Positions 1 through 64,000 of a DNA stretch of 64,000 nucleotides are shown piece by piece. Made by a program: the position numbers and the translations under genes. The stretch lies in the NCBI GenBank assembly GCA_017883235.1, contig JADGNY010000017.1, forward strand, positions 585 to 64,584, read 5' to 3'. Numbering within the stretch: the stretch's first letter is position 1; each line of letters begins with the position of its first letter. Below the pieces are notes generated by a model that saw only the letters and a program-made list of their open reading frames with translations, made no database searches and had not been told where the DNA came from. The stretch is from Thermoanaerobaculia bacterium. Its GTDB lineage: Bacteria > Acidobacteriota > Thermoanaerobaculia > Gp7-AA8.

Positions 1-591
1 CTCCGGCCGCATCTCCTGCAGCCAGTAGAGGAACGCCGCCAGGTTCTCCGCTTGCGGCCGCAGAAAGCGGTTGTCGTCGACATCGCTGGTTCCCTTCATG
101 GCGGCGACGTCGCTAGTGTCATGGAAGTGGTAGACGCGATAGCTTTCCAGGTCCCGCCTGATTCGTTCGTCTTCGAGATTCTTCAGCCTTGATTCCCTGG
201 TTGCTGATGCTATTGGCTGCTTCCACTTGAAAAAAGATTCCTCGTCGTTCCCGGAGGCCGTCTCACTGCCGATGAATACGTCGTCATCGCTTGTGCCCAG
301 GAGGTGGACAAGGTAACCGTCCGTGGTTTCACCGTCGGAAAACATGACCTCGATCGACATATCGGGCGACTGCCTTCGACCAAAGTAGAGCAGCGAGTCC
401 GCACCGCCTTTCATCGCGGTGTACTCGGCTAGCTTCTCGTCGACGATTGCGCGCAGGAAACGGAACACCTCGATCAGGTTCGATTTGCCCGAGCCGTTCC
501 CGCCGATGAAGATGTTCAGCGGTCCCAGCTTCAGGGTCTGCTCCCGGATCGACTTGAAGTTCCGGATCGTCAGTGTTTCGAGCGTGCGCAT
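1..591 (-). CDS. AAA15/ABC-type ATPase, N-terminal part (gene runs off left edge)
   Basis: My own translation of the minus strand from the ATG at 591-589 gives MRTLETLTIRNFKSIREQTLKLGPLNIFIGGNGSGKSNLIEVFRFL... with Walker A GGNGSGKS. It is absent from the ORF track because there is no stop codon inside the window. Confidence 0.75.
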   Translation of the reverse strand, partial: MRTLETLTIRNFKSIREQTLKLGPLNIFIGGNGSGKSNLIEVFRFLRAIVDEKLAEYTAMKGGADSLLYFGRRQSPDMSIEVMFSDGETTDGYLVHLLGTSDDDVFIGSETASGNDEESFFKWKQPIASATRESRLKNLEDERIRRDLESYRVYHFHDTSDVAAMKGTSDVDDNRFLRPQAENLAAFLYWLQEMRPE

Positions 592-627
592 GAGTGTCTT
601 CGCTGAGTATATGTGCTTGGCTACCGG

Positions 628-1392
628 TTAACTCGCGGGCAAACTGGCACTCTCCCTCGCCTCCCTCCTCGTCAGCAGCGGCGGCGGCCGCCACGCGTCG
701 AATTCCGGCGGAAGCAGTTGCAGGATCTCGCCGGCGCGCATGCCGTAGAGGTCGTAGTTGAAGTCGAGCTGTTGGATGACGGCGATCAGGCGGCGGAGGT
801 TGCCGGGGCGGCTGGGAGTCGTTGCGCCGCGTTTGGGGCGGTGGCGTTTCGTGTCCCAGTAGAGGAGATCGATCGCTTCGATGAGGCCCTTGTTCGTGAT
901 GAGATCGCGGCGGAAGCCGAGGTCGTAGATGAAGGCACCGTGCTGGTGGACGGGGGGATGGAGGAGCAGCCGCGCGTTCTGGCGGTGCAGGGTGAAGAGT
1001 CGGTACGGGCCGGCGAGAAGATGGCGGCCTCGCTGCCAGCCGCCGCTCTCGGTGGTGGGGATGTAGTGATAGTCCTCGCGCGGGCGGCGTTTCCCGCTCG
1101 CGTCGATGGGCGAGAGCTGATCGAAGTAGAAGAGGGCCAGCCAGCTCCAAAGGCCGGCATCGTCTTCCGGTGCGGGCACATCCGCCAGGACGCCTGCAAG
1201 ATATTCAGCGGCGTCGAACTTCGTGGCGAACGTACGCGGCTTGATCTCGACCGCACGAGGAAGGGCGGTCGAATAGTCGTCGAGGTAGAGGATGGCTGGA
1301 CTCCCCTGAAACTCCTCGCCGTCGCGGATGCGCTGCAGGAATCCGCGGAGCTCCTCGATTCCTTTGGCGTTGAGGCTTCGGAGTTTCGTCAT
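628..1392 (-). CDS. hypothetical protein, 254 aa, no family recognised
   Basis: ORF 628..1734 trimmed to the ATG at 1392 (MTKLRSLNAKGIEEL...). This ATG shares one base with the TGA of the upstream gene (TGATG). Residue composition looks protein-like. Confidence 0.6.
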   Translation of the reverse strand: MTKLRSLNAKGIEELRGFLQRIRDGEEFQGSPAILYLDDYSTALPRAVEIKPRTFATKFDAAEYLAGVLADVPAPEDDAGLWSWLALFYFDQLSPIDASGKRRPREDYHYIPTTESGGWQRGRHLLAGPYRLFTLHRQNARLLLHPPVHQHGAFIYDLGFRRDLITNKGLIEAIDLLYWDTKRHRPKRGATTPSRPGNLRRLIAVIQQLDFNYDLYGMRAGEILQLLPPEFDAWRPPPLLTRREARESASLPAS

Positions 1393-2138
1393 CAGCGTTC
1401 CCGTCGCGCCGCGCGCCATCCATCGATCAGTGTCTGCCGGTTGCAGAACGCGTCGACCACGTCGTCGATCCAGTACGGCGCCTCGTCCGCGTCGGCCGGC
1501 AGCGGAGAGGTCGCGTATTGCCCGGCCCACTGCAGCCAGAAGTTCCACCACTCGTCGCCTGCCTCGTGCGCATCGTGCGCATCGATCAGTAGGATCTGCG
1601 TGAGCACCTGCCGCACGGCGGCCGGATAGACGAGAGCGAGGAATGCGGCATCGGACCTGGCGACGTCCTGGATATCGTCGACGCGGTTGTTCAGCTCGAG
1701 CACCGGGCCGTTCGGTTCGAAGGCGATTCGCCACGCCTGCTGGCCCAGCGCGCCGGTGAAGCTGACCGGCAGCAACGGCAGCCGTCCGGTGGCCTCCGGC
1801 TTCTGTTCCGAAACGACGATGTCGTCGGCGACCGCGACGACGCGATGCTCGTCATCGACCAGCTTCACGCGGAAGTGAACGAGGCTGGTGCTGTCGATCT
1901 CAGTCAGACGGCGGTCATCGGGAGGAGCGAAGTGCGCGACCGAGCCGCAGTCGAAGCGCATGAACGACGTCCGGTAGTAAGCCTCGATGAAGACGCGCGT
2001 GGTGGGAGCGGCGCCGATGTCGTCGAAGGAAAGGCGCGGATCGAAGACCAGCGTGCCGTCGGCGTCGCGCCGCAGCGTCACGCGGATGTTGGCGCGCGGA
2101 ATGCGGGCGCGTTCAGTGAAGTTCAGTTTCCGCAGCAT
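1392..2138 (-). CDS. hypothetical protein, 248 aa, no family recognised
   Basis: ORF-track product MLRKLNFTERARIP.... The ATG at 2138 lies 26 nt inside the 3' end of the GHKL ATPase gene, which suggests translational coupling. Confidence 0.6.
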   Translation of the reverse strand: MLRKLNFTERARIPRANIRVTLRRDADGTLVFDPRLSFDDIGAAPTTRVFIEAYYRTSFMRFDCGSVAHFAPPDDRRLTEIDSTSLVHFRVKLVDDEHRVVAVADDIVVSEQKPEATGRLPLLPVSFTGALGQQAWRIAFEPNGPVLELNNRVDDIQDVARSDAAFLALVYPAAVRQVLTQILLIDAHDAHEAGDEWWNFWLQWAGQYATSPLPADADEAPYWIDDVVDAFCNRQTLIDGWRAARRER

Positions 2139-4044
2139 TGTCAGGATCGTGCAGGGGATCGTGCAGGCGGACGACGAGGTCGCGCCGCGGATCGAATCCT
2201 TTCATCGAGACCAGGAACTTCGCCGACGACGGGACCAGCTCGAAGGCATTGACCGACGTCGGCCGCAGGCGGACGCCGTCGGCCTGCACGGTAATGCCGC
2301 CGTCGGACGTCAGATCGAAATCGAACGGGCTGTGCTTGCGGAAGGGATTGCCGGCGCGGACGCGGTAGGCGATCTCGCCGCGCAGCGGGCGGCCGACCAT
2401 GGCCGGGTCGGATGCCTTGATGGTAAAGCCGCCCTCGATCCGGGCGATGGTGACGCCGCCCGATCCCGGCGCTGCATCGGTTGAGGCGGTGCCTGGCTTG
2501 CTCTCCCCGGCGGCGGCGCGTACCGGAGCCGGAGCCATGACATCGTCGTGCAGCGACTCTTCCGGCACGTCGATAGAGAAGAGATCGGCCAGGAAATCGC
2601 GAACGCGGCCGGCGGGCGGGCGGGACAACAGCGAGGTCAGGAACGACGCGCTGTTCTTCACGAAACGAAGCGTGTATGGACCGTGGTCGTACAGCGTGCG
2701 GACCTTGTCGGCGCGCTCGGACCAGTCGGTATGCGCGGGGTTTTCGGCGTCGCCGAGGAAGGTGGAAAGGGCCTGATCGTCGATGACGATGAGAGCGCGG
2801 GCGGCCTTTTCGGCGCTTACACGCACGTCCGGGATGGTGATGCCGCGGCGGATGAATCGATGCTCGCCCTTGCGAAGCGCGTCGTCGTGCTCGAGGTAGA
2901 CGTCGAACCAGGAGCTGGCCGCGCGGACGCGTTTGCGCTTGACCAGAATGGGAACGCGGAAGGCGATGCGCTCGCCGGAGCTGAAGCGCTCGCGCAGCGA
3001 GGCGAGCGTCGCCGCTTCGAGGATCGATTCGTCCCATTTCGGTGCGGCGGCGTCACGCTCCGGGAGGACGATTCGCGCGTCGTCATTCTGGGCCAGCGAC
3101 CAGCGGGTGAGCGCGCAGAGCCTTGCGGCGCTGTCGTTGTTTATCGATAGGTTTTCGATCGTTTCGGCGTCGATTCGCAGGCTTCGCGCGGCGTCGACGA
3201 CATCGACTGTCAGATCGCCGCGCAGGATCGGATAGAAATATTGCCGCACCACCGAGTCGGTGACGCGCTCGGGCGACAGCTCGTCGTCGCGGAAGTAGGG
3301 CACCACGATGGAGAGGCCGGGCTCGATGCGGTTGACGCCGAAGTCGTCGGCGAAGCGCTCGAGCAGGATGGGATCCTCGATCGGCAGCGGCTGGCCGTTG
3401 CGCTTTTCGAATCGCGCGAAGAAGCCGTAGGGATAGATCCGCTGGCCGTCGAGGACGTGCGTCTTCAGAACGGACTGTCCGAGGAGGAGGGCGCGATTGT
3501 CGTCGAAACGGCGGGTGATGCCGAAGATTGTGCGGTTGCGCGAGGCGACGGTGAAGACCGCCTTGCCGAGTCCCCAGCGGCCGCGGTCGACGTCGCCCTT
3601 GCTGGAGCGGCCGACGTTGCGCCAGAAGTAGTAGAAGTCATTTTTCCGCTCCTCGCCGGGGTGGTCGAGCTCCGGATCGGCCCGAGGATCCCCGGTGAGG
3701 CCGCGCGTTCCGGAGTCTTCGATGAGGAGATAGGGAACGGCTTCGTCGTCCCGCGGCAGGACGGTGTGAATCGACTTCGCCGCCGCCCGGAGGTGCCCCT
3801 CCAGTCCTTCGAAGTACTCTCTCACCCCCTCGGCGGGAAGCGCTTGGGCCCCCGACGCGAACCGGAACCGGACGCTCACCGGCGAGCGGCTTCGCGGCAG
3901 GCGGGCATCGAGCGAGTTCTGGATCGACTCGCGCACGAGCGCGTCGGCGAGGTCCTGCGCCTTGAAGAACTCGTCATGAACCGGATCGACGTGCACTTCG
4001 CCGGGGTCCATCGACCGGAAATGCCAGGGCGGAAAGCGGGACAT
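2113..4044 (-). CDS. GHKL (Bergerat-fold, MORC/Hsp90-like) ATPase with unassigned C-terminal half
   Basis: ORF 2113..4056 trimmed to the first ATG at 4044 (MSRFPPWHF...). Motifs seen: ESIQNSLDA (N box), IEDSGTRGL (G1) and GRWGLGKAVF (G2). The start lies 8 nt after the higA stop. Confidence 0.75.
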   Translation of the reverse strand: MSRFPPWHFRSMDPGEVHVDPVHDEFFKAQDLADALVRESIQNSLDARLPRSRSPVSVRFRFASGAQALPAEGVREYFEGLEGHLRAAAKSIHTVLPRDDEAVPYLLIEDSGTRGLTGDPRADPELDHPGEERKNDFYYFWRNVGRSSKGDVDRGRWGLGKAVFTVASRNRTIFGITRRFDDNRALLLGQSVLKTHVLDGQRIYPYGFFARFEKRNGQPLPIEDPILLERFADDFGVNRIEPGLSIVVPYFRDDELSPERVTDSVVRQYFYPILRGDLTVDVVDAARSLRIDAETIENLSINNDSAARLCALTRWSLAQNDDARIVLPERDAAAPKWDESILEAATLASLRERFSSGERIAFRVPILVKRKRVRAASSWFDVYLEHDDALRKGEHRFIRRGITIPDVRVSAEKAARALIVIDDQALSTFLGDAENPAHTDWSERADKVRTLYDHGPYTLRFVKNSASFLTSLLSRPPAGRVRDFLADLFSIDVPEESLHDDVMAPAPVRAAAGESKPGTASTDAAPGSGGVTIARIEGGFTIKASDPAMVGRPLRGEIAYRVRAGNPFRKHSPFDFDLTSDGGITVQADGVRLRPTSVNAFELVPSSAKFLVSMKGFDPRRDLVVRLHDPLHDPDNAAETELH

Positions 4045-4052
4045 TGCGGTGC

Positions 4053-4343
4053 TCAACTCGCTTTGCGCAAGGATGCGGGAAGTGACCGGAGGCGGGATGC
4101 GGCTCGATACAGATCGATGGCCCTTTGTGCATTGAGCCAGAACTCAGGAGTGGTCCTGAAGGTCGCGCCCAGCTTGAGCGCCATCTCCGCGGTCACCGAG
4201 GTTCTTCCATTCACGATGCGGTTGATGACCTTGACGTCACATCCAATGTGATCGGCGAGTTGCTTCTGCGTCATCGCCAGAGGCTCGAGAAACTCCTCGC
4301 GCAGGATCTCGCCCGGAGTCGTTGGCATTCTTCGATTCTTCAT
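4053..4343 (-). CDS. higA: HigA-family HTH (XRE) antitoxin
   Basis: Sequence PGEILREEFLEPLAMTQKQLADHIGCDVKVINRIVNGRTSVTAEMALKLGATFRTTPEFWLNAQ matches the HigA pattern. ATG at 4343 is preceded by GAGGAAG and lies 7 nt after the higB stop. Confidence 0.88.
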   Translation of the reverse strand: MKNRRMPTTPGEILREEFLEPLAMTQKQLADHIGCDVKVINRIVNGRTSVTAEMALKLGATFRTTPEFWLNAQRAIDLYRAASRLRSLPASLRKAS

Positions 4344-4350
4344 GGCTTCC

Positions 4351-4641
4351 TCAGTGGTAGTCGACGACATCAACATCTTCGGGGCCTGATTCCGACCAGC
4401 GAAAGACCACACGCCATTGGTCATTTACACGGATGCTGTGAAATCCAGCCCAACTTCCTTTCAGCGACTCGAGCCGGTTTCCAGGGGGTGAGCCGAGGTC
4501 TCGCAGATCGGCCGCGTAATCAAGCATGTCCAGCTTGCGGGCCACGATTCTCGCAAGGTTGATCCAGCCGAAGCGAGCGCTCGCGCGTCCTCTTTCAAAG
4601 AATTCGCGCACTCCTTCCCTGGCAAAGCTTCGAATCGCCAC
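4351..4641 (-). CDS. higB: HigB toxin (RelE/ParE superfamily, plasmid-maintenance killer type)
   Basis: 96 aa. The C-terminus NRLESLKGSWAGFHSIRVNDQWRVVFRWSESGPEDVDVVDYH matches the HigB signature, which ends in DYH. Confidence 0.88.
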   Translation of the reverse strand: MAIRSFAREGVREFFERGRASARFGWINLARIVARKLDMLDYAADLRDLGSPPGNRLESLKGSWAGFHSIRVNDQWRVVFRWSESGPEDVDVVDYH

Positions 4642-4652
4642 CGCTGCCGGTA

Positions 4653-4673
4653 GTATACCTTATAGAGGTATAC
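4653..4673. promoter_or_regulatory. candidate higBA operator palindrome
   Basis: GTATACC-N7-GGTATAC perfect 7-bp inverted repeat in an AT-rich patch, 12 nt upstream of the higB start codon. Confidence 0.4.
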
Positions 4674-4729
4674 CGACGAAGGTTCCTGGAAAACGCTTGG
4701 TTCCACTGCGTCTTCGACGACCTCTTCGA

Positions 4730-4990
4730 TCAGAACTTAACTTCCTGGCTCGATGCCCGCACGTTGCATGTCTCGCAGAGCCAGCCGTGGGAGGTGAGCT
4801 TGAATGGTCCCTCATTCTCGTCGCGGAACAGCGTTCGGGTTTCGTGGCACCAGTCGCAGCGGACGACATGCGGGTTGCCGAAGTGAGGATTGGCCTGCAG
4901 GAACGCCGCGGCCACCTCTTTTTCACCGGCGTTGAGGTCGTCGCTGCGGAGTACTTTTCCCGCCGTCGTTCGAACGATTTGTCGTGTCAT
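4730..4990 (-). CDS. small zinc-ribbon-like protein
   Basis: 86 aa with two CxxC pairs (CDWC...CETC). The start overlaps the stop of the GH130 gene (ATGA). Confidence 0.5.
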   Translation of the reverse strand: MTRQIVRTTAGKVLRSDDLNAGEKEVAAAFLQANPHFGNPHVVRCDWCHETRTLFRDENEGPFKLTSHGWLCETCNVRASSQEVKF

Positions 4991-5985
4991 GAAATCCTCC
5001 CATGCCGGTCGAGCCAGTCCAGAATCTCGCGGATGCTGCCGGTGGCCATGGCGATGCAGGTATCCGCGGCGCCGTAGTAAAGGTTCAGGGTGTCGCCGTC
5101 CGGTGCGACCGTGTAGCCGCAGGGGAAGGTGACGTTATTTACGTCGCCATGAGTCTCGTACGCAGCTTCCGGGCCGAAAACCCATTCGTCTCCGCGTAGG
5201 AGGAGCTCGGCCGGGTTTTCGAGATCGAAAAGAGCCACGCCGAGGCGGTAAAGACTGCCGGCGGGGTTGTAGCGGACGCCGTGGTAGAGCATGAGCCAAC
5301 CGTGAGTGGTCTCGATGAGCGGAGGGGAGAGACCGACTTTGTTGGCGTCCCACCAGCCGCCGCGGCGGGCGTGCAGCATCATGCGATGGCCGCCCCAGCT
5401 TCGCAGGTCAGGCGAATACGAGATCCAGATGTGGGCTCCGCCCTCGGCGATGGGACGGTGAACGAGCGCGTACATACCGTCGATGCGGCGCGGAAGCAGC
5501 GCGGCGTCTTTGTCGTCAGGCTGCATCACCAGGCCGCATCGCTCGAAGTGGATGAAGTCCTCGGTGAGCGCCAGCGAAACGCCGGGACCGCCTTTTCCAA
5601 ACGCGGTGTAGGCGACGGCGTATCGGCCGAGCTCCTCGACCCACGTAATCCGCGGGTCTTCCACGCCCCACAACTCCTCGGGATGGTTCTCGGGATCGGC
5701 GGGGAAGGTGGGATGGGGATCGATGATCCAGTCTCTCACTCCGTCATTCGATCGCGCCGCGCAGAGATGGGACCGTCCGGTGCGATCCTCGACGCGGCAT
5801 AGCAGGAGCGTGGTGCCGTCACGAAGCAGCGTTGCGCCGGCGTTGAAGACGGTGTGGACCGGATACGGCCAGTCAGCCGCGGTGAGAATCGGGTTGGTCT
5901 CGGTGCGATGGAAAAGGGTTTCGTACGTGATGACGGCGGACGGGACGCCGGCGGTTCCAGGGTCTGGATCTCGATGAACAGTCAC
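4987..5985 (-). CDS. GH130-family glycosidase/phosphorylase (DUF377-type beta-propeller)
   Basis: 332 aa. The NPILTAADWPYPVHTVFNAGATLLRDGTTLLLCRVED... pattern and overall length are typical of GH130. There is a 4-nt overlap with the upstream glycosyltransferase gene. Confidence 0.8.
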   Translation of the reverse strand: MTVHRDPDPGTAGVPSAVITYETLFHRTETNPILTAADWPYPVHTVFNAGATLLRDGTTLLLCRVEDRTGRSHLCAARSNDGVRDWIIDPHPTFPADPENHPEELWGVEDPRITWVEELGRYAVAYTAFGKGGPGVSLALTEDFIHFERCGLVMQPDDKDAALLPRRIDGMYALVHRPIAEGGAHIWISYSPDLRSWGGHRMMLHARRGGWWDANKVGLSPPLIETTHGWLMLYHGVRYNPAGSLYRLGVALFDLENPAELLLRGDEWVFGPEAAYETHGDVNNVTFPCGYTVAPDGDTLNLYYGAADTCIAMATGSIREILDWLDRHGRIS

Positions 5986-8288
5986 TGGCGCACCGCCACG
6001 AGTACCTCGGCCTGTGCGCTCAGCGGCAACTGCACCGCGTTCCTCCGCACCTCGTCCGCGCGCATTTCCATCAGCGCAAGAAGAAAGGAGAGCGTCGATT
6101 CCGCCCCTTCGTTTTCATTCACGCGATCAACGTGCAGAGCGTCGCGGCAACCGCCCGTCAGCGGATCGTAGAGCGCCTGGTGCAATTGGTTCTGACCGAG
6201 AAACCAGGTGAAGGCGCGGCGCGCGTGGCCGGTCCAGCGATGATCGCCGGTCGTTCGAAATGCGTGCATGCAGGCCGCCACCGTGGCGCAAGCCTCGACC
6301 GGCTGCTGATCGAACGTCGCCGCGGTCGTGCCGCGCTCGAAGAAGCCATTCGTCCCGACGGGGGCGAAGTATCCTTCGTCGGTCCGTTGGATCGTCGTCA
6401 GCCACTCGAGGGATCGAAGGCCGACCGCTTTCATGTCGTCATCGCCGGTCCAGGATGCGGTGACGATCAACGCCTGCGGTAGCCGCGCGTTGCAGTAGGT
6501 GACGCTGTTCTCGAACCAGGGCCATTCCGGTTGATCGGTACGGCGGAAAAGGCTCAGCAGGCGCTCGGCGATTGCACGGCCTTCCGCCTGTACGCTGCGA
6601 TCGCCTTCGAACGCACGCAGATATTGCTCGATCCCCAGGAGTGCGAATGCCCAGGCGCGCGGACTGCTGAAGCCTGATACGGCAGGGAGCGCGGCATGGA
6701 ACAGTGCTCCGGCCAGACTGTGCCGTCCCGGATCGACGGAGCATCCGACGACGGTTCCCAGCGCCCACAGCGCCCGGCCGTGGCTATCCTCGGAACCTTG
6801 TTCTTCACGCCAGAGCCGGGAGTGCGACATGAAGTTCCGGAACCGTCCCAGCGGACGGTTGAAGGCGTGGCTGACGAATGCCAGGTAGCGCGATGCCAGC
6901 GTGCGCACGATTTTCGGATCGTTCGATCCCGCGTCTTCCAGGAGTGTCATCAGCAGCAGGGCGCGGGCGTTGTCGTCGAGGCAGTAGCCTTCGTCGTAGC
7001 GCGGGACGTTGAAGATGGCGTGCTGCAGCATGCCGGTGTCGTCGGTCATGACGCCGACGTGATCGAGATTGACCTGCGGCAGTTCGGCCGGCCGCGTGGC
7101 CAGCGTGCTGGCGCGGAATGCCGTCCGCAGCCGCTGCGCGTGCTCGACGCGGGCGCGCTCGAACGTCGTCAGATACGACTGGGCGACGGCGGGCCAGAGC
7201 ATCGCCTGCCCATGTGCAGCCGCGCGCAGGCGCATGGCCATGCGTTTCTCCGGATCGTCGAGCAGTCCGATGATCTCGGAGCCGATGGCCGAGGCATCCC
7301 GCCACGGCACGAGGATGCCGCGGTTGCCGGCGAGCAGCTCCTTGGCGTACGGATACGGCGTGGAGATGACGGCCTTTCCCGCGCCAAGCGCGTAGGCCAG
7401 CGTCCCCGAGGTGATCTGTTCGGGATTGAGATAGGGCGTGATGTAGATGTCGGCCGCTGCGAGAAACTCGCACAGCTCGGACTGGCTGACGAAGCGATTG
7501 TGAAAGATGACACTGCCGTCGACGCCGAGTCGCTTTGCCCGTTCTTCGAGCATGAGCCGGTAGCTCTCGCCGTGGCGTTCGATGATGTGCGGATGCGTCG
7601 CGCCGAGGACGATGTAGACGGCGTCGGGGTAGTGGGAAAGGATCGTCGGAAGGGCATCGATGACGTACTCGATCCCCTTGTCGGGCGAGAGCAGCCCGAA
7701 GGTGAGAATGAGTGGCCGCCCTTCCACGCCGAGACGGTCCTTGCTGCCGGAGAACGGAACGTTAGGGATCCCGTGCGGGATCATGTCGATCTTCTGTGCG
7801 GGGACGCCGTGTACGTCGCGGAGGATCTCCGCGCTGCCGTCGGTCATGACCACCAGGCGATCTGAGATCGTGGTGAGCTCGTCCATCACGCGCCGTTGAT
7901 GGGGATTCGGCGCCTGGAGGATGGTGTGAAGCGTCGTCACGATGGGCATGCGAAGCTCGCGCAGCAGCGTCAACAGATGGCTTCCGGCCTTGCCGCCGAA
8001 GATTCCGTACTCGTGCTGCACGGAGATGACGTCGACGGCATTCACGTTCAGGAAGTCGGCCGCGCGGGTGTAGGCGCCGAGGTCGTTGTCGGCCAGCTCG
8101 AAGCGAACGCGGGACGGATAGGCGTGCTGCCGCAGTCCGTCGTTCATGGCCAGGACGAAGCAGTCGAGGTCCGGCCCGGCGGCGGCGATGGCGTCGCTCA
8201 GGTGGGTGGTGAATGTGGCGATGCCGCAGTGGCGCGGCAGGTGATTGCCGAGCAGCGCCACGCGGCGGATGGTCGTTTCCTCAGGCAT
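5982..8288 (-). CDS. family-4 (GT-B) glycosyltransferase fused to an (alpha/alpha)6-barrel-like C-terminal domain
   Basis: 768 aa. The N-terminal ~390 aa looks like GT4 (RVALLGNHLPRHCGIATFT..., ..ADIYITPYLNPEQITSGTLAYALGAGKAVIST..). The C-terminal ~370 aa looks like a six-hairpin glycosidase-like domain; this second call is weaker. Confidence 0.8.
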   Translation of the reverse strand: MPEETTIRRVALLGNHLPRHCGIATFTTHLSDAIAAAGPDLDCFVLAMNDGLRQHAYPSRVRFELADNDLGAYTRAADFLNVNAVDVISVQHEYGIFGGKAGSHLLTLLRELRMPIVTTLHTILQAPNPHQRRVMDELTTISDRLVVMTDGSAEILRDVHGVPAQKIDMIPHGIPNVPFSGSKDRLGVEGRPLILTFGLLSPDKGIEYVIDALPTILSHYPDAVYIVLGATHPHIIERHGESYRLMLEERAKRLGVDGSVIFHNRFVSQSELCEFLAAADIYITPYLNPEQITSGTLAYALGAGKAVISTPYPYAKELLAGNRGILVPWRDASAIGSEIIGLLDDPEKRMAMRLRAAAHGQAMLWPAVAQSYLTTFERARVEHAQRLRTAFRASTLATRPAELPQVNLDHVGVMTDDTGMLQHAIFNVPRYDEGYCLDDNARALLLMTLLEDAGSNDPKIVRTLASRYLAFVSHAFNRPLGRFRNFMSHSRLWREEQGSEDSHGRALWALGTVVGCSVDPGRHSLAGALFHAALPAVSGFSSPRAWAFALLGIEQYLRAFEGDRSVQAEGRAIAERLLSLFRRTDQPEWPWFENSVTYCNARLPQALIVTASWTGDDDMKAVGLRSLEWLTTIQRTDEGYFAPVGTNGFFERGTTAATFDQQPVEACATVAACMHAFRTTGDHRWTGHARRAFTWFLGQNQLHQALYDPLTGGCRDALHVDRVNENEGAESTLSFLLALMEMRADEVRRNAVQLPLSAQAEVLVAVRQ

Positions 8289-8306
8289 GCCTCTTCCCTT
8301 CGCCCT

Positions 8307-8738
8307 TCATGCTGCCGGCGCGGCGACGGCCGCCTCGATGGCGCGGCGCGGGGGCATCATCATGTGCCAGCGCGTCACGACGTCATTCGCGATCACGAAC
8401 TCGAATACCTGGCTGAAGCAGCGCAGGCGCAGGACTTTGCCGCCGTCGACGGCGAGGCCGGTGGCGAGCTGCGTGTCGTATTCGATTTCGCGGACCCACT
8501 GCAGGTCGAGTGAGGCCTGCATGTCGGAGTTTTCGTAGAAGAACATCGACTGGGTGACGGCCAGTGCGACCGGCAGATGCCGGGTTCCTTCGACGAATTC
8601 GCCCGGGCTGACCATGCGCGAGGTGGCGCGGCGCTTGTCGTTGAGCTGCGCGATCCGATCGGTCCCGAGCCGGCGATAAAGGGTCCATCCCAGAATGGCA
8701 ACGGCGATGAAGGCCGCGATCGACAGGTACGTCATCAT
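8307..8738 (-). CDS. membrane-anchored hypothetical protein
   Basis: 143 aa with an N-terminal transmembrane helix (YLSIAAFIAVAILGWTLY) followed by a soluble domain. Confidence 0.55.
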   Translation of the reverse strand: MMTYLSIAAFIAVAILGWTLYRRLGTDRIAQLNDKRRATSRMVSPGEFVEGTRHLPVALAVTQSMFFYENSDMQASLDLQWVREIEYDTQLATGLAVDGGKVLRLRCFSQVFEFVIANDVVTRWHMMMPPRRAIEAAVAAPAA

Positions 8739-8808
8739 GAAGTGCTCCTTTTCGTACGTGGAGCGCGGCAGCAGGGCCGCCGCGCTCCGGGACTGCCTTA
8801 AGCTGCGG

Positions 8809-9054
8809 TCAGAGGCGCGGCTTGGATTCGTTGACCTTCAGCGCCTGACCGTTGACGTCGCGGCCGTCGAGTCCGGTGATGGCCGCGCGGGCCTCGTCGT
8901 CATTGCTGAAGTCGATGAAGCCGAAACCCTTCGATTCGCCGGACTTACGCTCGACGGCGACGTTGGCCGAGATGAGCTTGCCGAAGGGGATGGCCAGATC
9001 GTTGAGCTGGGCATCGGTGACCTGTTTGGAGAGATTTCCCACGTAAAGTTTCAT
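8809..9054 (-). CDS. RRM-type RNA-binding protein
   Basis: 81 aa. RNP2 LYVGNL and RNP1 KGFGFIDF motifs are present. GGAG lies upstream of the ATG. Confidence 0.9.
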   Translation of the reverse strand: MKLYVGNLSKQVTDAQLNDLAIPFGKLISANVAVERKSGESKGFGFIDFSNDDEARAAITGLDGRDVNGQALKVNESKPRL

Positions 9055-9603
9055 TTGGAGCTCCTGCCCGGCCGCGGCCGGCAGCTTTCCCGATGGCGGG
9101 GTACCCGCGTCGGAAGATGGGAGGCTAAGAGGGGTGAGTCCAGAGGTTCTGACTTAGTTCAGAAGGACTGAAGAGCCGAGGAAGTTTCCCCGACGAGTGG
9201 CTACCATACGCGCTTTGGGCGGGGGTGTCACGAGGCAATTTGGGAGGAGGGAAGGGGGTTATGGTGGTCTTCATCCGAAGGTTCCAAGGCTCGAGACGCT
9301 GGTAGGCCGTACATCGAAAAGTGGTTTCAGAAGAGCAAGGATTTTCATTCGAGCAGGCTCCTTCGTGTGACAAACGGCCGGCCTTCCTGGGGTCACCGCC
9401 AGATCGAAGCACGAGACACTTCCGCGATGCGCCATCGGCTGATCAACCAAGGTTCGGCGTCAGATGAAGATAGCGCCAACGCAGTCATCGGGCTTATTTC
9501 CTGGTTCCAGCACGCTGGGGGGGTAGGGAAATCTCGCTCAGCGTCACTCCTCTCTCAGAAGCATGGATAACAAAGGGTTATCAATGCGACCCGAAAGGTT
9601 GCC

Positions 9604-10605
9604 GTGATCGTTCATGCGTGTATCTATCTCCTTGTCGCCTGTGGGCTGAGCGGATGCTTGTTCGGAATCGGGTGGGTACTCACGGTTCTGATGCAGGGCG
9701 ACCTGATGGCCTCGCAGCTCACCACGGCGTGGTTCACGACTTTCAATGGCCTCTTGGTCGGCGCCACGGGGTATGGGCTGCTGTTCTTTATCGCGCGTGA
9801 GCGGCACCGCGTGCAGCTGGCACTCTCGAACGTTTTCAACGTCCCCTCCGAATGTCTGCCCGAGTTCACCCTTCGCCTGGATCGGATTCGCCGGTGGCCC
9901 CTGCGCGGTTACGTTACGGTACTGCTGACGCTTGTCGGCAGCATTGTTCTCATTGGCGCCGGCATTCCATTGCAGGGCCTCGCGCATGTGTACTTGACAA
10001 TCGCAGTCGTCTCCTACTACTGCATTGGTGGCTACATGCTGATGATTCTGGTGGCAATTCTCGGCGTGTTCGACTACGTCAATGACAACTCTTCGCCTGA
10101 TCGCTCGCAGCGGTTTAGCCTCAAGGCGCCACTGCGGTCGATCGAGGCGAAGACGATCGACTTGTATCTGATCATCAGCGCCTTGTTGGGACTTGTGGCG
10201 ATTTATGTCGCCGTTCGAACTACATTGACAGCCTTCCCGAAGACGGCCCCTTATTACGACCTGATGGTATTGCCGCTGTTCTTTTTTGTCCCGGCAACGC
10301 TCGTCTACAGCTTCTACCCGCGCTATGTCCTTCGAGAAGTCTGGGAATCTGATACATACGAGCTGCTTGAGCGGCTCGTGCCCGACTCTTTGCTCGACGG
10401 GAACGATGACCCTAAGGGACGACTCGAGTTGCGCAAGCTCTTGATTGAGGTGAAAGCGAAACTGATCGAGGAGCGTAAGGCGACACCGATTCTCAGCTTT
10501 CGCGACGCGCCGGCGCTGACACTTGCGGCCTTCACCGCCGCTCAGTTCTTGCTGCAGAAAGATGCCGTCCTGGTGAACTTTCTCAAATCGATTTTCAAGT
10601 GGTGA
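9604..10605 (+). CDS. polytopic membrane protein, unknown family
   Basis: 333 aa with about 6-7 hydrophobic helices and a charged helical C-terminus. The start is a GTG, so it is uncertain. GC is lower than in the flanks. Confidence 0.6.
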   Translation: MIVHACIYLLVACGLSGCLFGIGWVLTVLMQGDLMASQLTTAWFTTFNGLLVGATGYGLLFFIARERHRVQLALSNVFNVPSECLPEFTLRLDRIRRWPLRGYVTVLLTLVGSIVLIGAGIPLQGLAHVYLTIAVVSYYCIGGYMLMILVAILGVFDYVNDNSSPDRSQRFSLKAPLRSIEAKTIDLYLIISALLGLVAIYVAVRTTLTAFPKTAPYYDLMVLPLFFFVPATLVYSFYPRYVLREVWESDTYELLERLVPDSLLDGNDDPKGRLELRKLLIEVKAKLIEERKATPILSFRDAPALTLAAFTAAQFLLQKDAVLVNFLKSIFKW

Positions 10606-11938
10606 TAGCTCGGGCCACGCCGCCCGCGAATGCCGAAAGCAACGTCCAGTTCCGCGCCTTCGTCAACGTGCGGAGGGTCATTGCCACGCCCGCTGCCGTG
10701 GTATCGAAGTCGCCAAAAAAGAGCTCGTTCATGAGCTGGTGATTGCGTAAACGATCTGCCTCGACAACGATCGTGCGAAAGCGTCTGCTCGACCATTGCA
10801 GGATGTCACGGAACAAGGCAAGCTGAATCGCCTGATTCAAACGACCGATTTTGCCTGGTGCTTCTGACAGCTCGCTTGCGGCAAGCCGATCGTGGTGCAA
10901 CCGATCAGCGAGAAACGCTGCTACATCACGGTAACTGAGTAGCATTCGCGTAAGCGCCGTGCCGCTTGCCGCCGGATGAACTTGGCCAGCTTCACCATAA
11001 AAGAAAAGCCTGTCAAGCGCGCGACGTTTGATGCGAACCACGGGGATGATGCCGCCAAGAAAGGAACGCTTACGGGGATCCGCAATGAATTTGCTATAGG
11101 GCGACTTGCGAACAACGAATTCGAACTCTGCACTGAGGTTAGTGCTAGGCCGAAGTTCGCGTGCAGGGATGATCAGTACGATGTGGAGTTGGCCGTCACT
11201 GGTCGGGAACGCCTCTACGTAGGCCGCGTGTTCGCTTAGTGAGAGATTGTGCAGCGCGACCGGCATCAGCGTGCCCGTCATTGGAAAGGTTGCGCCGTGC
11301 AGTAGGTAGTAGCCAGCAATACGGCCACATCCTTCTGCCATGATGATGGGCGACTGATGCCCCATGCAGTCGATTGCTAGTCTTGCTGTAATCCTTTCGC
11401 CGTTGGCCATGATCGTGAGACCAGTGCGCCCGCGCGCATAGCTGTAGAAGGTCTGCCCAAATGCGACCACACCGCCGCGCTCCTGCGTACGTTGGAGTAG
11501 CAGACAAGTGAGCGCGGTCGTGTTCCACAGACGATATGATCCCTCGCTCCGATAGGTGGCACCATCGAAAGCGATGAAATCCATCGAGTCGAGCGCCCAG
11601 TCGGCCGCGCTCGCTAGGTCCGCGTTACGCGTAAGCGCCTCTTCCGTGGTGACCCAGTACTTTGTCACCGCCGGCCGCTCGTTGCGCTCAAGTACAAGAA
11701 CGCGTGACACGCGACTTAGCTCCGATGCCAGGAGGAGCCCAGCGACACCGGCGCCGAGTATCACGACGTCGTAGTGTGCTTGCTGCGATAACCCTTTGTT
11801 ATCGGCTTTCGCGGAGTGCGCGTGACCGAGTGGCAGGTCGCCGCGGGCACGCTTACGGAAACACTCTGGGATGTCGCTATCGTGGGTGGCGGCCCCGCAG
11901 GTACGATAGCGGCGCTTCATCTTGCGCGAGGTGGTCAA
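10595..11938 (-). CDS. lycopene-cyclase-family-like FAD flavoprotein (start uncertain)
   Basis: Dinucleotide-binding motif DVVILGAGVAGLLLA and a late motif FFYGEAGQVHPAASGTA. The ~50 aa before GxGxxG look non-native, so the true start is probably downstream of 11938. Confidence 0.6.
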   Translation of the reverse strand: MTTSRKMKRRYRTCGAATHDSDIPECFRKRARGDLPLGHAHSAKADNKGLSQQAHYDVVILGAGVAGLLLASELSRVSRVLVLERNERPAVTKYWVTTEEALTRNADLASAADWALDSMDFIAFDGATYRSEGSYRLWNTTALTCLLLQRTQERGGVVAFGQTFYSYARGRTGLTIMANGERITARLAIDCMGHQSPIIMAEGCGRIAGYYLLHGATFPMTGTLMPVALHNLSLSEHAAYVEAFPTSDGQLHIVLIIPARELRPSTNLSAEFEFVVRKSPYSKFIADPRKRSFLGGIIPVVRIKRRALDRLFFYGEAGQVHPAASGTALTRMLLSYRDVAAFLADRLHHDRLAASELSEAPGKIGRLNQAIQLALFRDILQWSSRRFRTIVVEADRLRNHQLMNELFFGDFDTTAAGVAMTLRTLTKARNWTLLSAFAGGVARAITT

Positions 11939-13012
11939 CGCGTGGTTGTGCTCGAGCGGGCGTTGTATCCGCGCGAGAAAGTGTGTGGCGACGCACTAAT
12001 TCCTGATGCAATTCGAGCGCTGAGTCGCGCCGGACTGCTGGAGGCTGTCGAGCGCCGCGCAGCCGAGACGTCGATGCTGCAGGTGTTTAGTCCGTCGATG
12101 ATTGGGATGACACTTTCGATGCGCGCACTCACGATTAAGCGTGTCGAGCTGGACGCGATACTTGCTGAGGCAGCAGTGGATGCAGGCGCCGTCGTAGCGC
12201 AAGGACACGTTGAGCGGGTCGACTCGGGCGAGGTGGCGCAGCTTGCAATTCGCGGCGTTCAGGGATCGCTGCGGGCAAAGGTCGCGATCATTGCTACAGG
12301 CGCGGATGCGCGGTTGCTGTCTCCGTTGGGCATGCTCTCACGTGCCGAACCTAGCGTGATCGCGGTGCGGCGATACATCCGCTCCAGCGTGAAGCTAGAT
12401 CACCTTGTCTTCTCATTCGACCGAACCATCGCTCCGGGGTACGCGTGGCTCTTTCCCTTGCGGGACGGCGAGTTCAACGTCGGCTGCGGAATGGCATACC
12501 GTCATCATCGAGTCAACCTGTCTGAAACGCTCGATCGTTTTCTATATAAGTTCGAGCCACTCCGCGAGGTCGCGGAGAACATCACACACATGATGCCTCT
12601 GAGGGGCGCCGTGCTCCGATGCGGCCTCAATGGCACCATCGCATTGCGGCCGCCAAACGTGCTTGCGATCGGAGAAAGCCTCGGCGCGACGTTTCCCCTG
12701 ACTGGTGAGGGTATTGGCAAGGCAATGGACACCGGCGAGCTCGCCGCTGGCATTGTCCTGCGCGCACTCGCTGCGAGCGACCTCTCGATCCTCGCCTCGT
12801 TTCCCGCTGCGCTCGATTCTCTTCGCGCACGATACCGCGGCTACGAGATCGCCGAACGCTGGATAAGTTCTCCCTGGCTCGCTGATCTCGTGATCCTGCT
12901 CGGTCGACGCAGCCGTTATGCTGCTAGCTGCGCGTCAGCCATCCTCAACGAGACCGCGGACCCCAGAGCGCTCTTCTCGATTTCCGCGCTGCTGAAAATG
13001 CTGTTCTCCTGA
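11816..13012 (+). CDS. geranylgeranyl-reductase-family FAD-dependent oxidoreductase
   Basis: Motifs DVAIVGGGPAGTIAALHLA and REKVCGDALIP are present. The start is GTG at 11816 or 11822. Confidence 0.75.
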   Translation: MRVTEWQVAAGTLTETLWDVAIVGGGPAGTIAALHLARGGQRVVVLERALYPREKVCGDALIPDAIRALSRAGLLEAVERRAAETSMLQVFSPSMIGMTLSMRALTIKRVELDAILAEAAVDAGAVVAQGHVERVDSGEVAQLAIRGVQGSLRAKVAIIATGADARLLSPLGMLSRAEPSVIAVRRYIRSSVKLDHLVFSFDRTIAPGYAWLFPLRDGEFNVGCGMAYRHHRVNLSETLDRFLYKFEPLREVAENITHMMPLRGAVLRCGLNGTIALRPPNVLAIGESLGATFPLTGEGIGKAMDTGELAAGIVLRALAASDLSILASFPAALDSLRARYRGYEIAERWISSPWLADLVILLGRRSRYAASCASAILNETADPRALFSISALLKMLFS

Positions 13013-13184
13013 CGACGGGAACAATCGCCTCGAAAGACGCACTTGGGAATCTGCGTATCGTGCCGCATATTGGCACTTCATCTGCTGCGATTTTCGAGCG
13101 TTGCCGTGATGGCGCGAATCGAAGCCAGACAAGGTTTTCGGGGCCGAAAACGGCTCACTAAACCCTCGTCAAGTGCTAAACATT

Positions 13185-13572
13185 CTACCCCCCCACAATC
13201 CCCCTCCGCGGGTGCCTCTCCGTGATCCTCACCTTCAGCGCCGCGTCCGCGACGTGCGTGTAGATCTCCGTCGTGGAGATACTCCGGTGGCCGAGGAGGC
13301 GTTGGACGTAGCGGATGTCGACGCCTTCCTCCAGGAGGTAGGTGGCGACTGAGTGGCGGAACATGTGGGGAGTGACGCGGTCGCGGACGTCGGAGCGTTC
13401 GCCGTGGAGGCGGATCAGGCGCCGGATCATCTGAGGGGATGCGGCGGCGCCGCGGGAGTTCACCAGGAACGTCTCGGCGGTCGTGGCGCAGAGATCGCGG
13501 GTGGTGCGGTAATCGCTCAGGAGGGACTTGATCTCGTCCGGGACGAAGACCCGGCGCTCGCGGTTGCCTTGG
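13185..13572 (-). pseudogene. truncated tyrosine recombinase (C-terminal ~125 codons only)
   Basis: By eye it is over 90 percent identical at DNA level to 15199..15590. It encodes ...[22 protein letters not shown]...[38 protein letters not shown]. The N-terminal two thirds are missing. Confidence 0.8.
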
Positions 13573-13958
13573 GGTCAAGTCCGTGGGGTCGGACCTTCGT
13601 TTTTCGCAGTAGTGCAAGCGACTGAACCACCATGACTTATCGCCGGCGGATTGCGCTTGATGGTGGGTACGATAGTTATTCGACCTACGCTGTCCGCCAT
13701 CTCGAGTTGAATAGGGCAGCAGAGGACCCGTAAGCGTTCGCTTCGCGAAGGACGGCGGCTGCCTTTCAAATGACGATTGCTACCACCCGAATGACGACGT
13801 CTGCCTCGACATTCAAACCTGCTGCCTTCGTATCAGGAACGTCCGCGGAGAGATCGAGAACTTTTACCTCGATACCCGCAACGGATGCTTCGACAATGAA
13901 ATGGAAAAGGCCGGCTACAGGGACGAGGAGCCCCCCTCCCTTTCCGGCCTGTAGTTCG

Positions 13959-14049
13959 GGGGTCCTTCGGCGTCCTCAGCCGCGAATTCTCATCTGCGCA
14001 AGCACCAACACCACGGACGCGGCTCCGGCAGCCTCAGGATGACAGTGAA
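13959..14049. repeat. half copy of the TCACTGTCATCCTGAGG inverted-repeat element
   Basis: GGGGTCCTTCGGCG...CAGCCTCAGGATGACAGTGAA matches the right half of the element at 48652..48850. Confidence 0.6.
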
Positions 14050-14088
14050 TTAAGAGGCGCTCAACTCCGGGCTTCAATCTTGAGAGGA

Positions 14089-14529
14089 CACTAGTGAGCT
14101 CGTGGAGGTCACCTAGTGAGTCTCTGGAGGCCACCTAGTGACCTCTTGGAGGCCACCTAGTGAGCTCTGGAGGCCACCTAGTGAGCTCGTGGAGGTCACC
14201 TAGTGAGCTCTGGAGGTCACCTAGTGATGTTTTAGAGTGCACTAGTGACCTCCTGGAGGCCACCTAGTGACCTCTTGGAGGCCACCTAGTGACCTCTTGG
14301 AGGCCACCTAGTGACCTCGTGGAGGCCACGTAGTGACCTCTGGAGGCCACCTAGTGACCTCTGGAGGCCACCTAGTGAGCTCTGGAGGCCACCTAGTGAG
14401 CTCTGGAGGCCACTTAGTGAGCTCTGGAGGCCACCTAGTGACCTCGTGGAGGCCACCTAGTGAGCTCTGGAGGTCACCTAGTGAGCTCGTGGAGGTCACT
14501 AGTGGACTCGTGGAGTCGCCTAGTGGACC
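14089..14529. repeat. tandem minisatellite, about 21 copies of a 21/22-bp unit CACCTAGTGAGCTCTGGAGGC
   Basis: Read directly from the sequence. The units are contiguous with no spacers, and variants (GAG/GAC, CTCTGG/CTCGTGG/CTCTTGG) are present. Confidence 0.95.
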
Positions 14530-14586
14530 TTAAACCTAACCCCATGAGGCTTTAAGCCTCTTAGGTAGATCCCAGGATCTGCTAGC

Positions 14587-15009
14587 GTGCAGTTGCCGGC
14601 GGCGGATGCGAAGTCGATTCAGGCGGTGGCCAGCGTGCATCCGGAATTTGCGCAGGCGGCCATCAATGCCATCGGGGCATCCCAGGTGGTTCTGAGCGTC
14701 GTCGGCAGAACGCCGGAGGATCTGCAGCAGGAGACGGAGACGGCGGCGCGCTGGTCGAAGGTGGAGGACGAGCTGAAATCGATGCTTCAGGGCGTCTCCT
14801 CGGCAAACCTGACGCGGCGTCACCGCATCGGCACGTCAGCGCTGCTGACGTACTCGCTGAGCAAGAGCCTGGTGCGCTCACCGGAGCATTCGGCTCTGCT
14901 GCCGCATCTCGCTCTGATGCGGAAAGCAAACCGCTTCGGACGTGCACACAAGTCGGCGCAGCAGCCGCAGACCCCGGCACCGGTACCGGCACCCAAGACC
15001 CAGGTTTGA
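14587..15009 (+). CDS. hypothetical protein
   Basis: 140-aa ORF with a GTG start. The composition looks protein-like but no family is recognised. It lies between the two integrase copies. Confidence 0.35.
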   Translation: MQLPAADAKSIQAVASVHPEFAQAAINAIGASQVVLSVVGRTPEDLQQETETAARWSKVEDELKSMLQGVSSANLTRRHRIGTSALLTYSLSKSLVRSPEHSALLPHLALMRKANRFGRAHKSAQQPQTPAPVPAPKTQV

Positions 15010-15147
15010 CGTAATCAAGCAGTGGGCCGGGCGCGTCTGTACGGCGCGCCCGGCCATTTGGGAGGGTTCGATGAGCAAACAGAACCGCGTTGTCGGTTGT
15101 CGGTTGATTGCGCTGCGGCGCGTTGGGATACGCGCGGCTGCGCCGCT

Positions 15148-15179
15148 GGGCACAGACAGGAGTGTCTGTGCCACATCGG
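15148..15179. repeat. single GGCACAGACA..TGTCTGTGCC palindrome (REP-like, probable bidirectional terminator)
   Basis: 10-bp stem with a 4-nt loop between convergent ORFs. It has the same core as the elements at 25841 and 52502. Confidence 0.6.
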
Positions 15180-15198
15180 TCCTGCTTTCGTGGCAACG

Positions 15199-16119
15199 TC
15201 ATTTCGCGCTAACGATTCCCCTCCTCGGGTGCCTCTCCGTGATCCTCATCTTCAGCGCCGCGTCGGCCACGTGCGTGTAGATCTCCGTCGTCGAGATGCT
15301 CCGGTGGCCGAGGAGGCGTTGGACGTAGCGGATGTCGACGCCTTCCTCGAGGAGGTAGGTGGCGACCGAGTGGCGGAACATGTGAGGGGTGATGCGGTCG
15401 CGGACGTCGGCGCGTTCGCCGTGGAGGCGGATCAGGCGGCGGATCATTTGAGGGGACGCGGCGGCGCCGCGGGAGTTCACCAGGAACGTTTCGGCGGTCG
15501 TGGCGCAGAGATCGCGGGCGGTGCGGTAATCGCTCAGCAGGGGCTTGATCTCGTCCGGGACGAAGACGCGGCGTTCGCGGTTGCCTTTGCCGATGATTGA
15601 GATCGTGCCGTCCTCGACGTCCACCGAGGCGTCGCGGAGGGAGGCCAGCTCGCTCACGCGCATGCCGGTGGCGAAGAGGAGCTCCGTGGCGATGTAGGCG
15701 GTCAGGTCGGCGAAGGTGAGTTGTCCATCGTGCCGGAGAAGGCGTCGGAGGTCGGCGCGGGCGATCACCCGCGGGAGGCGCTTGGGCATGCGGATGCGGA
15801 TGCGCGCGCCGCGGAAGGGGTCTTCGATGCCGCGTCCGTCTTCTTCGAGCCAGTGGAAGAACGAGCGGAGCGTGGCCAGGTGACGCTTGACCGACGCCTC
15901 CTTGAGTGACCGCACGTCGAAGAGGTGGCGGACGTAGTTGTGGATCACGGTGCGGTCGCACGACGCCACCGCCGCGCTCCCGCCGAGAAACTCGGAGAAG
16001 CGGTTGAGATCGAGCTCGTAGGCTCGGGCCGTGTGCGGCGAGAGCTTCCGAATTGACTGACAGTGGCGAATGAATTCGGACGCCGCGCCTCGAAACTCCA
16101 CGTGCGAGCCACCTCCCAA
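15199..16119 (-). CDS. tyrosine recombinase/integrase (XerC/XerD-like)
   Basis: 306 aa. SAM-like N-terminal domain (LSPHTARAYELDLNRF) and catalytic region with ...[12 protein letters not shown]...[15 protein letters not shown]. Confidence 0.9.
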   Translation of the reverse strand: MGGGSHVEFRGAASEFIRHCQSIRKLSPHTARAYELDLNRFSEFLGGSAAVASCDRTVIHNYVRHLFDVRSLKEASVKRHLATLRSFFHWLEEDGRGIEDPFRGARIRIRMPKRLPRVIARADLRRLLRHDGQLTFADLTAYIATELLFATGMRVSELASLRDASVDVEDGTISIIGKGNRERRVFVPDEIKPLLSDYRTARDLCATTAETFLVNSRGAAASPQMIRRLIRLHGERADVRDRITPHMFRHSVATYLLEEGVDIRYVQRLLGHRSISTTEIYTHVADAALKMRITERHPRRGIVSAK

Positions 16120-16193
16120 AATTGACCGGTTTGCGGACGTTACTCGACGCGGAGCGGTTACGCGACCGGAGTTCTGTACGTATGGCTGGGCGC

Positions 16194-16285
16194 GGGGGTC
16201 GGGAGTCGGGAGTCGGGGGTCGGATCGGGAGTGTCGCGAGTCTGCGGCGATCGTGTTCTACGACTCCCGACTCCCGACCCCCGAC
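16194..16285. repeat. long hairpin whose stems are tandem GGGAGTC heptamers
   Basis: Left arm GGGGGTCGGGAGTCGGGAGTCGGGGGTCGG; right arm CGACTCCCGACTCCCGACCCCCGAC. It starts 3 nt after the SNF2 stop codon. Confidence 0.85.
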
Positions 16286-16288
16286 ACC

Positions 16289-19200
16289 CTACCCCAGCAA
16301 CATCTCCAGATCCTCCACCTCCAGCTTCCGCAGCACGCTGTTGTCCTCGGAGATGATCGATTCGGCCAGCTCGCGTTTTCTCGCTTGCAGCTCGAGGATC
16401 TTCTCTTCGACGGTGTCGCGGGCGATGAGGCGGTAGGCGACGACCGGCTTCATGCGGCCGATGCGGTGGGCGCGGTCGATGGCCTGGGCTTCGACGGCGG
16501 GGTTCCACCAGGGGTCGAGCAGGAAGATGTAGTCGGCGTTGGTCAGGTTGAGGCCGAGGCCGCCGGCTTTGAGGCTGATGAGGAAGAGCGGCGGGCCGCC
16601 GGCGGGCTGCTGGAACTGTTCGACGAGCGTCTGGCGGTCGCGCGTCTTGCCGTCGAGGTAGAGGTAGGGGATCCGTTCCTTGTCCAGCGTGTTGCGCACG
16701 ATCTGCAGGAATGACGTGAACTGGGAGAAGACCAGGGCGCGGTGGCCGGAGTCGAGAACCTCGCGCAGTTCCTCCATGAGCAGCTCGACTTTCGCGCTCG
16801 GCGCGTCGGTGGCGGGGTCGATGAGGCGGGGATCGCAGGCGGCCTGACGCAGACGCAGCAGCGCCTCGAGGATGTGCATGCGGGCCTTGTCGATGCCGCC
16901 GGTCTTGATCCGGCCCAGGAGGGCGAGCCGGTAGTGGTCGCGCAGCTCCTCGTACTGCTTCTTCTGCTTCCCTTCCAGCTCGCAATAGAGCGTCTGCTCG
17001 ATCCGCTCCGGAAGCTCGGGGGCGACCTGCTCCTTCGTACGGCGCAGCAGCAGCGGACGCAATCCGCGGGCGAGTGCGTTGCGGCGCTCGGGCGGCGTGT
17101 TCTTCCCGGCGAAGGTGCGGTTGAAGGCGCGCGCGGGGCCGAGCAGGCCGGGATTGAGAAACTCGAAAAGGCTCCACAGCTCGCCGAGGTGATTCTCGAT
17201 CGGGGTGCCGCTCAGCGCCAGGCGGTGGCGTCCCCGCAGGAGACGGCTCGCTTTCGCCACCTGGCTCGAGGCGTTCTTGATGGCCTGCGACTCGTCCAGA
17301 ATGATGGTTTCGAACTCGGTCTCGGCGAGCCGGGCGATGTCGAGCCGCATCGTGGCGTAGGTGGTCAGTACGAGATCGACGCCGTCGAATTCGTTCTTGG
17401 CGCGCTCGCTTCCGTGATGTTCGATCACGCGCAGTTGCGGTGCGAAGCGCTTCGCCTCGGCGGACCAATTGAAGAGCAGGGAACGCGGTGCGACGACGAG
17501 CGACGGGGTGGTGTTCCCGCTCGCGCGCAGCCCTTCGAGCAGGGCCAGCGCCTGCACGGTCTTGCCGAGGCCCATGTCGTCGGCGAGACAGCCGCCGAGG
17601 CCGGTCGTGCGCAGAAACTCCAGCCAGCCGAGGCCGGCGCGCTGGTAGGGCCGCAACTCGGTCAGGAGCGTCGGCGGTTCCTGCCGCGGCTCCGGCGACG
17701 CTTCCGTGATCCGTTGGCAGAGCTCGAGGAACGCATCGTCCATCGTGCGTGGCTTCGATTGGAGGAGAGAATCGATGAGGAGCGCCTGCGAGGTGCGGAA
17801 GCGCACGCCGTCGCCTTCGCGCTTGCCGAGGTCGAGCACCGGCGCCAGCGACTCCGCCCATGAGCCGGGGACGATGCCGTACGAACCGTCGGGAAGCCGC
17901 AGCAGGGAGCGATTCGTGGCAGCCGAGGCCAGGAGCTCCGGAAGGCCGATGCGTACGTCATCGAAGGAGGCGTTGACGTTCAGGTCGAACCAGTCGATTC
18001 CGCTGGAGATCTCGATGTCGAGGTCGCCGGCGATGCGCACCCTTGCGGCGTCGATCTCGATCGTCCATCCCTCGGCGGTCAGCGTCCGGGCGACGTTTTC
18101 GACTTGCGCGAGCCGGACGCGGTAGCCGTCCCATGTCGAGATCACGCCGAGTGAGCCGAGGCGGCCGCGAAAGCCGGCTTCGACGTCACGGTTACGGCGA
18201 ATCAGCTTGCGCCCCAGCGTCGCCTGCGACTCCTCCGAGCGGCTGGAGATGCGCCACTCGTCGTACACGAAGAAGAGGTCCCCGGTCAGCTCCGAAGTCC
18301 AGGGCTGATTATCGAGCGCGAGGATGGGCCGCGGACGTACGTCGACGAGCGTCCATCCGAGCTCCTCGGGGAGTGCGATGTTGGCGATGGGCGCGCGGAG
18401 AAGCGCTTTCCGGAAACGGTCCGCGTCGGCGTGCGGAATCTCGACGGAGCGGTTCGCGCGCAACGCGCGCAGCCACGATCCGCGTCCGCCGTCGTCGAAT
18501 CGCGCGGCGCGCCCGCCGGCGATGAGAATGCCCGGAAAGGTCGCTGCAACATCTTCGAGCGGCAGCGACTCCCCCTCGCGCTCGATCGTGGCCACGACGC
18601 GGTACTTCGATGCCGCGGCATCGTTGACGATGGCCACGTTCAGCGTCCACGGCGGCCCGTCGTCCCAGGCGATCATCCGCGGATCTTCCTGTGTTCTATC
18701 GAGGATGCCGAACTTACCGGCGCGTGCGAGCCGCTCGATCCACCACGCGGCGGTCGTCGAAGGGATGTTGACCATCCGCTCCACGGTGTGCGCCCATGTG
18801 TGCTGATTGAGGAGTGCCAGGCTTTCGCGGTCGAAGGGATCGAGGAGGTGCAGATCATCGAGCCGGATCGACAGTTGTTTCCACTTTCCCCACTCGCCGT
18901 TCTTCTTGTGGGAACGGCCGATGATCTGGAAGGTCAGCCTCTGCGATGCCGGAGACGATTCGATGGCATAAACGATCGTCTCGGGGACGCTGCGGGCCGG
19001 GGAGAGGTTCACGGGCAGTGCGGGGCCGATGGCGTCGAGGAAGCTCTGCCACGGCGGGCGTTGCCCGTGGGGCGCCAGGCCGCGAAGCGATGTCAGCGCC
19101 TTCGGATCGAGTTCGTCGTCAAACGCAACATCCGGCTCATCGTTGAGGGCGTCGTCGAACGTTTCGTAGGGTCCCTCAAAGCTGGTTGCCAGGAAGAGCG

Positions 19201-19567
19201 AGCGCTCCGGGAGCATGCGCCGGGCACTGGCCGAACGAATGACGGCCCAGATGTGCTTACACTCCTGTTCGTTGTCGAGAAACCAGGGACAGGTGCACTC
19301 CACGTGGAGCTCGTTGCCTTCGATCAGCAGCGTGACGTAATAGAGATCGCTGCCTTGAACCTGCGCCTCGATCGCTCCGTCACCGACCTTCTCGATCCGG
19401 CGCACGCGCCCTTCCGCGTAGTAGGCATCGCCGCGCGAGAGAGTCCGTGGCGCGATCAGCCTGCGAAGCGCATTTTCGGCGAGCACTGCGGCGGAAACGA
19501 GGGGGGACCGGTGGCGATTCCGCCGGGGGCTCTTCCGGGCGTCTTTACACTGACAAAACCCTGACAA
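16289..19567 (-). CDS. SNF2-family helicase with N-terminal SWIM zinc finger
   Basis: 1092 aa. SWIM motif CTCPWFLDNEQECKHIWAV. Helicase motifs LADDMGLGKT, ILDESQAIKN, LSGTPIEN and DPWWNPAVEAQAIDRAHRIG. Confidence 0.9.
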   Translation of the reverse strand: MSGFCQCKDARKSPRRNRHRSPLVSAAVLAENALRRLIAPRTLSRGDAYYAEGRVRRIEKVGDGAIEAQVQGSDLYYVTLLIEGNELHVECTCPWFLDNEQECKHIWAVIRSASARRMLPERSLFLATSFEGPYETFDDALNDEPDVAFDDELDPKALTSLRGLAPHGQRPPWQSFLDAIGPALPVNLSPARSVPETIVYAIESSPASQRLTFQIIGRSHKKNGEWGKWKQLSIRLDDLHLLDPFDRESLALLNQHTWAHTVERMVNIPSTTAAWWIERLARAGKFGILDRTQEDPRMIAWDDGPPWTLNVAIVNDAAASKYRVVATIEREGESLPLEDVAATFPGILIAGGRAARFDDGGRGSWLRALRANRSVEIPHADADRFRKALLRAPIANIALPEELGWTLVDVRPRPILALDNQPWTSELTGDLFFVYDEWRISSRSEESQATLGRKLIRRNRDVEAGFRGRLGSLGVISTWDGYRVRLAQVENVARTLTAEGWTIEIDAARVRIAGDLDIEISSGIDWFDLNVNASFDDVRIGLPELLASAATNRSLLRLPDGSYGIVPGSWAESLAPVLDLGKREGDGVRFRTSQALLIDSLLQSKPRTMDDAFLELCQRITEASPEPRQEPPTLLTELRPYQRAGLGWLEFLRTTGLGGCLADDMGLGKTVQALALLEGLRASGNTTPSLVVAPRSLLFNWSAEAKRFAPQLRVIEHHGSERAKNEFDGVDLVLTTYATMRLDIARLAETEFETIILDESQAIKNASSQVAKASRLLRGRHRLALSGTPIENHLGELWSLFEFLNPGLLGPARAFNRTFAGKNTPPERRNALARGLRPLLLRRTKEQVAPELPERIEQTLYCELEGKQKKQYEELRDHYRLALLGRIKTGGIDKARMHILEALLRLRQAACDPRLIDPATDAPSAKVELLMEELREVLDSGHRALVFSQFTSFLQIVRNTLDKERIPYLYLDGKTRDRQTLVEQFQQPAGGPPLFLISLKAGGLGLNLTNADYIFLLDPWWNPAVEAQAIDRAHRIGRMKPVVAYRLIARDTVEEKILELQARKRELAESIISEDNSVLRKLEVEDLEMLLG

Positions 19568-19622
19568 AACCCGAACCCGGCAACCATTCTCCGGCGCTAT
19601 CGTCTATTCATTGGAGGACCAA

Positions 19623-19817
19623 ATGCGATTCATTCTTTTTCTCACACTCATGACCGGCTTCATCATCAGCAGTAACCCCGGATCTTTCATCACGCGGCAC
19701 GTCACGGTCACTTCGGACCAGGGGGCTGGCACCGATCCGGATGGCCGCAATACGACCGTCACCGGAGGCACCGGCGTCACGCCCGACGCGGGACCGCGTA
19801 TCGATCCTGAGGGTTGA
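19623..19817 (+). CDS. possible small secreted/membrane peptide
   Basis: GGAGGA lies 7 nt upstream of the ATG. Product MRFILFLTLMTGFIISSNPGS... has a hydrophobic N-terminus and a Gly/Thr/Asp-rich tail. There is no other support. Confidence 0.3.
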   Translation: MRFILFLTLMTGFIISSNPGSFITRHVTVTSDQGAGTDPDGRNTTVTGGTGVTPDAGPRIDPEG

Positions 19818-20101
19818 CACGCGGGTCATGGTCGGAGCGCCGGCGAAACGCCAGCGCTCCGACTGACACCGCCTTGAACCTTCCGTACTCAGGCGGGAAC
19901 CTCACCCCCGCGTGCGCGGCGATGCGGGTCATGGCCACCAGATCGGCGAGGAGCACGTTGCCGACAGGAGCCGGCGTCGCCACCTGTGGTGCAGTGAGGT
20001 AGCGGTCAACTCCAATTGAGCAAAAGGTGCGCAGATTCAAGCTGGTTCTGATTTTGCTGCGTGCATGACTTCCGAGCGCGTCACGCTCTAAGGAGACCGT
20101 C

Positions 20102-20551
20102 ATGCCGGAAAAAGAAACACTGCGCAGAGCGCAAGAGGACAAGCGGGAAGGGAAGGCGCCCTCGACGCAGGCTGGAGAGTTCGTTCGCGAGGAGATCGAT
20201 CACATCCGCGAAGGGAAGCATGGAGCGCGGTCGACGAAGCAGGCCATCGCCATCGGCCTTTCCAAAGCGCGGAGGGCCGGCGTCAAGTTGAGTCCGCCCG
20301 CGAAAGGAAAAGCGTCCACAAAGACGCGGCGGAGCGCGGCCCGGGCGCTGGAGGCTGGGAAGCAGAAGACCAAACCCTCCGCGAAACGCTCGCGCGCCAC
20401 GGAAAACGCGCTGCGTCACGAGGGTCACGCCGCCGGCTCCAAATTGGCGCTGTCGCGTCAGGCGCATGCCGCCTCTCGCAAGCGCAGCGCGACAGACCGG
20501 TCAGCCTCGGCGCGCAAAGCGGCGCGCACCCGCGCTCATGAACGCGCGTAA
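20102..20551 (+). CDS. DUF6496-like small basic protein
   Basis: N-terminus MPEKETLRRAQEDKREGKAPSTQAGEFVREEIDHIREGKHGARSTKQAIAIGLSKARRAGVKL matches my memory of this family. The tail is Lys/Arg-rich. AAGGAG lies upstream. Confidence 0.7.
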   Translation: MPEKETLRRAQEDKREGKAPSTQAGEFVREEIDHIREGKHGARSTKQAIAIGLSKARRAGVKLSPPAKGKASTKTRRSAARALEAGKQKTKPSAKRSRATENALRHEGHAAGSKLALSRQAHAASRKRSATDRSASARKAARTRAHERA

Positions 20552-20580
20552 CATTGAGACGATTTGGCTTTGGAGGAACG

Positions 20581-21219
20581 ATGACCCTTCCGCCCTGCTA
20601 CACGAATCCCGAGCCTGACGATGAATCCCCGGCCGACCCCTCGCGGCGCTCGTTCGTCATCGGGTCTGCCGCCGCCACCGCCGCCGCGCTCATCAGTCCG
20701 ATCCTCGGCGCCGCGCCGGCGACGGCGGAAACGCCGCCGAAGAGCGATCCGAACGCGGTCGCCGTCGTGCTCGACGTCAACGGCAAGCGTCACGAGCTGC
20801 GGCTCGATCCGCGCACGACGCTCCTCGACGCGCTGCGCGAACATCTCGACCTCACCGGGACGAAGAAGGGATGCGATCAGGGCGCGTGCGGCGCGTGCAC
20901 GGTGCTCGTCGACGGAAAGCGGATCAATTCCTGTCTCACGCTGGCGGTGATGAACAGCGGCAAAGCGATCACGACCATCGAGGGCCTGGCGTCCAACGGC
21001 AGGCTCAATCCTGTGCAGGCGGCCTTCATCCGCAACGACGGATTCCAGTGCGGCTACTGCACCTCGGGGCAGATCTGTTCCGCGGTGGCGCTCCTTCGCG
21101 AAGGGCACACGCATTCCGACGACGAGATCCGCGAATGGATGAGCGGCAACATCTGCCGCTGCGGTGCCTACCCCGGCATCGTCGCGGCGATCCGGGAGGC
21201 TGCCAATGCACGCGTTTGA
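20581..21219 (+). CDS. (2Fe-2S)-binding small subunit of a xanthine dehydrogenase-family oxidoreductase (PaoA-like), Tat signal
   Basis: GGAGGA lies upstream of the ATG at 20581. Twin-arginine motif SRRSFVIGSAAATAAA. Cys clusters CDQGACGACTV and CGYCTSGQ..CRCG. Confidence 0.9.
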   Translation: MTLPPCYTNPEPDDESPADPSRRSFVIGSAAATAAALISPILGAAPATAETPPKSDPNAVAVVLDVNGKRHELRLDPRTTLLDALREHLDLTGTKKGCDQGACGACTVLVDGKRINSCLTLAVMNSGKAITTIEGLASNGRLNPVQAAFIRNDGFQCGYCTSGQICSAVALLREGHTHSDDEIREWMSGNICRCGAYPGIVAAIREAANARV

Positions 21220-22192
21220 TTACGTCCGCGCCAAAGACCTCAGCGGCGCCATCACCTCCGGCTCGCGGCCGGCGGCGAAATTCGTCGCCGGCGGCACGAA
21301 CCTGATCGACCTCATGAAATCCGAGGTCGAGAGACCGGCGCATCTGGTGGACATCAATGGATTGGGATTGGCGGCGGTGGAGCGCGTGCCCGGCGGAATC
21401 CGGATCGGCGCGCTGGCGCGCATGAACGATGTCGCACTGCATCCGCTCGTGCAGCAGGGATTCCCGGCCATCTCCCAGGCGCTCCTGGCCAGCGCCTCGC
21501 CGCAATTGCGGAACATGGCCTCGATCGGCGGGAACCTGATGCAGCGGACGCGCTGTACGTACTTTCGAGAATTGACGTTCGCCCCCTGCAACAAACGCGA
21601 CCCGGGAAGCGGCTGCGCGGCGATGGAAGGGGAGAATCGCACGCACGCCGTCCTCGGCACATCGTCCTCGTGTATCGCCACGCATCCCTCCGATCTGGCG
21701 GTCGTGCTGGCCGCGCTCGACGCCGTCATCACACTGCACGGCCGCGATGGCGAGCGGAAAGTCATGGCCACCGACTTCCATCTGTTGCCCGGAAGCACCC
21801 CGCACGTCGAGCACGCCCTTCGGCACGGCGAGGTGATCACCGCGGTATTCGTCCCCGACGCCGCGCACGCGAGCCATTCGTCGTACCTGAAAGTCCGCGA
21901 CCGCTCGGAGTTCGAGTTCGCACTGGCATCGGCGGCGGTCGGCCTCGAGCTCTCCGGCGGCACGATCCGCAGCGCCCGCGTCGCTCTCGGCGGCGTGGGG
22001 ACGAAACCGTGGCGCTCGCGCGAAGCGGAGCGCGCACTCATTGGCAAATCGCCGGCGACAGCGACGTTTCGCGATGCCGCCGAAGCCGCGCTCACCGGAG
22101 CCATTCCTCATGAGCAGAACCGATTCAAGATCGAGCTGGCGAAGCGAACGCTGGTCCGTTCGCTGACCGATCTGGCGGGAGGTGCGGCATGA
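21206..22192 (+). CDS. FAD-binding subunit (PaoB-like, CO dehydrogenase flavoprotein fold)
   Basis: Product MHAFDYVRAKDLSGAI...AGGTNLIDLMK. GGAGG lies upstream. There is a 14-nt overlap with the previous gene. Confidence 0.9.
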   Translation: MHAFDYVRAKDLSGAITSGSRPAAKFVAGGTNLIDLMKSEVERPAHLVDINGLGLAAVERVPGGIRIGALARMNDVALHPLVQQGFPAISQALLASASPQLRNMASIGGNLMQRTRCTYFRELTFAPCNKRDPGSGCAAMEGENRTHAVLGTSSSCIATHPSDLAVVLAALDAVITLHGRDGERKVMATDFHLLPGSTPHVEHALRHGEVITAVFVPDAAHASHSSYLKVRDRSEFEFALASAAVGLELSGGTIRSARVALGGVGTKPWRSREAERALIGKSPATATFRDAAEAALTGAIPHEQNRFKIELAKRTLVRSLTDLAGGAA

Positions 22193-24393
22193 TCCCGATC
22201 ATCGGCGAGCCGCACGACCGCGTCGACGGCCGGCAGAAGGTCACCGGCGAGGCGCGTTACGCGGCGGAGAACAACCTCCCCAATCTCGCCTACGCCGTTC
22301 TCGTCACCAGCACCATCCCCGCGGGAAGCATCGCCGCGATCGACGCGGCGGCGGCGAAGAGCGCGCCGGGCGTCATCAGCGTCATCTCGCATCTCAACGC
22401 GCCGAAGCTTCCCGACACCGGCGGCCAACAGCAGGAATCGAACGCCGCGGAGCATCACCACATGCCGTTCTCGGACGACTCGGTCCACTACGTCGGCCAG
22501 GCCGTGGCCGCCGTCGTCGCCGACACGTTCGAGCACGCCACGCATGCCGCCGGACTGGTTCGTGTCAACTATCGGCCCACTCCGGCGCGGATTGTCATGG
22601 AGGAGCATCGGAGCGACGCGAAGGAGCGGCAGGGAAACGCTCCTGCAACGTTCTCGAAGGGGGATGCGGAAGGAGCGCTGGCGAGCGCTCCGGTGAAGGT
22701 CGATCAGGTCTATCGAATCCCCTACGAGCACCACAACCAGATGGAGCCGCATGCGCTCGTGGCGGCGTGGGATGGCGATCGTCTGACCGTTCACGACTCG
22801 GCGCAGAACATCTTCACCACGCGGCAGACTCTGGCTAAGGCGTTCGGCGTCCCGACGGAATCGGTCCGCGTGATGTCGCCGTTCGTCGGCGGGGCCTTCG
22901 GGAGCAAAGGCTCGGCCTGGCCGCATGTCTTCATCGCGGTCATGGCCGCGCGCATGGTTCGCCGCCCGGTCAAGATCGCTCTGACCCGTCGCCAGGCGTA
23001 TTTCTCCAACGGTCACCGCCCGCTCACCGAACAACGCGTCGCCCTCGGCGCGACAGCGGACGGCAAGCTCGTGGCGATGATCCATGAGGGCATCGGCCAG
23101 ACCAACACCGTTTGCGACTACGTCGAAGGATTCACCAGTCCGACGCGCTCCATGTATGCGACGCCGAACGTGCGCGTGGCGCATCGCGTCGTCGAGCTCG
23201 ATCTTCCCAGCCCGACCTACATGCGCGCTCCCGGCGAGAACCCGGGGATGTACGCGCTCGAATCGGCGATGGACGAGATGGCGTACGCGCTGAAGATCGA
23301 TCCGATCCAACTGCGCGTGCTCAACCACGCCGATGACGATCCGGCAAACGGCAAGCCGTGGTCGAGCAAGTCGATCAAGGAGTGTTACGCGCAAGGGGCG
23401 GAGCGCTTCGGCTGGCCGCGGCGCACCTCCGAACCGCGGTCGATGCGCGACGGCCGGCAGCTCATCGGTCTCGGCATGGCCAGCGCGACCTATCCGTCGC
23501 ATCGCGCGCCGGCTTCGGCGCGCGCGGTCATGCATCGCGACGGGAACGTCGATGTCTCCAGTGGGACGCACGAGATGGGGATGGGAACCGCCACCGTGAT
23601 GGCGCAGCTCGCCGCGGAGACGCTCGGCGTCCCCTTCGAGCGCGTGACGTTCCGCTACGGCGATACGACGCTGCCTCGGGCGCCGATCTCCGCCGGCTCG
23701 CTGACGGTCGCCAGCGTCGGATCCGCGGTATTCGCCGCGTCCTCACAGTTGAAGAGGAAGGTGATCGATCTGGCAACCGCGGACGCGTCGTCGCCGTTGA
23801 ACGGCACCGATCCGAACGACATCGATGCCGCCGACGGGAAGCTTACGCTGAAGAGCGATCCGTCGCGCGGAGAGGCGTATGCGGCCATCCTCCGCCGGCA
23901 CTATCTCGACACGATGGATGCCGCGGCCGACGAAAAGCCGGAGCCGAACGATCCGTATTCGGCCCGCGCCTTCGGAGCCGTGTTCGCGGAAGTGGGCGTC
24001 GACCCCGACCTCGGTATCGTGCGTGTGCGCCGCATCGTGGCGGCGTTCGCGGGCGGCCGCATCCTGAATGCCAAGACCGCGCGCAGCCAGTATCACGGCG
24101 GCATCATTCAGGGAATCGGCATGGCTCTGCTGGAGCAGACACACCTCGACCGGAACCTCGGTGCCTTCACGAACGTGAACCTCGCCGAGAACCTGGTGCC
24201 GGTCAACGCCGACGTCCGTTCGATCGACGTGATTCTCGTTCCGGAAGACGATCCGCACGTCAACCCGATCGGCGCGAAAGGAATCGGCGAGATCGGAATC
24301 GTCGGCGTCGCTCCGGCCATCGCCAACGCGGTCTATCACGCTACCGGCAAACGGGTGCGCGATCTGCCGATCACCATCGAAAAGCTGCTCTAA
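22189..24393 (+). CDS. molybdopterin-binding large subunit (PaoC-like)
   Basis: 734 aa. Starts IGEPHDRVDGRQKVTGEARYAAE. ATGA overlap with the upstream gene. Confidence 0.9.
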   Translation: MIPIIGEPHDRVDGRQKVTGEARYAAENNLPNLAYAVLVTSTIPAGSIAAIDAAAAKSAPGVISVISHLNAPKLPDTGGQQQESNAAEHHHMPFSDDSVHYVGQAVAAVVADTFEHATHAAGLVRVNYRPTPARIVMEEHRSDAKERQGNAPATFSKGDAEGALASAPVKVDQVYRIPYEHHNQMEPHALVAAWDGDRLTVHDSAQNIFTTRQTLAKAFGVPTESVRVMSPFVGGAFGSKGSAWPHVFIAVMAARMVRRPVKIALTRRQAYFSNGHRPLTEQRVALGATADGKLVAMIHEGIGQTNTVCDYVEGFTSPTRSMYATPNVRVAHRVVELDLPSPTYMRAPGENPGMYALESAMDEMAYALKIDPIQLRVLNHADDDPANGKPWSSKSIKECYAQGAERFGWPRRTSEPRSMRDGRQLIGLGMASATYPSHRAPASARAVMHRDGNVDVSSGTHEMGMGTATVMAQLAAETLGVPFERVTFRYGDTTLPRAPISAGSLTVASVGSAVFAASSQLKRKVIDLATADASSPLNGTDPNDIDAADGKLTLKSDPSRGEAYAAILRRHYLDTMDAAADEKPEPNDPYSARAFGAVFAEVGVDPDLGIVRVRRIVAAFAGGRILNAKTARSQYHGGIIQGIGMALLEQTHLDRNLGAFTNVNLAENLVPVNADVRSIDVILVPEDDPHVNPIGAKGIGEIGIVGVAPAIANAVYHATGKRVRDLPITIEKLL

Positions 24394-24406
24394 CGAGGGG
24401 TTGGCC

Positions 24407-25063
24407 ATGTTGCAGGAACGTTTCCGGGACCGGGTCGAGGCAGGGCAGTTGCTGGGCCGCGCCGTAGCCGAGCGCGTTTCCGATCGGACCAACGTAATCG
24501 TGCTGGCCCTGCCCCGCGGCGGCGTGCCGGTCGGCTACGAGGTCGCCCGCGTTCTCGACGCGCCGATGGACGTCTTCATCGTCCGCAAGCTCGGCGTTCC
24601 CGGTCATGAAGAGCTGGCCATGGGGGCGATCGCCAGCGGCGGCATTCGCGTCATGAACGACGACGTCCTGCGCTACGTCCCGGTCTCGAAGAACGCCATC
24701 GAGGCCGTCTCCGCCCGCGAGCTGGTCGAGCTGGCGCGGCGCGAACGAAGCTATCGCGGGTCGAAACCGCCGCTCGACGTTCTCGGCAAAACCGTCATCG
24801 TCGTCGACGACGGCCTTGCCACCGGCTCCACGATGCGCGCCGCCGTCCGGGCTCTCCGCCAGAAGAACGCCGGCTCGATCATCGTCGCAGTTCCGGTGGC
24901 GGCGCGAGAGACATGCGAGGAGCTCTTCCGCGAAGTCGACGACATCATCTGTCTTCGAACGCCGGACCCCTTCCAGGCCGTCGGGCTCTGGTACGACGAT
25001 TTCAGCCAGACGACGGACGAAGAGGTTCACGGACTACTGGCAAGCCGCGTGAGGCCGCTTTGA
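24407..25063 (+). CDS. phosphoribosyltransferase-family protein
   Basis: PRPP-binding loop VIVVDDGLATGSTMRAA. The ATG at 24407 is preceded by GAGGGG. Confidence 0.85.
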   Translation: MLQERFRDRVEAGQLLGRAVAERVSDRTNVIVLALPRGGVPVGYEVARVLDAPMDVFIVRKLGVPGHEELAMGAIASGGIRVMNDDVLRYVPVSKNAIEAVSARELVELARRERSYRGSKPPLDVLGKTVIVVDDGLATGSTMRAAVRALRQKNAGSIIVAVPVAARETCEELFREVDDIICLRTPDPFQAVGLWYDDFSQTTDEEVHGLLASRVRPL

Positions 25064-25203
25064 CCAGCACCGGAAAAATTGAAACGCTTCGCGTCCCGGC
25101 AGCACTACTGAGCGGGTCCAAGGTTGTGTGCAACCCGAGGTAGTGAAGAGTCGTCAGTGCGGCTTCAATGCCTTTATCGGTCCAGCACTGTCCGGAGGAA
25201 ATC

Positions 25204-25761
25204 ATGAATCAAAAAAAATCTCTTGTCGCAGGTATCGTGCTCACCGGTCTTCTGAGCGCCGGTCTGGTAATGGGTCAGGAAGTTCAGAGACCGGGTCCGC
25301 CGGCTCCGTGCCCGCATCCGGTCACGATCACGATCAACGCCGGAAGTGCGGCGCCCGCGCCCGATCTCACGCAGTTCCCGGCCGGAAGCAATGTCGCCGG
25401 ATCGGTATGGAATCAGACCGCGATCAACAAGCACTTCGGCCACACCTTCCACTTCCCCGCGCCGGGAAGGGAGTGCTGCATTATGACCAGCGCAACTCTC
25501 CGCGTGACGATCAAGGCATTGCAGGGAGGCCGCAAAGGAAGTCCGACGTCCGCTAATGACTCCATCAGCATCCTCAGCGGTGGCGTAAGCGTCCTGCAGC
25601 AGTCGCCCTGGCTGAATGGCGTCGCCACGGGTGCGACCACCACGCTCTCGTTCAACATTCCCGCGAGCGTTCTCGCCACCGGCCAATTCAGCCTGTATGC
25701 AGAGGACGACACCGCTGTCGTCTCCGCAACTCTGGTTCTGACAGGCTGTTGCCTGAAGTAG
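25204..25761 (+). CDS. secreted hypothetical protein
   Basis: GGAGGA lies upstream of the ATG. Signal peptide MNQKKSLVAGIVLTGLLSAGLVMG. Two CC pairs (RECCIM, GCCLK). No family recognised. Confidence 0.6.
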   Translation: MNQKKSLVAGIVLTGLLSAGLVMGQEVQRPGPPAPCPHPVTITINAGSAAPAPDLTQFPAGSNVAGSVWNQTAINKHFGHTFHFPAPGRECCIMTSATLRVTIKALQGGRKGSPTSANDSISILSGGVSVLQQSPWLNGVATGATTTLSFNIPASVLATGQFSLYAEDDTAVVSATLVLTGCCLK

Positions 25762-25776
25762 TGCGCCAATGCTCTT

Positions 25777-25804
25777 GTGTAGCGCCGCTGGTCGGCGCTA
25801 CACA
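25777..25804 (+). terminator. hairpin downstream of 25204..25761
   Basis: TGTGTAGCGCCG-ctggt-CGGCGCTACACA, a 12-bp stem 16 nt after the stop codon. There is no clear U-tract. Confidence 0.45.
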
Positions 25805-25840
25805 GATCACCGGCACTATATGAGCCAGTAGAGAGGCCAA

Positions 25841-25950
25841 TGTGGCACAGACACTCTTGTCTGTGCCGGATCTCGCCACGATCAAGATCGCAAGCCCTCA
25901 GCGGCGCGCGGCTTCGGCCGGGGCACAGACAAGAGTGTCTGTGCCACATT
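25841..25950. repeat. ~110-bp REP/MITE-like element bounded by GTGGCACAGACACTCTTGTCTGTGCC palindromes
   Basis: Each end is itself a palindrome and the two ends are inverted copies of each other. It is about 90 percent identical to 52502..52612 and lies between convergent genes. Confidence 0.85.
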
Positions 25951-25969
25951 GATCCCTTTTGCACGAAAA

Positions 25970-26467
25970 CTACAACGTACGGCTCATTACCCAGTCTGTC
26001 TGCAAATCACTGCCTAGAAGGAACGGCTGGGTTGCGCATTGGACGAATCCGATCTTGCGATAGAAGGCGATCGCGCGGAGATTGCGCTCCCAGACGCCGA
26101 GCCAGAGCCTCGTGCCGCCAAACGTGCGGGCGTGGACGATGACTGCATCCATCAATGACTGTGCGATGCCTCGGCCGTGATGAGAACGATCGACATAGAA
26201 GCGGGCCAGTTCGACGTCACCGAATGCCGCGCCGGGCGTGTGGCGGAGTTGTGCATAGGCGATTGCCTCGCCGTCCTGCTCGCCGAGGAGCGTGACGATG
26301 CCGGTTGTCTCGAGCTCGCGCCGCTGCTGTGATTCGCCAAACGCGACGCTTGTATACGCCTCCATATCCTCGGCGCGATTCTCGGCGGCGAATGCGTCGA
26401 CGAAGGTCTTCAGCGATATTGCCGCCAGCGTGGCAGCATCGTCCGGCGTGGCCAGCCGGACGATCAC
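25970..26467 (-). CDS. GNAT-family N-acetyltransferase
   Basis: 165 aa. Acetyl-CoA-binding region HHGRGIAQSLMD...AIAFYRKIGF. Confidence 0.85.
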   Translation of the reverse strand: MIVRLATPDDAATLAAISLKTFVDAFAAENRAEDMEAYTSVAFGESQQRRELETTGIVTLLGEQDGEAIAYAQLRHTPGAAFGDVELARFYVDRSHHGRGIAQSLMDAVIVHARTFGGTRLWLGVWERNLRAIAFYRKIGFVQCATQPFLLGSDLQTDWVMSRTL

Positions 26468-26925
26468 GGCTTCGCAGCCCTCTTCACGTAAATCACCTTC
26501 TCCACCGCAGCGTGAACGGCGCCGGCCGCATCCACCAGATCGACGTGATACGTCCGGTCGGCCGAGTGGTCGTCCGCCGTCGCGGCGCGGATCGCGTCAA
26601 CCTCCGCCTCGCCGATCATGAACGTTGCGTAAAGCGTCGTCCGTCCCGGTTTGCGGAAGCGGATTGTGGCCACCTTGTCCCAGACGACGTAGTCCGGGCC
26701 GAGGATCCTGATCAGCATGATCATGAACATCGGGTCGACGGCGCCGTACAGGCTGCCGCCGAAGATCGTCCCGACGACGTTGCGCGTCCGCCAGGAGAGC
26801 GGCAGACGGATGCGCACCTCGCGAAAGTCGGCGGCGATATAGGTGACGCGGGCGCCTGTGCCGCGGTAGGCGGGGAAGAGGTTGAACTTCCAGCGCACCA
26901 GGCGGGAGCTCGACGACTCAGGCAT
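26464..26925 (-). CDS. DUF4442/YiiD_C-like hotdog-fold protein (putative thioesterase)
   Basis: 153 aa. The pattern NVVGTIFGGSLYGAVDPMFMIMLIRILGPDYVVWDKVATIRFRKPG is typical of this family. Confidence 0.7.
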   Translation of the reverse strand: MPESSSSRLVRWKFNLFPAYRGTGARVTYIAADFREVRIRLPLSWRTRNVVGTIFGGSLYGAVDPMFMIMLIRILGPDYVVWDKVATIRFRKPGRTTLYATFMIGEAEVDAIRAATADDHSADRTYHVDLVDAAGAVHAAVEKVIYVKRAAKP

Positions 26926-27463
26926 TGGTGACCCTCATCCACGGCGGGCGGAGACGGGCGATCTTCCTGAAGACGGGGCACGACTGGTCATGCGCGCCGG
27001 GGAGGTAGCCGATGCTGAGGAGGAACGAGCCGGTGATCTCGCCGCCGGTGAAGACAAATGTCTTCTTGAAAAGCTTCACCCAATCCTCGCTGCTCCTCGG
27101 ATGATGCGACTCCAGCCATGTGGCGAACGAGCCGTGCGACTTGCGGAGCTGGATGATGCGGCGCGCATTCTCGATTGCCGCGTCGATCTTCAGCCGGTTG
27201 CGGATGATGCCTTCGTCCTTCAGCAACCGCTCGCGCTGTTTCGCAGTGAAGCGCGCCACGCGGTCGATGTCGAAGCCGCGGAAGGCCGCGCGGAAGTTCT
27301 CCTGCTTCTTGAGAATCGTCAGCCACGACAACCCGGCCTGATTGATCTCGAGCACGAGGCGCTCGAACAGCCGGTCATCGTCGTCGATCGGAAAGCCGTA
27401 CTCCTGATCGTGGTACGGGCCGTGGAACGGATGCCCGCGGGCGATCTCGCAGTAGCTGCTCAT
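26918..27463 (-). CDS. tag: DNA-3-methyladenine glycosylase I
   Basis: Contains HDQEYGFPIDDDDRLFERLVLEINQAGLSWLTILKKQENFRAAF; 181 aa. Confidence 0.9.
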   Translation of the reverse strand: MSSYCEIARGHPFHGPYHDQEYGFPIDDDDRLFERLVLEINQAGLSWLTILKKQENFRAAFRGFDIDRVARFTAKQRERLLKDEGIIRNRLKIDAAIENARRIIQLRKSHGSFATWLESHHPRSSEDWVKLFKKTFVFTGGEITGSFLLSIGYLPGAHDQSCPVFRKIARLRPPWMRVTNA

Positions 27464-27999
27464 CCCACCATTCTTTCCTCCACCGCCGTCGAAAACGACT
27501 GATCGTCGACGTCGAGGTAGAGCTGGCGTTCCGTGATCGTCAGGGAGAGAGACGCTCGCCGCGGCAGGATGGCCGCGACCTTTTCGATGAATCCACGGCC
27601 GAAGGTATAGATCGGGATGGCCTCGCCGCCATGGATCTTTTTTCCGGCGAGTTGATCGAGCACGATGCGGGGATCGCGATGCGTGTAGACGGCCACCCGG
27701 CCGGCCAGCTTGCTGCCGCGGTGAAGGCGGTCGGCATCCGGCGCGCCGACTTCGATCCAGGCGGTGATACGCCCCGTCAGATCGCGCACCAGCACCGCCG
27801 GCTCATCGCCCGCGGCCACCCCCTCGGTCAGCGCAATCCCTTCGGTGTATTCGAGGCACCACGCCAGAACGCGGGTGAGCATGTACTCCGCCGTCTCCGA
27901 GGGCTGTTGCGCCACGCGCAGCTCAAGCGTCTCGTAAACGCCGCGGTCGACGTCCGAGAGCTGAATGTTGAAACGGTACATCGTGGCGGTCAATGCCAT
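27460..27999 (-). CDS. yaeQ: YaeQ-family protein
   Basis: Trimmed to MALTATMYRFNIQLSDVDRGVYETLELRVAQQPSE.... ATGA overlap with tag. Confidence 0.85.
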   Translation of the reverse strand: MALTATMYRFNIQLSDVDRGVYETLELRVAQQPSETAEYMLTRVLAWCLEYTEGIALTEGVAAGDEPAVLVRDLTGRITAWIEVGAPDADRLHRGSKLAGRVAVYTHRDPRIVLDQLAGKKIHGGEAIPIYTFGRGFIEKVAAILPRRASLSLTITERQLYLDVDDQSFSTAVEERMVG

Positions 28000-28039
28000 G
28001 AGACACAGCATCTCACGCGAAGACGCGAAGCCGCGAAGC

Positions 28040-28387
28040 TCAAGTCCCCTCTTCGTCGATGTGGAATTTGTGCATTGTGCGATGGATGAACGGGGCGAGC
28101 AGCACGCCGAGGAGGCCGATGAAGATCAGGCCGGAGAAGAGGGCGTAGAACGATGCGAAGATTTTCGCGCCGTCGGTCTTGAGCGTGTCGACGGGGCCCA
28201 TCCCGCCAAGGATCATCGACGCGTTCAGGAGCGAATCGACCCAGTTCAATCCCCCCAGAAAGTGGTAGCCGGCCATCCCCACGTACAAAGCGATCGCCGC
28301 CGCGCCGACCGCGACGCCGATGTGGCCGACCACCCGCCTCGCGAACTGGGCGCGGGAGAGCAGCGGTTCCACCCGGCTTTCGTACAT
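28040..28387 (-). CDS. small integral membrane protein
   Basis: 115 aa with three hydrophobic helices. No family recognised with confidence. Confidence 0.55.
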   Translation of the reverse strand: MYESRVEPLLSRAQFARRVVGHIGVAVGAAAIALYVGMAGYHFLGGLNWVDSLLNASMILGGMGPVDTLKTDGAKIFASFYALFSGLIFIGLLGVLLAPFIHRTMHKFHIDEEGT

Positions 28388-28425
28388 GGCGTGATTAGAC
28401 CACCACTACCGTGCGGCTTCGCCGC

Positions 28426-28508
28426 GTTGTCGGTTGTCGGTTGTCGGTTGATTCCATTCGCGGTGTTGTCAGGGAGTTCAACGAACCGACTAACCGACAA
28501 CCGACAAC
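28426..28508. repeat. hairpin with GTTGTCG heptamer-repeat stems
   Basis: Left arm GTTGTCGGTTGTCGGTTGTCGGTTG; right arm CAACCGACTAACCGACAACCGACAAC. It sits in a divergent intergenic region. Confidence 0.85.
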
Positions 28509-28586
28509 GCGCCCAGAACCACATGGCAATAGATTCCGTGGTTATTTGTTATCATCCGTCGTCCACGTTCCAATCGGAAACCATCA

Positions 28587-29273
28587 ATGAATCGACTGCT
28601 GCTCTCGATCGCCGTAGCCCTTGCGTTCGCTGCGCCGATGTGCGCGGCGAACTCATCCGACATTCTGGTCTCCTCGCTCGTCAGGCAGGCCCCCGGCTTA
28701 CGCGCGGATGTCCTGAAACTGGCGCTGACCGCGGCCACGCGCGCGGAAGAGCGGGGGCTCGTTCCGCGCCGCGACCTGCTGACCGTCATCGACTACTCGC
28801 TACCGTCATCCCAGCCGCGGCTCTTCTGTTTCGACCTGACCGCGCACAAGCTGCTCTTCCGGGAGCTGGTCGCGCACGGCAAGGGGAGCGGAGGCGACGT
28901 CGCCAACTTCTTCTCCAACAGTCCCGGCAGTCTTGCCACCAGCCTTGGCCTTTTCGTCACCGCCGATACCTACGAAGGGGGCAACGGTTACTCGCTCCGC
29001 CTGCGCGGCCTGGAAGAAGGGATCAACGACATGGCCTGGGACCGCGCCATCGTCATGCACGGTGCGTCGTACGTCAGCCAGGAAGCGGTGAAAGTGCTCG
29101 GCCGCCTGGGCCGCAGTTGGGGTTGTCCCGCCGTGCGGCCGGAGATCTCGCAGAAGATCATCAACACCATCCGCGGCGGCAGCCCGGTCTTCGCCTACTA
29201 CCCCGACAAGGGCTGGCTCTCGACCTCGGCGTTCCTGCAGAAGGTAGCCGGCGCCGTCGCCTCGGTGCGTTGA
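28587..29273 (+). CDS. YkuD_2-type L,D-transpeptidase catalytic-domain family protein
   Basis: Signal peptide present. Contains VAHGKGSGGDVANFFSNSPGSLATSLGLF...RAIVMHGASYV...GRSWGCPAV. Confidence 0.75.
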   Translation: MNRLLLSIAVALAFAAPMCAANSSDILVSSLVRQAPGLRADVLKLALTAATRAEERGLVPRRDLLTVIDYSLPSSQPRLFCFDLTAHKLLFRELVAHGKGSGGDVANFFSNSPGSLATSLGLFVTADTYEGGNGYSLRLRGLEEGINDMAWDRAIVMHGASYVSQEAVKVLGRLGRSWGCPAVRPEISQKIINTIRGGSPVFAYYPDKGWLSTSAFLQKVAGAVASVR

Positions 29274-29348
29274 GCCGGCACGGCCGGCTGCGCTGGTTGC
29301 CCGAGGCCCGGCCACCATCTTCGCCCGGTCGTTCTGCCGCGCAGCCTT

Positions 29349-29510
29349 CTAGCGAAACCTTCCCGCCTGATAGTCACGAATGGCCTCGAAGATCTCTTCC
29401 CGCGTGTTCATGACGAACGGTCCGTGCGCGACGACCGGCTCCCGCAGCGGGGCGGCATGGCCGAACAGGATCAACGCATCGGTTTGGCTCCGGCACGGCT
29501 GTCGGATATC
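29349..29510 (-). pseudogene. pirin C-terminal remnant
   Basis: ALILFGHAAPLREPVVAHGPFVMNTREEIFEAIRDYQAGRF matches the last ~50 residues of pirins. Upstream of about 29510 the frame is merely antisense of the ATPase gene. Confidence 0.7.
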
Positions 29511-29519
29511 TTGTAACAA

Positions 29520-31250
29520 ATGCTGACAGGTCTGACCATCAGAAACTTCAAGAGGCTCGAGGACGTCAGAATCGAGCTTGGTCAAAACGTGGTTTTCATC
29601 GGGCCGAACAACTCCGGCAAGAGCACCGCGTTGCAGGCACTGACGCTCTGGAACTTCGGCCTCAAACGGTGGAATGAAAAGCGGTTAGGCAAAGAGACTC
29701 CGAAGACAAGACCTGGTGTCACCATCAACCGGCGTGACCTGTTTGCCGTGCCAGTCCCGAACACCAATCTGCTCTGGCGCGACCTGCATGTACGCGATTC
29801 GCAGAAGCACAACGGCAAGAAAGGAACCCAAAACGTTAGGATTGAGATTGTCGTCGACGGAGTGACTTCCGAGGGGCCATGGAGCTGCGGTTTCGAGTTC
29901 GACTACGCGAACCAGGAATCGTTCTACTGTCGCCCACTTCGGGCAAGCGATGGAACACCAATGATTGTTCCGCGCGAGGCGGATGGAGTAGAAGTTGTCT
30001 TTCTGCCGCCGATGTCGGGGCTGGCCGCTAACGAGACACGCCTCGATCCTGGCGCCGTGAATGTTCGGATCGGTGAAGGTCGCACTGCTGACGTTTTGCG
30101 GAACCTCTGTCACATGGTGTCTGTTGACACTCCGGACCGCTGGGAACGGCTGTCAGAACACGTGAAGAAGCTTTTCGGCGTCGATCTGGATCCGCCCGAC
30201 TATGTGGTAGAACGCGGAGAGATCAGCATGACGTATCGGGAGAATCGAATTCGGCTCGATCTGTCATCGGCAGGGCGAGGATTGCAGCAGACCCTGCTAC
30301 TCCTGGCCCATCTCTATACAAATCCAAGCTCGATTCTGCTACTCGATGAGCCAGACGCTCATCTTGAGATCCTTAGACAGCGTCAGATCTATCAACTCTT
30401 GACGGAGGTTGCCGCACAACAGGAGTGTCAAGTTATTGCTGCCAGCCACTCCGAGATTATTCTGAACGAGGCCGCCGAACGCGATGTCGTCGTGGCGTTT
30501 GTCGGCAAGCCGCACCGAATCGATGATCGCGGCTCGCAGCTGCTCAAGTCGCTGAAATCAATTGGTTTTGAGGACTACTACCAGGCCGAGATAACGGGAT
30601 GGGTGCTGTACGTCGAAGGGTCGACAGACTTGGCTATCCTTCGTGCATTCGCTCAACTCCTTAAACACCCAGTTGAAAAATACCTGGAACGTCCATTGGT
30701 TCAATACATTGGCAATCTGCCACAAAAAGCTAGGGATCATTTCTTCGGCCTTCGAGAGGCAAAAACTGATCTCGTTGGGATCGCCGTTCTGGACAGACTT
30801 CCAAATGCATTGCAAGAATCTCCGCCATTAGTAATTCGAGCTTGGCGCCGTCGCGAAATCGAAAACTACCTGACGTCGCGGACAGCTCTTCTTTCGTACG
30901 CTGAGTCGCAAGCGATAGGAGTTATGGCGGGTCCACTTTTTGAAAATCACGAGAAGCAGCGCTTGCGAAATGTCATGACGCAGGCACTGAGCGAGATTAC
31001 TGATGCATTGGTCAAGCTCAACAAACCCAATCCCTTCTCGGGTGACATCAAAGCGAGCGACGAGTTCTTAACGCCTCTCTTCCATTTGTTTTTTCAAAAG
31101 CTGGGCCTTCCGGAAGACTTGATGCAGAAGAGTGATTTTCATACTCTTGTGAAGCACCTACCCGAGAATGAGGTAGATCCTGAAGTTCGCGAGATATTGG
31201 ATGCGATTCTAACTGTTGCCGGCGGAGCACACTCGATACCGTTGATATAG
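29520..31250 (+). CDS. AAA15/ABC-type ATPase fused to a Toprim/DUF4435-like C-terminal domain
   Basis: 576 aa. Walker A GPNNSGKST, signature-like LSSAGRGLQQ, Walker B ILLLDEPDAHLE. The C-terminal ~200 aa carries VLYVEGSTDLAIL and WRRREIENYL. GC is visibly lower than in the neighbours. Confidence 0.8.
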   Translation: MLTGLTIRNFKRLEDVRIELGQNVVFIGPNNSGKSTALQALTLWNFGLKRWNEKRLGKETPKTRPGVTINRRDLFAVPVPNTNLLWRDLHVRDSQKHNGKKGTQNVRIEIVVDGVTSEGPWSCGFEFDYANQESFYCRPLRASDGTPMIVPREADGVEVVFLPPMSGLAANETRLDPGAVNVRIGEGRTADVLRNLCHMVSVDTPDRWERLSEHVKKLFGVDLDPPDYVVERGEISMTYRENRIRLDLSSAGRGLQQTLLLLAHLYTNPSSILLLDEPDAHLEILRQRQIYQLLTEVAAQQECQVIAASHSEIILNEAAERDVVVAFVGKPHRIDDRGSQLLKSLKSIGFEDYYQAEITGWVLYVEGSTDLAILRAFAQLLKHPVEKYLERPLVQYIGNLPQKARDHFFGLREAKTDLVGIAVLDRLPNALQESPPLVIRAWRRREIENYLTSRTALLSYAESQAIGVMAGPLFENHEKQRLRNVMTQALSEITDALVKLNKPNPFSGDIKASDEFLTPLFHLFFQKLGLPEDLMQKSDFHTLVKHLPENEVDPEVREILDAILTVAGGAHSIPLI

Positions 31251-31271
31251 CAGTTGATGAATATCGTCAAT

Positions 31272-31307
31272 CTGGTGTGAATGCCATAACCGTGACATTC
31301 ACACCAG
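31272..31307. terminator. bidirectional hairpin between convergent genes
   Basis: CTGGTGTGAATG-N12-CATTCACACCAG, a perfect 12-bp stem. Confidence 0.55.
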
Positions 31308-31317
31308 TCAGACTGGG

Positions 31318-33168
31318 CTACGGCTTCACGAACCGCACCCGATGGTTGGCTGGATCGAACGTCACCACGAGATCCTTCAGGAAGCGGAAGCCGAGGTTGC
31401 CGACGGGGAAGATCTCGACGAAATCGACGCGAGGGTCGGTCAGCGTGATCGCGCCGATGTGGGCTTCGCCCTTCAGCGGCGCAGCGTAGATGTCGAAGTC
31501 GTTGCCGACCGTCCGGCCGTGTCCGACCACCTTCGGCTCCTCGGCGAGCGGCAGCGACTTGGCGATCGATAGCGGGACGGAGAGCTGGGCCGGGCTGCCG
31601 CTGTCGATGTCGGTCTTCACCTTTACACCGGCGACGTCGACTTCGATGTTGGGAATGCCGCGGTCCGCGTTGTAGGAGAGGATCTTCGATCCGTCTGCCG
31701 GCGGGAGGCTGCCGCCGTCGACTTCGAAGCGTGCGTTCGGATAGTCGAGCGTCACGATCAGGGAGTTGAAAAGGTGCAGGCCGATGATGCCGTCGGCATT
31801 GTCGAGATGCCGGCCGTTCTGCTCACCGACCTCGACCTGCCCGAAGTGAAGCTCGGCGATGTCGACCGACTCGGCGCTGAGGATGCGGATTGTTTTCTGA
31901 TTCTTGCCGCTTGGATCTGCCGAGATCCCTTCGCCGATGACCGGCAGCGATAGCTGTTTAGACAATTCCGGGCTGATCTGCATCATCCCGCCGAAGCCGC
32001 TGTCGACGGCGAAACGGAACGGACCTTTGCCGTTGACCTTCGCTTCGATGACCGGCACGTGATTCGTCAGATCCATCGGGATCCGTACGCGGCCGCCGAT
32101 CATCACTTCCCCCGGTCCTTCCGGTCCGCGCCGTTTGCCCTCTCGTCCGCCGCCGCCGATCCCCAGCGTTTTCCGCGCCTCGCGCGCGATCTCCTCGGCG
32201 GACGGCGGGTCGAAGTTCGAGAGCACGACCAGCGTGTACGGTGGCTCGATCTCCAGCACGGCATTGACGCCCGGCGAACCGCCGGCTACACCGATGTTGC
32301 GCTTTCCCGCGCCATCGAGGCTGCCGGTGAAAAGCCAGTCCGTCCAGCGCTTCGGCATCAGCTTGTCCGCAAGAAGTGCCTGCGAGAGACGCAGGAGATC
32401 GGGAGCGGTCGAATAGCCGCCGCCGGCGGAGCTGCCACGCGCAGGGAGCGTGTTGACATTGCTATGCCGCGCCGGCGTCGAACCTTCCGGGCCGCGTTTG
32501 GTCTGTCCTTCCGCGCGGTTCGGCACGTTCTCGTCGATCGCGTACGACGCCGTGTCGTTCATCCCGGCAGGCCTGGTGATGTGATCGCGGACGTAGTCGT
32601 AGTAGCTCTGTCCGGAGATCTTTTCGATGATGAGCCCGAGGACGACGAAGCCGGCGTTGGAGTAGCGCTGGTCGGATCCCGGCTCGAACTCGAGAGGCTT
32701 GTCGACGAAGAGCGGCAGGTAATCGGACAGCTTACGGAGCGCTGCGTGCGAGGCCATGAACTTCGGACCGAAGAAGTCGCCGAGTCCCGAGCGATGCTGG
32801 AGCAGTTGCTCGATGGTGATCTTGTCCGCCACCGGCGAGGGGTAATCGGGGAGGTGCTTGCGGATCGTGTCGTTCAACGACAGCTTGCCTGCCGCCGCGA
32901 GCTGACCGATGGCGACGTGCGTGAAGAACTTGTTGATCGAGCCGAGGTTGAACTTCGTGTCCGGGCGGTTGGCGATTCCTTTCGCGGGATCGGCCATCCC
33001 CCAGGCGCGTGACAGGATCGGTGTCCCGTCTTTCGCCAGCAGAACAACCCCTGAGAATCGATCCTCGGCCACGGCTTTGTCGATGGCGGCGGTGATCTGC
33101 GCAACCGGCTCGGCTGCGACCAGCGATGACGCGATCAGCAGCGCGAATACAGGAATGAGAATCTTCAT
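31318..33168 (-). CDS. serine hydrolase (beta-lactamase/PBP fold) fused to tandem retropepsin-like aspartic peptidase domains
   Basis: Signal peptide MKILIPVFALLIASSLVAA. SxxK motif GSINKF. The C-terminal half has two DSG motifs (AVDSGFGG, DIDSGSP). Confidence 0.8.
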   Translation of the reverse strand: MKILIPVFALLIASSLVAAEPVAQITAAIDKAVAEDRFSGVVLLAKDGTPILSRAWGMADPAKGIANRPDTKFNLGSINKFFTHVAIGQLAAAGKLSLNDTIRKHLPDYPSPVADKITIEQLLQHRSGLGDFFGPKFMASHAALRKLSDYLPLFVDKPLEFEPGSDQRYSNAGFVVLGLIIEKISGQSYYDYVRDHITRPAGMNDTASYAIDENVPNRAEGQTKRGPEGSTPARHSNVNTLPARGSSAGGGYSTAPDLLRLSQALLADKLMPKRWTDWLFTGSLDGAGKRNIGVAGGSPGVNAVLEIEPPYTLVVLSNFDPPSAEEIAREARKTLGIGGGGREGKRRGPEGPGEVMIGGRVRIPMDLTNHVPVIEAKVNGKGPFRFAVDSGFGGMMQISPELSKQLSLPVIGEGISADPSGKNQKTIRILSAESVDIAELHFGQVEVGEQNGRHLDNADGIIGLHLFNSLIVTLDYPNARFEVDGGSLPPADGSKILSYNADRGIPNIEVDVAGVKVKTDIDSGSPAQLSVPLSIAKSLPLAEEPKVVGHGRTVGNDFDIYAAPLKGEAHIGAITLTDPRVDFVEIFPVGNLGFRFLKDLVVTFDPANHRVRFVKP

Positions 33169-33230
33169 GAAAGCCTCCTGTCGTCAAACTACGCGGCAGT
33201 TGTGAAGCGATGATGAAGACCGGAGAGGCG

Positions 33231-33545
33231 GATCAAAAATTGATCCCTTTCGATCGAAAGTTGATCGATGGGGATCAAAAATTGATCTCTTTCGATCAAA
33301 AGTTGATCGACGTCAATCAAAAGTCGATTGACGTCAATCAAAAGTCGATCGACGTCAATCAAAAGTCGATCGACGTCAATCAAAAGTCGATCGAGATCGA
33401 TCAAAAGCTGATCGACATCAATCAAAAGTCGATCGATGTCGATCAAAAGTTGATTGACGTCAATCAAGAGTCGATCGATGTCGATCAAGAGTCGATCGAT
33501 GTCAATCAAGAGTCGATCGATGTCAATCAAAAGTCGATCGACATC
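33231..33545. repeat. tandem minisatellite, 15 copies of 21-bp unit (G/A)ATCAAAAGTCGATCGACGTC
   Basis: Parsed unit by unit from the sequence. It is extremely GATC/TCGA dense. ORFs are open on both strands across it. Confidence 0.95.
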
Positions 33546-33594
33546 GATCGGTTTGCTGGTCAACCGGCCTTGAGCAGCGAGCGATGAACACCAA

Positions 33595-35001
33595 TCATGT
33601 CAATGTTTTAGCGGCAATCGGCAACGTGAACGAGAATACCGACCCCCCTCCCACCCCCCTCTCCGCCCACACCCGCCCGCCCTGTGCGGCCACGAGCTGG
33701 CGGACGATCGGCAGGCCGAGGCCGGCGCCGCCGGTGGCGCGGGAGCGGGAGACGTCGACGCGGTAGAAGCGCTCGAAGATGTGCGGGAGCTCCTCGGCCG
33801 GAATGCCGGTGCCGCTGTCGGCGACGCGGATGATCGCTTCTCCTCCGCTCTGTTCCCAGGTGATCCGCACCTCGCCCGGCGTTTCCATGTGCGCGACGGC
33901 GTTGGCCAGCAGGTTCGTCACGATCTGTACCGTCCGGCGGGCATCGGCGAGGACGATGACGTCGTCGCCGCCGTCGCAGCGAAGGGTCACGCCGCGCTCC
34001 CGTGCTCTCGTCTCCATGCCGGCGGCGGCGCGCCGCGCCAGCGCGGCGAGGGCAACCGGCTGCGCGTCAATCTCCAGCCTGCCGGCCTCGGCAAGCGCGA
34101 GATCCTGCAGATCGTCGACGAGATGGGCCAGGTGCATGGTCTCGTCGTGCAGCGACGCGATCCGTTCCGGGGTCGGCTCCGTGAGGCCGTCCTGCATCGA
34201 CTCGAGGTCGCAGCGGATATTGGTCAGCGGCGCACGCAGCTCGTGGGCGACGTCGCTCACCATCCGGCGCCGTTGTTCTTCATTGCGATCGAGCGCGGCG
34301 GCCATGGCGTTGAAGCCGCGCGCGAGCTCCGCAAGCTCTGCGCCGCCGGCAGGCTCCACGCGCACGGCCAGATCGCCGGACTCCATGCGCCGCGCGGCCT
34401 CGGTCAGCCGCTCGACCGGCACGCTGATCCAGCGAGCGATGGCGATGGCCATCAGGACCCCGAAGATCGTTGCGCCGAGGAAGGTCCAGAAGAACGAGCG
34501 ATCGAGCGAGCGGGTGGCCGGCAGCTCGAGATTCCCGCGTTGCGGGGGGAGGATGAAGATCGATCCGACGATGACCCCCGGGTCATTTCGCACGACCATC
34601 TGCGGACCGCGAATCAGCTCGCGCGCAAGTCCCTGCGGAGTGCGGCGTTCGATCGTCAGGGTCCCGTCCGTTGCCAGATCGAGGTGCGCATCGCGCAGCG
34701 CCCTATTCGACGATGCGACGAGGTGGTTCTGACCGTCGAAGAGGAGGATGTCTGCCTGGGCAGTCTGCGCCGCACGATCGACCTCCGATTGAACACCGAT
34801 CCATGAGCCGTGCGCGCGGTAATAGTCAGCGATTGCCGCGGGCATACGCGGCGCGCGCCCGGCATGCACCTCGACGTCAAACTTGCGGATCTCGTAGTGC
34901 GCTACGCGCGTGGAGATGACGGCCACGCTGCCGATGGTCACGGCGAGCAGCGCCGCGACCATGGCGATGAGGCGGCTGCGCAATGTGGCGAAGAGCTGCA
35001 T
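33595..35001 (-). CDS. sensor histidine kinase (two TM helices, HAMP, HisKA, HATPase_c)
   Basis: H-box VSDVAHELRAPLT, N-box TNLLANAV, G-boxes DSGTGI and GGAGLGL. Confidence 0.9.
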   Translation of the reverse strand: MQLFATLRSRLIAMVAALLAVTIGSVAVISTRVAHYEIRKFDVEVHAGRAPRMPAAIADYYRAHGSWIGVQSEVDRAAQTAQADILLFDGQNHLVASSNRALRDAHLDLATDGTLTIERRTPQGLARELIRGPQMVVRNDPGVIVGSIFILPPQRGNLELPATRSLDRSFFWTFLGATIFGVLMAIAIARWISVPVERLTEAARRMESGDLAVRVEPAGGAELAELARGFNAMAAALDRNEEQRRRMVSDVAHELRAPLTNIRCDLESMQDGLTEPTPERIASLHDETMHLAHLVDDLQDLALAEAGRLEIDAQPVALAALARRAAAGMETRARERGVTLRCDGGDDVIVLADARRTVQIVTNLLANAVAHMETPGEVRITWEQSGGEAIIRVADSGTGIPAEELPHIFERFYRVDVSRSRATGGAGLGLPIVRQLVAAQGGRVWAERGVGGGSVFSFTLPIAAKTLT

Positions 35002-35660
35002 CAGGCCACCAGTTTGTAGCCGACGCCGAAGACGGTGACGATGATTTCCGCCCCCACCTTCCGCCGCAGGTTCTTGATGTGCGCATCGATGGTCCGGTTG
35101 AGCCCTTCGAAATCGTCGCCGAGTGCCAGGCGCGCCAGTTCATCGCGCCGGAAGACGCGGCCGGGAGCGCGGGCCATCGACAGCAAGAGACGCAGTTCGG
35201 TGGCGGTCAGAGAGACAGACTGGCCGGCCACGGTCACTTCGCAGCGCTCCGGATCGATGGTCAACGCGCCGGCGATGACGCGCGGCGTCTTTTCGGCCGT
35301 CCCCGTGCGGCGCAGCACGGCTTCGACGCGCGCCACCAACTCGCGGGGACTGAAGGGCTTGGTCAGGTAGTCGTCCGCCCCGAGCGAGAGGCCGGTGAGC
35401 TTGTCGTGCTCCGTCGTCTTTGCCGTCAGCATGATGATCGGGATGGCCGATGTCTCCCGCAGCATCCGGCAGATCTCCAATCCTCCGATGCGCGGCAGCA
35501 TCAGGTCGAGCACGATCAGATCTGGCGCAAAGGTCTGCACCACCTCCAACGCTCTCGCGCCGTCCAGCGCCGAGGCGGTGACGTACCCGGCATGTGCGAG
35601 ATAACGGTCCAGCGTCTCGCACACCTTGGGGTCGTCATCGACGATGAGGACACGACGCAT
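35001..35660 (-). CDS. OmpR-family response regulator
   Basis: Contains RVLIVDDDP...DLIVLDLMLP...LTAK and a winged-helix C-terminus ending GVGYKLV. One-nucleotide overlap with the kinase gene. Confidence 0.9.
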   Translation of the reverse strand: MRRVLIVDDDPKVCETLDRYLAHAGYVTASALDGARALEVVQTFAPDLIVLDLMLPRIGGLEICRMLRETSAIPIIMLTAKTTEHDKLTGLSLGADDYLTKPFSPRELVARVEAVLRRTGTAEKTPRVIAGALTIDPERCEVTVAGQSVSLTATELRLLLSMARAPGRVFRRDELARLALGDDFEGLNRTIDAHIKNLRRKVGAEIIVTVFGVGYKLVA

Positions 35661-35711
35661 GGCTACAAGCTTATGGGGAGATGTGAATTTGGGATGAAGG
35701 GACGGGCTCGG

Positions 35712-36317
35712 TCAGTCCCCGATCTCCTTGCGAACGTAGGCTTCCGCCGCGTCGAAAGCGAACAGAAGCTTACATTCCTGCCTGGCCAGTTCTACCACGA
35801 TCTTCGGTACGCGGAAGTCCCTCGCGTTTTGCGTAACGAACAACTTCGGTCCCTGGTTGCGCTCGGCGTGACCGCGAACGGTCACGTAGACGATTGAGTC
35901 TTGTGGCGAAAGGGCGAACGTAAGTTCCGCCGCCAGCGCTTGCGTAACAATCGCCGGCTCTGTCGGAAGAACGGTCGCTTGCTGGAGGAGGGCTTCCACG
36001 GCTGATTCAAGGCGATGGCGGTCATCGTCAGCGGTATCGATGAGCGCCGCAACAAAGGCCTTGCTCTGTGACGCAATATCGGCGAGAGGGCGCGATCGGG
36101 CCAGCTCGCCCAGTTCGGTGCGTACCGCTGAATGAAGACGGTTACGACGATCAACATTGCTCCGCCATGCCAATCGTGACTCGATGAGAGCGAAGGCTGG
36201 AACGACGAGCGATATTTTTCCTTCTCCCGCAAGATCCAACAGTCGTTGACAGTGATCCGATGTGGGTCTCAGGTATCCGAGCTCGAGAACGAAATTGGTC
36301 TCGACGTAAACGATCAA
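35712..36317 (-). CDS. PIN-like domain protein
   Basis: ORF 35712..36380 trimmed to the TTG at 36317, which overlaps the upstream stop (TTGA). Motifs IVYVETNFVLE and LFVTQNARDF resemble the first and last acidic motifs of PIN domains. Confidence 0.55.
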   Translation of the reverse strand: MIVYVETNFVLELGYLRPTSDHCQRLLDLAGEGKISLVVPAFALIESRLAWRSNVDRRNRLHSAVRTELGELARSRPLADIASQSKAFVAALIDTADDDRHRLESAVEALLQQATVLPTEPAIVTQALAAELTFALSPQDSIVYVTVRGHAERNQGPKLFVTQNARDFRVPKIVVELARQECKLLFAFDAAEAYVRKEIGD

Positions 36318-36754
36318 TTCCGCTGTTCCTCGCGCAGGACTCCATTTGCGAATTGATCCAGACCGGCCGCATGCATCCATTTCCCGACGGAAGGCGGAAC
36401 GATTCCTTCGCTGATGTCGGTAAGCCAGGACTTCACGAGCAGGTCGAAACTGGGGCCGCTCATGTCACGCAGCGAGGTTCGCACGTTTTCCAAATATGGT
36501 TTCAAGACTTCTTCCGTGCGCCCTGAAAAATCCGGTAGCTCCGAGCCCTCGTGTGGGTAGTGCTTCCAGAGGTACAGGTAATTGCGGAGAACGAGGAGGA
36601 GAAAATGATTCGCCTCGGGCGCTGCAGGCCCGAGCACGCTGCGGGCGAATGTCCCGGCCCACTCGGCGGACGGTGAATTGATACTCTTCGCCTCGACGAA
36701 CAGCAATTCATTCGTGTGCGGCGACTCAACCACGAAGTCGACAGCGGCGTCCAT
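36314..36754 (-). CDS. PD-(D/E)xK-nuclease-like hypothetical protein
   Basis: 146 aa. VDFVVESPHTNELLFVEAK gives a D-x14-E-x-K pattern. Otherwise no family is recognised. Confidence 0.45.
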   Translation of the reverse strand: MDAAVDFVVESPHTNELLFVEAKSINSPSAEWAGTFARSVLGPAAPEANHFLLLVLRNYLYLWKHYPHEGSELPDFSGRTEEVLKPYLENVRTSLRDMSGPSFDLLVKSWLTDISEGIVPPSVGKWMHAAGLDQFANGVLREEQRN

Positions 36755-36781
36755 CACCGGGAAGCTTACCGCAGGTTTGGC

Positions 36782-36893
36782 GCGGAGTGCGGCGTTCGAT
36801 CGTCAGAGCCCCATCCGCCGCCAGATCGAGGTTCGCATCCGCGGGAGACGGTGACGATGATTTCCGCCCCCACCTTCCCGCGCAGGTTCTTGA
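36782..36893 (-). pseudogene. scar of a paralogous two-component operon (HK fragment fused to RR 3' end)
   Basis: 36782..36838 closely matches 34634..34690 (inside the kinase gene). 36848..36893 closely matches 35031..35077 (3' end of the regulator gene). Confidence 0.6.
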
Positions 36894-36937
36894 TTCGGAG
36901 TGAAGGAACCCACTGTAGAAACAAGGGGTATCACGGC

Positions 36938-37042
36938 GGATATCAACTCGTCGGCCGGACGGATGGTGGACGAAGGTTGAAGCTGATTGTTTACGAGAAA
37001 CGACGCGGCCTGCTTCGTGTCATCACGGGATGGAATCTATGA
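36938..37042 (+). pseudogene. C-terminal remnant of a small toxin (BrnT/DUF4258-like)
   Basis: ...YQLVGRTDGGRRLKLIVYEKRRGLLRVITGWNL resembles toxin C-termini. No intact N-terminus or start is present, and the upstream frame runs into the TCS scar. Confidence 0.3.
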
Positions 37043-37254
37043 GAGTCCAAAAGAAACTAACAGAGGATGAAATCAAGCGGCGGCTCGTTGACGACGCGCA
37101 GAATTCTGATGCATGGGATCCCCCGATCAAAGTCGCCCCTAGTCAGGCTCCACGCCCTGCGCAGTATGGCCAGGTGAGAGTGTCGGAACGCCGAATTCAA
37201 GCACTGAAAAAAGCGCAGCCAACGCCTAAGGTCACCGGTGTCGGAAAACGCTAG
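37030..37254 (+). CDS. possible orphan antitoxin
   Basis: 74 aa. It overlaps the toxin remnant by 13 nt. The acidic N-terminal segment LTEDEIKRRLVDDAQNSDAWD is antitoxin-like. Support is weak. Confidence 0.35.
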   Translation: MESMRVQKKLTEDEIKRRLVDDAQNSDAWDPPIKVAPSQAPRPAQYGQVRVSERRIQALKKAQPTPKVTGVGKR

Positions 37255-37335
37255 AAGCTAGACTTGTCAGAGCGCTCCGCTGAGATTCGGCCCAGTGCTG
37301 CTGAGGGCAATACGCCGATGAAGACGGAGTAAGTT

Positions 37336-39537
37336 TCACGCCGCCCGCGCGGTCACGGTTCCGATCGCAAGCAGCAGCTCTCTGAGCTGGTACGGTTTCA
37401 TCAACGAGAGGATGTGATTCTTCTCGTCGGAGAGATTCAGCTCGACGTGACCGGTCGACAAGACAATCGGCAGATCCTGATGCTCCGCACGCAGGAGTGG
37501 AATGAGATCGACTCCATTGCCGTCCGGGAGATTCACATCGATGATGGCCACGTGCGGCCGTGTCCGGCGCGCGGCCGGGCAGGCCTCGCGAGCGGTGCAC
37601 ACCCGTGTGGCCTCGTACCCTTCCAGATTCAGGAGCTTTTCCAATCCCATCCCCACCGAAAGGTCGTCTTCGATGAGCAGGATGCGGGTCACGCCGGGTG
37701 TCCGGCCGACGAGGCGTGGCATCCATGGCGACGATGCTTCCGCGGCCGGCACGACCAGATGAAAGGCCGATCCCCCTTCCACACGGTTCTCCGCCGTGAG
37801 AGTGCCTCCCTGTCCTTCCATGAGACGGCGCGCGATGGCGAGACCCAGTCCTGTGCCGTTCCGCTTCGTCGTGTAGAGCGGTTCGAAGATCCGCTCGAGC
37901 GTCTGCGGCGGAATCCCGGGGCCATCGTCATATACGGAGATGCGCACGAGATCCTCGGCGGTAAGCGAGACACCGACGCGGATCGTGCCGCTGCCGCCGA
38001 TGGCCTCGCGCGCGTTGAAGACGAGGTTGGTGATCACCTGTTCGAGATGTTCGCGGTCCCCCTGGATGAAGCGCACGGCCGTGTCCAGCGAGTGGCTGAG
38101 AGCGATGGATGAGGGGAGTGCGGCGACTAATTGCCCGAGGAGCGTCGGCAGCCAGACCGAGGCGTCGATGGAAGAGAGCTGCGGCTCCTTCGGATTGGCG
38201 AAACGGAGAACTTCCTGAGAAGCGCGTTTGCCGCGGCTGACGGCGCGCGTCATGTGTCCGAGGGCATCGCGGATGGCAGGGGTGATCGAATCGTTGCGCC
38301 CGATCACCTCCACGAATGGCTGGATACCCATGAGCACGTTGTTGAACTCGTGTGCGAGCGAAGCGGCAACCTGCCCCAGGCTGCTCAACCGCTTGGCCTC
38401 TTCGAGCTTGCGCGCGTTGGTCCGGTGCTCCGTTACGTCGCGAGCCATGCCGATCGTGCCGGAGACTACGCCGTCGACGTAGCGCGGTTGCCACGATACC
38501 TCGACCGTGACCACTGCTCCCGAGGCCGCCGGGAGGTCATACTCCCGGATGATTCCGTCCTTTCCGCCGAGTGCCTGTTCGAAGTGGTCGATTGCCGCAG
38601 GAGCCGAGTGCGGCATGAATAGCTCCGCGAAGGGGCGGCCGATCCACTCCTCGACTTTATATCCTGTGCTTCGCTCGAAGCTGCGGCTCAACGAGAGGAA
38701 CCGCCCCTCGCGATCGACGGTATAGAGGATTTCGCTGACGTCTTCGACCAGCTCGCGGTAGCGCTGTTCGGATGCTTCGAGTGCCTGCTGCGCGCGAACG
38801 CTTTCGGTGATGTCGCGTGCGATCACCTGGATGGCGTCTCGGTTTCCGTAGCGGAGCGGAAGGGCGGCAACCTCCACGTCCAGAGGCGAGCCGTCTACAC
38901 GGCGGTACGTTTCGCGACAGTACGGCATGCTCTCTCCGGCGCGGAGCCGCGCCAGCCGCTCGCGTGCGCACTCCTGGCTCACTGGATCAACGAACGAGAA
39001 CGCGTTCCGGCCGACGATCTCCGCTTCGCTCCTGGCCCCGAGTAGTTGAACGAAGGCCTGGTTGACGTAGACGTAGATATCGTCGACGCAGACGCCGATG
39101 CAATCGGGCGACAGCTCCACCATCCGGCGGAAGTTCTCGCGGTCGACTAACGAAGCCGCCTCGGCCTCGCGCTCGCGGGTGATGTCGACCATGACCCCGA
39201 ACAGTTCGACCGGCACTCCGTCGACACAGTGGACGTTGACGTAGTCGCGAAGCCACACCGTGCGGCCATCGGCGGCCATGAGCCGGTAGACCAGCTCGTG
39301 ATCGCGTCCCGCCAGTGCCTCATTGTGGCAGATCATGGCCACGTGCCGGTCCTCCGGATGGAGATGCTCGGCCCAGAAGTTCGGCTCCAGCCAGCGCTCG
39401 GCGGGATAGCCGAGGAGCGTTTCCGCCGCGGGATTGACGTACGTGAAAAGAAAGGTCTGCACGGACGCCGACCATGCGATTGCCGGCATCGCATCAAGCA
39501 GACGCGACCGGCGCTGATCGGTACATTCCAAGGTCAT
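37336..39537 (-). CDS. multi-PAS hybrid sensor histidine kinase with C-terminal receiver
   Basis: 733 aa, about 3 PAS domains. H-box ASLAHEFNNVL, N-box TNLVFNAREA, G-box DDGPGI..GTGLGL. Receiver region RILLIEDD...AIIDVNLPDG. Confidence 0.9.
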   Translation of the reverse strand: MTLECTDQRRSRLLDAMPAIAWSASVQTFLFTYVNPAAETLLGYPAERWLEPNFWAEHLHPEDRHVAMICHNEALAGRDHELVYRLMAADGRTVWLRDYVNVHCVDGVPVELFGVMVDITREREAEAASLVDRENFRRMVELSPDCIGVCVDDIYVYVNQAFVQLLGARSEAEIVGRNAFSFVDPVSQECARERLARLRAGESMPYCRETYRRVDGSPLDVEVAALPLRYGNRDAIQVIARDITESVRAQQALEASEQRYRELVEDVSEILYTVDREGRFLSLSRSFERSTGYKVEEWIGRPFAELFMPHSAPAAIDHFEQALGGKDGIIREYDLPAASGAVVTVEVSWQPRYVDGVVSGTIGMARDVTEHRTNARKLEEAKRLSSLGQVAASLAHEFNNVLMGIQPFVEVIGRNDSITPAIRDALGHMTRAVSRGKRASQEVLRFANPKEPQLSSIDASVWLPTLLGQLVAALPSSIALSHSLDTAVRFIQGDREHLEQVITNLVFNAREAIGGSGTIRVGVSLTAEDLVRISVYDDGPGIPPQTLERIFEPLYTTKRNGTGLGLAIARRLMEGQGGTLTAENRVEGGSAFHLVVPAAEASSPWMPRLVGRTPGVTRILLIEDDLSVGMGLEKLLNLEGYEATRVCTAREACPAARRTRPHVAIIDVNLPDGNGVDLIPLLRAEHQDLPIVLSTGHVELNLSDEKNHILSLMKPYQLRELLLAIGTVTARAA

Positions 39538-39717
39538 CGTTGAGCTTCTTTCTGTAGTGCTGGTTATGACGGTACTGAGGGAGGAAGTATGTCGCGTCCT
39601 GGCGCGCTGGTGAGCACGTTAAATGTCAGGCAGTAAGCACATCCATCCGGTCTGGTTCAATAATTGGGCCAGCATTTGCATCAGGACATTATTATGAATT
39701 GAATAGGAGATCGAACC

Positions 39718-40173
39718 ATGCCCTACGTTGCGTTGGAGTGGGATCACAAAATCGGGAGGCCGGTCATTCAGTGGCTGGTGATCAAGTGCAAGAGCGTTGG
39801 ACAGAAGTTCGGAGGACCTCAGGCGCAGCCGCCGCGCCGCGACGTCGCATACTTCGTCAACGAGGAGTCCGCTGAGCGTGATGCCAGGGCATTCGCCGAT
39901 TACAAAACTCGCCAGGATGAGGGACGCGCCGGCGAGGAAAAACTGGGGACGGCGGAGGCATACAGCAAGAGACACGCGGCCTTCGCCTGGGATCACAACA
40001 TTTTCAATCCCCTCGTGCAGTGGGCCGTGCTGGAGTGGAACGGCGAGAATCCGGAGGGTGCCAGTTTCCGCAACGACGTGGCCTACTTCCTCGATCCAGA
40101 GACAGCCGAGTCGGATGCCCGCGCGTTCCGCGTCCTTCGCGACGAGCTGGTGGCGAAGCAAGAGGCTGCGTAG
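39718..40173 (+). CDS. hypothetical protein made of two copies of a ~65-aa module
   Basis: GGAG lies upstream of the ATG. Repeat 1 is ALEWDHKIGRPVIQWLVI...RRDVAYFVNEESAERDARAF; repeat 2 is AFAWDHNIFNPLVQWAVL...RNDVAYFLDPETAESDARAF. Confidence 0.6.
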   Translation: MPYVALEWDHKIGRPVIQWLVIKCKSVGQKFGGPQAQPPRRDVAYFVNEESAERDARAFADYKTRQDEGRAGEEKLGTAEAYSKRHAAFAWDHNIFNPLVQWAVLEWNGENPEGASFRNDVAYFLDPETAESDARAFRVLRDELVAKQEAA

Positions 40174-40288
40174 GTGTGGTCTCGCGGTCTCGGAGTGACG
40201 ATGCTCCCTGAAGATCCGCACCGCAAGGCCGCACTTCGAGACCTCGTAACCGCGAGACCGCGCAACCCCGAGACCCCGCAACCACACC
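40173..40288. repeat. hairpin element of the CGCGAGACCGCGCAACC family
   Basis: Left arm GGTGTGGTCTCGCGGTCTCGG; right arm GTAACCGCGAGACCGCGCAACCCCGAGACCCCGCAACCACACC. It starts at the stop codon of the upstream gene. Confidence 0.8.
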
Positions 40289-40425
40289 TACCGCCCTCAT
40301 CCATGGTCTGAAATCTGCAACTCTGCCGCGCGGCGGCTCTCTTCGAGAGCGCCCTGTTCAGCCTGACCAGCATTCAGCCTGACCAGCTTTCAGCGAGAAC
40401 TGCGTCATCGGAGGACCAGCGCGTC

Positions 40426-47685
<7,260 letters not shown>

Positions 47686-47721
47686 ATCGAACTCGCAGCG
47701 CCGGCGTTGCGGCCGCTGGCG

Positions 47722-48054
47722 CTACGGTAGATCGAGCCAACCGATGATTGTCACTTCACCGCGGCGTACGGTGTTCAGAACTTCTCGCAGACGGTCAAGC
47801 AGTTCGCGCAAATCGGCGAGGCGAGTGGTGCGGCCTCGCAACACAATGACTGCGATGTCTAACGCAGCGATATTCTGCTGGTAGGGCAGTTTCGTGTCGA
47901 CGGTAAGGAAAACGTCGAATTCTGCCGCGGCTCGCGGCAGAAGTGATCCGTCCTCGAGCTCTTGCCATCCAAGCTGCTTGACGGTCCTCGCGTCGTGCGG
48001 ATGGAGGTCGCGCAGAATCCGCCAGTCGACGCACTCGTCAACCAGCACCCTCAT
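47722..48054 (-). CDS. DUF5615-family PIN-like toxin
   Basis: 110 aa, MRVLVDECVDWRILRDL...FLTVDTKLPYQQN. It is paired with a DUF433 gene through a 4-nt overlap. Confidence 0.75.
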   Translation of the reverse strand: MRVLVDECVDWRILRDLHPHDARTVKQLGWQELEDGSLLPRAAAEFDVFLTVDTKLPYQQNIAALDIAVIVLRGRTTRLADLRELLDRLREVLNTVRRGEVTIIGWLDLP

Positions 48055-48350
48055 CCTGCGTAGGCGAGCACCCGGGCCTTTGTTTCTTCGAGGAAGGCGA
48101 TGACTTGTTCCCGGGTGACCGAGGGAAAGCCTTCGAGGAAGTCGTCGATGGAGTCGCCGGCCTCGAGATATTCGATGAGGGTCTGGGCGAGGACGCGAGT
48201 TCCTTTGAAAACGGGCGCGCCGCTCATCACGCCGGGTTGGGCAGAGATCACCGAGCTTTCCTGCGCGAAGAGACGAGACGCGAGTTCGAGCCGTTCGTTC
48301 TCCGGCAAGCGGAGAACGTCATTCAGGAGGGCTGCGGCATCGTGGCTCAT
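48051..48350 (-). CDS. DUF433-family antitoxin
   Basis: 99 aa. PGVMSGAPVFKGTRVLAQTLIEYLEAGDSIDDFLEGFPSVTREQV is the typical DUF433 core. Confidence 0.8.
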   Translation of the reverse strand: MSHDAAALLNDVLRLPENERLELASRLFAQESSVISAQPGVMSGAPVFKGTRVLAQTLIEYLEAGDSIDDFLEGFPSVTREQVIAFLEETKARVLAYAG

Positions 48351-48360
48351 CGAACGGAGT

Positions 48361-48639
48361 TTAACGCACCGCGAAAGGGTCGCGCATTTTCTGAATTGGT
48401 CGTGCCGGAGGCCGTTCGATTTCGTCAGGCCAACTGCCCAGGAGTTTTATGAACTCAGGCGGCCAGTCTGGTGACATCTTGCGGGGCACGTCAGGTCTGC
48501 GTTCGTCCTGAAAGACTTTCTTTCGCTTTGGCATCGGCTCCGTAATTCTAAGAGAGAAACCCTCGTCCTTGTGGACGCAGACGTCGGATGGGAACGGGAA
48601 GGTGCCTGGTGTCGGGTCAAGATAGAAATCGGAGGTCAA
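48361..48639 (-). CDS. hypothetical small protein (possibly a decayed antitoxin C-terminus)
   Basis: 92-aa ORF ending 10 nt upstream of the DUF433 gene. The tail WPPEFIKLLGSWPDEIERPPARP resembles the C-terminal tails of some antitoxins. Support is weak. Confidence 0.3.
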   Translation of the reverse strand: MTSDFYLDPTPGTFPFPSDVCVHKDEGFSLRITEPMPKRKKVFQDERRPDVPRKMSPDWPPEFIKLLGSWPDEIERPPARPIQKMRDPFAVR

Positions 48640-48651
48640 GCGCCTCTCAAG

Positions 48652-48850
48652 TCACTGTCATCCTGAGCCGCCGGAGCCGCGTAATCGCGGAGCGATTGCG
48701 CGGCGCAGGACGGTCGAAGGACCCACAAGTTGTATCCGGCTGGGCGGCGGAATAGTCGACATTCCACCGCCCTGTCCGGGTTGCAGGCTGGGGGTCCTTC
48801 GGCGCGCTCTGCCCCTCCGGGGCTGCCGCCGCCTCAGGATGACAGTGAAG
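48652..48850. mobile_element. ~200-bp MITE-like element with terminal inverted repeats TCACTGTCATCCTGAG...CTCAGGATGACAGTGA
   Basis: Terminal inverted repeats of about 16 bp plus internal inverted CGAAGGACCC/GGGTCCTTCG. It has no coding capacity. A half copy lies at 13959..14049. Confidence 0.65.
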
Positions 48851-48970
48851 TGTGCTCAGCACGAGCTGCTCCACCGCTGATTTCAAATGCTGACAGAGCT
48901 CTCGCTGCGCTCGGCCGCGTTTATTCCCGGTTTTTGGCGGTTTTGACGGTATTCGAGGCCCGGCAGCCCT

Positions 48971-49264
48971 GATTCTTCGCTACGCATCGAAGATTCTTCG
49001 CTACGCATCGAAGATTCTTCGCTACGCATCGAAGATTCTTCGCTACGCATCGAAGATCGTTCGCTACGCATCGAAGATCGTTCGCTACGCATCGAAGATC
49101 GTTCGCTACGCATCAAAGATCGTTCGCTGCGCATCGAAGATCGTTCGCTGCGCATCGAAGATCGTTCGCTGCGCATCAAAGGATCGTTCGCTCGGCATCG
49201 AAGATCGTCCGCTGCACATCATCGATTCCTGGATACGCATCATCGATTCCTGACTCGGAATCGA
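48971..49264. repeat. tandem minisatellite, 14 copies of 21-bp unit GAT(T/C)(C/G)TTCGCTACGCATCGAA
   Basis: Parsed unit by unit from the sequence. Units decay towards the 3' end. Confidence 0.95.
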
Positions 49265-49322
49265 CCCGGTCGCCCTTCGTTGAGAAGACCCTTCTCCACC
49301 CCCTCGGTTTTGAGCATGCCGT

Positions 49323-50198
49323 TTGCTCTGTTGGGGCTTAGTGGTCACGCGCGCTCTTCCGGAAGCCGAACAGCAGGAGAAGGTCGATCTCGAGGCGATC
49401 GAGGTGGATCTGCTCACCCAGGGCATCTACCAGCACTACGGATTCGACTTCCGCGACTACTCGCTCCCGTCGCTCCGGCGCCGGCTGTGGAAGCGCGTCT
49501 ACGCGGAGGGGCTGTCCACCATCTCCGCCCTCCAGGACAAGGTTCTGCACGACCCGGCATGCATGGAGCGGCTGCTTCTCGATCTATCGATCAACATCAC
49601 GGCCATGTTCCGCGACCCATCGTTCTACCTGGCCTTCCGGCAGAAGATCGTCCCGCTGCTGCGCACGTATCCGTTCGTCCGTATCTGGCACGCCGGCTGT
49701 TCCACCGGGGAGGAGGTCTATTCGATGGCCATCCTTCTCCAGGAAGAAGGGCTGTACGAGCGCAGCCGGATCTACGCGACCGACATCAACGAGGCCGTTC
49801 TGCAGCGCGCCAAGGACGGCATCTTTCCGCTGAGCTCGATGCAGGAGAACACGGCCAACTACATCGCCGCGGGCGGGACGGGGACGTTCTCCGCGTACTA
49901 CACGGCGCGCTACGACAATGCACTGTTCCGGCCGTCGCTACGCGAGAACGTCGTTTTCGCCCAGCACAACCTGGTCACCGACGCCTCGTTCAATCACTTC
50001 AACGTCATCTTCTGCCGCAACGTCCTGATCTACTTCAACAATCAACTGCAGGACCGCGTGCAGGAGCTCTTCCTCAACAGCATGGAGTTGTTCGGCATCC
50101 TCGGACTGGGTAAGAAGGAGACCATCCGTTACACAGCGGTCGCGGATCACTACGAGGATCTGGATGTCGCGGAGAGGTTGTATCGGAGGATTCGGTGA
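49323..50198 (+). CDS. cheR: CheR-type protein-glutamate O-methyltransferase
   Basis: Contains ..AMFRDPSFY..RIWHAGCSTGEEVYSMAILL..IYATDINEAVLQRAKDGIFP..FNVIFCRNVLIYF. The start is uncertain (TTG at 49323 or GTG at 49341). Confidence 0.9.
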   Translation: MLCWGLVVTRALPEAEQQEKVDLEAIEVDLLTQGIYQHYGFDFRDYSLPSLRRRLWKRVYAEGLSTISALQDKVLHDPACMERLLLDLSINITAMFRDPSFYLAFRQKIVPLLRTYPFVRIWHAGCSTGEEVYSMAILLQEEGLYERSRIYATDINEAVLQRAKDGIFPLSSMQENTANYIAAGGTGTFSAYYTARYDNALFRPSLRENVVFAQHNLVTDASFNHFNVIFCRNVLIYFNNQLQDRVQELFLNSMELFGILGLGKKETIRYTAVADHYEDLDVAERLYRRIR

Positions 50199-50228
50199 TC
50201 TGCGCGAAGCGCCGTTCAGAAGGCTGCC

Positions 50229-50891
50229 GTGCTTGAGCGTCGCAGCACCTGGTCTCCGGTCATCGAACCGCGAGACCGCGCAACCCCGAGACCGCGTAAC
50301 CCCACACCCGAGCTCATCGCCATCGGCTGTTCCCTCGGCGGGATGAACGCGCTGCAGACAATCCTCAGCCATCTCACGCGCGACTTCTGTATCCCGATCG
50401 TGGTCGCGCAACACCGGCACAGGAAATCGAGCGACGCGCTGCCGGAGTACTTCCGCAGGCGGACAGACATGAAAGTCGTCGATGCCGAGGACAAGCAATG
50501 GATCGAGCCCGGCCACGTCTATCTGGCGCCGGCCGACTATCACCTGTTCATCGAGCGCAACGGTGCGCGCGGAGAACTGAGCCTTTCGGTCGACGACGCC
50601 GTACGCCACTCGCGGCCGTCGATCGACGTCCTCTTCGAATCGGCCGCGGAGGCCTACGGCGACCGGCTGCTCGGCATCGTCCTCACCGGTGCCAATGACG
50701 ACGGCGCGCGCGGGGCGGCCAGGATCAAAGCACTCGGCGGCATCGTCGTCGCGCAGGATCCCGCGACGGCGGAAGCCCCGGCGATGCCCCGCGCCACGAT
50801 CGACGCCGTGCAAGTGGATCGGATCTTGCGTCTTGAAGAGATTGCCCCATTCCTGATCGAGGTCTGCCAAACCACCTTGAGCCATTCATGA
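50229..50891 (+). CDS. cheB: CheB-type methylesterase, catalytic domain only (no receiver)
   Basis: Contains LIAIGCSLGGMNAL, VVAQH, RPSIDVLFESAA and LTGANDDGARG. The annotated N-terminus runs through a repeat element, so the true start is probably later or unclear. Confidence 0.85.
   Translation: MLERRSTWSPVIEPRDRATPRPRNPTPELIAIGCSLGGMNALQTILSHLTRDFCIPIVVAQHRHRKSSDALPEYFRRRTDMKVVDAEDKQWIEPGHVYLAPADYHLFIERNGARGELSLSVDDAVRHSRPSIDVLFESAAEAYGDRLLGIVLTGANDDGARGAARIKALGGIVVAQDPATAEAPAMPRATIDAVQVDRILRLEEIAPFLIEVCQTTLSHS
50265..50308. repeat. single-arm copy of the CGCGAGACCGCGCAACC element
   Basis: GAACCGCGAGACCGCGCAACCCCGAGACCGCGTAACCCCACACC is nearly identical to 40246..40288. Confidence 0.8.
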
Positions 50892-52474
50892 CGCCCGCTC
50901 CCGACGAAAATGTGAACATCCTTCTGGTCGACGACCAGGACAGCAATCTGCTCGCGCTCGAGTCGATCCTCGACGGCATGAATCTGAACCTGGTCCGGGC
51001 GGAATCGGGCCGCGCCGCCCTTCGTGCTTTGCTGGACCGCGAGTTCGCGGTGATCCTGCTCGACGTGCAGATGCCAAACCTCGACGGCTTCGAGACGGCA
51101 ACCCTCGTCCGCGAGCGCGATAAATCGCGCGGAACACCGATCATCTTTCTCACGGCCCTGAGCCGCAGCGAGACGCATGTGTTCCGCGGTTACGAGCTCG
51201 GCGCCGTCGACTACATCTTCAAGCCGTACCAAGCGGAGATCCTTCGCTACAAAGTCAACGTCTTCGTCGAGCTGTTCCGGAAGACGCAGGCCCTCACGTG
51301 GCAGGCGCACGAGCTGAAACGCCTCAGCCGTCAGAACGAATTGATCCTGAACGCGGCCGCGGAGGGAGTATTCGGCGTCACTCTCGACGGCCGGGCCACG
51401 TTCGTCAATCCGGCCGCGGCGCGGATGATCGGCCACAACGCCTCCGAGGTGATCGGACACGAGGTCCACCCGCTGATTCATCCGTCGTTCCCCAGCGTCT
51501 CCACGTGCGACGCCGCGCGCTGCTCGCTCGATTCCGCGCTGCACGGCAATCGGGTGCGCGACGAGATCGTCGACACGTTCTTCCGCGAAGACGGGACCAG
51601 TTTTCCGGTCGAGTTCTGCGCCTCGCCGATGCTCGATGACGAGGGGCAGATCGTCGGCTCCGTCATCACGTTCCGCGATGTGACGGAGAAACGCGCCGCG
51701 GCTGCCGCGGCCGAGAACGAACGGCGCTATCGGGAGGCCGAGGCGCAGAACCGCGCCAAAGACAACTTCCTGGCCACGCTCTCTCACGAACTGCGCACGC
51801 CGATGACCTCGATCCTCGGCTGGGTGCAGTTTCTCCGCTCCGGCGACTACTCCACCGACGAGCTCCGCGAGGCCTTGCACATGATCGAGAACAGCGCCCA
51901 ACTGCAGAAGCGGCTGATCGACGACATGCTCGACGTCTCACGCATCATCCTCGGCAAGTTCCAGGTCGACCTGCGGCCGACGCATCTGTCGGAGATCGTC
52001 GAAGCCGCCGTCACGAACGCGCGGCCGGACGCCGCCGAACGCGGTATCCGTCTGACCTCGAATGTCGTCCGTCCGCCCGAGGACGTCGTCGAAGCCGACG
52101 CCACGCGCCTTCAGCAGGTCATCGGCAACATTCTCTCGAACGCCATCAAGTTCACGCCGCCCGGCAAGCAGGTCGACTTGCGCCTGGAGCGCGTCGATCA
52201 CATGCTGCAGATCAGCGTGCTCGATGAAGGGGAGGGCATCGAACCCTCCTTCCTCCCGCATGTCTTCGAGCGCCTCCGCCAAGCCGACGCTTCCTCCAAG
52301 CGCAGCGGCCTCGGCCTCGGCCTGGCCATCGCCCGCCACATCATCGACCTCCATCACGGCGAGATCCACGCCGAGTCGGAGGGCTTGGGAAAAGGGGCAC
52401 GGTTCACCGTGACGCTGCCGGTGATCGAGCACGCGCAGGCCGTGAGGGAGCAGTCCGCGACATCGATCGCGTGA
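50888..52474 (+). CDS. receiver-PAS-histidine kinase (response regulator/sensor kinase hybrid)
   Basis: Receiver region ILLVDDQDSNL...ILLDVQMPNLDGFE. H-box LSHELRTPMTS. G-box DEGEGI..GLGLGL. ATGA overlap with cheB. Confidence 0.9.
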   Translation: MTPAPDENVNILLVDDQDSNLLALESILDGMNLNLVRAESGRAALRALLDREFAVILLDVQMPNLDGFETATLVRERDKSRGTPIIFLTALSRSETHVFRGYELGAVDYIFKPYQAEILRYKVNVFVELFRKTQALTWQAHELKRLSRQNELILNAAAEGVFGVTLDGRATFVNPAAARMIGHNASEVIGHEVHPLIHPSFPSVSTCDAARCSLDSALHGNRVRDEIVDTFFREDGTSFPVEFCASPMLDDEGQIVGSVITFRDVTEKRAAAAAAENERRYREAEAQNRAKDNFLATLSHELRTPMTSILGWVQFLRSGDYSTDELREALHMIENSAQLQKRLIDDMLDVSRIILGKFQVDLRPTHLSEIVEAAVTNARPDAAERGIRLTSNVVRPPEDVVEADATRLQQVIGNILSNAIKFTPPGKQVDLRLERVDHMLQISVLDEGEGIEPSFLPHVFERLRQADASSKRSGLGLGLAIARHIIDLHHGEIHAESEGLGKGARFTVTLPVIEHAQAVREQSATSIA

Positions 52475-52501
52475 CCAGACTCCGGATCACAAGGGAGACC
52501 G

Positions 52502-52612
52502 ATGTGGCACAGACACTCTTGTCTGTGCCGGGTCTCGCCACGACCCAAGACGCAAGCCCTCAGCGGCGGGCGGCTCCGGCTGGGGGCACAGACAAGAGTG
52601 TCTGTGCCACAT
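52502..52612. repeat. second ~110-bp REP/MITE-like element (GTGGCACAGACACTCTTGTCTGTGCC ends)
   Basis: About 90 percent identical to 25841..25950. It lies between convergent genes. Confidence 0.85.
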
Positions 52613-52622
52613 CAGTCCCTGC

Positions 52623-54011
52623 TTACTCCGCCGCCGCAATCTGGTATTGCTCGATCTTCCCGTCCGGCATGATGAACGTCGTCAGACGCAGCGTCTTGTT
52701 CGGGAACTTGATCCGGTAGCGGCGAAGGGTCATGCCGCCGCGGAGGGACTGGGCGGACTGGACGAACTCCTGCGGGGTACGGAGGGGGCCGAGGCTGGAG
52801 GCGAAGTCCTTGATGGCCTGATCGTCGAAATAGGCGTTTGCGTTGGAGGTGAATTGCGCGCGGTCGATGCGGCCTTTCTGCAGCTCGTCGAAGATCTTGC
52901 GCATCTGGTCGGTCGTCTTCGGCGTGGCCGGGTCGGTTGAGGCGAAGATCGTTTTGGCGATGCCGGCGGCGATCTGTTCCGAGGCGCCGGTGGCGTCGAG
53001 ATTCGTCAGGACGGCGATGGCGACGCGATCGTCGGGATAGACCTCGTTACGCGCGGTGAAGCCGGAAACCTCGCCGCCGTGCGAGAGGATGCGGCGCCCG
53101 TCGGCCATGCCGATGCCAACGCCGAGGCCGTAGCGGGAGCCGACGCCGTTGTTCAGCTCCACCTCGGTCTCCAGAGCCCGATACGACTCCGGTTTCAGGA
53201 TGGTCTGATCGATCACGGAGATATCCCACAGCGCCAGGTCGTGCGCGGTCATGGCCAGCTCGCCCGCGGCGAACATCCAGCCGCGGCCTTCTTTCGGTGC
53301 GGGGCGAAGCGGTCCGAGCGCGTAGCGGAGATAACGCATCGGATCCTCGGGGCCGAGGGGAGCCGCGTCGGTGTTGGAGACGGTCGTCATCTTCAGCGGG
53401 ACGAAGACCCGCTTCTGCAAATAGTCCAGCAGCGGCATGCCGGCCACCTTCTCGGCGATCATCCCGGCGATGACGTAGTTCGTATTGCTGTACTGCCACT
53501 TCGCGCCCGGTTCGAAGTCGAGCGCCTTCTTCGCCCAACCCGCGGCGATCTCCGGCGCCGTCACCGGCTGCATCATCATCGGCATGACGTAGTCCTGCGG
53601 CCAGAAGTCCTGGTAGCCGGAAGTCATGGAGAGGATCTGGCGGATGGTGACGTCGCCGGCACGCGTGAGGTCGGGCAGCCAGCGGATGACCTTGTCGTCG
53701 AGCGAGAGTTTCCCTTCCTCGGCGAGCATGAGAATCGCGGCGGCCGTGAACTGCTTGCTGATCGAGCCGATCGAGTAGCGCATCTGCGGCGACGCCGGCA
53801 GCTTCGTCTCGAGGTTCGCGATTCCGTACGCGTGCGTGTAGACGATCCTGCCGTCGCGGACGACGGCGATCGACGCGCTCGGCGCACCGGTCTTTGCCAG
53901 GATGTCGGCGGCGGCCTTGTCGATGCTCGCCCGCATGTCGGCGGGGAGCTCCTGCGCGTGCAGGGCGGTGGTGAGGGCGAAGACGAGGAGTGCGGTAACG
54001 ATTCTGCGCAT
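52623..54011 (-). CDS. serine hydrolase (beta-lactamase/PBP fold)
   Basis: ORF 52623..54647 trimmed to MRRIVTALLVFALTTALHA (signal peptide). SxxK motif GSISKQF. Confidence 0.85.
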   Translation of the reverse strand: MRRIVTALLVFALTTALHAQELPADMRASIDKAAADILAKTGAPSASIAVVRDGRIVYTHAYGIANLETKLPASPQMRYSIGSISKQFTAAAILMLAEEGKLSLDDKVIRWLPDLTRAGDVTIRQILSMTSGYQDFWPQDYVMPMMMQPVTAPEIAAGWAKKALDFEPGAKWQYSNTNYVIAGMIAEKVAGMPLLDYLQKRVFVPLKMTTVSNTDAAPLGPEDPMRYLRYALGPLRPAPKEGRGWMFAAGELAMTAHDLALWDISVIDQTILKPESYRALETEVELNNGVGSRYGLGVGIGMADGRRILSHGGEVSGFTARNEVYPDDRVAIAVLTNLDATGASEQIAAGIAKTIFASTDPATPKTTDQMRKIFDELQKGRIDRAQFTSNANAYFDDQAIKDFASSLGPLRTPQEFVQSAQSLRGGMTLRRYRIKFPNKTLRLTTFIMPDGKIEQYQIAAAE

Positions 54012-54029
54012 GGCGCGGGATTCTACGAC

Positions 54030-54090
54030 GGGAGTCGGGAGTCGGGAGTCGGAGCAACGATCTTGGTTGTTCCGACTCCCGACCCCCGAC
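54030..54090. repeat. second GGGAGTC heptamer-repeat hairpin
   Basis: Left arm GGGAGTCGGGAGTCGGGAGTCGG; right arm CCGACTCCCGACCCCCGAC. Same heptamer as at 16194. Confidence 0.85.
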
Positions 54091-54109
54091 ACCCTTACTC
54101 CCGCGGAAG

Positions 54110-56248
54110 CTACTTCGCCGGCTCTTCCTTCAGCCCCCGCTCGATCAGCAGCGGCTCGACGATCGGGTCGCGGCCGCGGAAGGCGCGATACATCGCCGCC
54201 TCGTCCTGCGTGCCGCCGCGCGAGAGGATCATGTCGCGGAAACGCTGGCCGTTGGCGCGGGTCATTCCGCCGTGCTCCTTGAACCAGTAGTACGCATCGT
54301 CGTCGATCAACTCGGACCAGAGGTACGCGTAGTAGCCGGCTGAGTAGCCGCCGCCCCAAATGTGCGAAAAATACGTCGTGTGGTAGCGCGCGGGCACCTC
54401 GGTCATGTCGATCTTGAAGCGCTTGAGCGCGGCCGGCTCGAAGACGTTGGCGTCCACCTGTTCCGCACCGGGCGCCTGCGTGTGCCAGGCCATATCCAGC
54501 AGCGCGGCGGCGAGATACTCGACCGTGGCGTAGCCTTGGTTGAACGTGCGCGACTTCTTGATGCGGTCGACCAGCGCCTGCGGCATCGGCTTGTCGGTCT
54601 GGTAGTGCTTCGCGTAATTGGCGAAGACCTTCGGATCGAGCGCCCAATGCTCGTTGAACTGCGACGGGAACTCGACGAAATCGCGCGGCACGTTGGTGCC
54701 GGCCAGCGTCGGGTACTTCACGTTCGAGAGCATGCCGTGTAGGGCGTGTCCGAACTCGTGGAAGATCGCCGTGACGTTGTCGAAGGTCAGCAGCGCCGGC
54801 TGGCCGGGCGCCGGCTTGGTGAAGTTGAGGACGTTGAAGACGGCTGGCTTGGTGCCGAGCAGGCCTGACTGATCGACGAAGCTGTCCATCCAGGCGCCGC
54901 CGCTCTTGTTCGAGCGCGAGAAGTAGTCTCCGTAGAAGAGCGCCAGTGACTTGCCGTCGGCGTCGAAGACCTCGAAGACGCGGACGTCCGGCTGGTAGAC
55001 CGGAATGTCGTGGCGCTCCTTGAACGTCAGTCCGTAGAGCTGGTTGGCGGCGTAGAAGACGCCGTTCTTCAGGACGTTGTTCAACTCGAAGTACGGACGG
55101 ACCTGCGATTCATCGAGGTCATACTCCGCCTTGCGCACCTTCTCCGCGTAGAGCTCCCAATCCTGCGGGCCGAGCTGGAAACCTCCCTTTTCGGCGTCGA
55201 TCACCTTCTGTATCTTCGCCGCTTCGGCGCGCGCCTTGGCTGTCGATGCGGGAACGAGATCACTCATCAGTTTGATGGCGATCTCCGGCGTCTTGGCCAT
55301 CTGATCATCGAGCGAGTAGGCGGCATAGGTCGGATATCCGAGGAGCTTGGCCTTCGTGGCGCGGAGCTGGGCCAGGCGGGTGACGATGGCCTTGGTGTCA
55401 TTCGGGCCGCCGTGATTGCCACGCTGGATGGATGCGTTGAACAGCCGCTCACGCAGGGCGCGGTTCTGCAGGTAGGTGAGGGCCGGCTGTTGCGTTGTGT
55501 TCTGCAGCGTCAGGACATACTTCCCCTCGAGCTTGCGCTCCTTGGCGCGGTCCGCCGCCGCGGCGATATCGGAATCGGGAAGGCCCGCCAGCTCGGCTTT
55601 CGTGTCGACCACGATCGCGGAGCCGTCGGTGTCGGCGAGGACATGCTCGCGAAACTTCGTGGTCAGGGTCGACTCTTCCTGATTGAGAGCGCGCAGGGAG
55701 GCCTGATCGGCATCATTGAGCTGCGCGCCGGCGCGGATGAAGTTCCTGTAGTAGCGCTCGATCAGGTATTGCGATTCGGCGTCGAGCCCGCTGCTGGCGC
55801 GCTTGTCATAGAGAGCTTTGACCCGCGCGAACAGCTTCGGATTCATGTAGATCGAGTCCTGGTGCGCCGACAGCTTCGGCGATTCCTCGGCCTCGATCTT
55901 CTGGAAGGCGTCGTTCGTATTCGACTGCGTCAGGTTGAAGAAGATCTTCGCGGCACGCGTCAGCAGTTCCCCGGACCGTTCCATCGCTTCGATCGTGTTG
56001 GCGAAGGTCGGCGGGGCGGGATCGTTGGCGATGGCATCGATCTCGACGAGCTGACGCTTCATCCCTTCTTCGATGGCGGGCTGGTAGTCGGTGTCTTTGA
56101 TGACGTTGAACGGCGGCGCCTGGAACGGGAGCGGGCTGGCCGTGAACAACGGGTTCTGGCGTTCCGGCGGGGCCGCCGGTTGCGCCTGCAGGGCGAATGC
56201 GGCCAGCGCAATGACTGCCGCGAAGATTGACGGGTTGCTCGTTTTCAT
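54110..56248 (-). CDS. dcp: M3-family peptidyl-dipeptidase Dcp (secreted)
   Basis: Trimmed to MKTSNPSIFAAVIALAAFA (signal peptide). The N-terminus NPLFTASPLPFQAPPFNVIKDTDYQPAIEEGM is Dcp-like. Zinc-binding motif HEFGHALH. Confidence 0.88.
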   Translation of the reverse strand: MKTSNPSIFAAVIALAAFALQAQPAAPPERQNPLFTASPLPFQAPPFNVIKDTDYQPAIEEGMKRQLVEIDAIANDPAPPTFANTIEAMERSGELLTRAAKIFFNLTQSNTNDAFQKIEAEESPKLSAHQDSIYMNPKLFARVKALYDKRASSGLDAESQYLIERYYRNFIRAGAQLNDADQASLRALNQEESTLTTKFREHVLADTDGSAIVVDTKAELAGLPDSDIAAAADRAKERKLEGKYVLTLQNTTQQPALTYLQNRALRERLFNASIQRGNHGGPNDTKAIVTRLAQLRATKAKLLGYPTYAAYSLDDQMAKTPEIAIKLMSDLVPASTAKARAEAAKIQKVIDAEKGGFQLGPQDWELYAEKVRKAEYDLDESQVRPYFELNNVLKNGVFYAANQLYGLTFKERHDIPVYQPDVRVFEVFDADGKSLALFYGDYFSRSNKSGGAWMDSFVDQSGLLGTKPAVFNVLNFTKPAPGQPALLTFDNVTAIFHEFGHALHGMLSNVKYPTLAGTNVPRDFVEFPSQFNEHWALDPKVFANYAKHYQTDKPMPQALVDRIKKSRTFNQGYATVEYLAAALLDMAWHTQAPGAEQVDANVFEPAALKRFKIDMTEVPARYHTTYFSHIWGGGYSAGYYAYLWSELIDDDAYYWFKEHGGMTRANGQRFRDMILSRGGTQDEAAMYRAFRGRDPIVEPLLIERGLKEEPAK

Positions 56249-56289
56249 GGGCAGAGGAACAAGGGAGGGGGGCGGTGTCATCCCTTCGC

Positions 56290-58404
56290 CTACTTCCCCG
56301 TAAGCCCTCTCTCCTCCAGCAACGGCTCAACCTTCGGATCGCGTCCGCGGAAGGCGCGATACATCGCCGCTGGATCCTCGGTGCCACCTCGCGACAGGAT
56401 CATCTTGCGGAACTTGTCGCCGTTCGCTCTGGTCATGCCGCCGTTTTCCTTGAACCAGTAGTACGCGTCGTCGTCGAGCACTTCGCTCCAGAGGTAGGCG
56501 TAATAGCCGGCCGCGTAGCCGCCGCCCCAGATGTGGGAAAAGTATGTCGAGCGGTAGCGCGGGGGGATCTGCTCCAGGTAGACGTTGAACTGTTTCAGCG
56601 ACTCCGGCTCGAAGGCATTCACATCGAGGAGCGGTGCATCGGCCGGAATCGAATGCCAGGCCATGTCGAGGAGGGCCGCGCCGAGGTACTCTGTTGTGGC
56701 GAAGCCCTGGTTGAACGTACTTCCCTTCTTCAGCTTCTCGACAAGCTCCTTCGGCATCGGCGCGCCGGTCTGGTAGTGCTTCGCGTAGTTCGCGAAGACC
56801 GACGGCTCCATCGCCCAGTGCTCGTTGAACTGCGACGGGAACTCGACGAAGTCGCGTGGAACCGCGGAACCTCCGAACGCCGGGTACTTCACGTTCGAGA
56901 ACATGCCGTGCAGCGCATGGCCGAACTCGTGGAACATCGTCGTCACTTCCGTGAAGGTGAGGAGGGCCGGCTGGCCGGCCGCCGGTTTCGTGACGTTCTC
57001 GTTATTCGTGACCACCGGCTTCGTACCGAGAAGTCTGCTCTGACCGATGAAGCTGCTCGTCCACGCGCCGCCGGCCTTGTTCGGCCGTGAGTAACAGTCG
57101 ATGTAGAAAAGCGCCAGCGGTTTGCCGTCCGCGTCGAAAACATCGAAGACGCGGACGTCCGGCTGGTAGACGGGGATGTCGTGCCGTTCCTTGAACGTGA
57201 TGCCGTAGAGTTTCGTGGCGGCGAAGAAGACGCCGTTCTTGAGGACGTTGTTGATCTCGAAGTACGGCCGTACCCGTCCTTCGTCGAGGTCGAATTCGTT
57301 CTTGCGCACCTGCTCGGCGTAGAACTGCCAGTCGTACGGCTCAAGGGTGAAGCCGCCCTTCTGTTCGTCGATCAGTTTCTGCATCCGCGCCGCCTCGGCG
57401 CGCGCCTTCGCGGTTGCCGCGGGGACCATGTCGGTCATCAGCTTGATCGCGTTCTCCGAGGTCTTGGACATCTCATCAGCCAGGTTGTAGGAGGCGTAGC
57501 TGGAAAACCCAAGGAGCTTCGCGCGCTGGGCGCGGAGCTGGGCAAGGCGGGTGATGATCGCCTTCGTGTCGTTGTCGCCGCCGTGATTGCCGCGTGCGAT
57601 CGAGGCCTCGTAGAGGCGCTTGCGGAGGTCGCGATTTTTCAGGTAGGTCTGCGCGGGCTGCTGCGTGGTGTTCTGGAGCGTGAGGAGCCACTTTCCTTCG
57701 AGTCCGCGGCCCTTGGCACGCTCGGCGGCCGCGGCGATATCGGAGTCGGGCAGGCCGTCGAGCAGCGACTTGTCGTCGATCACGATGGCCGAGGCATTCG
57801 TATCGGCCAGAACGCTGTTGCGGAACTGGTTGGTCAGCTTCGACTGCTCCTGATTCAACGCCCGTAGCGCGGTCTTGTCGGCTTCATTGAGCTGCGCCCC
57901 GGAGCGAACGAAATTCCGGTAATAGCGCTCGACCAGGAACTTCGACTCGGCGTCGAGGCCGAGCGACTGGCGGCGGTCGTAGAGCGACTTGATGCGCGCG
58001 AAGAGTTTCGGATCGAGGTTGATGGCGTCGCGATGCGCGGCCTGCTTCGGTGCCAGCGCTGCCTGTGTTTTCTGCAGCGTCGGATTCGTATTCGCCTGCG
58101 TCAGCACGCCGAAGACCCGCTGCACGCGGCGAAGCAGCTCGCCCGAGCGCTCCATCGCTTCGATCGTGTTCGCGAATGTCGGCGCCTCGGGGTTGTTGGC
58201 GATGGCCTCTACCTCGGCCAGCTCCTGTTTCATCCCTTGTTCGATCGCCGGCTGGAAATCGCTGTCCTTGATGCGATCGAACGGCGGCGCCTGGAAGGGG
58301 AGCGAGCTCTTTTCGAAGAATGGATTTGCCGCGGGTGGATCGTCGGCGAAGGCGGCAAGCGGGATAAGGAAGAGGAGCGTGGCAGCGACGAAGCGCAATT
58401 TCAT
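56290..58404 (-). CDS. dcp: M3-family peptidyl-dipeptidase Dcp paralogue (secreted)
   Basis: Trimmed to MKLRFVAATLLFLIPLAAFA. HEFGHALH is present. It is collinear with the neighbouring paralogue. Confidence 0.88.
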   Translation of the reverse strand: MKLRFVAATLLFLIPLAAFADDPPAANPFFEKSSLPFQAPPFDRIKDSDFQPAIEQGMKQELAEVEAIANNPEAPTFANTIEAMERSGELLRRVQRVFGVLTQANTNPTLQKTQAALAPKQAAHRDAINLDPKLFARIKSLYDRRQSLGLDAESKFLVERYYRNFVRSGAQLNEADKTALRALNQEQSKLTNQFRNSVLADTNASAIVIDDKSLLDGLPDSDIAAAAERAKGRGLEGKWLLTLQNTTQQPAQTYLKNRDLRKRLYEASIARGNHGGDNDTKAIITRLAQLRAQRAKLLGFSSYASYNLADEMSKTSENAIKLMTDMVPAATAKARAEAARMQKLIDEQKGGFTLEPYDWQFYAEQVRKNEFDLDEGRVRPYFEINNVLKNGVFFAATKLYGITFKERHDIPVYQPDVRVFDVFDADGKPLALFYIDCYSRPNKAGGAWTSSFIGQSRLLGTKPVVTNNENVTKPAAGQPALLTFTEVTTMFHEFGHALHGMFSNVKYPAFGGSAVPRDFVEFPSQFNEHWAMEPSVFANYAKHYQTGAPMPKELVEKLKKGSTFNQGFATTEYLGAALLDMAWHSIPADAPLLDVNAFEPESLKQFNVYLEQIPPRYRSTYFSHIWGGGYAAGYYAYLWSEVLDDDAYYWFKENGGMTRANGDKFRKMILSRGGTEDPAAMYRAFRGRDPKVEPLLEERGLTGK

Positions 58405-58419
58405 GGCGACCTTATACAC

Positions 58420-58537
58420 GTGGTTGCGGGGTCTCGCGGTGACGAGGTCGCGAGGTGGGGAGCTGCGTGCCAGTCGCCACAGAAGTGTTGCAACTCGGCA
58501 ACTGCCAGACCGCGCAACCGCGAGACCGCGCAACCAC
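58420..58537. repeat. hairpin element of the CGCGAGACCGCGCAACC family filling a divergent intergenic region
   Basis: GTGGTTGCGGGGTCTCGCGGT (58420-58440) pairs with ACCGCGAGACCGCGCAACCAC (58517-58537), matching 20 of 21 positions. Confidence 0.85.
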
Positions 58538-58554
58538 GGATATCATGCGCGCCC

Positions 58555-61500
58555 ATGCGATTGCTTCTGCGCTCTCTTGTCCTCTCACTCGTCGCCGCGA
58601 GCTCGTACGCCGCCGTCGATCCAACTCTTTTCCAGGATCTCCACTGGCGCCTCCTCGGCCCGTTCCGCGCCGGGCGCGTGCTGGCGGTTACCGGGGTGCC
58701 GGGCGAGCCGGAGCATTTCTACTTCGGAAGCGTCAACGGCGGCGTGTGGGAGACGAAGGACGCAGGACGGACCTGGCAACCGATCTTCGACGGTCAGCCG
58801 GTCGGTTCGATCGGTGCCATCGCGGTGGCGCCGTCGAATCCGCGCGTGTTGTATGTCGGCAGCGGCGAAGCGGATATGCGCTCGGACATCTCCCAGGGCA
58901 ACGGGATGTACAAGTCGGTCGATGGCGGAAAGACGTGGTCGCGCATCGGGCTGACCGACTCGCAGCAGATCGGGCGCATCGTGGTGCATCCGACGAACGC
59001 GGACGTCGTCTACGTCGCGGCGCTCGGTCATCCGTATGGTCCGAACGCGGAACGCGGCGTATTCCGCTCGCGCGATGGGGGAGCGACGTGGCAGCGCGTG
59101 CTCTCGCGCAACAACGACAACGACACCGGCGCGATCGACATCGCCTTTGAGCCGGGCAATCCGAATGTTCTCTACGCATCGCTCTGGCAGACGCGCCGCA
59201 CGCCGTGGAGCGTCTATCCGCCGTCGAATGGTCCCGGCAGCGGTCTTTTCAAATCGACGGACGGCGGCGATCACTGGACCGAGATCGTCGGACATGGTTT
59301 TCCGGCGAAACCGGGCCGCATCGGCATCGCCGTCGCGCCGTCGAGCCCGCAGCGCGTCTACGCGGTCGTCGATGCGCCCGAGGGGGGCATGTACCGGAGT
59401 GACGATGGGGGCGCGAACTGGACGCGCGCCAGCAACGACGCGCGTGTCTGGTCGCGCGGCTGGTACTTCGGCGGCGTGACCGTTGAACCGAAAGATGCCG
59501 ATACGGTCTACTCGATCAACGTCAACGTCTACCGTTCCACCGACGGCGGAAAGAACTTCGTGCCGGTCAAAGGCGCGCCCGGAGGCGACGACTATCACCA
59601 GCTCTGGATCGATCCCGATCATCCGGAGCACCGCATTCTCGGCGTCGATCAGGGGACCGTCGTTTCGGTCGACGGCGGCCGCACATGGAGCAGTTGGTTC
59701 AACCAGCCAACCGGCCAGTTCTACCACGTCATCACCGACAACCAGTTTCCCTACTGGGTCTATGGCGCGCAGCAGGACTCCGGCGCGGCCCGGATCCCGA
59801 GCCGCACCAGCACGATCGACGGCATCACGCTGATGGATTTCCGCGAGACCACCGCGGGCGGCGAGAGCGACAACATCGCCCCCGATCCGAAGGACCCGGC
59901 CATTCTGTACGGCAGCCGCGTGGAACGTCTCGACACGCGGACGCACCAGACGCAGTCGATCGATCCGACGCTGGCCTATCCCGGCAACGACCGCCGCACG
60001 TGGACGCTGCCGCTCCTCTTCTCGCCGCGCGATCCTCGGGTTCTCTACTTCGCAAACCAACGTCTCTTCCGCACGGAAGACGGTGGGCAGCACTGGTCGG
60101 TGATCAGCCCCGATCTGACGCGCGAGAATCCGCCTGTCCCGCCGAACCTCGATCCGGTTACCGCGGCGGACAAAGCACAACCGGGGCCTCGGCAGGGGGT
60201 CATCTACGCCATCGCGCCGTCGCGCATGATCGATCACGACATCTGGGCCGGCACCGATGACGGCCAGATCTGGCGGACCCACGACGAAGGCGGGCATTGG
60301 GAGAATGTGACTCCGGCGGCACTCACGGCCTGGTCGAAGGTCGGCATCATCGATGCCTCGCATTTCGACGGCCAGACGGCGTACGCGGCGATCGATCGGC
60401 ATCGTCTCGACGATTTCAAGGCGTACATCTACCGCACGCACGACGGCGGCAAATCGTGGCAGCTCGCGGCGTCGGGGATCGGAGAGACGGTCAACGTCGT
60501 CCGCGAAGATCCGGTGCGTCGCGGGATGCTTTACGCGGGAACCGAGCGCGGCCTGTATGTCTCATTCGATGACGGCGATCACTGGCAGACGCTCCAGCTC
60601 AATCTCCCGACGACCTCGGTGCGCGACATCGACGTCCACGGCGACGATGTGGTCATCGCCACGCACGGGCGCGCCTTCTGGGCCATCGACAACGTGACGC
60701 CGCTGCGGCAGGACGTGCCGGCGGGTGACTTCCTTTTCAAACCGGCAGTCACGGTGCGCGAACGGCCGGCCGGCTTCACCGGCTCGCCGATGCCCAAGGA
60801 TGAGCCGATGGCGCCGAATCCTCCGTTCGGTGCGTACATCGACTACGTGATTCGCAGCGCCGCGGCGCTGCCGGTCACCGTGGAGATTCTCGATGCGAAC
60901 GGCGCGCTCGTTCGCCGCTACAGCAGTGCCGACGTCCCGTCCGCGATGGACCTGAAGAGGCTGGGTACCGCGCCGGAATGGTTCACCACGCAGTCGACCG
61001 TGTCCGCTGCCCCGGGGATGCACCGCTTCGTCTGGCCGCTGCGCTATCCGGCACCGGCCGGACTTGCAGGGCGCCGCTCGGGCAGCGGCGCGTTTTCGGA
61101 TGGAATCTGGGCGCCGCCGGGCAGCTACAAAGTCGTACTGACGGTCAACGGCCAGAAGTTCACGCAGCCGCTGACGGTGGTCCCCGATCCTCGCGTCAAT
61201 CTGCCGGCAAACGCGTACATCGAACAATTCACTCTAGCCCGCGAGGTCGAACAAACGCGCGCGACAGTCGCTGCCGCACTCACCGGCGCTGCGGCATTCG
61301 TGAAACGGACGGACGTCCCCGATGCGCTGCGCCGCAAAGCAACCGAGGTCTCCGGCACGATCGCCGGCGACGACTTCACCGCGCCGCCGCCGCCGGAGTC
61401 GTCGCTTCGTTTCATCGGTCAGGCGCTCTCCAAACTGGCCGGCGCCATCGACAGCGCCGACGGGGCGCCGACACTGGATGCGCGCGCAAGCTGGGCAACG

Positions 61501-61563
61501 CTGAAACCGGCTGCCGATGCGGCGCTGGCGGCGTGGACGGCTGTGAAGGGAGAGGCGAAATGA
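58555..61563 (+). CDS. secreted BNR/Asp-box repeat protein (sortilin/VPS10-like double propeller)
   Basis: ORF 58033..61563 trimmed to MRLLLRSLVLSLVAASSYA. At least 10 SxDxGxTW-type Asp-boxes are present (TKDAGRTW, SVDGGKTW, SRDGGATW, STDGGDHW and others). Confidence 0.85.
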   Translation: MRLLLRSLVLSLVAASSYAAVDPTLFQDLHWRLLGPFRAGRVLAVTGVPGEPEHFYFGSVNGGVWETKDAGRTWQPIFDGQPVGSIGAIAVAPSNPRVLYVGSGEADMRSDISQGNGMYKSVDGGKTWSRIGLTDSQQIGRIVVHPTNADVVYVAALGHPYGPNAERGVFRSRDGGATWQRVLSRNNDNDTGAIDIAFEPGNPNVLYASLWQTRRTPWSVYPPSNGPGSGLFKSTDGGDHWTEIVGHGFPAKPGRIGIAVAPSSPQRVYAVVDAPEGGMYRSDDGGANWTRASNDARVWSRGWYFGGVTVEPKDADTVYSINVNVYRSTDGGKNFVPVKGAPGGDDYHQLWIDPDHPEHRILGVDQGTVVSVDGGRTWSSWFNQPTGQFYHVITDNQFPYWVYGAQQDSGAARIPSRTSTIDGITLMDFRETTAGGESDNIAPDPKDPAILYGSRVERLDTRTHQTQSIDPTLAYPGNDRRTWTLPLLFSPRDPRVLYFANQRLFRTEDGGQHWSVISPDLTRENPPVPPNLDPVTAADKAQPGPRQGVIYAIAPSRMIDHDIWAGTDDGQIWRTHDEGGHWENVTPAALTAWSKVGIIDASHFDGQTAYAAIDRHRLDDFKAYIYRTHDGGKSWQLAASGIGETVNVVREDPVRRGMLYAGTERGLYVSFDDGDHWQTLQLNLPTTSVRDIDVHGDDVVIATHGRAFWAIDNVTPLRQDVPAGDFLFKPAVTVRERPAGFTGSPMPKDEPMAPNPPFGAYIDYVIRSAAALPVTVEILDANGALVRRYSSADVPSAMDLKRLGTAPEWFTTQSTVSAAPGMHRFVWPLRYPAPAGLAGRRSGSGAFSDGIWAPPGSYKVVLTVNGQKFTQPLTVVPDPRVNLPANAYIEQFTLAREVEQTRATVAAALTGAAAFVKRTDVPDALRRKATEVSGTIAGDDFTAPPPPESSLRFIGQALSKLAGAIDSADGAPTLDARASWATLKPAADAALAAWTAVKGEAK

Positions 61564-61569
61564 GACGTC

Positions 61570-61628
61570 AAGGCAGAAGGATGAAGGCAGAAGGATGAGT
61601 TAAACCCGCGCCTTCTGCCTTCTGCCTT
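61570..61628. terminator. hairpin with AAGGCAGAAGG repeat stems between convergent genes
   Basis: Left arm AAGGCAGAAGGATGAAGGCAGAAGG; right arm CCTTCTGCCTTCTGCCTT. It lies 6 nt from one stop codon and 5 nt from the other. Confidence 0.7.
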
Positions 61629-61633
61629 TGATC

Positions 61634-62758
61634 TCACGCCTCGCTGGACATCGCCGACGCCGGCAGCGGCAGGGGAGCACCGGGCTGGTAGTCGCAGAGG
61701 GGATCGTCGGCGAAGACGTTCCACTCCGTGGCCCAGGCACGGGCTCGGGAGCCGCCGCAGATCTGCCGGAACTCGCAGTGCCCGCATTTGCCTTGCAGAT
61801 TCCGAGGATCGCGGAGAGCGACGAAGAGATCGCTGCCACGGTAGATCGATCCGAGGGGGCGATAGCGAAGATTGCCGGCGCTGAAGGGAAGGAACTCGCT
61901 GGCACGCACATCACCCGCGTGAGAGATGAAAACGAAGCCCTGGGCGCCGTCGCGCGCGGACTCCATCACGCTCTGCAACCCGTCGGCATCGTTCGCTTCG
62001 TATCCGCTGAAATCCGACCAGTTGGCGTTCGCGGCATTGTCGAGCCGCGCATCGAGGGAGCGTTGAAGACGAAAGCGCCGGTACTGCGGCGCTTCCACCA
62101 CTCGCACCAGAAACTTCTCGCGTCCCCTGATTTCGTCGATCGTCGCGAAAAGGTGCTCCGCTTCCTCCGCGCTGATTGCCGCGGCGTGCGAGCTTTTCAG
62201 CGGCACGAGGAAATAGAGATTCCAGCGAACGATCTCCATCGATCGGAGGAGATCCGCGATGGCCTCGAGATCGCTGGTGTTCTGCTTCGTGATCAGTGTG
62301 TTGACCTCGATGGCCAGCCCTGCTTCTTTGGCGAAGCCGGCCGTCCGCATCGTCACGTCGAACGTGGCCGCGACGCCATGGCCGGCCTCATGAATCTCCG
62401 GCACGGAGCCGTCGATGCCGATGACGATGCGGGTCAGGCCGTTGCGCTCCAGGTTGGCGATGGCATCGCTGGTGAGCTGCGACGTCGGACTCACGACCAG
62501 CGCGGGATCGAGACCGCGCCGCCGCGCGTAGTTGACGATCTGATCGACGTCGCCGCGCTCCAGAGGATCGCCGCCGGTCATGATCAACTCCCGCGGACTC
62601 AGGCTGGCGATCTGATCGATCGTCTTGTATGCCTCATACGTGGTCAGCTCGTTCGTTCCGCGACTCTCCGTTGCGCCGATGGTGCAGTTGCGGCAATGGA
62701 GGTCGCAGGCTCGGGTGAGCTCCCACATGACGACCGGATAGGCTTCGAATGGCGGCAT
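61634..62758 (-). CDS. radical SAM protein with SPASM/twitch-like C-terminal domain
   Basis: ORF trimmed to MPPFEAYPVVMWELTRACDLHCRNC (CxxxCxxC). The C-terminus carries GKCGHCEFRQICGGSRARAW. Confidence 0.85.
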   Translation of the reverse strand: MPPFEAYPVVMWELTRACDLHCRNCTIGATESRGTNELTTYEAYKTIDQIASLSPRELIMTGGDPLERGDVDQIVNYARRRGLDPALVVSPTSQLTSDAIANLERNGLTRIVIGIDGSVPEIHEAGHGVAATFDVTMRTAGFAKEAGLAIEVNTLITKQNTSDLEAIADLLRSMEIVRWNLYFLVPLKSSHAAAISAEEAEHLFATIDEIRGREKFLVRVVEAPQYRRFRLQRSLDARLDNAANANWSDFSGYEANDADGLQSVMESARDGAQGFVFISHAGDVRASEFLPFSAGNLRYRPLGSIYRGSDLFVALRDPRNLQGKCGHCEFRQICGGSRARAWATEWNVFADDPLCDYQPGAPLPLPASAMSSEA

Positions 62759-62766
62759 GGTTTGAC

Positions 62767-63681
62767 TCACTGGTTGGCCCAGACCACGTTGGTCTTGTGT
62801 TCCTGGTCCGCGATGCGCGCCGCGCGTTTCGCTGCCGGGCCGTTCATCGTGAGCACGGGGCAATGGCTGCGCTGGACGACGCGCGCGGCGAACGTCCCGT
62901 GCAGCAGGTCGTTCGCGCTCCTTCCGGCCGGCTCGCCGACGACGATCAGGTCGGCTCTGGCCTTTTCCGCATAGCCTTCGATCTGTCCGGCGACGTGGCC
63001 GCTGCCGAACATCTTCAGCTCGCAGCGCGCGGCGATCGGCTCCGGGATCCATGCCCGAAGCTCGGACAGGTCGTCGGCCGTCTTGATGATGTCATCCTCC
63101 GGTGTGGCCCGAATGACGATGAACTTCGCATCCGCCGGCGCGATGGCCGCGGCGAAGGTCAGTGCATCGTGGCACTGGTCGTTGTAGATGGCGGGACAGA
63201 CGATCGTACTGATCGCCGCTCCGGCCGGCCTCGTTTCGATCCCCGGGACCGCGATGACCGGTACCTCGGCTTTGCGCATCACCGCCTCGGTCACCGAGCC
63301 GATGATGAGCCGCCGGAAGCCGCTGCGGCCGTGCGTGCCCATCACGATCATTCCTGCTCCCGACTCGGCTGCCTGCGCCAGGATGCCCGCGAGCGGCGGC
63401 GCCACGCGCACGACGGTGTCGTACGGCACCGTCGGATCGATGTTCGTTTTCGCATCCTTCCGCAACTGCTCCTCGGCGCGCGCTTTCAATTGGGCGAACG
63501 AATATTCATCCCACCCACCGACCGAGGCCGTGTAATCGATCGGCGGCACAAACGGGTCGGCGTAGACGACCGTGAGCCGCGCTCCGACCCTTCGGGCGAG
63601 ATCGCTGGCGTAGCGCAAGGCGTGGGTAGCCGTTTCGCTGAAATCGGTGGGAACGAGAATGCGGGTCGGCTTGGTGATCAT
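62767..63681 (-). CDS. tandem-domain universal stress protein
   Basis: Trimmed to MITKPTRILVPTDFSETATHAL. Contains ..MIVMGTHGRSGFRRLIIGSVTEAVMRKAEVPVIAV.. and a second USP half ending ..HCPVLT. Confidence 0.85.
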   Translation of the reverse strand: MITKPTRILVPTDFSETATHALRYASDLARRVGARLTVVYADPFVPPIDYTASVGGWDEYSFAQLKARAEEQLRKDAKTNIDPTVPYDTVVRVAPPLAGILAQAAESGAGMIVMGTHGRSGFRRLIIGSVTEAVMRKAEVPVIAVPGIETRPAGAAISTIVCPAIYNDQCHDALTFAAAIAPADAKFIVIRATPEDDIIKTADDLSELRAWIPEPIAARCELKMFGSGHVAGQIEGYAEKARADLIVVGEPAGRSANDLLHGTFAARVVQRSHCPVLTMNGPAAKRAARIADQEHKTNVVWANQ

Positions 63682-63801
63682 CGTCGCCTCCGTGCTGTCA
63701 CGACGATAGGCGCGAAGAGCGGTTCGGGCGATGACTGGGATCATTCGGACGAGTGATGCGTGTCACACGGGAGGGGTTTGCCGGAGCGCTGGCGTCTCGC
63801 C

Positions 63802-63907
63802 GGAGGCAAAACCAGAAACCAGAAACCAGAAACCAGAAACCAGAAACCAGAAGTGGTGGCGGAGCGCAGCATTCTGGTTTCTGGTTTCTGGTTTCTGGTT
63901 TTGCCTC
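63802..63907. repeat. hairpin with AACCAGA heptamer-repeat stems
   Basis: GGAGGCAAA(ACCAGAA)x5 ... (TTCTGGT)x4 TTTGCCTC, with further outer inverted repeats (GTGTCACACGGGAGG / CCTCCCGTGACAC). Confidence 0.9.
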
Positions 63908-64000
63908 TTGCCTCCCGTGACACCCGTCACTTGCCATAAGTGACTACCCTCGCCACCGCGAAACGGCGTACAACCGTACTGTCCACTCGGAGGCAGCCAT

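What the first reader, a model, noticed from the sequence alone, without database searches (positions are those of the whole stretch)
1..4641. higBA-headed six-gene string: GHKL ATPase, two family-less proteins and an AAA15 ATPase (candidate uncharacterised defence/conflict system)
All six ORFs are on the minus strand, and the junctions are tight enough to suggest co-transcription. The junctions are +7 nt (higB/higA), +8 (higA/GHKL), -26 (GHKL/248 aa), -1 (TGATG, 248 aa/254 aa) and +36 (254 aa/AAA15). The ~640-aa protein has clear Bergerat-fold motifs (ESIQNSLDA, EDSGTRG, GRWGLGKAVF), but I cannot assign its ~400-aa C-terminal part. The 248-aa and 254-aa proteins match nothing I recognise. The last gene has an AAA15/ABC-type Walker A (GGNGSGKS) and runs off the window. 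Two unrelated NTPases, unknown partners and an adjacent toxin-antitoxin pair are the usual pattern of phage-defence loci. MORC-like GHKL ATPases and AAA15 ATPases both occur in known conflict systems. This gene order does not correspond to any named system I know (not PARIS, Gabija, Septu, Lamassu, Wadjet, BREX or DISARM).
Basis: partly seen in the sequence, partly recalled or inferred. Interest (0 to 1): 0.75.

Follow-up and report, generated by a model that had tools for sequence, protein, structure and literature searches.

The report
Three-gene GHKL ATPase cassette, PDC-M33-like
The six-gene string is three separate modules: a HigBA toxin-antitoxin pair, the start of the HEC-01 candidate defence pair, and between them a widespread, unnamed three-gene cassette (a GHKL clamp ATPase plus two proteins of unknown function) that is a distant sister of the untested PADLOC candidate PDC-M33.

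Summary
All six minus-strand ORFs, their junctions (+7, +8, -26, -1, +36 nt) and the Bergerat motifs are present as described. They are not one system.

- **Conserved unit.** In 80 related genome loci from six phyla, only GHKL -> 248 aa -> 254 aa is conserved: 73 loci are intact, 5 are cut by contig ends and 2 are decayed.
- **higBA.** In a relative with 95% protein identity, higBA is absent and the whole intergenic region differs.
- **AAA15 gene.** It is HEC-01A (E 4e-54). In 61 of 75 related loci a DUF4276/TOPRIM partner (HEC-01B) follows it.
- **GHKL protein.** The model (pLDDT 77) matches the ATPase-plus-transducer regions of Topo VI-B, MutL/MLH1, GyrB and Hsp90. It ends in an Ig-like beta-sandwich.
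- **254-aa protein.** It folds confidently (pLDDT 90) but has no structural match in PDB or BFVD.
- **Database coverage.** None of the three proteins hits Pfam, NCBIfam or PDB sequences.
- **Link to PDC-M33.** The ATPase is homologous to PDC-M33A (hhalign 99.6%, residues 7-444). That candidate has the same gene order and sizes. The other two proteins fail the PDC-M33B and PDC-M33C (DUF6339) models.

Best reading: a divergent PDC-M33-like, probably anti-mobile-element cassette driven by an ATP-gated clamp. Function and effector are unproven. Moderately interesting; a new variant of a known, uncharacterised kind.

The parts
2113..4044 (-). Gene A: 643-aa GHKL ATPase with a transducer domain, a disordered linker and a C-terminal Ig-like beta-sandwich. 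It is the core ATPase of the cassette.
   Evidence: Motifs I-III are invariant in 76 homologues. AF2 model pLDDT 77, pTM 0.67. Foldseek against PDB: Topo VI-B 4.6e-8, MLH1 2.3e-6, GyrB, MutL, TRAP1, Topo II ATPase and PMS2, all at probability about 1.0. PADLOC PDC-M33A 8e-23. hhalign to a PDC-M33A profile: 99.6%, E 3.4e-24, residues 7-444.
3295..4044 (-). Bergerat (GHKL) ATP-binding domain, about residues 1-250. Carries E39-x3-N43-x2-D46, D110-x-G112-x2-G115 and G155-x2-G158-x-G160.
   Evidence: Translation, invariant columns and structural matches. Domain boundaries are approximate, read from the DSSP string.
2581..3282 (-). Transducer-like middle domain, about residues 255-488. Includes the invariant R399 and the E434-N-P-A-H438-x2-W441 motif, which the PDC-M33A consensus shares as E-x-P-x-H-x2-W.
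   Evidence: Foldseek alignments of 450-530 columns cover the ATPase plus transducer of GyrB, MutL and Topo II. The hhalign alignment reaches residue 444. pLDDT is 85-94 over most of this region.
2116..2457 (-). C-terminal all-beta (Ig-like sandwich) domain, residues 530-643. It follows a low-confidence linker (residues 489-528).
   Evidence: DSSP shows strands only and pLDDT is 84-93. Local Foldseek hits to beta-sandwich proteins (p53 core, IL-18BP, Bbp, a nanobody) at E 4e-3 to 1e-2.
1392..2138 (-). Gene B (p248): 248-aa protein of unknown fold. It overlaps gene A by 26 nt and always follows it.
   Evidence: Follows the ATPase in 79 of 80 loci. 2,079 50%-identity clusters at E<=1e-3, nearly all 240-265 aa. 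No Pfam, NCBIfam, PADLOC or PDB-sequence hit. No similarity to PDC-M33B.
628..1392 (-). Gene C (p254): 254-aa, mostly helical protein with no known structural relative. Its start overlaps the stop of gene B (TGATG).
   Evidence: AF2 pLDDT 90.3, pTM 0.86. Foldseek best E is 1.7 in PDB and 3.5 in BFVD, with TM below 0.2. Invariant H124, R201, Q208, D214 and E230. Only a marginal local match to DUF6339/PDC-M33C (hhalign E 1.2e-3, probability 19%).
4351..4641 (-). higB: RelE-fold toxin of a type II toxin-antitoxin pair. A separate module.
   Evidence: PF05015, 4.6e-19. Absent in the 95%-identity relative L001.
4053..4343 (-). higA: HTH antitoxin. It ends 8 nt before the GHKL start codon. A separate module.
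   Evidence: TIGR02607, 1.2e-28, above its cut-off; HTH_3, 3.5e-9.
4653..4674 (.). Two GGTATACC palindromic boxes, 12-33 nt upstream of the higB start. Likely the HigA operator and promoter region, which would now drive the downstream genes.
   Evidence: Inverted and direct repeats found. The operator role is inferred from how HigA autoregulation is known to work.
1..591 (-). N-terminal 197 aa of HEC-01A, an ABC-type (AAA_15/21) ATPase. It is the first gene of a separate two-gene candidate defence system. The rest of the gene and the partner gene lie beyond the window edge.
   Evidence: PADLOC HEC-01A, 4.3e-54. Homologues are 363 aa and, in 61 of 75 loci, are followed at +6 or -4 nt in the examples inspected by a 224-235-aa DUF4276 protein that is HEC-01B (3e-76).

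Best explanation
**Shown.** Window 1-4641 holds three independent modules placed end to end.
1. A HigBA type II toxin-antitoxin pair. It is a lineage-specific insertion that replaced the native region upstream of the ATPase gene.
2. A self-contained three-gene cassette, A-B-C. A is a GHKL ATPase with a transducer domain and a C-terminal Ig-like domain. B is p248. C is p254, which has no known structural relative. The cassette is inherited and transferred as a unit across at least six bacterial phyla.
3. The 5' part of HEC-01A, which belongs to the ABC-ATPase plus TOPRIM (DUF4276) candidate system HEC-01.

The cassette is a divergent sister of the untested PADLOC candidate PDC-M33. The ATPase is homologous over about 440 residues and the gene order and sizes are the same. 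Partners B and C have diverged beyond, or almost beyond, detection.

**Inferred.** The cassette is an anti-mobile-element (phage or plasmid) defence or conflict system. By analogy with GyrB, Topo VI-B and MutL, protein A dimerises through its Bergerat domains when ATP binds. It closes as a clamp on a nucleic-acid or protein ligand. The transducer domain passes that state on to partner subunits. B and/or C would then be the sensor or effector, most plausibly acting on DNA.

In this genome the 8-nt higA-A junction and the loss of the native upstream region suggest that the cassette is now transcribed from the HigA-controlled higBA promoter.
For: **Modularity**
- The A-B-C order and strand are intact in 73 of 80 loci. 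Five more are cut by contig ends and two are decayed.
- Identities of A, B and C to the window co-vary across 71 loci (r = 0.96-0.99).
- Clustering of flanking ORFs finds no fourth conserved gene and no conserved small upstream ORF.
- The 121 nearest neighbours hit 155 different Pfam families.
- L001 (95% protein identity) has p86-A-B-C without higBA or AAA15. The DNA alignment shows identical flanks around a replaced intergenic region.
- GC content is 0.58 for higBA and AAA15, against 0.63-0.68 for the cassette.

**HEC-01**
-. It is described as an ABC ATPase plus TOPRIM in bioRxiv 10.1101/2024.01.29.577857.

**GHKL fold**
- Invariant motifs and Foldseek matches.

**Link to PDC-M33**
-.
- PDC-M33 is defined as a three-family cassette with 98 occurrences.

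**Defence context**
- The window itself has a toxin-antitoxin pair and HEC-01 on either side.
- L001 has an SNF2 helicase, an integrase and a SIR2/TIR protein nearby.
- In Syntrophales the cassette sits between toxin-antitoxin modules and a type I-C CRISPR-Cas locus.
- In Nitrospirota it lies directly downstream of a PLD-SNF2 helicase, with an MmeI-type R-M gene and a HigB-like/HTH-M78 pair further upstream.
- SNF2, ZorD, DrmD and DpdE-like proteins and a type I methyltransferase occur among the nearest neighbours.
- All five PDC-M33 plasmid loci lie beside dcm/R-M genes, and one also beside Shedu.

**Dispensability**
- A shared internal deletion is seen in L083, L086 and L087.
- L068 and L031 carry disrupted copies.
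Against: - No experiment exists for this cassette or for PDC-M33.
- No nuclease, protease, NADase, pore or other effector domain is recognisable in A, B or C.
- Most nearest neighbours are ordinary genes, such as response regulators, dehydrogenases, NUDIX and ArgR. One complete Nitrospinales genome has the cassette among mainly housekeeping genes. The defence-island signal is therefore real but modest, and I did not test it statistically.
- The cassette's GC content matches the host and gives no sign of recent transfer.
- B shows no similarity to PDC-M33B (probability 0.5%). C shows only a 45-column, 19%-probability match to DUF6339. Homology of the whole system to PDC-M33 is therefore unproven.
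- The GHKL model is only moderately confident in the ATP-lid region (pLDDT about 50-60 for residues 120-170).
- Co-transcription with higBA is inferred from spacing only.
Confidence: 0.55

Rival explanations
1. All six genes form one higBA-headed defence operon in which two NTPases (GHKL and AAA15) cooperate with two unknown partners.
For: All six genes are on one strand with tight junctions (+7 to +36 nt). No terminator-like site above chance lies between them. Close relatives L085 and L005 also carry HEC-01A within a few kb of the cassette.
Against: Among the 80 GHKL loci, higBA lies near the cassette in 2 (opposite strand) and AAA15 in 1 (5 kb away). 76 of 80 HEC-01A loci lack the cassette. 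The 95%-identity relative has neither flanking module. AAA15 has its own conserved partner, DUF4276. GC content differs between the modules.
Confidence: 0.04
2. The A-B-C cassette is not an immune system. It would instead be an accessory DNA-metabolism, chromosome-maintenance or chaperone-like machine, for example a MutL/Topo VI-B-style clamp for repair or topology, or an Hsp90-like client system. It would sit in variable regions by chance or as cargo of mobile elements.
For: The structural neighbours are housekeeping enzymes: Topo VI-B, MutL/MLH1, GyrB and Hsp90. Most nearest neighbours are ordinary genes. The Nitrospinales copy lies among hisS, fur and rlmN. No effector domain was found. GC content is host-like. 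No copy was found on viral contigs.
Against: Distribution is patchy and rare: 117 confirmed relatives in a pattern-based scan of one genome from each of 185,579 species. The cassette decays and is deleted in close relatives. It repeatedly sits beside CRISPR-Cas, R-M, SNF2/PLD helicases, SIR2/TIR and toxin-antitoxin modules. Its sister PDC-M33 was found embedded in defence systems and sits beside dcm/R-M on five plasmids.
Confidence: 0.25
3. Only the ATPase is shared with PDC-M33. B and C would be unrelated proteins recruited independently, making this an independently assembled system rather than a diverged PDC-M33.
For: p248 against a PDC-M33B profile gives probability 0.5%. p254 against DUF6339 gives 19% over 45 columns only. 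PADLOC B and C models give no hit, even for the divergent Rhizobium member. The window family lacks the ~75-aa upstream gene and the dcm adjacency seen in all five PDC-M33 plasmid loci.
Against: Gene order is the same and sizes are nearly the same (A about 630-aa, B about 250-295 aa, C about 250 aa). The weak C match falls at equivalent positions, around the D-x-LW-x-WL motif. One p254-family member (P0176) carries a precomputed PF19866 (DUF6339) hit. The weak B alignment pairs similar C-terminal patterns (hydrophobic-P-hydrophobic, then W) at comparable positions.
Confidence: 0.3

Closest known systems
PADLOC phage-defence candidate PDC-M33 (Payne et al., bioRxiv 10.1101/2024.01.29.577857; cassette CAS_00129, three protein families; C = Pfam DUF6339)
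   Same: Both are three-gene, same-strand cassettes with tightly spaced or overlapping genes: an ATPase of about 630 aa, then a protein of about 250-295 aa, then one of about 250 aa. The ATPases are homologous through the GHKL and transducer domains, including an E-x-P-x-H-x2-W motif. Both are patchily distributed and found near other defence genes. Neither has been tested experimentally.
   Different: p248 and p254 do not match the PDC-M33B and PDC-M33C models or DUF6339, so PADLOC would not call this locus. The five reference plasmid loci have an extra ~75-aa gene in front of A and sit beside dcm (with vsr and/or a restriction endonuclease in most). The window family has neither feature. The window ATPase aligns to only the first ~280 positions of the PDC-M33A HMM.
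GHL clamp ATPases: Topo VI-B, GyrB/Topo II ATPase region, MutL/MLH1/PMS2, Hsp90/TRAP1
   Same: Bergerat fold with motifs I-III, followed by a transducer-type domain. These are the best structural matches. The likely working principle is the same: ATP-driven N-terminal dimerisation passed on to a partner or C-terminal module.
   Different: No sequence-level match to any PDB chain or Pfam HATPase family. No MutL C-terminal endonuclease domain and no Toprim/5Y-CAP partner were detected. The C-terminus is an Ig-like sandwich. The gene sits in an accessory cassette, not a housekeeping locus.
Prokaryotic MORC/paraMORC GHKL ATPases linked to restriction-modification systems (Iyer, Abhiman & Aravind 2008, cited in PMC8011034) and GHKL-fused defence proteins such as VcSduA (GHKL-Shedu; PMC12137116)
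   Same: [quoted passage not shown] VcSduA shows that a GHKL domain can gate a defence nuclease.
   Different: No HATPase_c_3 or DUF4263 match. There is no fused nuclease, and the partners are two separate proteins of unknown function.
HEC-01 (ABC ATPase plus TOPRIM/DUF4276)
   Same: The truncated AAA15 gene is HEC-01A (4.3e-54). Its relatives have the HEC-01B partner.
   Different: It is a neighbour of the GHKL cassette, not part of it. Its phage protection was negative in one study and positive in another (PMC12881386).
HigBA type II toxin-antitoxin system
   Same: The toxin comes first, followed by an HTH antitoxin. It has an upstream palindromic operator and matches both family models.
   Different: Nothing unusual except its position, 8 nt in front of the cassette. 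It probably now supplies the cassette's promoter.

Membership tests
PADLOC PDC-M33 | Protein A matches the PDC-M33A model | tested here: inconclusive
   The window protein scores 8e-23 but covers only model positions 24-281 of 627. The Arthrobacter reference scores 3.5e-82 over the full length. Profile-profile comparison gives 99.6%, E 3.4e-24, over residues 7-444. The two are homologous, but the window protein is not a close member.
PADLOC PDC-M33 | Protein B matches the PDC-M33B model | tested here: not met
   No PADLOC hit at E<=0.1. hhalign of p248 against a PDC-M33B profile gives probability 0.5%.
PADLOC PDC-M33 | Protein C matches PDC-M33C / Pfam DUF6339 | tested here: not met
   No PADLOC or Pfam hit, even at E<=10. 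hhalign gives E 1.2e-3 and probability 19% over 45 columns. One family member (P0176) has a precomputed PF19866 hit that my own scan did not reproduce.
PADLOC PDC-M33 | Gene order A>>B>>C on one strand | tested here: met
   Cassette definition.
PADLOC PDC-M33 | Context seen in the reference plasmid loci (not a formal criterion): a ~75-aa gene before A and adjacency to dcm/R-M | tested here: not met
   Present in all 5 plasmid loci. The window family has no conserved small upstream ORF and no recurrent methylase neighbour.
GHKL (Bergerat-fold) ATPase superfamily | Motif I E-x3-N-x2-D, motif II D-x-G-x2-G and motif III G-x2-G-x-G | tested here: met
   E39/N43/D46, D110/G112/G115 and G155/G158/G160 are invariant in 76 sequences.
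GHKL (Bergerat-fold) ATPase superfamily | Fold similarity to solved GHKL ATPase plus transducer structures | tested here: met
   Foldseek: 30 PDB hits at E<=1e-3, all Topo VI-B, MLH1/PMS2/MutL, GyrB/Topo II or TRAP1. TM normalised to the target is 0.35-0.50. Model pLDDT is 77.
GHKL (Bergerat-fold) ATPase superfamily | Match to a Pfam HATPase_c-type family, or to a PDB sequence | tested here: not met
   No Pfam, NCBIfam or PDB-sequence hit.
GHKL (Bergerat-fold) ATPase superfamily | ATP binding and hydrolysis | not testable with these tools
   Needs biochemistry.
Topoisomerase VI-like A2B2 enzyme | A partner subunit with 5Y-CAP/winged-helix and Toprim domains (Spo11/Top6A-like) | tested here: not met
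   The p254 model has no PDB match. p248 and p254 profiles give no PDB or Pfam hit. The p248 structure was not predicted.
HigBA type II toxin-antitoxin | HigB-like RelE-fold toxin upstream of a HigA HTH antitoxin | tested here: met
   PF05015 4.6e-19 and TIGR02607 1.2e-28, both above their cut-offs. The gap is 7 nt with the toxin first.
HEC-01 (PADLOC) | HEC-01A ABC ATPase | tested here: met
   4.3e-54 on the 197-aa fragment. A full-length relative scores 3.5e-135.
HEC-01 (PADLOC) | Adjacent HEC-01B (TOPRIM/DUF4276) partner | not testable with these tools
   The partner would lie beyond the window edge, and the exact contig is not on record. It is present in 61 of 75 related loci. One example was confirmed as HEC-01B at 3e-76 and DUF4276 at 5.9e-53.

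The most novel reading that the evidence does not exclude
The cassette is a new kind of three-subunit, ATP-gated DNA-processing immune machine. A Topo VI-B/MutL-like clamp (A) would control a catalytic partner with a fold not yet seen in any solved structure (p254, perhaps together with p248). That would make p254 a new nuclease or DNA-modifying fold. It would also make this family, together with PDC-M33, a large and so far unrecognised branch of GHL-ATPase-based immunity.
Probability: 0.12. Interest if true: 0.85.

Novelty: new variant of a known kind. Interest (0 to 1): 0.55.

Why it matters
- GHKL clamp ATPases drive topoisomerases, mismatch repair, Hsp90 and eukaryotic MORC silencing. Their roles in bacterial conflict systems are mostly predicted, not studied.
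- This cassette is common in environmental bacteria. The word-indexed and exhaustive searches find about 500 to 2,000 sequence clusters per protein, across at least six phyla.
- It is missed by Pfam and NCBIfam. PADLOC matches only the N-terminal part of its ATPase.
- It contains a confidently folded protein with no structural relative.
- If it defends cells, it would add a widespread system and probably a new effector fold. It would also give a second, very divergent lineage for working out how the untested PDC-M33 candidate works.
- The practical lesson for annotation is that tight same-strand spacing made three separate modules look like one operon.

Tried and rejected
- **Extending the contig leftwards.** An exact-protein look-up of p254 is not on record, so the rest of HEC-01A and its partner could only be inferred from relatives.
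- **The 86-aa CxxC protein (4730-4990) as a fourth gene.** It is adjacent in L001. L002 also has an 86-aa ORF at that position, but tblastn shows no detectable similarity to p86. It is conserved only in close relatives, so I rejected it.
- **A conserved small ORF upstream of A, as in PDC-M33.** None found.
- **Sequence-profile searches of A, B and C, and of PDC-M33 A, B and C, against PDB.** No meaningful hits.
- **Foldseek of p254 against PDB and BFVD.** Nothing.
- **Viral contigs.** No relative of the ATPase.
- **Plasmid collection.** It holds only one member of the window family (the Rhizobium leguminosarum megaplasmid) and five clear PDC-M33 loci.
- **Literature.** No paper mentions PDC-M33 or DUF6339 in its main text. 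GHKL defence papers describe other architectures: VcSduA, SLFN-pAgo-GHKL and CapK.
- **Considered and rejected on PADLOC, NCBIfam and Pfam evidence.** Shedu type I-D (no DUF4263), MADS, and Gabija, PARIS and Septu. The last three match only the separate AAA15 gene, and more weakly than HEC-01 does.

Full report
**1. Observation**

- higB, 4641-4351
- higA, 4343-4053
- a 643-aa protein, 4044-2113
- p248, 2138-1392
- p254, 1392-628
- an AAA15-type gene that starts at 591 and runs off the window

I re-derived the junctions from the sequence as +7, +8, -26, -1 and +36 nt. The quoted motifs are present. Pfam and NCBIfam confirm HigB-like toxin (4.6e-19), HigA (TIGR02607, 1.2e-28) and AAA_15 (5e-10). 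They return nothing for the three middle proteins, even at E<=10. The organism is a Thermoanaerobaculia-class acidobacterium, judging from the closest homologues.

**2. What travels together**

The 643-aa protein has more than 1,600 homologous 90%-identity clusters. A scan of one genome per species returned 80 loci from Acidobacteriota, Pseudomonadota, Nitrospinota, Nitrospirota, Desulfobacterota and Planctomycetota.
- The order ATPase -> p248 -> p254 on one strand is intact in 73 loci.
- Five more loci are cut by contig ends.
- One has a ~1.7-kb insertion in p248, and one has a truncated ATPase without partners.
- Identities of the three proteins to the window co-vary (r = 0.96-0.99).
- higBA lies near the cassette in two loci only, downstream and on the opposite strand. 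AAA15 appears in one locus, 5 kb away.
- Clustering of all flanking ORFs found no fourth conserved gene and no conserved small upstream ORF.
- The 121 nearest neighbours hit 155 different Pfam families.

The unit is therefore three genes, not six.

**3. higBA is an insertion**

The closest relative (L001, 95% protein identity) has RRM protein - 143 aa - 86-aa CxxC protein - ATPase - p248 - p254, followed by unrelated genes on the other strand. It has neither higBA nor AAA15.

The DNA alignment shows near-identity up to the stop codon of the 86-aa gene and again from the ATG of the ATPase. Between these points lie 119 unrelated nucleotides in L001 and 685 nt carrying higBA in the window.

Two GGTATACC palindromes sit 12-33 nt upstream of higB and are typical of a HigA operator. 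No terminator-like element above chance separates the genes. In this genome the cassette is therefore probably read from the higBA promoter. This is an inference from spacing only.

GC content also separates the modules: 0.58 for higBA and for the AAA15 fragment, against 0.63-0.68 for the cassette.

**4. The AAA15 gene is HEC-01A**

The fragment matches PADLOC HEC-01A at 4.3e-54. I examined 80 metagenomic loci with relatives.
- The gene is 363 aa.
- In 61 of 75 loci it is followed by a 224-235-aa protein, at +6 or -4 nt in the examples inspected.
- That protein is HEC-01B (3e-76) and Pfam DUF4276 (5.9e-53).

HEC-01 was described as an ABC ATPase plus TOPRIM candidate that gave no protection in the original assays. 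A later study reported it as protective.

Only 4 of the 80 HEC-01A loci have the GHKL cassette nearby, and all four are close relatives of the window. In three of them (L083, L086, L087) the cassette is reduced to one ~190-aa remnant. The remnant joins ATPase residues up to 135 to p254 residues 130-254. This is a shared internal deletion and shows that the cassette is dispensable.

**5. The ATPase**

E39/N43/D46, D110/G112/G115 and G155/G158/G160 are invariant. The AF2 model has pLDDT 77 and pTM 0.67. Its 30 PDB matches at E<=1e-3 are all GHL ATPase-plus-transducer regions: Topo VI-B (4.6e-8), MLH1, GyrB, MutL, TRAP1, Topo II and PMS2.

After a low-confidence linker (residues 489-528) comes an all-beta domain (530-643). 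It gives local matches to Ig-like sandwiches.

No PDB chain or Pfam HATPase family is detectable by sequence. The GHKL assignment therefore rests on motifs plus fold.

**6. The partners**

- **p254.** It folds confidently (pLDDT 90.3, pTM 0.86), is mostly helical, and has no match in PDB (best E 1.7, TM below 0.2) or BFVD. Conserved polar residues include R123, H124, R201, Q208, D214 and E230. No catalytic motif can be assigned.
- **p248.** An exhaustive search finds 2,079 50%-identity clusters, nearly all stand-alone proteins of 240-265 aa. It has no family or PDB-sequence match.

**7. Relation to a catalogued candidate**

The ATPase N-terminus hits PADLOC PDC-M33A (8e-23). A tblastn search of plasmids led to five clear PDC-M33 loci in Arthrobacter, Paenarthrobacter, Deinococcus, Priestia and Planococcus. 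I confirmed the model matches on the Arthrobacter locus:
- A, about 630-aa: PDC-M33A, 3.5e-82
- B, about 285 aa: PDC-M33B, 6.4e-30
- C, about 252 aa: PDC-M33C, 1e-31, and Pfam DUF6339, 3.9e-34

Each locus also has a ~75-aa gene in front of A and sits beside dcm, with vsr and/or a restriction endonuclease in most.

PDC-M33 is one of 145 untested candidates found by 'guilt-by-embedding'. It is defined as a three-family cassette with 98 occurrences.

Profile-profile comparison with the window family gives:
- the two ATPases: 99.6%, E 3.4e-24, over residues 7-444, including an E-x-P-x-H-x2-W motif shared by the window protein and the PDC-M33A consensus
- p254 against DUF6339: a 45-column match at E 1.2e-3, probability 19%
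- p248 against PDC-M33B: nothing

A divergent member of the window family on a Rhizobium leguminosarum megaplasmid also fails the B and C models. Its proteins match p254 at 99.2% and p248 at 97.4% by hhalign.

The window cassette is therefore a sister lineage of PDC-M33. It has the same architecture and a homologous motor. Partner homology is unproven, and PADLOC would not call the locus.

**8. Is it defence?**

For:
- Distribution is rare and patchy, and copies decay in relatives.
- In Syntrophales the cassette lies between toxin-antitoxin modules and a type I-C CRISPR-Cas locus.
- In Nitrospirota it lies directly downstream of a PLD-SNF2 helicase, with an MmeI-type R-M gene and a HigB-like/HTH-M78 pair further upstream.
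- L001 has an SNF2 helicase, an integrase and a SIR2/TIR protein nearby.
- SNF2, ZorD, DrmD and DpdE-like proteins and a type I methyltransferase occur among the nearest neighbours.
- PDC-M33 itself sits in R-M and Shedu contexts.

Against:
- Most nearest neighbours are ordinary genes.
- One complete Nitrospinales genome shows a largely housekeeping context.
- No effector domain is recognisable.
- No experimental data exist.

I put the defence or conflict role at roughly 0.55-0.6.

**9. Mechanism (inferred)**

By analogy with GyrB, Topo VI-B and MutL, the ATPase should dimerise through its Bergerat domains when ATP binds. It would act as a clamp, and its transducer domain would signal to partners. 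The invariant R399 is a candidate phosphate sensor.

p248 and/or p254 would then be the sensor or effector, most plausibly acting on DNA. The Ig-like domain is a candidate docking module.

None of these steps is shown.

**10. Verdict**

- The six-gene interpretation is not supported.
- The candidate defence system idea survives for the three-gene core.
- Novelty: a new variant of a known but uncharacterised kind (PDC-M33-like GHKL cassettes).
- Interest is moderate (0.55). It would rise if p254 proves to be a new effector fold.

Noticed in passing
window 4730-4990 (-): An 86-aa protein with two CxxC pairs (weak Pfam zf-like hit, E 0.009) sits just upstream of the cassette in this window and in close relatives (L001, L004, L083, L085). 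It is not linked to the cassette in other lineages.
   Followed up: partly
window 4045-4729, compared with L001 9882-10000: The whole region between the 86-aa gene and the ATPase differs from the relative with 95% protein identity: 685 nt with higBA here, 119 unrelated nt there. The flanks are near-identical. This is a clean module replacement that removed the cassette's native upstream region.
   Followed up: yes
window 4653-4674: Two GGTATACC palindromic boxes spaced 15 nt apart lie just upstream of the higB GTG start. They look like a HigA operator.
   Followed up: partly
L083 7390-7965; L086 2845-3295; L087 193-670: Three metagenomic relatives carry the same internal deletion. It fuses ATPase residues up to 135 to p254 residues 130-254, directly upstream of the same HEC-01A/B pair. 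The cassette has decayed while HEC-01 is intact.
   Followed up: yes
L068 about 10357-12028; L031 2388-3806: Two more damaged copies. A ~1.7-kb insertion splits the p248 gene in a Thermodesulfovibrionales genome. In L031 the ATPase is truncated at residue 485 and has no partners.
   Followed up: no
L164, L165, L166, L167, L168 (plasmids): All five PDC-M33 plasmid loci lie beside a C5-cytosine methyltransferase (dcm), with vsr and/or a restriction endonuclease in most, and have a ~75-aa gene without family matches in front of the ATPase. The Arthrobacter locus also has a Shedu nuclease next to it. This suggests a functional link between PDC-M33 and cytosine methylation or R-M.
   Followed up: partly
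L169-L172 (Syntrophales), 5450-19075: The cassette lies between a nucleotidyltransferase/HicB-type toxin-antitoxin region and a complete type I-C CRISPR-Cas locus. Its p254 homologue (P0180) is indexed in 561 blocks of the assembly collection, so this population is very common in public samples.
   Followed up: no
L174/L175 4076-7252; L013 4330-7854; L006, L060; L001 1-3109: Large SNF2-family helicases (PLD-SNF2, SWIM-SNF2) recur just upstream of the cassette in several unrelated lineages. They match DrmD, ZorD and HmaA models. This may be an occasional functional partnership or only island co-residence.
   Followed up: partly
L163 (Rhizobium leguminosarum pRlX5) 2934-5390 and 9495-10598: The divergent cassette on this megaplasmid is flanked by a VIT-VWA protein and by a protein with an ART-PolyVal ADP-ribosyltransferase domain.
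   Followed up: no
window 1-5000: GC content drops to 0.58 over the HEC-01A fragment and over higBA, against 0.63-0.68 for the cassette and about 0.645 for the neighbouring genes. This fits more recent acquisition of the two flanking modules.
   Followed up: partly
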